A DNA stretch of 32,000 nt from Xanthomonas campestris pv. campestris str. ATCC 33913. Its GTDB lineage: Bacteria > Pseudomonadota > Gammaproteobacteria > Xanthomonadales > Xanthomonadaceae. Position 1 is the first letter of the stretch; each line of letters opens with the position of its first letter. Location of the stretch: the NCBI RefSeq assembly GCF_000007145.1, contig NC_003902.1:2246497-2278496 (forward strand). Reading direction: 5' to 3'. This document shows positions 1 through 32,000 of the stretch, in pieces. Under the pieces are notes generated by a model, which was not told where the DNA came from, made no database searches, and was given only the letters and a program-made list of their open reading frames with translations. A program made the translations under genes and the position numbers.

Positions 1-572
1 AGCCCACCACGCAGCACCTGCAGCAGCAAGGTGGGGGCCACTTCGGCAAACGCCGCCGCATCCGGCACCGCGGTGCCGATCGGCAAGGCCTTGTAGCTGT
101 CCACCAGCAACGCGATCACCGCCAGGTGCCCATTGGCCGCGAAGAACAGCAGCCCGAAGCCGATGTAGAACCACTGCGCGATCACACCGGAGGTCACCCC
201 GCGCAGCGGGTCGGACATCTGCGCGAACGACAGACCGGTGGCCTGCGACACCAGCTCGCCGGCCAGCGCACCGGCCTCGAAGATCAGCCGCAGCATGAAA
301 CCCATGCTGGCCCCCACGGCCAGCTCGCGCGCAATGCTCAGCACCGCGGTGGCATTGAACCCGTCCCACTCCGGCACCGGCGGCAGGATCGGCGCCAGCG
401 CCATCGCCAGGGTCCCGGTCAGCATGACCCGCACCCGCCCCGGCACCGCCCGCGTCCCGATCAACGGCATCGCAGTCAGCAGCGCACCGGTGCGCAGCAT
501 CGTCCACATGATCGCCCCGACCATCGCAAACGCGCGCTGGCCATCGATCACCATCTGGGTAGCGGCATCCAT
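1..572 (-). CDS. fliR: Flagellar export-gate protein FliR; only the N-terminal ~190 aa are present because the 3' end runs off the window start
   Basis: This frame is absent from the ORF track because it leaves the window. My manual reverse-complement translation from the ATG at 570-572 reads MDAATQMVIDGQRAFAMVGAIMWTMLRTGALLTAMPLIGTRAVPGRVRVMLTGTLAMALAPILPP...GFMLRLIFEAGALAGELVSQATGLSFAQM... and has no stop down to position 1. It is a hydrophobic multi-pass protein typical of FliR, and it starts 12 nt after the fliQ stop. Confidence 0.85.
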   Translation of the reverse strand, partial: MDAATQMVIDGQRAFAMVGAIMWTMLRTGALLTAMPLIGTRAVPGRVRVMLTGTLAMALAPILPPVPEWDGFNATAVLSIARELAVGASMGFMLRLIFEAGALAGELVSQATGLSFAQMSDPLRGVTSGVIAQWFYIGFGLLFFAANGHLAVIALLVDSYKALPIGTAVPDAAAFAEVAPTLLLQVLRGG

Positions 573-584
573 CAGCGCGTGCCG

Positions 585-854
585 CTACCCGATCAGATGC
601 GGAATGCGGTGGAACAACTCGATGGTGAACTCCACCAGATGTCCCAGCAGCATGCTGCCAGTGGCAAACAGGGTTGCGGTCAAGGCAACGGCCTTGGCGA
701 CAAAGCCGATGGTGGGTTCGTTCAACTGGGTGGCGGCCTGCACCACACCAATCACGACACCAACGACCAGCACCGCCAGCAACATCGGTCCGGCAATCCA
801 CAAGACGGTGACCAGGCCACCACGCAATTCGGTCAGGGCGATTTCAGGGCTCAT
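585..854 (-). CDS. fliQ: Flagellar export-gate protein FliQ (89 aa)
   Basis: This is the C-terminal 89 aa of ORF 585..1166(-): MSPEIALTELRGGLVTVLWIAGPMLL...VQAATQLNEPTIGFVAKA...HRIPHLIG. The length and the QAATQxNE core match FliQ. The ATG (cat at 852-854) is residue 105 of the track ORF. The upstream part of that ORF is translated repeat DNA. Confidence 0.95.
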   Translation of the reverse strand: MSPEIALTELRGGLVTVLWIAGPMLLAVLVVGVVIGVVQAATQLNEPTIGFVAKAVALTATLFATGSMLLGHLVEFTIELFHRIPHLIG

Positions 855-866
855 GGGGAGTGCTGA

Positions 867-882
867 TGCAAGTGCGGTGCCA
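867..882 (-). promoter_or_regulatory. Sigma-54 (RpoN) promoter TGGCAC-N5-TTGCA directly upstream of fliQ
   Basis: The minus strand reads ccctcctttGGCACcgcacTTGCAtcagcactccccATG. This is a full match to TGGCAC-N5-TTGCA. The C of the -12 GC lies at 868, so the predicted +1 is about 856, only ~2 nt before the fliQ ATG (854). Confidence 0.6.
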
Positions 883-1224
883 AAGGAGGGGATTGGGGAG
901 GTGGGATTGGTGATTCGTTTGGAGCAGGGGCTGAAGTGCCCGATGCGGGCACGCATTGCGGTGGTGCACCGAGCAAGGATTGTTGAGTCTGTCGACACGG
1001 GAGTGGGGATCGTTCTGGTCACGGTGCCGAAGCGCCCGGTTGGGACTGATTGCGGTGGCGCACCGAGCAGCGATGCGGCGAATCTGCCGCTGCCGCTGTG
1101 GAAGCCATACTCGCTGTTGGGCTTGAGCCCGCTCAGTTGGCCGGTGATACGCAGTGCGCCCTCCACGGTCTTGAAGGTGGCCGTGCCCCTTACCTCGTCG
1201 CTGTCGCTGTCCCTTCGCTGTTAC

Positions 1225-1860
1225 TAGCTGTTCTCGGCCGTTGCTCAGCTTTGCTGTTGCCTGGCTTTTGCTGTTCTGCTTCGGGGTCCCCCATACCGCA
1301 GCGGCAGGCCACGTGGGTCAAACCCCAGCGGGGCGGCGCGCATGGATGCGCGACGTTTTTCAAAGGGACAGGGACGTCCCTTTGAAAAATTCCCACGTGG
1401 ACTGCGTACCCGGAGCGCCTTGGCGCGGAGGGGCGCGAGGACGGGGGTGTGTTTCTTTGGTTACTTTCTTTGCACAAGCAAAGAAAGTAACTCGACCCCC
1501 GAAGGGGGCCGAAAGCTCTGCTTTCGCTTGAGCTTTTGCTGTGTGTTGGAGCAATCAATCAAATGCTTTCACGCCCTCCGGGCGCGAGTCACTTTTCTTT
1601 GCTTGTGCAAAGAAAAGTAACCAAAAGAAAGCACACCCCGTCCTCGCGCCCTCCGCGCCAAGGCGCTCCGGGTCCGCAAGTCCGACAGAAATTTTTGTAA
1701 GGGACATCCATGTCCCTTACAAAAACGTCGCGCATCCATGCGCGCCGCCCTGCGGGTTGTATCTGCCGGCCTTGCCGCTGCGGTATGGGGCCCCGGAAAA
1801 GCTGAAAGCCAGAGCTAAGGCAAAGCAAAAAGCGGCAAGCGGCGAGCGGCAATCCGAGCT
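1225..1860. repeat. Composite palindromic repeat block: two inverted ~200-bp arms, each made of three small hairpin modules, plus extended flanks
   Basis: The left arm (1288-1490) matches the reverse complement of the right arm (1591-1794). Shared strings include ccccataccgcagcggca, ggcggcgcgcatggatgcgcgacgttttt, acccggagcgccttggcgcggag and tttctttgcacaagcaaagaaagt. Local hairpins are cgcgcatggatgcgcg (1337-1352) paired with cgcgcatccatgcgcg (1729-1744), caaagggacagggacgtccctttg (1361-1384) paired with tgtaagggacatccatgtcccttaca (1696-1721), and ctttctttgcacaagcaaagaaag paired with cttttctttgcttgtgcaaagaaaag. Weaker symmetry continues out to about 1225 and 1860. Confidence 0.8.
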
Positions 1861-1939
1861 GATGGTTGAGCAGTCCAGCGTTGCCGTGCCGAAATCATTC
1901 AACTAGGGCCGTGCTACCGCGCGCAACGCGCGTCCACAC

Positions 1940-2782
1940 CTACGACGCGTTAAAGCTCGCCGCCAGCGTGCCCACCACCAACACCCACCCATCCACCAGG
2001 ATGAACAACAAGATCTTGAACGGTGCCGAGATCAACATCGGCGACAGCATCATCATGCCCATCGACATCAACACGCTGGCGACCACCAGATCGATGATCA
2101 CGAACGGAATGAAGATCAGAAACCCGATCTCGAACGCCGTCTTCAGCTCGCTGGTCACGAACGACGCCACCAGCACCGGGAACGGCACCGCGTCCGGGCC
2201 GGCGTACTTGCCGTCGCCGGCCATGCCCGCGAAGGTCATCAGGTCGGTCTCGCGGATCTGCGCCAGCATGAAGGCGCGCAGCGGCTGGGTGGTCAGCGTC
2301 CAGGCGGTGGAGAAATCGATCTGGTTATTGAGGTACGGCTGCAGGCCGGCACCCCACATCTTTTGCCACACCGGCATCATCACCAACGCGGTCAGGAACA
2401 TCGCCAGGCCCAGCAGGACCTGGTTGGAGGGGGTCTGGCCGGTGCCCAGCGCCTGGCGCAACAGGCCCAGCACGATGGTGATGCGGGTGAAGGCGGTGAG
2501 CACCAGCAGCATCGACGGCAGCAGGGTGATCGCCGTCATCAGCAGCAGTGTCTGCAGCGGCAGGCTCACCGGCTGGTCGCCGATGCGGCCAACGCTGACG
2601 TTGGGCAAGGTGGGGATCTGATTGCCGGTGGCCGGCGCCGCCGGTGCGGCGGCAGGCGCGGCGGCCTGGGCCATGGCCGGCAGGGCCGCGGGCGTGGCGC
2701 TGGCCAGCAGCGGGCAGCTCATCACCAGCAGGATCAACACCAGGCGCACACTGCGCCCCCAGCGATTCCAACGACTGAACAT
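1940..2782 (-). CDS. fliP: Flagellar export-gate protein FliP (280 aa, with an Ala/Pro-rich signal region)
   Basis: ORF 1940..2782(-) contains ...LLLMTAITLLPSMLLVLTAFTRITIVLGLLRQALGTGQTPSNQVLLGLAMFLTALVMMPV...FVTSELKTAFEIGFLIFIPFVIIDLVVASVLMSMGMMMLSP, a hallmark FliP sequence. Confidence 0.95.
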   Translation of the reverse strand: MFSRWNRWGRSVRLVLILLVMSCPLLASATPAALPAMAQAAAPAAAPAAPATGNQIPTLPNVSVGRIGDQPVSLPLQTLLLMTAITLLPSMLLVLTAFTRITIVLGLLRQALGTGQTPSNQVLLGLAMFLTALVMMPVWQKMWGAGLQPYLNNQIDFSTAWTLTTQPLRAFMLAQIRETDLMTFAGMAGDGKYAGPDAVPFPVLVASFVTSELKTAFEIGFLIFIPFVIIDLVVASVLMSMGMMMLSPMLISAPFKILLFILVDGWVLVVGTLAASFNAS

Positions 2783-2783
2783 G

Positions 2784-3191
2784 TCACGGGTCCTTGCGCA
2801 GCTTCTGTGCGAGCAGCTGGGCGAAATTGGGAAGTTGCTTGAAATTGGGCAGGGTGGGTGCAGGCGTGGGCGGCAGTGGTTCGGCCAGGGTGTGCAAGGT
2901 GCTGATGCCGCCGGCGGTCACGCCCAGCAGCAATTGCTGTCCGTTGACCTCCACCACCACCACGCGTTCCTTGGCACCCACCGCCAGGCTGGTGACCACC
3001 CGCAAGCCCTCGCTGCTGCGGAATCCGCTGCCGGGCATGCGCTTGAGCAACCAGCCCAGGCCGACGATCAGCGCGAGCACCAACAGCAATGCAAAGACCG
3101 CGCCAAACAGGCCTGGCGAGGAGGGCGCCTGCGCGCCGACCTGGGTGGCCTTGGCCGCGGCGGGCGCGGCAATGGCCAGCAGGCCGATCAC
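2784..3191 (-). CDS. fliO: Flagellar biosynthesis protein FliO (135 aa)
   Basis: This is the in-frame C-terminal part of ORF 2784..3701(-): VIGLLAIAAPAAAKATQ...LFGAVFALLLVLALIVGLGWLLKRMPG...LRVVTSLAVGAKERVVVVEVNGQQLLLGVTAGGISTLHTL. It has a single TM helix and the conserved ERvvvVEV..LLLGVT core. The GTG start at 3189-3191 overlaps the fliN TGA (GTGA). The gene ends 1 nt before the fliP start. Confidence 0.75.
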   Translation of the reverse strand: MIGLLAIAAPAAAKATQVGAQAPSSPGLFGAVFALLLVLALIVGLGWLLKRMPGSGFRSSEGLRVVTSLAVGAKERVVVVEVNGQQLLLGVTAGGISTLHTLAEPLPPTPAPTLPNFKQLPNFAQLLAQKLRKDP

Positions 3192-3526
3192 CGCAGCCTC
3201 CGGATCCGTTCGCTGGGGCTGACCACGTCGGTCAGGCGGATGCCGAAGCGGTCGTTGATCACCACCACTTCGCCATGCGCGATCAAGGTGCCGTTGACGT
3301 ACACGTCCAGCGGCTCGCCGGCACCACGTTCCAGTTCCACCACCGAGCCCTGATTGAGCTGCAGCAGGTTGCGGATCGGAATGCGCGCGCGGCCGACTTC
3401 CAGCGACAGGGTGACCGGCACGTCCAGGATGACGTCCAGGTTGAGGTCGGTGGCGTCCTGGTCGCGCTCGGCGTGCAGGCTTTCGAAGGTGGCGGGCGCG
3501 GCGTCGAGGATGTCGGAGTTGATCAT
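3188..3526 (-). CDS. fliN: Flagellar motor switch protein FliN (112 aa)
   Basis: ORF 3188..3526(-) contains ...DVILDVPVTLSLEVGRARIPIRNLLQLNQGSVVELERGAGEPLDVYVNGTLIAHGEVVVINDRFGIRLTDV, the SpoA/FliN C-terminal domain. Its ATG overlaps the fliM stop (ATGA). Confidence 0.95.
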   Translation of the reverse strand: MINSDILDAAPATFESLHAERDQDATDLNLDVILDVPVTLSLEVGRARIPIRNLLQLNQGSVVELERGAGEPLDVYVNGTLIAHGEVVVINDRFGIRLTDVVSPSERIRRLR

Positions 3527-4536
3527 TTGCTGGAGTCCTGGGAGGGAACGGCGCGTGGGGCTTGCACGCCGGGCGGGCGTACGGCGGTGATCTTGACGGC
3601 GTTGTTGCCGTTGGAAACGCCGAATTCACCGGTAAACAAGGGGATTTCTTCCACGCACAGCGGCACCTGGGCGGGCAGGTCGATCGGCAGGATGTCGCCA
3701 ATCTTCAGGCCGGTGAGCTGGCGCAGGCTCATGCGCTTGCTGGCCAGCACGCTGGAGAGGGTGACCTCGGCGGTGTCCAGCTGCTCGCGCAGCATCACGT
3801 TCCACGAATCGTCGCGGTCGTTGCGGTCGCTCTGGATGCCGGCGTCGAGCAGTTCGCGGATCGGCTCCAGCATCGAGTACGGCAGGGTGATGTGGATCTC
3901 GCCGCCGCCGCCTTCCAGTTCCACGTGGAAGCGGCACACCACCACGTATTCGCGCGGGGTGACGATGTTGGCGAAGTGCGGGTTGATCTCCGAGTTGATG
4001 TACTCGAAGTCCACATCCATCACTGGCGCCCAGGCTTCCTTCAGATCGGCAAAGGTCTGCTTGAGCATCAGCTGGATCACGCGCATCTCGGTGGCGGTGA
4101 ATTCGCGGCCTTCGATGCGGGTGTGGAAGCGGCCATCGCCACCGAAGAAGTTGTCCACCACGGTGAACACCAGGGTGGGTTCGAACACGATCAGCCCGGT
4201 GCCGCGCAGCGGCTTGAAGCGGATCAGGTTGAGGTTGGTGGGCACGTACAGCGAGTGCATGTACTCGTTGAACTTGACCAGGTCGATGCCGCGCACCGAC
4301 AGGTCCGCCGAGCGCCGGATCAGGTTGAACAGGCCAATGCGCCACAGCCGCGCGAAGCGCTCGTTGACCATCTCCAGGGTCGGCATGCGCCCACGGATGA
4401 TGCGGTCCTGGCTGGACAGGTCGTACTGGCGCGCTTCGCCGGGTAAGGGCTCCGGCTCGGTGTTGACCGCGCCCGAATCCACGCCATGCAGCAGGGCATC
4501 GATTTCGTCCTGGGAAAGCAGATCACTGACGCTCAT
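3523..4536 (-). CDS. fliM: Flagellar motor switch protein FliM (337 aa)
   Basis: ORF 3523..4536(-) begins MSVSDLLSQDEIDALLHGV, the CheY-P binding LSQxEIDALL motif. The remainder has a FliM-like middle domain and a C-terminal SpoA domain. Confidence 0.95.
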   Translation of the reverse strand: MSVSDLLSQDEIDALLHGVDSGAVNTEPEPLPGEARQYDLSSQDRIIRGRMPTLEMVNERFARLWRIGLFNLIRRSADLSVRGIDLVKFNEYMHSLYVPTNLNLIRFKPLRGTGLIVFEPTLVFTVVDNFFGGDGRFHTRIEGREFTATEMRVIQLMLKQTFADLKEAWAPVMDVDFEYINSEINPHFANIVTPREYVVVCRFHVELEGGGGEIHITLPYSMLEPIRELLDAGIQSDRNDRDDSWNVMLREQLDTAEVTLSSVLASKRMSLRQLTGLKIGDILPIDLPAQVPLCVEEIPLFTGEFGVSNGNNAVKITAVRPPGVQAPRAVPSQDSSK

Positions 4537-4548
4537 GGGGACGGTGCC

Positions 4549-5067
4549 TTACTGGGTAACGAAACTGGTGAACAGCAGTTCTTCGACGCACTTCTTGCCG
4601 GTCTCGCTGGTCATGACCTTCTGCGCTTCAGCCAGCGCGGATTTCTGCAGCTTCTGCTTGCCGGGCAGGTCGGCCACATCGGCGGCCTTGACCTGCGACA
4701 GCAGCATCAGCAGATGCGCGCGGATGGCCGGGGCGTTTTCAGTAATGAGCTTGAGTTCTTCCGGGTCACGGGTGACCAGCTGCACTTCGACCTGCAGGTA
4801 CTGCGGGCCGTCGCCGGGGTCGGCCAGGTTGACCACGATCGCCGGGTCCATCGGGAAGTACTGCGCCGGCTTGGGCACTTCGGCAACCTTGGGCGCGGCG
4901 TGCTTGCCGTCTTTCTCTTCGCCCTTGTGGCCGAGGAAGAACCAGGCGCCGCCGCCGGCAGCCGCCAGCACAACGACACCGATGGCGATCAGCAGGATGG
5001 GCTTCTTGCCGCCCTTCTTCTTCTCGTCTTTCTCTTCGGTCTTTTCGGGTTTCTTCGCGGCTGCCAC
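4549..5067 (-). CDS. fliL: Flagellar basal-body-associated protein FliL (172 aa)
   Basis: This lies inside ORF 4549..5283(-). The GTG at 5065-5067 is preceded by GGAG with a 6-nt spacer (cccctGGAGcacaccGTG) and lies downstream of the sigma-54 promoter. The product is (M)AAAKKPEKTEEKDEKKKGGKKPILLIAIGVVVLAAAGGGAWFF...YFPMDPAIVVNL...YLQVEVQLVT, with one TM helix and the FliL core. Confidence 0.85.
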   Translation of the reverse strand: MAAAKKPEKTEEKDEKKKGGKKPILLIAIGVVVLAAAGGGAWFFLGHKGEEKDGKHAAPKVAEVPKPAQYFPMDPAIVVNLADPGDGPQYLQVEVQLVTRDPEELKLITENAPAIRAHLLMLLSQVKAADVADLPGKQKLQKSALAEAQKVMTSETGKKCVEELLFTSFVTQ

Positions 5068-5100
5068 GGTGTGCTCCAGGGGAATGCTCACCCAGTGGAT

Positions 5101-5115
5101 GCAATCAGCGTGCCA
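5101..5115 (-). promoter_or_regulatory. Sigma-54 promoter for fliLMNOP
   Basis: The minus strand reads ggttttGGCACgctgaTTGCAtccactggg. The predicted +1 is about 5089, which gives a 22-nt leader containing the GGAG Shine-Dalgarno before the GTG at 5067. Confidence 0.75.
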
Positions 5116-5156
5116 AAACCGCGCCGGTTTCCTGGCGCCCGTCTTGCGGACGCACC

Positions 5157-5186
5157 AAAACCCCCGCAGCCCTTGCGCTGCGGGGG
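5157..5186 (-). terminator. Rho-independent terminator after fliK
   Basis: A 10-bp GC stem pairs cccccgcagc (5161-5170) with gctgcggggg (5177-5186) around a 6-nt loop. On the minus strand it is followed by TTTTGG (plus-strand aaaa at 5157-5160). It sits 72 nt after the fliK stop and just upstream of the fliL promoter. Confidence 0.7.
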
Positions 5187-5257
5187 TATGGAGGGCACCG
5201 CGGGCGGGGGCGTGCCCGCGGTGCACGACGCGATCGGGGCCCATGGGCCCGTGGGAA

Positions 5258-6538
5258 TCAGGCGTAAGCGTCCAGCAATCCACGCTGGCGCAGCACCACT
5301 GACGGAATTCCGACGGGCGGGCTGTCTTCCAGGCTCAGGCCGTTGCCGTCGGTGCCGGCCCCGTTGCGATTGCCGGACGGGTTCTGCTGTTGCTGGCTCA
5401 CATCGGCCTGGCCCAGCTGGAAGCCCTGCTGGCCCAGCATGTCGCGCAGGCGCGGCAGGCTCTGCTCCAGCGCCTGGCGTACATCGGCGTTGGCGGCGGT
5501 GAAGCTGGCGTTGACCTTGTCGCCTTCCAGATGCAGGCGCACCTCGACCGGGCCCATCTCGTTGGGGGTGACCTTGATGTGGGCGTGGCCGATCTTCTGG
5601 TCGGCCAGCCAGCTGAGCCGGGCGCCGATGGCATCGTCGAAGGTGTCGCTGCCCATTTCCGGGGTCGGGGTGGGCGAGGCACTGAACACGGCCGGGGCGT
5701 CCTGCAGGCGGTTCAGCGCGGAGGCGGTGGTGGTCGGCAGCACGAAGGCCGGCGCGTCCGGCGCATCGGTCTTGAGGTCGTCGGCCGGGCTGTCCAGTGC
5801 GGCGGTGGCCAGGCTCATCAGTGCGGCGGCCTGCGGCTCGCCGCTGAGCGCCGTGGCTGCGGCGGGTTTGGCGGTGGCCGCCGCCGGTGCCAGCGCGCCC
5901 AACGAGGGCAGGGCGGTGGCGGCCGTGGCGGTGGTGGCCGGTGCGGCTGCATCGGTGGGCAGGGTGGGCGTGGCGGTGGTCGCCGTGGTGGCAGCGCTCA
6001 TGCTGGCCGCCAGTGCTGCGGCCGCTGCAGCCAGGGCGTCGCCGCCCGGTACCGCTGCCGCCAGCAGGCTCATGCCGAACCCGCCCAGGCCTGCTGGCGG
6101 CCAGGCGGCGTCGGGGGTGGCAGTCGCGTCCGTGGGTTCTTCTTTGCCGTCGGCGCCGGCCGGCTTGGCCTTGGCCGTATCAGTGGCTGTGCTGGCGTCC
6201 TTGGCCGCCGGCTCCTTGGTGGACTGCTTGGCGGATTGGGCAGATTTTCCATCGCCGTCCTGCGCACGCGGGCGCGCAGTGGCATCGCCCGGCGCGTCCT
6301 CGTTGTTGTCGTCGTCGCTGCGCTGCTTGTCGGCGGGCGACTTGGGTGCGGCCTGCTTGGCCGGCACGCGCTCGGGCGCCTGCGGCGGGGCCTGGTTGGG
6401 CGTGTTGGCCGGGTTGAGCATGCGCGCGAACTGGTCCTGCCCCGGGTCCTGCTCGGAGGAGGGATCGCTGTAGCTGGACTTCTTGCCGGTGCTGGCGAGT
6501 GCGCCAAGGCCGGCCGCAAAGGCGGACAAGGGGTTCAT
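5258..6538 (-). CDS. fliK: Flagellar hook-length control protein FliK (426 aa)
   Basis: ORF 5258..6538(-) has an Ala/Pro/Thr-rich, low-complexity N-terminal and central region. Its C-terminal domain reads ...IGHAHIKVTPNEMGPVEVRLHLEGDKVNASFTAANADVRQALEQSLPRLRDMLGQQGFQLGQADVSQQ, typical of the FliK C-terminus. Confidence 0.9.
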   Translation of the reverse strand: MNPLSAFAAGLGALASTGKKSSYSDPSSEQDPGQDQFARMLNPANTPNQAPPQAPERVPAKQAAPKSPADKQRSDDDNNEDAPGDATARPRAQDGDGKSAQSAKQSTKEPAAKDASTATDTAKAKPAGADGKEEPTDATATPDAAWPPAGLGGFGMSLLAAAVPGGDALAAAAAALAASMSAATTATTATPTLPTDAAAPATTATAATALPSLGALAPAAATAKPAAATALSGEPQAAALMSLATAALDSPADDLKTDAPDAPAFVLPTTTASALNRLQDAPAVFSASPTPTPEMGSDTFDDAIGARLSWLADQKIGHAHIKVTPNEMGPVEVRLHLEGDKVNASFTAANADVRQALEQSLPRLRDMLGQQGFQLGQADVSQQQQNPSGNRNGAGTDGNGLSLEDSPPVGIPSVVLRQRGLLDAYA

Positions 6539-6990
6539 GCGGATTCTCCGGTGGCGTCTTCGCTGCGGGCCAGGCGTACGCGGCGTGCGCCCAGGTCGTC
6601 CATCTCACGTTGGTCGCGGCGTTCGATCACCTTGTTCTCCTGTGCGCGGTAGCTGGCAGCCAATTGCTCCAGTACCTGTTTTTCGCGGCTCGCCAGCAGC
6701 AGGCGGGTGCGCTCGGCTTCCACCTTGGCGCGGTTGCTTTCCACAGTCTGGGCCTGCTGCAGCACGGCGCTGTCGAGCCGGTCCAGGAAGGCGCGGCGGT
6801 TGCTCAGCGCCACCGCGCTGGTGCCCGACATCTGGCTGCTGGCGTATTCCTCGGCGTAGCGGCGCAGTTCTTCCAGACGCGACTGATGCGTGTCCAGGGC
6901 GCGCTGACGCTCGGCCAGGTCGCGGGCGACCTTGTCTTCCTGTTCCTGCGCACGCCGCAGTAGCGGGTCGATTCGTTTGGACTGCATCAT
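6535..6990 (-). CDS. fliJ: Flagellar export chaperone/stalk protein FliJ (151 aa)
   Basis: ORF 6535..6990(-) is a coiled-coil-type sequence (MMQSKRIDPLLRRAQEQEDKVARDLAERQRALDTHQSRLEELRRYAEEY...). It sits between fliI and fliK, and its stop overlaps the fliK ATG. Confidence 0.85.
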   Translation of the reverse strand: MMQSKRIDPLLRRAQEQEDKVARDLAERQRALDTHQSRLEELRRYAEEYASSQMSGTSAVALSNRRAFLDRLDSAVLQQAQTVESNRAKVEAERTRLLLASREKQVLEQLAASYRAQENKVIERRDQREMDDLGARRVRLARSEDATGESA

Positions 6991-6993
6991 CGG

Positions 6994-8370
6994 TTAGTTC
7001 TCTGGTTCCACCAGCCGCTGCAGCGCGGACAGGCTGTCGGTCAGATCGGACGCCTTGTGCACGTCCTGGCCAAGGAAGTCGACAATTTCCGGCCAGCGCG
7101 CCAACGCTTCGTCGGTGGCCGGGTCGCTGCCGCGCTGGTAGGCGCCGATGGCGATCAGGTCGCGGTTGGCGGTGTAGGCCGACAGCAGGCGCTTGAGCTT
7201 GCGGATGCGCAGGCGCCAGGTGTCGTTGGCAATGTCCTGCACCACGCGGCTGACCGAGGATTCCAGGTCGATGGCCGGGTACAGGCCGCTGTCGGCAACC
7301 CGGCGCGAAAGCAGGATGTGGCCGTCCAGGATGGCGCGGGCGGCGTCGGCGATCGGGTCCTGCGGGTCGTCGCCTTCGGTCAGCACGGTGTAGAAGGCGG
7401 TGATCGAGCCGCGGCCCTTGGCGCCGTTGCCGGCACGTTCCACCAGCGCCGGCAATTTGGCGAACACCGACGGCGGGTAGCCGCGGGTGGTGGGCGGCTC
7501 GCCGACCGACAGGCCGATCTCGCGCTGGGCCTGCGCAAAACGGGTCAGCGAATCCATCAGCAGCAGTACGTTCAAGCCCTGATCGCGGAACCATTCCGCA
7601 ATCGCGGTGGCGCGGTAGGCGCCGTGCAGGCGGGCCAGCGGCGGGCGGTCGGCCGGGGCGGCCACGACCACGGCGCGGCGCAGGCCTTCCTCGCCCAGGG
7701 TGGTTTCGACGAAGTCGCGCACTTCGCGGCCACGTTCGCCGATCAGCCCCACCACGATGACGTCGGCGGAGGTGAAGCGGGTCATCATGCCGAGCAGCGT
7801 CGATTTACCGACGCCGGAGCCGGCGAACAGACCCACGCGCTGGCCGCGGCCGATGGGCAGCATCGCGTTGATGGCGCGCACGCCCACGTCCAGCGAGGTG
7901 GTGATGGGTTCGCGCGCCAGCGGGTTGATCGACACGCCGGCCATGCCCACGCTGCCTTCGGCGCGGATCGGGCCCTTGCCGTCCAGCGGGGTGCCGTCGC
8001 TGTCGATGACGCGGCCGAGCAGGCCTTCGCCCACTTCCACGCCGCCGCGGCGCCGCGAGGGCACCACGCGGGCGTTGGGCAGCAGGCCGTGCAGTTCGGC
8101 GCTGGGCATCAGATAGGTGCGTTCGCCGGAAAAACCGACCACTTCGGCGTCGACCCAGCCGCCATCGACTTCCACCTTGCAGGTGGCGCCCATCGGCGCT
8201 TCGCAGCCGGTGGCTTCCAGGGTCAGGCCCACCGCGCGGCGCAGGATGCCTTCGCGGATCAGGGTGCGGCCGGCGGCCGGGTCCAGGCCCAGCCCGCCCA
8301 GACGGGTGGCCAGGCGCAGATTGCGTGCATCCAGCCAATCGGCCGGGGTGGCTCCCAACAAGGCGCTCAC
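6994..8370 (-). CDS. fliI: Flagellum-specific ATPase FliI (458 aa)
   Basis: ORF 6994..8370(-) has a Walker A motif ([16 protein letters not shown]), a Walker B motif ([17 protein letters not shown]), and an F1/T3SS-ATPase-like sequence throughout. Confidence 0.97.
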
Positions 8371-8987
8371 AGGCCTGCTCCGGATTTACGCATGACGGTT
8401 TCCAATGCGGCCCGCAGGCGCGCGTCCAGGGTGCCGTCCACGCGGACGCTTTCGGCATGCACGCGCAGGTCGCCGCGGCTCAGGGTCAGGTCCGGGGCCA
8501 CCCGGGTGGTGCTGCTGGTGGCCAGGTGCGGCAGCAGGGCGGTGATGTCGTCCGGATGCAGGCGCACCTCGACCTCACGGCCGGCGCTGCCAACCGCATC
8601 GATGGCTTCCTGCACCAGGTCGGCCAGTAGCTGCGGCTCGGCCTGGTAGGCGCGCCCGACCAGCGAGCCGGCAATGCGCACGGCCAGCTCGCCGAGCGCG
8701 CCGACCACTTCGTTTTCCAGACGTGCCAGCGGGCGGGTGAAGTTGTCCAGGATGCCGTCGATCTGCGCGGTCAGGCGGCGCACTTCCGACTGGCCCTGGG
8801 CAAAACCCTCGGCATGGCCGCGGGCGAAGCCTTCCTGCTGGGCAGCGTCCTCGATGGCCTGGATCTCCTCCAGGGTCGGCGGGCGCAGCACCGGCTCGTA
8901 CACGGCCGGCTCGTCGAATTCGGCTTCCGGCAGTGCCGGCGCCATGTGCAGGTCGGGGGCGAGCCAGCGGGTGACCACGTCGTTCAT
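8367..8987 (-). CDS. fliH: Flagellar assembly protein FliH (206 aa)
   Basis: ORF 8367..8987(-) contains ...[29 protein letters not shown]..., the FliH-type repeat region. It lies between fliG and fliI, with 4-nt overlaps at both ends. Confidence 0.85.
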
Positions 8988-9994
8988 ACCATCGCCTCCG
9001 CACCGGCGCCGCCGAGGCTTATGGCACCTTCGTCAGCCAGGCGGCGGACGATGGTGAGGATTTCCTTCTGCGCCGCTTCCACGTCGGCCAGGCGTACCGG
9101 GCCGCGCGCTTCCATGTCTTCGAGCAGGATCTCGGCGGCGCGCTGGGACATGTTGCGGGTGATCTTTTCGCGCACCTTGACGTCGGCGCCGCGCAGGGCC
9201 AGGCCCAGGCGCTCGCCGGAGACTTCGCGCAGCAGCGTCTGCAGGCCGCGGTCGTCCAGGTCCACCAGGTTGTCGAACACGAACATCAGGTCCTGGATCT
9301 TGCTGGCCAGGTCGGCGTCGATCTTGCCGATCTCGCCCAGCACGCCCTGTTCGGGGCCGGTGTCCAGGAAGTTGAGGATGTTGGCAGCCACCTTGATGCC
9401 GCCCACGTTGGACGACTTCAGGTTCTGGTTGCCGGCAAACTGACGCTCCATGATGTCGTTGAGCTCGCTCAGCGCATTGGGCGGGATGCCGTCCAGGGTG
9501 GCGATGCGCAGCAGCACGTCGGCGCGGGTGCGCTCGGGCAGCAGCTTCAATGCTTCGGCGGCCTGGTCGCTATCCAGGTGTGCCATGACGATGGCGATGA
9601 TCTGCGGGTGTTCGTTACGCACCAGGTCGGCGACCGCGCGCGGGTCCATCCACTTCAGGGTGTCCAGGCCGGTGGTGTTGCGGCCCAGCAGGATGCGGTC
9701 GATCAGGCCGCCGGCCTTGTCGGCGCCCAGCGCCTGGATCAGCACGTTGCGGATGTAGTCGTCGGCGCCCACGCCCAGCGAGGTCTTGCCGGCCAGTTCG
9801 CCGTTGAAGTCGTCCATCACCTTTTCGACCTGGTCGCGCGAGATGCCGCTCATGGTGGCCATGGCGATGCCGATCTTCTGCACTTCCTTGGGGTCCATGT
9901 GCTTGAGCACCTCGGCCGCGTCGGTTTCCCCAAGCGACAGCAACAGCACCGCGGCACGCTGCACACCGGACATCGATTGTGTATCAGGCTTCAC
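8984..9994 (-). CDS. fliG: Flagellar motor switch protein FliG (336 aa)
   Basis: ORF 8984..9994(-) contains MSGVQRAAVLLLSLGETDAAEVLKHM..., ...IIAIVMAHLD... and ...MFVFDNLVDLDDRGLQTLLREV...LALRGA, conserved FliG motifs. Confidence 0.97.
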   Translation of the reverse strand: MKPDTQSMSGVQRAAVLLLSLGETDAAEVLKHMDPKEVQKIGIAMATMSGISRDQVEKVMDDFNGELAGKTSLGVGADDYIRNVLIQALGADKAGGLIDRILLGRNTTGLDTLKWMDPRAVADLVRNEHPQIIAIVMAHLDSDQAAEALKLLPERTRADVLLRIATLDGIPPNALSELNDIMERQFAGNQNLKSSNVGGIKVAANILNFLDTGPEQGVLGEIGKIDADLASKIQDLMFVFDNLVDLDDRGLQTLLREVSGERLGLALRGADVKVREKITRNMSQRAAEILLEDMEARGPVRLADVEAAQKEILTIVRRLADEGAISLGGAGAEAMV

Positions 9995-11705
9995 TGGCGA
10001 CCCATCCCTTCACGACTTGTGCAACACGTTTTGAATCGGCTTTGACGGCTTCACGGGCCAGGCGCACCCGTTCTTCGTACGCATCCGGCAGGGCGATCGG
10101 GAGCTTCTTGTCCTGGCCGATCTGCGCGGTGTCTTCTTCCAGGCGGGGCATCAGGTCGTCGTCTTCGTCGACCATCCGCACGTCGGCGCTTTGCGGGGTG
10201 CCGTCGTTGCCGCCTTTCTTGTGCTTTTCCTTGACCGCAGCGGTGCCGGTCAATTGACGCAGGGTGGGGCGCACCACGCCGAACAGCAGCGCCAGCACCA
10301 CCACCGCACCGACCAGCAGGCGCAGACCGTTCTGCACGCGCGGGTCTTCCCACCACTTCGGACCTTCCTCGCCCGCCACCGCTTCACGCACGAACGGGGC
10401 ATTCATCACCGACACCGTGTCGCCACGTGCCGCGTCGAACCCCACCGCCTGCTTGACCAGGCCTTCGATACGGGTGAGCTCGGCGGCGGTCAGCGGTTGC
10501 TCGACGATCTTGCCCTTGGCACCCGGGCGCGGGACGTTGTCCAGCAGCACCGCCACCGACACCCGCTTGATGCGGCCCGCCGGCTGACGGGTGTGTTGCA
10601 AGGTTCGGTCCAATTCGTAGTTACGGGTGGCGCTCTTGGAACTTTCGGTCGGCGCGGCCGGGGTGGCCGCCTGGCCAGCGGCCGGAGCGCCCGGTGCACC
10701 GGCAGTGGCGGCCGGGGCAGGCGGCTGGCCGGGGCTGTTGCTGGTGGCGCCCGGAGGACCCTGCGGGCCGGTGGCGCTGGTGCTGCTGTCGCTGACCTGC
10801 TCGCTGCGCAGCTTGGCCGGCTCGCCGTTGTAAAGCTCGCGGGCTTCTTCGACCACCGAAAAATCCATGTCCACGCTGACTTCCGGGTTGACCCGGCCGG
10901 CGCCGGTCATCGGCTCCAGCAGCTCGCGGATGCGCTGGTTGTAGGAGCTTTCCTGGCGGCGCACCTGCTCGAACTGGGCGGCGTGCTGGGCGGCGTCGCT
11001 GTTGGGGTCGGCAATGGAGAGCATGCGGCCGCTCTGGTCGACCACGGTGACGCGCTCGGGCGTCATGTCCGGGATGCTGGACGCCACCAGATTGACGATG
11101 GCATCAACCTGGTTACGCTCCAGGCCCTGGCCGCCGCGCAGCTCCAGCACCACCGAGGCGCTGGCCACGTCGCGCTGGCGGGTGAACGCGCTGGGCTTGG
11201 GAATGGCCAGATGCACGCGGGCCTCGCGCACCGGGCGCAAGGTACCGATGGTGCGCGAGAGTTCGGTTTCCAGCGCGTGCTGATAGCGGGCGTTTTCCAC
11301 GAACTGGCTGACGCCAAAGCCCGGATCCTTTTCCATCAGCTCAAAGCCACCGCCGGTCTGCTGACCGGTCAGGCCGGAGCCGGCCAATTTCAGGCGGGCG
11401 TCGTACAGGCGATCCTGCGGCACCGAGATGGCGCCGGTGGACTGGTCGATCTTGAACGGGATCTGCGCGGTGCGCAGCAGGTCGGCCGCTTCGGCGTTGC
11501 CTTTATCGTCCAGGCCGGTATACAGCGCCTGGTAGCCGGGCTTCTGCGACCAGAAGAACACCGCCAGCCCTGCAGCCACCGCCAGGGCGATCATCGCCAT
11601 CATGGTCAGCTTGCGGGTGATCTGCATGCTGCGGATGCGGTCGAACCACTGTCCCGCCTTTTCGGCGTTCTGGTTCATGGAATCTTTGGTGATCGCGAGG
11701 GCCAT
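9984..11705 (-). CDS. fliF: Flagellar MS-ring protein FliF (573 aa)
   Basis: ORF 9984..11705(-) has an N-terminal TM helix, then QALYTGLDDKGNAEAADLLRTAQIPFKIDQSTGAISVP (a YscJ/FliF fold), a Pro/Ala-rich insert, a C-terminal TM helix and an acidic tail. Confidence 0.97.
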   Translation of the reverse strand: MALAITKDSMNQNAEKAGQWFDRIRSMQITRKLTMMAMIALAVAAGLAVFFWSQKPGYQALYTGLDDKGNAEAADLLRTAQIPFKIDQSTGAISVPQDRLYDARLKLAGSGLTGQQTGGGFELMEKDPGFGVSQFVENARYQHALETELSRTIGTLRPVREARVHLAIPKPSAFTRQRDVASASVVLELRGGQGLERNQVDAIVNLVASSIPDMTPERVTVVDQSGRMLSIADPNSDAAQHAAQFEQVRRQESSYNQRIRELLEPMTGAGRVNPEVSVDMDFSVVEEARELYNGEPAKLRSEQVSDSSTSATGPQGPPGATSNSPGQPPAPAATAGAPGAPAAGQAATPAAPTESSKSATRNYELDRTLQHTRQPAGRIKRVSVAVLLDNVPRPGAKGKIVEQPLTAAELTRIEGLVKQAVGFDAARGDTVSVMNAPFVREAVAGEEGPKWWEDPRVQNGLRLLVGAVVVLALLFGVVRPTLRQLTGTAAVKEKHKKGGNDGTPQSADVRMVDEDDDLMPRLEEDTAQIGQDKKLPIALPDAYEERVRLAREAVKADSKRVAQVVKGWVASEA

Positions 11706-11718
11706 GTGTCGTCAACCT

Positions 11719-12090
11719 TTACAGCGGCATGTTCATGACGTCCTGATAAGCCTGGACGAGACGGTTGCGGACTTCCACGGTGGCGCGGAAGGCCACCTGG
11801 GACTGCTGGGAGGCGACCATCACCCGTGCCAGATCGGCACTGGGGTCACCCATTTCGAACGCCTTGGCCAGCGCGCCGGACTTCTGCTGGGCCTCGTTCA
11901 CGCCGCCGATGGCGCCGCGCAAGGTCTCGCTGAAGCTCGGTGCCTGCGTGGCCGGCGTGCCTTGCGCGCCAGCCAGTCCCTGGATCTGATTTCCGCGCGC
12001 AGCATCGGCCACCTGACCCATCGGGCCTTGGCCCATCTGTGTCTGGTAGCTGCGGATCTGCGAAAGAATTGAGGTAACGGAGTCGCTCAT
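11719..12090 (-). CDS. fliE: Flagellar hook-basal body complex protein FliE (123 aa from MSDS...)
   Basis: ORF 11719..12123(-) has the conserved C-terminus ...LARVMVASQQSQVAFRATVEVRNRLVQAYQDVMNMPL. I chose the ATG at 12088-12090. An in-frame ATG at 12112-12114 (MPPWLTAPMSDS...) coincides with the predicted sigma-54 +1 and cannot be excluded. Confidence 0.88.
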   Translation of the reverse strand: MSDSVTSILSQIRSYQTQMGQGPMGQVADAARGNQIQGLAGAQGTPATQAPSFSETLRGAIGGVNEAQQKSGALAKAFEMGDPSADLARVMVASQQSQVAFRATVEVRNRLVQAYQDVMNMPL

Positions 12091-12124
12091 GGGTGCGGTC
12101 AGCCAGGGAGGCATCCACACCAAT

Positions 12125-12138
12125 GCAAGCGGCGTGCC
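12125..12138 (-). promoter_or_regulatory. Sigma-54 promoter for fliEFGHIJK
   Basis: The minus strand reads ggtttcGGCACgccgcTTGCAttggtgtggATGcc. The GG-N10-GC spacing is correct, and the predicted +1 is about 12113. Confidence 0.7.
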
Positions 12139-12196
12139 GAAACCGCGGCGGGTTTCTGGCGCAGGGGCGGCGATGAGGGGGCTTGCGTGATCCGCT

Positions 12197-12230
12197 CAAG
12201 CGGTTGCAAGCGGTTGCAAGCGGTGGCAAT
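12197..12230. repeat. Tandem 10-bp repeat, caagcggttg x3 plus a partial copy; candidate upstream activator site for the fliE promoter
   Basis: The sequence reads caagcggttg|caagcggttg|caagcggtgg|caat. The period is 10 bp, about one helical turn, and the repeat sits 60-105 bp upstream of the sigma-54 promoter at 12125-12138. Confidence 0.8.
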
Positions 12231-12363
12231 CAGTAGCGCCGGAGAGACAGCTCGGATGGCCGTGGCCACCGCGCACGTCCGATTCAGACCTCAAGACCGG
12301 CAGGCGATGCGCCGGCCGGCCATGCAGATGCGGCCGGCGCCCGGCCGCCAGCTTCATGCCGAT

Positions 12364-15300
12364 TCAGTCGGGCAACCACTGCGTCAGCCAATGCGCAGCG
12401 TGGTCCTGGTCCAGCATCCAGTCGCGGTGTACTGCCGCACGCAGTGCATCGCCGGCGGCAGCGGCAGCGTCCAGATCGTGGGTATGCATGCGGATTGCCT
12501 CAACCCAGTCCCGGTAACGCGGGCGCACGCGGGTCACAGGGAGCGAACCCTGGTAGGGGCGCACGTCGCTGCATACCACCGGGAAGCCGCAGGCACCGTA
12601 CTCCAGCAGGCGCAGGTTGCTCTTGCACTGATTGAACAGGTTGTCTTCCAGCGGCGCCAGCGCCAGGTCAAGGTTCAGTCCGGCCAGCTTTGCGGGGTAG
12701 AGATCGATAGGCACGCCGGGGTGGAACTCGTGGACGTAAGGCTGCAGGCTTTCCGGGCACATGCCGAAGAACACCCACTCCACCTCTGTGGCCAGCGCCT
12801 TGATCACTTCCTCGATCATTTCCAGGTCACCCTGGTGGCCGCCGCCGCCGCCCCAGCCAACGCGCGGGCGCTTGCCCTGGCGGCGCTGGCCTTGCCGGTC
12901 CCGCCACCACGGTAGCGGCAGGCGGTTCTCCACGACCCGGGTGTCGCGGTGCAGGCCGTGCAATGCCTCCGCCAGCGCCGGTGTCGAGACGACGAAGCGG
13001 TCCACCATCGCCAACGATCTGCGCATGCTGCGCATGATGTCGTTGGGAATGGCATCACGATGCAGGCTCTTGCGCGGCACGTTGGGCAGGTAGTCGTCCA
13101 GTTCCGCCACCTTGAAGCAGTTGCTGAAGCGGGTGCCACGTTGCTGCGGCTCCAGGTTGTAATCAAACATCTGCCGTTGCAGCACCAATGTCTCGGGCTG
13201 GAGGCGCTGCATCTCCACGGGCGACAGGTAGCGCAGCGACCAGATCGCGTCGGCCAGTCCGGCCGCCTGCATGGCGTGCACGGGCTGGATGATGCGGTAG
13301 TTGCCGCAGCCAGTCTGGTCTGCAGTCATCGCCAGCACGGTGGGTAGCGGACGCCAACGCAACGGGCGCCAGGTCAGACTGTTGTTATCTTCCACCTGGA
13401 AGGCGTCGCCATTCAGGTTCAGATTGCGGTTGTATGCCGGGTCGTTTGCGATCCAGGGGAGCCATTTGCGGTACATGGCCTCTTGTTCGGCCTCGAAGCG
13501 CTGCACCTTGGCCAGCTGCGGGGCGGTATCCACCTGTGTCTGGCTGACGCTGCCCTCATGCAGCAGCACAGCATGTGGTGTCCAGACCACCAGATAACCG
13601 GCCTGACGGATCTTCAGGCACAGATCCACATCGTTGTAGGAAACCTTGAAAACATCCTCGTCCAGGCCACCGACTTCGGCGTAGAGGCTGGCGCGTACCA
13701 TCATGCATGCACCTGTGACCGCACTGTAGTTCTGATCCACCTGCAGCCGGTACATGTAACCGGGTGCATCCAGCGCCTGGCCGTTGAAGGGATGCTCGGC
13801 GGGTCCACGCAAGCCCAGCACCACGCCGGCGTGCTGGACGGTGCCGTTGGGATACAGCAGCTTTGCGCCAACCACGCCCACCTCCGGCCGTTGCGCGTGG
13901 TTGAGCAGCGCATCCAGCCAGTTCTCCTGCAGGATCGCGGTGTCGTTGTTCAGCAGGACCAGATACTCGCCCCTGGCATGCTGCGCCGCCAGGTTGTTCA
14001 TGGCTGCATAGTTGAACGGATGCGGGTAGCGCAGCACGCGCAATTGCGGGCTGTCCATTGCTTCGATGCCATCCAGCCACTGACATGCGTCGGCGTCGGT
14101 GCTGCCGTTGTCGACGATCAGTAGCTCGTAGTTGGAATAGGCGGTCTTTTCGAGCAGCGTCTCCACGCAGCGCTGCAGCATGCCGAGCTGGTTCTTGGTG
14201 GGGACGATGATCGACACCCCCGGCGTGTGCGCATGCCCGTACTCGATGCGATAGCAGCCGGGCAGGTGGCTGTGGATCTTTGCCTGTGCGTAGCTGCGGT
14301 GGTGCAGGTGACGCAGCAAGGCCTGCTGCTCGGACGGGTGCGACCAGACGCGCGAAGTGGGACTCACCAGCAGCGGTTCGTGGACGTGGCCCAGACCGTC
14401 AAGGCCACCGGCGTCGATCAGGCGCAGCAGCAGATCCAGTTCCGCCGCGTCGGTCAACGCCGGGTCCAGTCCGCCGGCTGCAACGAAGATCTCGCGCCTG
14501 TAGAGCCAGTTACGGACCATGCTGGCCGGCATCGACAGCAGCAGATCCAGGTTGAAGTCCGGACGCAGCAGCGCCGACAGTTCGCCGTCTTCGGCACGGA
14601 TCATTTCATCGGCATAGACCGCGCGCAGGCTGTCGTCGCCGAGCAGATCCAGCGCGACGGTGAGCAGGCCCGAGGCGGTGAAGGTGGCGCCAGCCTTGAC
14701 CGGCAGTAGCCAGTCGGCTGACTCGGTGGCGGACAGCGCATTGATTGCCTCGAGTTGCGCCAGTGAGCCCTCGTGGCGGTGCAGCTGGATCGAGAACGGC
14801 GCTGTTTGCGGCGTGACCACGGCCAGTGGGCTTAGGATACGCAGCTGTATCCGAGAATACTGGCAGGCCTGCGCGATCAGGCTCTGGACGGTGGCGTCGA
14901 TCGCCTCTGCGTCGCCATGACGATCCAGCAACACGATGCAGATCAGGGGGCCGCCGCCGGCGGCCTGAAAGCGCGCCTCGATCAGCCGGTGCTGGGCGTT
15001 GTCGGGCACGCGCTGATCCAGCCAATTGCGCAGGATCTCGCCACTGCTCGGCAGAACCGGCGGCAGACCGCGAAGCATGCGATCCACGCGCACGCCCAGA
15101 TCCAGCGCAACGAAGGGCTGCGCGCCCTCCAGCGTCCTGACCCCGACCTGGTGGTTGTCCACGGCGCGCTGCCAGCCCAGTTCGCCAATAGCTGTGCGGA
15201 ACGCGGTGAAACCGGCACGGCCGATGTCGGGCTTCAGACGCGCGGCATTGCTGACCTGTCCGGCGGAAATGCGGAAGCACGACAATGGACTTTGCAACAT

Positions 15301-15963
15301 GGCCAGGTGGCCCTTGCGCAGCAAATTGACGTACATGGTGAGGTCGCCCAGCCACTGGATACGCCGCCCCTGCAGCGAGAACGGCGCATCGGCATGGGGG
15401 CGCATCTGCGCGGTGCGGAACATCACCGTGCTGGGTTCGCCGATAAAGTTCAAGGTGCGCTCTGCCAGAAAGGAGACCAGCTCCTGGCCGTGCACACAGA
15501 CATCGCCCTCGAACGGAATTGCGTTTGCGCCCGATTCCGGCAGCAGAGCGCCGCGCTCATCAATCAGTTGGCGGCGCGATGAGACCAGTGCTACTTCCGG
15601 GTGCCGGTCGAGCACGTCGGCCATTGCGGTTAGGCAACCGGGCAGCAGCACGTCGTCATCGCAGAGGAATTTGAGGTAGGTGCCACGTGCCTGTGCGATG
15701 CATCGGCCGAAGTTGCCCACTTCCAGCAGCGGCTGCGGGTTGCGCAGATAGCGAATCTGCGCACCGTGTTCCGAGTCCAGGAAATTTTTCACGACCTCGG
15801 CGACGGCATCGGTCGGACAGTCATCGCAGATCAGCAGTTCCAGGTCGTGCATGTCCTGCGCGAGCACGCTGTCCAGGGCGGTTTTCAGGAAAGTCGCTCT
15901 GTATGCGGGAACCGCCACGGTGACCCGCGGCGCAGTGGCGGTGGCAGCAAATGAAGTGGGCAT
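12364..15963 (-). CDS. Large multi-domain glycosyltransferase (~1199 aa): GT2, GT2-like, GT2 and a C-terminal GT-B-like domain; probable flagellin glycosyltransferase
   Basis: This lies inside ORF 12364..16143(-), and I chose the ATG at 15961-15963 (MPTSFAATATAPRVTVAVPAYRATFLKTALDSVLAQ...LLICDDCPTD = GT2 module 1). The middle module has ...LICIVLLDRHGDAEAIDATVQSL...AVYADEMIRAEDGELSALLRPDFNLDLLLSMP...AAELDLLLRL. Module 3 has VSIIVPTKNQLGMLQRCVETLLEKTAYSNYELLIVDNGSTD...YLVLLNNDT...VSYNDVDLCLKIRQAGY. The C-terminus has ...RVGWGGGGGHQGDLEMI...NLRLLEYGACGFPVV, which looks GT-B/GT1-like. Confidence 0.85.
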   Translation of the reverse strand: MPTSFAATATAPRVTVAVPAYRATFLKTALDSVLAQDMHDLELLICDDCPTDAVAEVVKNFLDSEHGAQIRYLRNPQPLLEVGNFGRCIAQARGTYLKFLCDDDVLLPGCLTAMADVLDRHPEVALVSSRRQLIDERGALLPESGANAIPFEGDVCVHGQELVSFLAERTLNFIGEPSTVMFRTAQMRPHADAPFSLQGRRIQWLGDLTMYVNLLRKGHLAMLQSPLSCFRISAGQVSNAARLKPDIGRAGFTAFRTAIGELGWQRAVDNHQVGVRTLEGAQPFVALDLGVRVDRMLRGLPPVLPSSGEILRNWLDQRVPDNAQHRLIEARFQAAGGGPLICIVLLDRHGDAEAIDATVQSLIAQACQYSRIQLRILSPLAVVTPQTAPFSIQLHRHEGSLAQLEAINALSATESADWLLPVKAGATFTASGLLTVALDLLGDDSLRAVYADEMIRAEDGELSALLRPDFNLDLLLSMPASMVRNWLYRREIFVAAGGLDPALTDAAELDLLLRLIDAGGLDGLGHVHEPLLVSPTSRVWSHPSEQQALLRHLHHRSYAQAKIHSHLPGCYRIEYGHAHTPGVSIIVPTKNQLGMLQRCVETLLEKTAYSNYELLIVDNGSTDADACQWLDGIEAMDSPQLRVLRYPHPFNYAAMNNLAAQHARGEYLVLLNNDTAILQENWLDALLNHAQRPEVGVVGAKLLYPNGTVQHAGVVLGLRGPAEHPFNGQALDAPGYMYRLQVDQNYSAVTGACMMVRASLYAEVGGLDEDVFKVSYNDVDLCLKIRQAGYLVVWTPHAVLLHEGSVSQTQVDTAPQLAKVQRFEAEQEAMYRKWLPWIANDPAYNRNLNLNGDAFQVEDNNSLTWRPLRWRPLPTVLAMTADQTGCGNYRIIQPVHAMQAAGLADAIWSLRYLSPVEMQRLQPETLVLQRQMFDYNLEPQQRGTRFSNCFKVAELDDYLPNVPRKSLHRDAIPNDIMRSMRRSLAMVDRFVVSTPALAEALHGLHRDTRVVENRLPLPWWRDRQGQRRQGKRPRVGWGGGGGHQGDLEMIEEVIKALATEVEWVFFGMCPESLQPYVHEFHPGVPIDLYPAKLAGLNLDLALAPLEDNLFNQCKSNLRLLEYGACGFPVVCSDVRPYQGSLPVTRVRPRYRDWVEAIRMHTHDLDAAAAAGDALRAAVHRDWMLDQDHAAHWLTQWLPD

Positions 15964-15986
15964 CGGGATCGTCAAAGGTCGGGCGC

Positions 15987-17120
15987 TCAGGCAACGCACT
16001 TGCGGAGAAAGAGGGTGCCGGCGGTGACGAAGGCGCAGTCGAATCCGCCACCGACGAGCAGGGCATCGCCAGCGCGGCATGGGCCGTCGCCGAATGCCCA
16101 GACGTAGTCGTCCAGCAGTAGCCAACCGCCGGGGCGCATCCACGGCAGCCAGGTGGCGATGTCGGCGACGACCTCGGCATGGGCGTGGTTGCCGTCGATA
16201 TGCAGCACTGCGATGGTTCCCCGCACTGCGACCGGTCGCAGCGGCCCGCTGTCCAGCGAGCCGCTGGCTGCGGCTTGGCGGTAGACCGAGATGGCTGCCT
16301 GCGAGGGCAGGCGGATGCAGCCCATGCCAGGGATTTGCGAAGCAGCCGCCAGGAAATTGTCGAAGATCTGCGCAAAATCCACCACCACATCGTTTCCGTT
16401 CAGGATCGCGGCGGCGTCGCCCTGGTCGCGTGCCTGCGCAAAGCCCCAGGCATCCACGCAGATGGTAGAGCCAAGCGCGTAGCGGTGTGCCAGGCTACCA
16501 AGCGCCAGCGCTGATCTTCCATACAGACAGCCGATCTCCACGACGTCACCGGGGGGCGCAATCCGCGCCAGCGCGCAAAGCGCAAGCAGCTTCGTCTCGT
16601 CGCACTGTCCGGGTGTGCGCAAAAATTGGCGGTGCAGGCCAGCCGCCTCGTGCACCGTCAGCGCGGCCGCCGGCGCCGGGGCATCGGGTAGCTGCCAGGG
16701 AGACGGATCTTCGATCGCCGCTTCGGCCCACTGCCGGCTGCGGGCAAATGCAGCGCGCTCTGTCTCATGCGGACTGGGCGTGCACAGCCTTAAAGGCTGC
16801 CCCGTGCCCCAGTCCTTCGCCAGTAAATGGTCCAGATAGGCCCAGACGCCCTGGTGCGCGCTGAACACGTCAGTAACACCATGCGCGGCGACAAGACACC
16901 GCAGGGCAGGTACGAACGCCGGGTCTGTGATGTAGGGCAGGGGCAGAACCGCTTCCACGCCGAACAGGCGATCCTCGGTGGGCTCGGAACTGGCACCGAG
17001 CACACGCTGGCCCAGCGAGCGGGCGACCGCGATCCAGGCTGCCGATGCGTCCAGGTTGACCGGAAAAACCAACACGGTCGGTACGCCTGGGGCCGGCGTG
17101 CGCGCCACCGGGGCGTTCAT
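15987..17120 (-). CDS. Two-domain protein (~377 aa): an N-terminal Rossmann-like domain of unknown function fused to a class I SAM-dependent methyltransferase (Methyltransf_24/CmcI-like)
   Basis: This lies inside ORF 15987..17222(-). The ATG at 17118-17120 overlaps the upstream stop (ATGA). The C-terminal half has GDVVEIGCLYGRSALALG (SAM motif I) and ...IAVLHIDGNHAHAEVVADIATWLPWMRPGGWLLLDDY. The N-terminal ~170 aa (PTVLVFPVNLDASAAWIAVARSLGQRVLGASS...) loosely resemble the pre-ATP-grasp N-domain of the neighbouring ligase. Confidence 0.7.
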   Translation of the reverse strand: MNAPVARTPAPGVPTVLVFPVNLDASAAWIAVARSLGQRVLGASSEPTEDRLFGVEAVLPLPYITDPAFVPALRCLVAAHGVTDVFSAHQGVWAYLDHLLAKDWGTGQPLRLCTPSPHETERAAFARSRQWAEAAIEDPSPWQLPDAPAPAAALTVHEAAGLHRQFLRTPGQCDETKLLALCALARIAPPGDVVEIGCLYGRSALALGSLAHRYALGSTICVDAWGFAQARDQGDAAAILNGNDVVVDFAQIFDNFLAAASQIPGMGCIRLPSQAAISVYRQAAASGSLDSGPLRPVAVRGTIAVLHIDGNHAHAEVVADIATWLPWMRPGGWLLLDDYVWAFGDGPCRAGDALLVGGGFDCAFVTAGTLFLRKCVA

Positions 17121-17857
17121 CGGACGCAGCCGATGCACAGCAGCCGCTCGCTGGTGTCCAGCAAGCGGTGGCCGGAGGCCTTGAGATAGGCACGTAACAG
17201 CCAAGGCTGGGTCAGTCCCCAACGGATCAGGGCATCCTCGTGGCGGCGCTTGTACTTGCCGACCGGGATCACGACCACCTCGTCGCAGACCTCACGCATG
17301 TGCGCGGTGATCTCCGCAACGCTGAAGAACCGGATGTCGTAGAGAGGATCGGTACGCTTCATGGTGTCGAAGTAGGCGAGGAACCGGGCGTTGTGCCGGT
17401 TATGCACGGTGGCGATCATGCGATGGGCGGTGACCCGGGCCTGTTCCCTGGCCAGGGTCTGGATCTGGTCATCGGAAAACAGCACCCAGAAGCCGTTGTG
17501 GTAGGTGACATCGACCGCGCGGTCGGGTAAGGCCATCTCGAAGGCGCTCATGCGGGCGATGTGCGTGGCGAATTGCGGAAACGCTTGCTTTGCCCGTTGC
17601 ACGGACTCCATGGAGAAATCCATGCCGGAGCAGTTCACGCCCATCGACCGCAGTGAAGCCATATCGCGGAAGCTGCCGGCAGCAAGCTCCAGCACGCTGT
17701 GCTCATCGCGTTCCAGCAGGGCGTGGATATAGTGAGCATGGCGACGATCGTGCTGATAGCGGTCGAAGATCTGGGTCCACTTGCGGTCCCATTCGTCGGC
17801 ACTGGAGGTCGGATTCAAGTTAATCAGTGGCATGCGATGACGCTCGGGAAAGGGCAT
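17117..17857 (-). CDS. Class I SAM-dependent methyltransferase-like protein (238-246 aa)
   Basis: ORF 17117..17857(-) contains ...HSVLELAAGSFRDMASLRSMGVNCSGMDFSMESVQRAKQAF...VDVTYHNGFWVLFSD, i.e. motif I-like ELAAGS, a post-I acidic MDFS, and motif II/III-like strands. The start is ambiguous between the ATG at 17857 and the ATG at 17833; both overlap the upstream gene. Confidence 0.65.
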   Translation of the reverse strand: MPFPERHRMPLINLNPTSSADEWDRKWTQIFDRYQHDRRHAHYIHALLERDEHSVLELAAGSFRDMASLRSMGVNCSGMDFSMESVQRAKQAFPQFATHIARMSAFEMALPDRAVDVTYHNGFWVLFSDDQIQTLAREQARVTAHRMIATVHNRHNARFLAYFDTMKRTDPLYDIRFFSVAEITAHMREVCDEVVVIPVGKYKRRHEDALIRWGLTQPWLLRAYLKASGHRLLDTSERLLCIGCVR

Positions 17858-18863
17858 GGACAGAGGATGAGACCGGCATGCGCTCGGCGGATAGTTCGAC
17901 GATGTGCGCGCTCCGGGTGAACACGCGCGCCTGCGTCATCTGTGGCATCGGTGGCAGCGGGCTGCCGGTGAAGCAGGCCAGGTGGGCGGCGGGCATGTCG
18001 TAACCGGCAAGCACCGAGAAGCCCACGCCTGCGGAGAAGCGTGGGTTTACATCCATCAGCAGGTAGCGGTCATCAAGGCGCAGGAACTCGATGTTTGTGC
18101 AGCCATGCAGATCGAGCGTGGCGGCGACATGCAGGGCCTGTGCTTCCAGGTCCGGGGCGACGGCAACGCGCACGGTGGTACCAGCACCGTTGGCAGTACG
18201 CAGTAGTTCCTCACGGCACAGACACTGCCCTGCACCGCTGACACGCTCGCGTACCACGTCGGCGACGAACACTGCGCCCGGGCGGTAGGGCTGCAGCAAG
18301 TAGTCGTCTGGGTCCAGGTGCCGGTGCGCGGACGCAAGATCCTCGGCGTCGTGCAGGATGCGCTGGCCCTGGCTGCTGCGCCCGCGACGCGGTTTGACCA
18401 GCAGTGGGAACGCGGGCAGGTCGGCCACCTGACAGAGCGGAAAGGAAGGAATCGCCGCCACCCGGGGATCGCCGGAAAAACGCGCGTGCAGCGCAAGTTT
18501 GTCGCGCGCCAGCGCGATCGCATCCGCGTCGGAGGTGCAGATGGTCACGCCGTGATTGGCAAAGCGCGCTTTGTGCGCGGCCAGCACATCCACCTCCGGG
18601 TCGGTTAGCGGCATGACCAGGCCGATCTGCTCGCGCAAACAGACCCCCAGTAGCGCATCGGCGTAGTCATCGGCGGCCTGGCCGGGCGGCAGGGCAACGA
18701 AATCGTCAACCATGGTCGAGGCCGCCACCCAGTTGCGCGGATGGATGTCGCTACCGACGATCCGGGCGTCACTGCAGGCACGAAGCGCGCTCAGCACGCT
18801 GACACCCGACATCGAGCCGATTGACGTCACCAAAATGCCGCGTCTGATGGACTCAGGACGCAT
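17820..18863 (-). CDS. ATP-grasp domain ligase (347 aa; carbamoyl-phosphate-synthase-L-chain-like)
   Basis: ORF 17820..18863(-) has a Rossmann-like N-domain (ILVTSIGSMSGVSVLSALR...IVGSDI), then ...FPLLVKPRRGRSSQGQRIL...YLLQPYRPGAVFVADVV...GCTNIEFLRLDDRYLLMDVNPRFS. The K-loop, the E/N metal ligands and the terminal (M)D(V)NPRF are typical of ATP-grasp enzymes. Confidence 0.8.
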   Translation of the reverse strand: MRPESIRRGILVTSIGSMSGVSVLSALRACSDARIVGSDIHPRNWVAASTMVDDFVALPPGQAADDYADALLGVCLREQIGLVMPLTDPEVDVLAAHKARFANHGVTICTSDADAIALARDKLALHARFSGDPRVAAIPSFPLCQVADLPAFPLLVKPRRGRSSQGQRILHDAEDLASAHRHLDPDDYLLQPYRPGAVFVADVVRERVSGAGQCLCREELLRTANGAGTTVRVAVAPDLEAQALHVAATLDLHGCTNIEFLRLDDRYLLMDVNPRFSAGVGFSVLAGYDMPAAHLACFTGSPLPPMPQMTQARVFTRSAHIVELSAERMPVSSSVHALSRASSHATD

Positions 18864-20103
18864 TGGCGATCGTGTCCACCACCGTCTGGACCACCTCGTC
18901 AGGAAGGCCAGGATAGATCGGCAGGCAGATCACCCGGTCTGCGGCGCTGTAGGTATTTGGGAGCCCGGCCGGGCAGGCCGATTGCAACGCGCTATACATT
19001 GGAAAGCTGGTGATCGGCGGGTAAAAGTAGCGACGTGTATGGATATTCTTGCGCTTGAACAGTGCGTACAGCGCATCGCGATCGAGCGGGTAGCCGGCCT
19101 CGACAAAGATGGGGAAATAGGATGCATTGTGGCGTTTGGCACTGCTGGTCAGGCAGGTAATGCCGCACACCTGCGTCAGGTGCTGCCTGTAAAAAGCCGC
19201 GATGCGGCGACGCTCGGCCAGTACCTCGTCGATGTGCTTGAGCTGGAGCAGGCCGAAGGCGGCGTTGATCTCCGACATCTTGCCGTTGATGCCTGGTTCC
19301 ACCACCGTGGTCTCGTCGACGAAGCCGAAGTTCTTGAGATGGTCGATGCGCTGCTTGGTCTCTGCGTCCGGGCTGACTATGGCGCCACCCTCGAACGTGT
19401 TGAAGACCTTGGTGGCATGAAAGCTCAGCACCGATAGGTCGCCGTGACGCAGGATGCTGCCGCCGGAGTCGGTCACTCCGAAGGCATGCGCCGCGTCGTA
19501 GATCACCTTCAGCCCATGACAATCGGCAATGGCCTTGATCGCCGCCACGTCGCAGGGATTGCCATAGCAGTGCATCGGCAGGATCGCGGTGGTGCGCGAG
19601 GTGATCGCTGCCTCGATCCGGTCCGGGTGCAGATTCAGCGTCTCAGGATCGATATCTACAAATACCGGCTGTAGCCGGTTCCACAGCAGGGAGTGCGATG
19701 TCGCGACGAAGCTGTAGGGCGTCGTGATGACCTCGCCGGCAAGGTCTAGCGCCTGCAGCCCGGTCATCAGCGCTAGGGTACCGTTCGCAAACAGGGAGAC
19801 GTGCTTCAGCCCCAGGTAATCGCCCAGGCAACGTTCCAGTTCCTGATGACAGGGACCGTTGTTGGTGAGCACCTTGCGCTCCCAGATGCCTTCCAGATAA
19901 GGCAGGAACTCATGCAGCGGCGGAAGATAGGGCTGGGTGACGAAGATCGGATCCCGGCCGGCCTGCGGGTCGCAGGCCGGCGGTGACAGCGTGGCTGGCC
20001 CTTCCCCGTTGGTCCCGGCTACCGGAGACGACGCCTCCGTGTAGTGCGAGCCGGCGGCCGCAGGCTCGTGCGATACGGGGCGATGGTCGAGCGCTCGATA
20101 CAC
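18853..20103 (-). CDS. DegT/DnrJ/EryC1/StrS-family PLP-dependent sugar aminotransferase
   Basis: ORF 18853..20142(-) contains ...IFVTQPYLPPLHEFLPYLEGIWERKVLTNNGPCHQELERCLGDYLG...SLFANGTLAL...ITTPYSFVATSHSL...DAAHAFG...LSFHATKVFNTFEGGAIV (the catalytic Lys is in HATK). The track start at 20142 is a TTG lying inside the sigma-54 promoter. I chose the GTG at 20101-20103, preceded by GGAGacagcc. The true start could be further downstream. Confidence 0.85.
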   Translation of the reverse strand: MYRALDHRPVSHEPAAAGSHYTEASSPVAGTNGEGPATLSPPACDPQAGRDPIFVTQPYLPPLHEFLPYLEGIWERKVLTNNGPCHQELERCLGDYLGLKHVSLFANGTLALMTGLQALDLAGEVITTPYSFVATSHSLLWNRLQPVFVDIDPETLNLHPDRIEAAITSRTTAILPMHCYGNPCDVAAIKAIADCHGLKVIYDAAHAFGVTDSGGSILRHGDLSVLSFHATKVFNTFEGGAIVSPDAETKQRIDHLKNFGFVDETTVVEPGINGKMSEINAAFGLLQLKHIDEVLAERRRIAAFYRQHLTQVCGITCLTSSAKRHNASYFPIFVEAGYPLDRDALYALFKRKNIHTRRYFYPPITSFPMYSALQSACPAGLPNTYSAADRVICLPIYPGLPDEVVQTVVDTIANAS

Positions 20104-20146
20104 GGCTGTCTCCGGCTGAGCCGGCAGGAGCCGGCTGTGCAATCCT

Positions 20147-20160
20147 GCAAGTGGCGTGCC
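20147..20160 (-). promoter_or_regulatory. Sigma-54 promoter in front of the sugar-tailoring/glycosyltransferase operon
   Basis: The minus strand reads gtttaGGCACgccacTTGCAggatt, 58 nt downstream of the fleQ stop. The predicted +1 is about 20135, giving a 32-nt leader that carries GGAG before the GTG at 20103. Confidence 0.65.
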
Positions 20161-20217
20161 TAAACTTCGTTAAAGCCGTGGTGTTGACGCAGAGAGCTGC
20201 CAAGCGGCTGCCTGGCT

Positions 20218-21708
20218 CTAGTTTGCCAGCTCGGTCTGCTCGCGGTCGATGCCGTACTTGCGCAGCTTCTCCACCAAGGTGGTGCGGCGCAGGCCGAGCA
20301 GTTGCGCGGCGTGGGCGACCACGCCTTGGGTGCGTTCCAGTGCCTCGTTGATCAAGGCCAGCTCGATGTTGGCCATATGGCCGCGCAGGTCGATGCCATC
20401 GTCGGGCAGGCTGGAGGCTGTCAACGGTTCGGCATCGGCGTGCGCGGTGGCCGGCTGCAGGGTGACCACGTTGCTCGGCAAGGCGGCAACCTCGCCATGT
20501 GGCGCGACCAGCGCCGGCTCCGGCGGCAGTTCCACCGGGATCGACGAAGCGAAATCACCGCGATAACGCGCCGGCAGGTCCTGCACCCGCACCAGCCCAC
20601 CGGGATGCAGCACCGCCAGGCGCTCCACCAGGTTGGTCAGTTCGCGCACATTGCCCGGCCAGTCGTAGCTGCGCAGCGCCTGCAAGGCCTCGTCGGCAAA
20701 GCGCACTTCGCCGCGGCCGGTGCGGGCCAGCTGCCCGGCAATGGTCTGCACCAGGATCGCCAGGTCGTCCACGCGTTCGCGCAAGGCCGGCATCTCGATC
20801 GGGAACACGTTAAGGCGATAGAACAGGTCCTCGCGGAACTGGCCGTCGCTGATGCGGGTTTCCAGATTACGGTGGGTCGCGGCGATCACGCGCACGTTGC
20901 AGCGGATGGTCTGCCCGCCGCCCACGCGCTCGAAGCTGCGCTCCTGCAGCACACGCAGCAGCTTGACCTGCATCGGCAGGCTCATGTCGCCGATTTCGTC
21001 CAGCAGCAGCGTGCCGCCTTCGGCCATTTCGAAGCGGCCCTTGCGGGTGGTCAGCGCGCCGGTGAAGGCGCCTTTTTCGTGACCGAACAATTCGCTTTCC
21101 AGCAGGTCCGGCGGAATCGCGCCGCAGTTGATGGCCACGAACGGCCCATCACGGCGCGGCGAATGCTGGTGGATGGCGCGCGCCACCACTTCCTTGCCGG
21201 TGCCGGATTCGCCCAGCACCAAAACGGTGGTGTCGAACGCGGCCACCTGGTCGATCAGGCGGCGCAGGCGGGTGACCGCCTCGCTGTTGCCGGTCGGGCC
21301 GGTGTCTTGCTGCACGCCGGCCTGGTGTTCGGCGTCCAGGCGTTTGAGGCTGGCACGGCGCAGCAGCGCCTCCAGCTGCGCATGCCGCAGGGGGGTATCC
21401 AGCGCCCACACGTTGGCCTCATGCAGGCCGTGCGCCTGTGCAAACGCCGACGGGCTGCCTTCCATCAGCAGCACCGGCGGCGGCAGCTTGGCATCGGCCA
21501 GCCAGTCGAAGAACTTGTCGGCCTGCGCAGCGTCCTGCGCCGAGCCCACCATCACCGCCATCCACTCATCGTGGCGGTGGCGGCCAGGATTGATGTCGGC
21601 GCCGTCGGTGACCCAGCGTGGGTTGAAGTCCATGAACTCGAGCAACGACACCGTGCGCTCGGCGCGCACGGCATCGCTGTCGATTAACAGAATGCGGGAC
21701 TCACTCAT
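20218..21708 (-). CDS. fleQ: Sigma-54-dependent flagellar master activator FleQ (496 aa; degenerate REC, AAA+ and Fis-type HTH domains)
   Basis: ORF 20218..21708(-) contains VLVLGESGTGKEVVARAIH (Walker A), ESELFGHEKGAFTGA (the GAFTGA sigma-54 contact loop), LLLDEIGDM (Walker B), and a C-terminal HTH (AAQLLGLRRTTLVEKLRKYGI). The N-terminal receiver-like domain has no Asp at the usual acceptor position (AVMVGS). Confidence 0.95.
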   Translation of the reverse strand: MSESRILLIDSDAVRAERTVSLLEFMDFNPRWVTDGADINPGRHRHDEWMAVMVGSAQDAAQADKFFDWLADAKLPPPVLLMEGSPSAFAQAHGLHEANVWALDTPLRHAQLEALLRRASLKRLDAEHQAGVQQDTGPTGNSEAVTRLRRLIDQVAAFDTTVLVLGESGTGKEVVARAIHQHSPRRDGPFVAINCGAIPPDLLESELFGHEKGAFTGALTTRKGRFEMAEGGTLLLDEIGDMSLPMQVKLLRVLQERSFERVGGGQTIRCNVRVIAATHRNLETRISDGQFREDLFYRLNVFPIEMPALRERVDDLAILVQTIAGQLARTGRGEVRFADEALQALRSYDWPGNVRELTNLVERLAVLHPGGLVRVQDLPARYRGDFASSIPVELPPEPALVAPHGEVAALPSNVVTLQPATAHADAEPLTASSLPDDGIDLRGHMANIELALINEALERTQGVVAHAAQLLGLRRTTLVEKLRKYGIDREQTELAN

Positions 21709-22084
21709 TCCTGGCTCCTTCCGTCAGGCCCTCCAGGATTGGCATGACTTCCTGGATATAGGACAGCTTGCTGACAAAATTGTCAGCACCCGCGCGAAGA
21801 GCGTGTTCACGATGCTCTGCATCGTCGAAGTGGCTCGCGATGACAATATACGGCGGATCGTCCTGCGTCTTGATCAGACGGGTGGCCTGCAGGCCTCCCA
21901 TCTCGGGCATGGCCAGGTCCATCAGCACGACATTGGGGCGCAGCGACTCAGAGCGCTCGATCGCTTCCAGTCCATTGGCGGCACTGCCCACGATATTGAG
22001 CCACTCCACTTTGCGAAAATGACGCATCGCAGCGTTGATGAAGCCCTCGTGGTCGTCGACCAGCAGCACGGTGAGTTTGCTCAT
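21701..22084 (-). CDS. vemR: Stand-alone CheY-like receiver protein (127 aa), VemR-type
   Basis: ORF 21701..22084(-) contains LLVDDHEG, VVLMDLAMPEMGG (acceptor Asp), IVIASH and FVSK, so all canonical REC residues are present and there is no output domain. Its position between rpoN2 and fleQ matches the rpoN2-vemR-fleQ arrangement I recall for Xanthomonas campestris. Confidence 0.8.
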   Translation of the reverse strand: MSKLTVLLVDDHEGFINAAMRHFRKVEWLNIVGSAANGLEAIERSESLRPNVVLMDLAMPEMGGLQATRLIKTQDDPPYIVIASHFDDAEHREHALRAGADNFVSKLSYIQEVMPILEGLTEGARNE

Positions 22085-22092
22085 AGTAGTCC

Positions 22093-23496
22093 TTATCCCG
22101 CCCGGGCAAGCAGCGGTTTGGTGGTGCGGCGGCGCTCGCGAGCCGGGGCGATATCGAGTTGTTCGCGGTACTTGGCCACGGTCCGTCGCGCAATATTAAC
22201 GCCCTGGCGCGACAACAGCCCGGCGATGGCTTCGTCGGCCAGCGGGCGTCCGGCCGGTTCGCTTTCAATCAGGCGGCGCACCATGGCCTTGACGGCCTGG
22301 CCGGAGACGCTGGCGCCTTCCAGCCGCACGGCGAAGAAATGCTTCAGTTCGAAGGTGCCGCGCGGGGTCTGGATGTATTTGCCCGTGGTAATACGGGAGA
22401 TCGTCGACTCGTGCATGCCGATCTCGTCGGCGATCTCCTTGAGCGTCAGCGGCGCCATGGCTTCTTCGCCGCGGGCCAGGAAGGCAGCCTGGCGCTCGAC
22501 GATGGCACGGGTGGCGCGCAGCAGGGTCTCGTAGCGCATCGACAGGCCGCGGGTCAGCCAGCGGGCTTCCTGCAGCATGTCGCGCAGCGGCTGGGCGGCG
22601 TCGCCGGCTTCGGCCAGGGCGCGTTCGTGCACCGGATTGATGCTCACCCGGTGGGTGGTGGCCGGATTCAGCGCCACCCGCCAGCTGCCATCGGCGTGCC
22701 AGGCCAGCACGTCCGGGATCACGCTGGCATTGGTTTCCTGCAACAGGTCATCGCCAGGCCGCGGCTGCAGCGACAGGATCAGCCGCACGGCTTCGCGCAC
22801 ATCGTCCACATCGGCATCGTGGGCGCGTGCCAGCAGGGCGTAGTCGTGGCCGGCCAGCAGGTCCAGGTCGCCGGCCAGGATGCGGCCAGCCAGGTGGCGC
22901 GCAGGCACGCGGCCGGGCAGGGCGGCCAGCTGCGCCTGCAGGCATTCGCGCAGATCGCAGGCCGCCAGCCCGGCCGGGTCGCCGTGCAACAGCCGCTGGC
23001 GGATTGCCTCGGCGGCATCCACGCTGATGCCCAAGCGGGTAGCGGCCAGTTGTTGCAGGGTGGGCAGGGCTTCGGTCAGGTAGCCGGCGTCGTCGGTCTG
23101 TTCCAGCCAGAACGCGGCGGTGCCGAGGTCGGTTTCGTCCAGGTCCAGCGCCAACTCGCGCAGGATGCGCACATGCGGGTCGGTGGATTCGCCGGCGGCC
23201 ACGCGCTGCATGCGGTCGTCGTCTTCGCCATTCCAGCTGCTGCTCTGCACCTCCCACATGGTGCTTTCGGGCAACTCGTCGAAGGCGGCCATGTCGGTGG
23301 CGCCATCCTCGGCGCTGGGAGCCTCGTCGCTGCTGTCGGCCAGCTCTTCCAATTCCAGTAATGGATTGGTTTCCAGGGCGCGACGGATCTCCAGTTCCAG
23401 CTGCATGCCGTCCAGTTGCAACAGACGGATCGACTGCAACAGCTGCGGGGTGAGGTGCAGTTGTTGGCCCAGCTGGGCAGAGATGGTCGTCTTCAT
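22093..23496 (-). CDS. rpoN2: RNA polymerase sigma-54 factor, flagellar-cluster paralogue (467 aa)
   Basis: This lies inside ORF 22093..23556(-). From the ATG at 23494-23496 it reads MKTTISAQLGQQLHLTPQLLQSIRLLQLDGMQLELEIRRALETNPLLE (region I). It has an acidic region II and a C-terminal ...ISRITTGKYIQTPRGTFELKHFF (RpoN box ARRTVAKYR present). Confidence 0.95.
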   Translation of the reverse strand: MKTTISAQLGQQLHLTPQLLQSIRLLQLDGMQLELEIRRALETNPLLELEELADSSDEAPSAEDGATDMAAFDELPESTMWEVQSSSWNGEDDDRMQRVAAGESTDPHVRILRELALDLDETDLGTAAFWLEQTDDAGYLTEALPTLQQLAATRLGISVDAAEAIRQRLLHGDPAGLAACDLRECLQAQLAALPGRVPARHLAGRILAGDLDLLAGHDYALLARAHDADVDDVREAVRLILSLQPRPGDDLLQETNASVIPDVLAWHADGSWRVALNPATTHRVSINPVHERALAEAGDAAQPLRDMLQEARWLTRGLSMRYETLLRATRAIVERQAAFLARGEEAMAPLTLKEIADEIGMHESTISRITTGKYIQTPRGTFELKHFFAVRLEGASVSGQAVKAMVRRLIESEPAGRPLADEAIAGLLSRQGVNIARRTVAKYREQLDIAPARERRRTTKPLLARAG

Positions 23497-23721
23497 GGAG
23501 GCGCTTTCCGGAAGGCGCCGCAAGCGTGCGGCGATGGAATGCATCTTGCAGGACACAGCGACGGGTTTCGAATCAGGGAGTCAGGTGAGGTGGCTCATGA
23601 TTTTCCTGACACCTAGTGGGGAATTCCCCTACAGCTAGTGCGAGCTCAAGCGTGCCCGCCGGAATTCCGTCACTGTTTTGTGGCAGCGGCCGCGTTGCGC
23701 GGCGCTGCCCGGCTGGATCGG

Positions 23722-24387
23722 CTAGACCAGCTCGTTGTGATGCTTGGCGGCCAGCAGCACCAGATCATTGGCGCGGCGGCACCCCAGCGATTCCATCATG
23801 CGGGCACGGTGGGTTTCCACGGTCTTGACGCTGATGCCGAGGTCGGCGGCGATTTCCTTGTTGCTCTGGCCGCGGCCGATCTCGCGCAGGATCTCGCGCT
23901 GGCGCGGTGACAGCGCGGCGATGCCGACCGGTTTTTCGCGGCCCAGCATCGGGGCGATCATCTTCGAAGAGATCTGCGGGCTCAGGAACACCTGCCCGGC
24001 GGCGGCGGCGCGCAAGGCCAGCTCCAGTTCCAGTGGGGCGGCGTCCTTGACCACGAAACCGACTGCGCCGCGATCGAGCGCATCGCGCACGTGCACCGGG
24101 TCGTCGTGCATGGACATCATCACCACATGGGTGCGCGGCGCGGCCCGCAGCACATCGGTCATGGCATCCAGCCCGCTGCGGCCGGGCAGGGACAGGTCCA
24201 TCAGCACCAGGTCTGGCCGGTGCAGGGAGGTCATGTCCAGGGCTTGTTGCGCATTGCTCGCTTCGCCGACCACATCGATGCCGGAAAAGGTCTGCAGCAG
24301 CCTCGACAGGCCAGCGCGAACAAGGGTGTGATCGTCGACGATGATGACTCGCACGGCGGAGAAGAGACCTTTTTTTGTAAAGGGCAC
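23722..24387 (-). CDS. NarL/FixJ (LuxR-type HTH) response regulator (221 aa)
   Basis: ORF 23722..24387(-) contains VIIVDDHTLVRAGL, LVLMDLSLPGRSG (acceptor Asp), and a C-terminal LSPRQREILREIGRGQSNKEIAADLGISVKTVETHRARMMESLG (LuxR/GerE HTH). Confidence 0.9.
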   Translation of the reverse strand: MPFTKKGLFSAVRVIIVDDHTLVRAGLSRLLQTFSGIDVVGEASNAQQALDMTSLHRPDLVLMDLSLPGRSGLDAMTDVLRAAPRTHVVMMSMHDDPVHVRDALDRGAVGFVVKDAAPLELELALRAAAAGQVFLSPQISSKMIAPMLGREKPVGIAALSPRQREILREIGRGQSNKEIAADLGISVKTVETHRARMMESLGCRRANDLVLLAAKHHNELV

Positions 24388-24423
24388 CTTAGCCGACGCG
24401 GCGCCTGAGCGCCAACCATCGGT

Positions 24424-24990
24424 TCAGCGCTGGCGACGGGCGTCGGCGATCTGACGGCGATGCAAACGAAACAGATGACGTTCCAGGGCGTCCTGCAGAC
24501 CGGTCCCCAGTGGGGCAAAGCGTAACCACAGCCAGTGCTGTTGACCATCGCTTGCGCTCGCCAGGACGTCGGCAGGCAGTTGTAACAATTCAGGAAGCCA
24601 GTCCGACGGCTGCAGCAGAACGCTGCCAGTTGTGCCGGGCGGGTGCGCGTGCGGGCTGGCCAGCCGGATGCCGCGCACCGACCAATGCACCGTGCCCAGC
24701 GCCAGGCGGGTGTCGCTCTGGCGGACCAGGCGGCCGATCAGGGCCAGGATGAGGTCGAGTTTGGCGTCCATGCGCTGCACCAGCAGCGGCAGCTCGCCGC
24801 GCTCCTCGCTGCTGTCTTCGCTGCGCAGGTCTTCGACCTGGCCGAGGCTGCGCAATAGGGTTTCGGCAGTGGCGTGCGAGCCGGGGTCGGCCGTGACGTG
24901 GAAGCCGGCCGGCAGGCGCAGCTCGCAGCTGAGCGTGTCGGCGAACAGCTCGGTATCGGCCGCCGGTGCGAGCGTGCCGAGCGTGGACAT
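24424..24990 (-). CDS. Conserved flagellar-cluster protein (188 aa), possibly a non-canonical PilZ-type c-di-GMP receptor
   Basis: ORF 24424..24990(-) starts with an ATG that overlaps the stop of the upstream small ORF (TGATG). The sequence has ...VRQSDTRLALGTVHWSVRGIRL..., only a partial resemblance to the PilZ RxxxR / (D/N)xSxxG motifs, plus an Arg-rich C-terminus (HRRQIADARRQR). The functional call rests mostly on synteny as I recall it from Xanthomonas flagellar clusters. Confidence 0.45.
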   Translation of the reverse strand: MSTLGTLAPAADTELFADTLSCELRLPAGFHVTADPGSHATAETLLRSLGQVEDLRSEDSSEERGELPLLVQRMDAKLDLILALIGRLVRQSDTRLALGTVHWSVRGIRLASPHAHPPGTTGSVLLQPSDWLPELLQLPADVLASASDGQQHWLWLRFAPLGTGLQDALERHLFRLHRRQIADARRQR

Positions 24991-25283
24991 CAGATGCGTC
25001 CGACGCGTGCGTAGGCGCGGCTGGCTGTGGCCGAGGTGCGCTGCGCGCGGATCAGCTCCAGCAACTTGCGCTGGCGCTCGCGCATCATCCGCACCAGCTC
25101 CTGCTGCATGGCCTGCAGCGCTTGCACCGCATCGCGGTCCTGCGCCACATCGGCATGCTTGCAGTATTCCTGCACGTGCAGGTCGTGGACATCGAGCATG
25201 TGCGGCATCACCTCGAACTCCTCGCGCGACATCGCGATGCGGATCTCGGACACTTCGTCTTGAAGGCTTTGCACACTATGCAT
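24990..25283 (-). CDS. Small helical protein (97 aa), FliT-like flagellar chaperone candidate
   Basis: This lies inside ORF 24990..25340(-). From the ATG at 25281-25283, 9 nt after the fliS stop, it reads MHSVQSLQDEVSEIRIAMSREEFEVMPHMLDVHDLHVQEYCKH...QQELVRMMRERQRKLLELI. Its size, helical character and position after fliS fit FliT. Sequence recognition is weak. Confidence 0.45.
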   Translation of the reverse strand: MHSVQSLQDEVSEIRIAMSREEFEVMPHMLDVHDLHVQEYCKHADVAQDRDAVQALQAMQQELVRMMRERQRKLLELIRAQRTSATASRAYARVGRI

Positions 25284-25291
25284 GGGAGGAC

Positions 25292-25705
25292 TCACGAGGC
25301 GGCAGCGATGCCGCGTTGATCGAGGGGGATGGAGTTCCACGCCGAGTCGATTTCGCTGAGCAGATCCAGCGCTTCGGTCAACGCGGTCTCGTCGTTGTGC
25401 AGATTGGCCGCGGTCAGGCGCTGGATCACGTAGTCGTACAGGGCCGACAGGTTACCAGCGATCTCACCGCCGGCTTCGTGATCGAGCGAGCCGTTGAGAT
25501 GGCCGACGATTGCGCAGGCTTCGCCAATGGCCTTGCCCTTGCGCGCCTGGTCGCCCTGCGCCAGGCATGCCTGGGCCAGACGAATGCGTTGGCAGGCACC
25601 GGCAAACAGCAGCGACACCAACTTGTGCGGATCGGCTTCGGTCACGCTGGTGGACACGCCGACCTTGCGGTATTGCTCGGCGTACTGACGATTGGAACCG
25701 TACAT
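25292..25705 (-). CDS. fliS: Flagellin-specific chaperone FliS (137 aa)
   Basis: This lies inside ORF 25292..25765(-). The ATG at 25703-25705 is preceded by GAGGGAG. The product is MYGSNRQYAEQYRKVGVSTSVTEADPHKLVSLLFAGACQRIRLAQ...AIGEACAIVGHLNGSLDHEAGGEIAGNLSALYDYVIQRL, the FliS four-helix signature. Confidence 0.93.
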   Translation of the reverse strand: MYGSNRQYAEQYRKVGVSTSVTEADPHKLVSLLFAGACQRIRLAQACLAQGDQARKGKAIGEACAIVGHLNGSLDHEAGGEIAGNLSALYDYVIQRLTAANLHNDETALTEALDLLSEIDSAWNSIPLDQRGIAAAS

Positions 25706-25810
25706 GGATGACTCCCTCAATTGGCTGGCCTTCGCTGGTCCCGGAGCTGGGAGCTCCTGCGACAACGCTCCTGCCAGAAGGCAAGGCCGATATCACGATA
25801 GGTACTTCTT

Positions 25811-25838
25811 TTATCGGCAAGACCAAGGCGTGACTTGA
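25811..25838 (-). promoter_or_regulatory. Sigma-28 (FliA)-type promoter upstream of fliS
   Basis: The minus strand reads cTCAAgtcacgccttggtcttGCCGATAAaag. The -10 is a perfect GCCGATAA. The -35 is TCAA (consensus TAAA), and the spacer is 16 nt (consensus 15). Confidence 0.55.
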
Positions 25839-25852
25839 GGACGTGCATCACA

Positions 25853-27181
25853 TCATTTGATCGCGAGCAGGCTGCTGAGCGAACCGGTGGCGCCCTGCAT
25901 CTTGCTGATCATGGTTTCCATCGCGGTGAACTGCGCGGTGTAGCGGTCGGTGAGCTTTTCCATGCGCGCATCGAGGTTGTCCAGGTCGGCCTCGAAGCCC
26001 TTGATCTGCTTGTTCAAGCTGTCCGAACGCAGGGTCAGGGTGCCGTTGTTGACGTTGACGTTGGCGTCCAGCAGCTTGGTCAGCCCGCTGCCGAACTTGC
26101 TGTCCTTGCCCAACGCCTCGGCGGCCGCGCCACCATCGGCGGCGATGGCGGTGTCGAACTTGCCGCCATCGAAGCTCATCACGCCATCCTTGTCGATGGT
26201 CAGGCCCAGCGCCTTGAGCTCGCTGATGCTGCCGCTGACCTGGCCGCGCAACTGCTGCTGCAGGCCGCGCACCAGCGAGTCGCCGGTCAGCGCCGAGGCG
26301 GTGCGGGTTTCGGCGTTGTAGCTGCTGCTGTTCTTGAGCAAGGTGTTGGCGGTGTTGTAGGCCGCCGCAAATGCGGTGAGGTTGCCCTTCAGCCCGCTGG
26401 TGTCGGCAGTGACGCCCAGGGTGACCTTGGTGCCTTCGGCGGCCTTGGTCAGGTTGAGCACCACGCCCGGCACGATGTCGGTGACGGTATTGGAACTGGA
26501 GGTGCGCTCGAAGCCGTCCACGCGCACCAGCGCGTCGGCGGCGGCCACCTGCTGGGTCAGCCCGCCAGTGACGCCGGCGCCAAAGGTAAGCGCGCTCAGG
26601 CTGGGGTCGCTGGCACTGACGGTCAGTGCGCCCTTGGTGCCGGTGTCGACGGCGTTGAACACCAGATGCTGGCCATCGTTGGCGGTGACCACGCTGGCAG
26701 TGACGCCCTTGCCGCCGGCCGCCTTGTTGATGGCTGCGGCAATGTCGGCGAGCTTGTCGGTGCCGCTGATGTCCACGGTGATGCTTTTGTCGCCGTAGCC
26801 AATGGTGAGCGTGCCGCTGCCAACAGTGGCATCGGCGGTGAATGCGCCGGAGGCCAGTTTCTGGGCGCTGGCCAGCGACACCACTTCCACCGAGTAGTTA
26901 CCCGGCGCCGCCGAGCTGGTGGTGGTGGCGGTAAAGCCGGCATCGGTCGGGACGCTGGCCTTGTAGGCATTGGTGTCGGCACTGCTGACCACCTTGTCCA
27001 GCGCAGACTTGAGCGTGGTCATGCTGCTCTTGATCTGGCTGATCGCCGACAGCTGCGTGGTGGCGGCGGTGCCGGCCTTGTTGATGCGTGCCTGCTCCGG
27101 ATCCTTCTGACGGGACACCAGGGTGGACACCACGGTGGGGATATCCAGCCCGGAGCTGGACGTACTGATCACCGATGCCAT
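25853..27181 (-). CDS. fliD: Flagellar filament cap protein FliD (442 aa)
   Basis: This lies inside ORF 25853..27352(-). The ATG at 27179-27181 is preceded by GAGGAA. The product begins MASVISTSSSGLDIPTVVSTLVSRQKDPEQARINK...QLSAISQIKSSMTTLKSAL and ends ...RYTAQFTAMETMISKMQGATGSLSSLLAIK (FliD N- and C-terminal domains). Confidence 0.93.
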   Translation of the reverse strand: MASVISTSSSGLDIPTVVSTLVSRQKDPEQARINKAGTAATTQLSAISQIKSSMTTLKSALDKVVSSADTNAYKASVPTDAGFTATTTSSAAPGNYSVEVVSLASAQKLASGAFTADATVGSGTLTIGYGDKSITVDISGTDKLADIAAAINKAAGGKGVTASVVTANDGQHLVFNAVDTGTKGALTVSASDPSLSALTFGAGVTGGLTQQVAAADALVRVDGFERTSSSNTVTDIVPGVVLNLTKAAEGTKVTLGVTADTSGLKGNLTAFAAAYNTANTLLKNSSSYNAETRTASALTGDSLVRGLQQQLRGQVSGSISELKALGLTIDKDGVMSFDGGKFDTAIAADGGAAAEALGKDSKFGSGLTKLLDANVNVNNGTLTLRSDSLNKQIKGFEADLDNLDARMEKLTDRYTAQFTAMETMISKMQGATGSLSSLLAIK

Positions 27182-27236
27182 GTTGCATTCCTCGTCTGGG
27201 CATCCGGAAAGCGGATGCATGGGATTACGAGACGGG

Positions 27237-27262
27237 TATCGGCCGCATCCGGGAGGACTTGA
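27237..27262 (-). promoter_or_regulatory. Weak sigma-28-like motif in the fliD leader
   Basis: The minus strand reads cTCAAgtcctcccggatgcgGCCGATAcc. This is TCAA-N15-GCCGATAc, with correct spacing and one -10 mismatch at the last position. It lies downstream of the sigma-54 promoter at 27299-27312. Confidence 0.35.
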
Positions 27263-27298
27263 GCGGCGTCGACGGGTCTGATTGACCCGAAGAGACAT

Positions 27299-27312
27299 GC
27301 AACTTCCATGCC
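27299..27312 (-). promoter_or_regulatory. Sigma-54 promoter for fliD
   Basis: The minus strand reads gccaGGCATggaagTTGCAtgtctc. The GG-N10-GC spacing is correct, and the predicted +1 is about 27287 (a 106-nt leader). Confidence 0.6.
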
Positions 27313-27351
27313 TGGCGCGTCGGTTGTTTGGCGTCAAGAAACCCGCGCCCA

Positions 27352-27377
27352 CAAAAAAGCCCCTCCGGAGAGGGGCT
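27352..27377 (-). terminator. Rho-independent terminator after fliC
   Basis: The stem pairs agcccctc (27358-27365) with gaggggct (27370-27377) around a 4-nt loop. On the minus strand it is followed by TTTTTTG (plus-strand aaaaaa at 27353-27358). It lies 25 nt after the fliC TAA. Confidence 0.8.
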
Positions 27378-27401
27378 CTAGCGTTGCTGTGACGCTGCCG
27401 A

Positions 27402-28601
27402 TTACTGCAGCAGGCTCAGCACGTTCTGCGGAACCGACTTGGCCTGGGCCAGCATCGCGGTACCCGCCTGCTGCAGGATCTGCGTACGGGTCAGCTCGGC
27501 GGTGGTCTTTGCGTAGTCGGTATCGGCGATCCGGCTGCGCGAGGCCGTCAGGTTCTCCGAAGTGGCGGCCAGATTGGCGATGGTGGAGGTGAAGCGGTTC
27601 TGCACCGCACCCATGTCGGCGCGCGAGGAGTTGACCGATGTCAATGCCTTGTCGACGATTTCCAAGGCTTTCTGGGCGCCCGAGAATGTGGAGATATCCA
27701 GGCTGCTGAGGGTGGAAGCGGTGGAGCCGGAAGCGGCCGAGGCGGTCTGGATGCCTGCACCGGCGGTGATGCCCGCGGCGCCGGAGGTGCCGCCGGACAG
27801 CGAGGTGAAGTCCTGGCCAGCCTTCAGCGACTCGAGCTTCACGTTGCCGCTGGTGTCGATCGAGGCATACATGCCGGTCTGATCCAGCTTATCGTTGATC
27901 GCCGAGGCAACTTTCTTGTTGATGTCTGCCGCAGTATCGCCGGAAGCGATCTTGATATCGGCGACGGCAACGCTTTTTGCAGCGCCGGAGGCATCCTTGA
28001 AGGCCAGAGTGATACCGCTGAGCGAACCCGACGCGGTGGCCGCGCCGGTGACGCCAGCGCCGGACACCGATGCTGCGAAGTTGGCCTTGCCTAACGAATC
28101 GACATTGGCGTCGACGATGCTGTTGATGCCGATGGTCTGGCCAGCGTCGGCACCCACCTGGAACAGCGCGCCGGAGAAGTCGCCGTTCAACAGCTTGGTG
28201 CCGTTGAAGCTGGTCTGGTTGGCGACGCGATCGATTTCCGAGGTGAGCTGCTTGACTTCGGAGTTCAGTGCTTCACGGTCGGTGGCCGAGTTGGTGGCGT
28301 TGGCTGACTGCACCGACAGCTCACGGATACGCTGCAGGTTGTTGCCGATTTCGACCATCGCGCCTTCGGCGGTCTGGGCCAGTGAGATACCGTCGTTGGC
28401 GTTGCGCGAGGCAACGTCCAGGCCGCGGATCTGCGTGGTGAAGCGCTCTGAAATCGCCAGGCCCGCGGCATCGACCGAGGCGCTGGTGATGCGCTTGCCC
28501 GAGGACAGCTGCTGAATGCTCAGCGCCATGCTCGAACTGTTGGTGTTGAGGTTACGCTGAGCGTTCAGCGACATTACGTTGGTGTTGATTACCTGTGCCA
28601 T
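27402..28601 (-). CDS. fliC: Flagellin FliC (399 aa)
   Basis: This lies inside ORF 27402..28634(-). The ATG at 28599-28601 is preceded by AGAGGAGA. The product begins [54 protein letters not shown]... and ends ...[70 protein letters not shown] (D0/D1 domains). Confidence 0.97.
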
Positions 28602-28697
28602 TTTGATATCTCCTCTAAGCGATTTTTCCGGCAAGGGGGCTTGCCTGGAGCCTCCGCAGGGGGGCCATCAAGTTGGCCGTTGCCGCTGCTGAGATGA

Positions 28698-28724
28698 ATA
28701 ACGGCGATGCTCTGGGAACCTTTA
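28698..28724 (-). promoter_or_regulatory. Sigma-28 (FliA) promoter for fliC
   Basis: The minus strand reads gcgcTAAAggttcccagagcatcGCCGTTATtcatc. This is TAAA-N15-GCCGTTAT against the consensus TAAA-N15-GCCGATAA. An A/T-rich tract lies immediately upstream (28725-28760). Confidence 0.75.
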
Positions 28725-28864
28725 GCGCATTTCAGTATTTTTTTTCTATTTCTTGCTTGAAGGCGCAACGCGCGTAGCGTTGTGTATCAAGGGGTTCGGT
28801 TTATTCGGCAGCAACTGCCAGATCTTTAGCGTTGGTATAAATGCACCCGCGATAAACTCCGTTG

Positions 28865-28890
28865 CCTTCGCACATTGCTTGGTGCGAAGG
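28865..28890 (-). terminator. Hairpin after flgL (possible weak terminator)
   Basis: A 9-bp stem pairs ccttcgcac with gtgcgaagg around an 8-nt loop, 30 nt after the flgL stop. The downstream minus-strand sequence (caacggagtttatcg) is only weakly U-rich. Confidence 0.4.
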
Positions 28891-28919
28891 GGCAGGAAAC
28901 CACGGGTTTTTGCGCGCAA

Positions 28920-30125
28920 TCAGCGGATCAGATTGAACAGCGAAGACGACTGCATCTGCTGAAAGATCGTTTGCGCTGCCTGCAAGGAGGCGCGCTCAAG
29001 TTCGTACTGCCCAATGGCCGAGGCGTAGTCCAGATCGCGGATCGACGACAAGGTGGTCTTGAGCGTGACTTCGTTGGATTCGAGCAAGGAATTGGCGTTG
29101 TCGATCGCCGACAACTGCGCGCCGCCAGAGGCGCGCGCATCGATCATCTTGGAAGAAGCCTGCGCGATGTCGCGCATGGACGACTGCAGCGTGTTGATCA
29201 TGGCCGCCTTCTGGGTCGGCGTCTGCGTATCGGAATTCAGCGCGGCGACCATGTCGTCGATGGTGGAGAACACGTCCTTGGTGCCGGAAGCGCCGATCTG
29301 GAAACTGTCACCCACCGCAGGCGCGCCGCTGATGCGCATGCGCACCCCGGCGGCGTTGATGTCTCCGCCATCCTTATAGGTACCGGTGCTCACCAACGCG
29401 TTGGTGCTGTCGCGCACCTCGTAGGTGTCGGCGGCGGTGAACTGCACGCTATAGCTGCCACCGTTCCAGCTGCCAGAGCTGGCGTCGCGGCTGAAATCCA
29501 GCAGCAGGCCGGTCCCGGTATTGGTGGCATTGGCGTGCGCATCCACGCTGCCGTCGCCGGTGCGGATGCGCATGAAGATTTCGCTGCCGGGCAGGGTGTC
29601 GCTGACGAAGGTGTCCGGCGCCACTTCCACCTGCCTCTGGGTCTGGTCGCCGTTGTAGAGCACGTTGCCGTTGCTCTTGATGAAAGGCGCATTGCCATCG
29701 GCTGTGCCGGCGAACAGGTAGCGGCCGGTGCCGTCGGTGCTGTTGGCCAGGCTCACCATGCTGTCGCGCAAGGCGGTCAGTTCCGAGGCGATCGCTTTAC
29801 GGTCGTCGGGGCTGAGCGAGGAGTTATTGGACTGCACCGCCAATTCGGTGACGCGCGCCATTTTGTCGCCGGCCTGCGCCAGGGCGTTTTCCTGCAGGCC
29901 GAGCCGGTTCTGCACGTTGTTGGCGTTCTCGCCGAAGCGGGTGATCGCCGCCAATGCGCGATCCAGGCCGACCGCAGTGCCTGCGGCGACCGGATCGTCC
30001 TTGGCAGTGACCAGGCGCTGCCCACTGGAGAGCTGGGCTTCCAATTGGTTCAGTCGCGACTGCTTGGCCGTCATCGCCGACACCGACTGGCTGTACATCA
30101 TGCTGGTGGAGATACGGTTGGTCAT
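28920..30125 (-). CDS. flgL: Flagellar hook-filament junction protein FlgL / HAP3 (401 aa)
   Basis: ORF 28920..30125(-) contains MTNRISTSMMYSQSVSAMTAKQSRLNQLEAQLSSGQRLVTAKDDPVAAG..., ...RVTELAVQSNNSSLSPDDRKAIASEL... and ...YLFAG. It has flagellin-like N- and C-termini characteristic of FlgL. Confidence 0.95.
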   Translation of the reverse strand: MTNRISTSMMYSQSVSAMTAKQSRLNQLEAQLSSGQRLVTAKDDPVAAGTAVGLDRALAAITRFGENANNVQNRLGLQENALAQAGDKMARVTELAVQSNNSSLSPDDRKAIASELTALRDSMVSLANSTDGTGRYLFAGTADGNAPFIKSNGNVLYNGDQTQRQVEVAPDTFVSDTLPGSEIFMRIRTGDGSVDAHANATNTGTGLLLDFSRDASSGSWNGGSYSVQFTAADTYEVRDSTNALVSTGTYKDGGDINAAGVRMRISGAPAVGDSFQIGASGTKDVFSTIDDMVAALNSDTQTPTQKAAMINTLQSSMRDIAQASSKMIDARASGGAQLSAIDNANSLLESNEVTLKTTLSSIRDLDYASAIGQYELERASLQAAQTIFQQMQSSSLFNLIR

Positions 30126-31999
30126 CAGCGTACGGCGCCCAGGATCGCTTGGAAGATGGTGTCGGCGGTGGAGATCATCTGTGCGGCGGCCTGGTAGGCC
30201 TGCTGCAGTTTCAGCATGTCGGCGGCTTCCTCGTCGAGGTTGACGCCGGAAATGGAATCGCGGCTGGCCTGCGCCTGGTCGTTGATGACCTCCTGCGCGT
30301 CGGCCGCGTAGTTGGCTGCGCGTGCGGCCGAGCCCACCGAGGTGGTCAGGCCGGACAGCGCGCCATTGAGCGTGACCGTGCCGCCGTTGAGCGCCTTGGC
30401 GTCTTCCACCTTGGCCAGCAGTTTGGCGTTGCCGTTGTCGCTGGAGCCGGCGCCCATCGGGCCGACGCCGAAGGTGTCGCCGGCCTTGGGCGCGCCATCC
30501 AGCGCGAAGCTCCAGCCGTTGGCGCTGATTGTCTGGCCGGGCGTGTAGGCGAACGGGCCGGTGCCATCGATGGTGTACTGGTTGGCGTCGATGAACTCCA
30601 CCGACGACGGTGTCAGCAGCGCAGGGTTCTGTGCATTGGTGACCTTGACGTCGCTGATCTTGCCGGTGCCCAGGTTGGCGATGGTCGCAGTGGCTTTCAC
30701 CGGTGTGGCCGCGGCAATGCGCGAGGGGTCGGTGATCGCCACCGAGAGGCTGCCCGCGAGGCCGGCGGTGGGTTGCAGCAGGAATTTGTCGCCGTTGGCC
30801 GGCGCACCACCGACCACCATGCTCACGCCGTTGACCACCAGCGGATCGGCAGCGGTGCCGGTGCCGGTCAGCGGCACGGTGGAGCCGGTATCGGTACGCG
30901 TGGCCTTCCAGCTGCCGGCATCGAAGCTCAGGGTGACGTTCTGCCCGTCCACCGCGCCCAGATTGCTGAAGCTGGCGGTGAGGGCTGCGGTGCCGGTGTT
31001 CTTCGGGTTGGCGGCGGTGGTGGGCGAGCCGATGTTGAAGAAATTGCCGCCCAGCGCGCCGTACAGGTCCATGCCCTGGCTGTGCGCGGTGTTGAAGCTG
31101 CTGGCCATGCCCACGGCCAGCCGGCCAAGTTCCGCCTGGGTGGGCTCGAGCACGTTGCTGCGAAATTCCAGCAGGCCGCCGATCTGCCCGCCCAGCGAGC
31201 TGGGGCTGAGGCTGACGTTCTGCCCCTGGGTCTGCATCGCCACCTGCAGCTTGGTCGGCTGATACGGGTCGGCCACCGTGGTCAGCTTGGCCGCGGTGGT
31301 CCCCACCACCAACGCCTGTCCGCCAGCGGTGAAAACATTCATGAAACCGCCGTCCTGGATCACCGCGGTACCGCCGGTGTAGCCAACCAGCTTGGACACC
31401 AGCGCATCGCGCTGGTCCAGCAGGTCGGCCGAGGCGTTGTCGATGCTGTTGCCGATGGTGCCGTTGATCTTGGCGATCTGCTGCGTCAGCCGATTGACTT
31501 CATCCACCGACGAAGTCAGGCCGCTGTTGACTTCATTGCTCAGGCTGTCCATCTGCCCGTTGAGCTGCTTGAAGCGCGTGGCCAGGCTGTTGCCGCTGTC
31601 GAGCATGCTCTGCCGCTCGGCGGTGGAGGAGGCGTTGGACGACAGTGCGCTGGCCGAGTCGAAGAAGTTGGACCACAGCCCGGCCACGTTGGTAGCCGTA
31701 TTGGAGTACAGGCTGTCCACGCGGTTGGACAACGACGACAGCTGCTGCAGGCGCGAAAGTTCGCCGCCACTGTCCAGCAGCCGCGAGATGGCCAGCTGGT
31801 CGGCCACGCGGCCCACATCGCTGATCTTGGCGCCATTGCCCACGAACGCGTAGCCCATGTCGGTGGGCGTGCGCGTTGCAAATTCCACACGTTGGCGGCT
31901 GTAGCCTTCCGTATTGATGTTGGCGACGTTATGGCTAACGGTCGACAACGCCCGTTGGAAGGCGATCAGCGCGCTGGTCCCGGTGGACATGATGGACAT
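30125..31999 (-). CDS. flgK: Flagellar hook-filament junction protein FlgK / HAP1 (624 aa)
   Basis: ORF 30125..31999(-) begins MSIMSTGTSALIAFQRALSTVSHNVANINTEGYSRQRVEF... and ends ...ISGVNLDEEAADMLKLQQAYQAAAQMISTADTIFQAILGAVR. Its stop overlaps the flgL ATG by 1 nt (TGATG). Confidence 0.95.
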   Translation of the reverse strand: MSIMSTGTSALIAFQRALSTVSHNVANINTEGYSRQRVEFATRTPTDMGYAFVGNGAKISDVGRVADQLAISRLLDSGGELSRLQQLSSLSNRVDSLYSNTATNVAGLWSNFFDSASALSSNASSTAERQSMLDSGNSLATRFKQLNGQMDSLSNEVNSGLTSSVDEVNRLTQQIAKINGTIGNSIDNASADLLDQRDALVSKLVGYTGGTAVIQDGGFMNVFTAGGQALVVGTTAAKLTTVADPYQPTKLQVAMQTQGQNVSLSPSSLGGQIGGLLEFRSNVLEPTQAELGRLAVGMASSFNTAHSQGMDLYGALGGNFFNIGSPTTAANPKNTGTAALTASFSNLGAVDGQNVTLSFDAGSWKATRTDTGSTVPLTGTGTAADPLVVNGVSMVVGGAPANGDKFLLQPTAGLAGSLSVAITDPSRIAAATPVKATATIANLGTGKISDVKVTNAQNPALLTPSSVEFIDANQYTIDGTGPFAYTPGQTISANGWSFALDGAPKAGDTFGVGPMGAGSSDNGNAKLLAKVEDAKALNGGTVTLNGALSGLTTSVGSAARAANYAADAQEVINDQAQASRDSISGVNLDEEAADMLKLQQAYQAAAQMISTADTIFQAILGAVR

Positions 32000-32000
32000 G

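Follow-up and report, generated by a model that had tools for sequence, protein, structure and literature searches.

What is the role of the five co-directional genes that lie between fleQ and fliE in Xanthomonas campestris pv. campestris (Xcc; cabbage black rot) strain ATCC 33913? In the window analyzed, a 32,000-nucleotide stretch of this genome, the five genes (A to E, all on the minus strand and running from A at 18853-20103 to E at 12364-15963) are flanked on both sides by canonical flagellar genes: fliP, fliO, fliM, fliK, fliJ, fliI, fliH, fliG, fliF, and fliE on one side, and fleQ, vemR, rpoN2, genes for a LuxR-type response regulator and a PilZ protein, fliS, fliD, fliC, flgL, and flgK on the other. 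The gene calls bear out the original prediction of a five-gene block at this site, and its junctions agree exactly: A and B overlap by 11 nt, B and C by 38 or 14 nt, and C and D through an ATGA, while a gap of 23 nt separates D from E. The block is very probably a flagellin O-glycosylation operon, a class II unit with its own sigma-54 promoter, and the locus is already known as the Xcc flagellin glycosylation gene cluster.

The link to flagellin comes from gene E (12364-15963, minus strand), which encodes FGT1, a large flagellin glycosyltransferase of 1,199 aa. Its product is identical at 1197 of 1199 residues (99.8%) to BAN67064.1, deposited as [quoted passage not shown] and the Xcc mutant XcA, which lacks FGT1, is described as having unglycosylated flagellin and as being less virulent on cabbage (Ichinose et al. 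2013, as cited in PMC8364246). The acceptor would be FliC, whose longest open reading frame (27402-28634, minus strand) contains the Pfam domains Flagellin_N and Flagellin_C and whose public gene call (L081) is 399 aa. Pfam assigns two Glycos_transf_2 domains to E, together with a weak Glyco_trans_1_2 match at the C terminus, and the predicted division into four modules holds upon profile-profile comparison: a GT2 module (residues 1-300), a degenerate GT-A-like module (311-575), a second GT2 module (576-860), and a conserved C-terminal domain (861-1199). The first three are all GT-A-like (hhalign, 97% for module 1 versus module 3 and 96.6% for module 2 versus module 3), and module 4 is a separate domain and the most conserved of the four.

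The same gene raises the alternative of a locus for LPS O-antigen or exopolysaccharide that happens to lie inside the flagellar cluster and acts on lipid-linked glycans. E is named “O-antigen biosynthesis protein” in the records of strains ATCC 33913 and 8004, both of whose proteins belong to its 90% cluster; GT2 domains are generic, and A-B-C cassettes also adjoin clusters containing a wzx flippase and glycosyltransferases. We nevertheless consider this reading extremely improbable, given the near-identity of E to a protein whose mutant is, according to the citing source, a flagellin glycosylation mutant, the lack of Pfam matches in the island to flippase, polymerase, initiating phosphotransferase, or membrane-protein families, and the flagellar, sigma-54 type of the promoter. 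Homologues of E adjoin fliC in Pseudomonas and Paracidovorax, and, rather than lying in LPS or EPS loci without flagellar linkage, homologues of B, D, and E are repeatedly neighbors of fliC, in Pseudomonas, Thauera, Pleionea, and Paracidovorax as well as in metagenomes.

Expression of the island as a flagellar operon is consistent with its promoter. A sigma-54 (-24/-12) element, GGCACGCCACTTGCA, was recognized by pattern search and by reading the sequence at 20146-20160 on the minus strand; it begins at 20160, where the original prediction had set the end of the block, and lies 58 nt past the fleQ stop codon. The pattern GGCAC-N5-TTGC occurs four times in the window (0.85 expected), a near-identical element precedes fliE, and fleQ is followed by similar ones in other genomes with an island (L001-L004, L012, and L086). 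Immediately upstream of the island is fleQ itself (20218-21708, minus strand; Pfam FleQ, Sigma54_activat, and HTH_8), encoding a sigma-54 enhancer-binding protein, and the window also holds rpoN2 (22093-23556, minus strand; Sigma54_AID, Sigma54_CBD, and Sigma54_DBD), encoding the flagellar sigma-54 factor. By analogy with the gigX genes of Xoo, which are reported to be regulated by RpoN2 and FleQ (PMC8657755), FleQ would activate the island promoter and RpoN2 would read it. The island would be transcribed as a flagellar class II unit from just downstream of fleQ.

That A to E form a single transcription unit, as had been proposed, is consistent with the overlapping junctions, the one sigma-54 promoter, the absence of sigma-70-like sites across 8.8 kb (0 found versus 1.3 expected), and a number of terminator-like sites (6 versus 4.0 ± 2.0 expected) that is at chance level. 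A perfect, GC-rich inverted repeat with 10-nt arms and a 12-nt loop (12309-12340, no strand assigned), located 24 nt past the stop codon of E, is a possible operon-end hairpin; it has no T tract and was not counted by intrinsic-terminator scoring. The 23-nt gap ahead of E could instead hint that the transferase or methyltransferase genes are driven separately by internal promoters. This arrangement is unlikely, however, as three of the four junctions overlap, no sigma-70-like site was detected, and the sigma-54 pattern matches at just two places from 11.6 to 20.4 kb, one where the operon starts and one ahead of fliE. The ten genes gigX1-10 of Xoo are reportedly co-transcribed.

Gene A (18853-20103, minus strand) encodes a DegT-family, PLP-dependent sugar aminotransferase resembling DesI and VioA (Pfam DegT_DnrJ_EryC1, PF01041; E = 1e-100), with an SFHATK lysine motif in its translation. 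A GTG start at 20103, preceded by a GGAGA ribosome-binding site, yields 416 aa, and the public gene call starts at a CTG at 19989 and yields 378 aa. The predicted aminated deoxyhexose gains support from similarity: the best PDB match is DesI (2po3; E = 7e-67, followed by 3e-43), and among NCBIfam models, the DesI equivalog (TIGR04427) scores best. We infer that A is a dTDP-4-keto-6-deoxyglucose 4-aminotransferase of the viosamine type; its score of 292 bits is below the 650-bit equivalog cutoff, and the sugar could therefore be another 4-amino or 3-amino 6-deoxyhexose. Because genes 61 to 76% identical to A are the first genes of the gigX-type (L003), L001-type, Pseudomonas, and Acidovorax avenae islands, sequence similarity points to a common amino-sugar core across these islands.

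Gene B (17820-18863, minus strand; 347 aa) encodes an ATP-grasp carboxylate-amine ligase (Pfam PylC-like_N, ATPgrasp_Ter, and ATP-grasp_3; “CPS-like” in NCBIfam) whose 90% cluster includes the B100 protein CAP51583. The ATP-grasp invariants are kept, K157, E259, D271, N273, and R275 being among the invariant residues of the family, and the sole PDB relative is an uncharacterized CPS-like protein, 2pn1. Among 80 metagenomic loci with a B relative, a DegT gene is close by in most, often directly upstream, which suggests that B acts on the product of A. N-acylation by B is plausible, as its slot holds ACP-dependent acylation genes in other Xanthomonas. In the type B flagellin of Clostridioides difficile, an ATP-grasp enzyme encoded in the same locus as a DegT-type gene is needed for a peptidylamido sugar (PMC5207246).

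The next two genes encode methyltransferases. The product of gene C (17117-17857 or 17117-17833, minus strand) is a class I SAM-dependent enzyme (Pfam Methyltransf_25/11) of 246 aa if translated from the ATG at 17857 or 238 aa from that at 17833; a PDB search returned no informative relative. In Pseudomonas yangonensis and Xenophilus, a homologue of C (57 to 60% identity) comes directly after B, and about 28 metagenomic loci likewise have a C homologue after B. Gene D (15987-17120, minus strand; 377 aa) had been read as an unknown domain fused to a methyltransferase. The methyltransferase stands: Pfam confines Methyltransf_24 to the C-terminal half, and in an AlphaFold2 model (pLDDT 91), the C-terminal domain is TylF/MeT1-like, with Foldseek matches to the NDP-sugar and sugar O-methyltransferases MeT1 (6g7d), SpnH, CalS11, MycF, and NovP. 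The remainder (about residues 1-140) is no longer without a likeness, as it is pre-ATP-grasp-like, matching 2pn1 and PylC in Foldseek and the N domains of the B family in hhalign (probability of 89%, E = 2e-6). In Thauera and Pleionea, full-length homologues of D have fliC and a DegT gene as neighbors.

Together, these assignments would allow the following pathway. RmlA and RmlB would supply dTDP-4-keto-6-deoxy-D-glucose from elsewhere in the genome; as had been anticipated, no dehydratase or nucleotidyltransferase domain was found by Pfam in the five proteins, and neither rmlA nor rmlB was found within the window. A would aminate C4 to give dTDP-viosamine, and B, with ATP, would couple a carboxylic acid, most probably an amino acid, onto the 4-amino group, a route that would replace the ACP, KAS III, reductase, and acetyltransferase of vio/gigX-type islands. 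C would then add an N- or O-linked methyl group, and D would O-methylate a sugar hydroxyl; since the N domain of D resembles the substrate-side domain of B, D may recognize the same nucleotide sugar. Lastly, E would build the glycan on Ser/Thr residues of FliC, with its conserved core (modules 2 to 4) recognizing flagellin and making the first transfer and its lineage-variable N-terminal GT2 module adding a further sugar.

A glycosylated flagellin with a different chemistry is a distinct, if less probable, possibility. The amino sugar made by A might be another one; the reaction of B might be amidation of a sugar carboxylate, synthesis of a free dipeptide or acid, or addition of an acyl group other than an amino acid; and the methyl groups from C and D might go onto rhamnose instead of the amino sugar. 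Such options are in keeping with the score of A far under the DesI cutoff, the single, uncharacterized solved relative of B, the many carboxylates and amines taken by ATP-grasp ligases, the presence of the rhamnose O-methyltransferases SpnH and CalS11 among the best fold matches of D, and the methylated deoxyhexose attached to flagellin in P. syringae B728a (PMC3927599). Aminoacyl-viosamine is favored by the lead of DesI over other solved relatives of A, which exceeds 20 orders of magnitude in E-value, by the proximity of A and B in most of the 80 loci, and by the position of B-C-D in a slot that in sister islands holds genes for N-acylation and methylation of viosamine.

In base composition, the island is not foreign. 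Its GC content is 64.4%, compared with 65.6% for the window and 64.9% for the right flank, and 13% of windows of equal size have a GC content no higher than that of the island; its GC3 value is 0.79 versus 0.84 in flanking genes. The 60-nt counts behind the original prediction (32/60 and 44/60 GC) are correct but unrepresentative. Over 21 kb, the window matches X. campestris GCA_034553355.1 at 99.87% identity, and the fleQ-fliE gap contains these five genes in pv. campestris reference strains (ATCC 33913, 8004, and B100), in pv. raphani, and in one X. arboricola strain. The fleQ-fliE site is a swap site: X. campestris island alleles are only 79 to 89% identical, whereas their flanks are mostly 98 to 100% identical.

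Gene order elsewhere bears on the acceptor. P. yangonensis has flgL, then A-B-C-(D)-oxidoreductase-transferase, then fliC (its transferase is 49% identical to residues 311-1199 of E), and a metagenomic locus (L094) reads fliC-A-B-C-E. The A-B-C cassette also occurs in nonflagellar, pilin-adjacent loci with a wzx flippase gene and, therefore, is by itself no proof of a flagellar role. In Xenophilus and a second metagenomic locus (L143), it adjoins type IV pilin genes, a gene for an unknown protein of 618 to 664 aa, and the flippase gene, with a PilC-like (T2SSF) gene in L143 as well. These loci would fit a general module for surface filaments that has a second acceptor besides flagellin, for example type IV pilin or another surface protein. 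For X. campestris, this is improbable: the cassette is fixed between fleQ and fliE, where it is joined by an Fgt-type transferase and preceded by a flagellar promoter, and pilin, flippase, and oligosaccharyltransferase genes are absent from the window.

In other Xanthomonas, the slot of B is occupied by gigX-type acylation genes (ACP, KAS, and reductase). The gigX-type island L003 has KAS III, SDR, hexapeptide acyltransferase, Rieske oxygenase, and FkbM methyltransferase genes in place of B-C-D, and these match the P. syringae vio pathway genes that make N-(3-hydroxybutanoyl)-2-O-methyl-viosamine (PMC3927599). Although the gene combination had been thought to be without a characterized match, a studied genetic precedent exists in A. 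avenae K1, where the order fliC, Fst, Fcs, Fmt, Fgt (transaminase, CPS-like ATP-grasp enzyme, methyltransferase, and transferase) gives a layout like that of the Xcc island (PMC4622738). A is 70.5% identical to Fst, B 27% to Fcs, and E 57% to Fgt; C has no detectable similarity to Fmt. In that strain, deletion of the transaminase, CPS-like, and methyltransferase genes strips ~730 Da of glycan from flagellin and abolishes immune evasion, and deletion of Fgt yields deglycosylated flagellin (PMC4622738).

The space between fleQ (20218-21708, minus strand), which forms the upstream border of the island, and fliE (11719-12090), which forms the downstream border, is filled by five minus-strand open reading frames, confirming the block of five genes put forward in the original prediction. 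In order of transcription, these are gene A (18853-20103), matching the Pfam DegT family with an E value of 1e-100; gene B (17820-18863), matching PylC-like_N, ATPgrasp_Ter, and ATP-grasp_3; gene C (17117-17857), matching Methyltransf_25/11; gene D (15987-17120), matching Methyltransf_24 in its C-terminal half only; and gene E (12364-15963), with two Pfam GT2 domains. Exactly as anticipated, A overlaps B by 11 nt, B overlaps C by 38 or 14 nt, C and D share an ATGA, and 23 nt separate D from E. Elsewhere, the window holds a flagellar cluster canonical for Xanthomonas, in which all scanned genes are flagellar or regulatory (Pfam), with fliP to fliE on one flank and fleQ, vemR, rpoN2, genes for a LuxR-type regulator and a PilZ protein, fliS, fliD, fliC, flgL, and flgK on the other. 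As in a flagellin glycosylation island, genes for glycan biosynthesis and transfer are embedded in a flagellar cluster.

A sigma-54 -24/-12 element (GGCACGCCACTTGCA) lies at 20160, the end coordinate of the original prediction, 58 nt past the fleQ stop, and fliE is preceded by a near-identical element; the sigma-54 pattern matches the window four times (0.85 expected). An element of this kind downstream of fleQ is conserved. Because the TTG at 20142 falls inside this promoter, we place the start of gene A at the GTG at 20103, where GGAGA provides a ribosome-binding site; the public gene call has the alternative start CTG 19989, and the true N terminus of A is uncertain. Counted from GTG 20103, the first 38 to 50 residues of A (19989-20103) are of low complexity and poorly conserved. 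Neither intrinsic terminators nor sigma-70 promoters occur inside the island above chance. A perfect GC-rich inverted repeat at 12309-12340 (10-nt arms, 12-nt loop, no T tract), located 24 nt past the stop of E, is a possible operon-end hairpin. At 12197-12236, 60 to 100 nt upstream of the fliE sigma-54 promoter, a 10-nt unit occurs three times in tandem (CAAGCGGTTG on the plus strand, CCGCTTGCAA on the minus strand) and equals the -12 half of that promoter (CCGCTTGCA); the repeats could be an enhancer or FleQ-binding array, or the remnant of a duplication.

The locus and its transferase are already in the literature as the flagellin glycosylation locus of X. campestris pv. campestris (Xcc). 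E has 1197 of its 1199 residues in common with BAN67064.1, [quoted passage not shown] and this protein, FGT1 of Xcc XcA, belongs to the 90% cluster of E; with species and flagellar context shared and two of 1199 residues different, the two are the same gene. That cluster also includes the proteins of pv. campestris strains ATCC 33913 (AAM41217) and 8004 (AAY49313), the 90% cluster of B includes the B100 protein CAP51583, and the 90% clusters of B, D, and E comprise hundreds of X. campestris contigs, with pv. raphani and pv. incanae members also present. X. campestris is also the annotated source of a protein identical to B, and over 21 kb the window is 99.87% identical to JAUION010000006.1 (GCA_034553355.1), in which the genes come in the same order. 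According to a review (PMC8364246) that cites Ichinose et al. (2013, J Gen Plant Pathol 79:359), Xcc XcA without FGT1 is a flagellin-glycosylation mutant that is less virulent on cabbage. The near-complete match of E to BAN67064.1, together with the FGT1 phenotype as given in that review, supports the reading of the block as a flagellin glycosylation island. A function in LPS or EPS synthesis is rejected, given the identity of E with FGT1 and an island free, by Pfam, of flippase, polymerase, and initiating-transferase domains. No description of genes A to D or of the Xcc glycan structure was found in the literature searched, and our searches returned no paper joining an ATP-grasp enzyme with viosamine or with a flagellin glycosylation island.

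Stretches of the island had also been described as less GC-rich than the flanking fli genes. The 60-nt counts behind that statement are correct, but the whole island has 64.4% GC against 65.6% for the window, and its GC3 is only 0.05 lower than that of the flanking genes (0.79 versus 0.84), so that composition is no marker of the island; with 13% of same-size windows having an equal or lower GC content, a compositional island is rejected. In an alignment with X. campestris pv. raphani CP156001.1, the flanks are mostly 98 to 100% identical (dropping to 91 to 93% in fliH-fliI) and the island just 79 to 89%, with sharp edges at ~12.1 to 12.3 kb and 20.2 to 20.5 kb. X. campestris thus has two or more divergent alleles of the five-gene island, as recombinational replacement would produce, and a low-identity island between near-identical flanks is the pattern of a recombining surface-antigen locus. 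In the same pv. raphani locus (L086, 6004-7262), the homologue of gene A has no gene call: a 1-nt shift within a run of Gs immediately past the TFEGG motif divides it between two frames, which points either to a pseudogene or to an assembly error at the homopolymer.

With 1199 residues and GT2 domains, E falls within the size range of the Fgt/VioT/OrfN-type transferases (~1,150 to 1,200 aa; VioT has 1,173 aa [PMC3927599]), and it is 57% identical to the Fgt of Acidovorax (Paracidovorax) avenae over residues 25 to 1199, which places it in this type by sequence as well. The four modules attributed to E were borne out by Pfam and hhalign. Module 1 (residues 1 to 300) is a GT2 domain with an intact DDD motif, and module 3 (residues 576 to 860), with an NND motif, is also GT2. 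Module 4 (residues 861 to 1199), with a weak GT-B-like match, is the most conserved of the four, at a median of 59% identity across 76 homologues. Module 2 (residues 311 to 575; 14239-15033) has no Pfam match, but hhalign shows it to be GT-A-like, aligning it with module 3 at 96.6% probability; A-G occupies its DXD position, in E and in the consensus of the family alike, which probably makes it a noncatalytic pseudo-glycosyltransferase domain. What relatives of E have in common is residues 311 to 1199, the N terminus being swapped or extended; GT1-like modules are among the variants, as are N termini fused to a methyltransferase, a DegT, or a nucleotidyltransferase domain. The conserved core may serve flagellin recognition and formation of the first linkage, and the variable N-terminal module may add a lineage-specific sugar.

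Among the proteins predicted to build the sugar, A has the DegT fold over its full length (PF01041; E = 1e-100) and carries the PLP-lysine motif SFHATK. Among solved structures, the closest is DesI (2po3; E = 7e-67, against 3e-43 for the runner-up), the aminotransferase that forms dTDP-4-amino-4,6-dideoxyglucose, yet the best NCBIfam model, the DesI equivalog TIGR04427, scores 292 bits against a cutoff of 650, so that A is a putative DesI-like enzyme, with viosamine as the best guess for its product. B scores above the gathering cutoffs of PF21360, PF15632, and PF02655, as expected of an ATP-grasp carboxylate-amine ligase, and is one of a large family of ~320-aa ATP-grasp proteins; its nucleotide- and Mg-binding residues are conserved, K157, E259, D271, N273, and R275 being invariant across 32 family members. 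A sequence search of the PDB returned no characterized relative of B or C, the sole solved relative of B being the uncharacterized 2pn1.

D is a member of a widespread family of two-domain proteins of ~370 aa; in Thauera and Pleionea, genes for such proteins have fliC on one side and a DegT gene on the other. In its AlphaFold2 model (pLDDT of 91), the C-terminal domain groups with TylF/MycF/MeT1-like sugar O-methyltransferases, the Foldseek matches being MeT1 (6g7d; E = 4.5e-9, TMt of 0.72) as well as SpnH, CalS11, MycF, and NovP; the family invariants E195, G197, G201, D223, D309, N311, and D337-D338 are consistent with a SAM motif and metal-binding acidic residues. The fusion of a methyltransferase to another domain stands as predicted, but the partner, previously termed an unknown domain, can now be assigned: modeled alone, the N-terminal 140 residues (pLDDT of 92) have ATP-grasp N domains (2pn1 and PylC) as their best Foldseek matches, and hhalign aligns them (residues 1 to 140; 16700-17120) with the N domain of the B family at a probability of 89% (E = 2e-6), the counterpart in B being residues 1 to 135 (18460-18863). 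These matches make the N-terminal domain of D pre-ATP-grasp-like and homologous to that of B, and they hint that D and B may share a substrate-binding module.

A FleQ-anchored scan of species-representative genomes, whose results apply among the matches listed (X. campestris itself not among them), found the fleQ-fliE interval to be variable and to hold several island types. Among these matches, Pseudoxanthomonas, Luteimonas, Lysobacter, and Stenotrophomonas pictorum have no island, fliE following ~90 to 300 nt past fleQ. Xanthomonas sp. NCPPB 1128 (L003) has an island encoding DegT, KAS III, SDR, a hexapeptide acyltransferase, a Rieske oxygenase, a second hexapeptide protein, an FkbM methyltransferase, and the transferase; a Lysobacteraceae genome (L001) has one encoding DegT, a GFO/IDH/MocA oxidoreductase, an FkbM methyltransferase, and the transferase. 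In L001 and L003, whose islands are seen to both ends, a homologue of A comes first (76% identical in L001 and 66% in L003) and an E-family transferase last, and the islands of two other genomes (L002 and L004) likewise open with an A homologue (65 to 66% identical). No homologues of B, C, or D were found in these other island types (L001 to L004, among the matches listed), and the complete five-gene set was seen in X. campestris and one X. arboricola strain.

The A-B-C combination recurs well outside this site. In most of 80 metagenomic loci with a B relative, a DegT gene is near, in many cases as the gene immediately upstream; in ~28 of the 80, B is followed by a methyltransferase of the C type, and flagellin genes lie within 10 kb in 5, one of them ordered fliC-A-B-C-E. 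Pseudomonas yangonensis (L084) has A-B-C between flgL and fliC; behind C come a D homologue in pieces (10816-11660 of that locus, broken across three frames, with 217 aa as the sole called open reading frame), then an oxidoreductase and a transferase of the E family. In a Xenophilus genome (L085, 4455-10680) and a metagenomic locus (L143, 4409-14195), A-B-C adjoins a type IV pilin gene, a wzx flippase gene, and glycosyltransferase genes, and both loci also encode a 618- to 664-aa protein with no family match, L143 adding a PilC-like (T2SSF) gene. This gene neighborhood suggests that the same donor sugar may serve pilin or lipid-linked glycans there, and A-B-C, set beside pilin and wzx genes, is accordingly better regarded as a portable sugar-donor module that is not strictly flagellar. 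In another metagenomic locus (L103, 9977-20583), B, C, and A adjoin fliA, fliC, and fliD, and the transferase, 1122 aa long, joins methyltransferase, TPR, and GT41 domains rather than being of the Fgt type, so that the flagellin transferases with which the sugar cassette is combined are unrelated to one another. In Thauera (L087), D is paired in a similar way with TPR/GT41.

It is possible, though in our estimation rather unlikely when all parts are taken together, that A-B-C(-D) makes a nucleotide sugar novel for proteobacterial flagellin, that it acts as a portable donor module, and that the two X. campestris alleles specify antigenically distinct glycans. Were this so, the product would be a 4-amino-4,6-dideoxyhexose with its amino group aminoacylated by the ATP-grasp ligase and then methylated; the cassette would fit different transferases (Fgt and GT41/TPR types) and different filaments (flagellin and type IV pilin); and plants or phages would select on the glycans of the 79 to 89% identical alleles.

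The pathway that we propose takes its gene content, promoter motif, organism, the identity of E with FGT1, synteny variation, and fold assignments from the present analysis and draws on the literature for the FGT1/Fgt phenotypes, the effect of helper deletion in A. avenae, the vio chemistry, and RpoN2/FleQ control of gigX. The products of rmlA and rmlB, encoded elsewhere in the genome (Xcc is known to have rml genes), would supply dTDP-4-keto-6-deoxyglucose, from which A would make dTDP-viosamine. By analogy with the C. difficile type B locus, in which a peptidylamido sugar depends on an ATP-grasp enzyme and a DegT-type gene is also present (PMC5207246), B may N-acylate this intermediate with an amino acid or other acid; C and D would methylate, and E would transfer the glycan to Ser/Thr residues of FliC. 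Flagellin glycans hide the immune epitope of flagellin from plants and affect virulence (PMC8364246 and PMC4622738), and the island is therefore a virulence-relevant site of surface variation in a major crop pathogen.

Several characterized systems resemble the island in part. [quoted passage not shown] (2018, Mol Plant Pathol 19:579), reportedly opens with a sugar transaminase and closes with a methyltransferase and a glycosyltransferase, and its middle genes are said to be of the ACP, KAS III, reductase, acetyltransferase, and Rieske dioxygenase types. The gene composition of L003, with its gigX-like set at the same site downstream of fleQ (A homologue 66% and E homologue 40% identical), matches that reported for X. 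oryzae gigX1-10. Middle genes of the gigX type differ from those of the window, which has instead an ATP-grasp gene and two methyltransferase genes, and B, C, and D are without homologues in L003. Pfam detected no ACP, KAS III, ketoreductase, or acetyltransferase genes in the window, setting it apart from ACP-dependent islands of the gigX/vio type. Xoo gigX is under RpoN2/FleQ control as part of the flagellar regulon (PMC8657755).

The L003 gene set has a second counterpart in the P. syringae vio genes (PMC3927599). The islands of P. syringae pv. tabaci (vioA, vioB, vioM, vioR, vioS, acp, and vioT; fgt1 and fgt2) and P. aeruginosa PAK (orfA-orfN) specify an O-linked glycan with an N-acylated, O-methylated viosamine cap and share with the window a VioA-type aminotransferase, a ~240-aa methyltransferase, and ~1,170-aa transferases (VioT/OrfN) (PMC3927599). 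They differ in that acylation is ACP dependent (3-hydroxybutanoyl), in gene location (the flgL-fliC interval or a viosamine island of its own), and in having three separate large transferases where the window has one. C. difficile type B (CDR20291_0244-0247) offers a possible parallel for the pairing of a DegT-type aminotransferase and a CPS-like ATP-grasp protein in one flagellin locus, and its ATP-grasp mutant lacks the peptidylamido-sugar cap (PMC5207246); however, the organism is Gram positive, the sugar is sulfonated, and the locus has other transferases, a FemAB-like protein, and an ornithine cyclodeaminase.

Contrary to the view that the enzyme combination maps onto no characterized system, the A. 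avenae K1 island is a precedent (PMC4622738). It encodes the glycosyltransferase Fgt, the methyltransferase Fmt, the "carbamoylphosphate synthase" Fcs (an ATP-grasp protein), and the sugar transaminase Fst; deletion of Fgt yields deglycosylated flagellin, and joint deletion of Fmt, Fcs, and Fst yields flagellin ~730 Da lighter and abolishes evasion of rice immunity (PMC4622738). The order and kinds of genes are those of the window (transaminase, CPS-like ATP-grasp, methyltransferase, and giant Fgt), as also seen in Paracidovorax avenae (L169), which has fliC, fliC, DegT, ATP-grasp (451 aa), methyltransferase, and transferase (1464 aa). Fst and Fgt, 70.5% and 57% identical to A and E, are orthologous to them; Fcs (451 aa), in contrast, is only 27% identical to B, too little for orthology, and C has no match to Fmt at an E value below 1e-3. 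The A. avenae island adjoins fliC and motA rather than fleQ-fliE, and it lacks a D gene, its Fgt carrying an N-terminal methyltransferase fusion instead. The two islands have architecture and enzyme classes in common but differ in the subfamilies of their middle enzymes.
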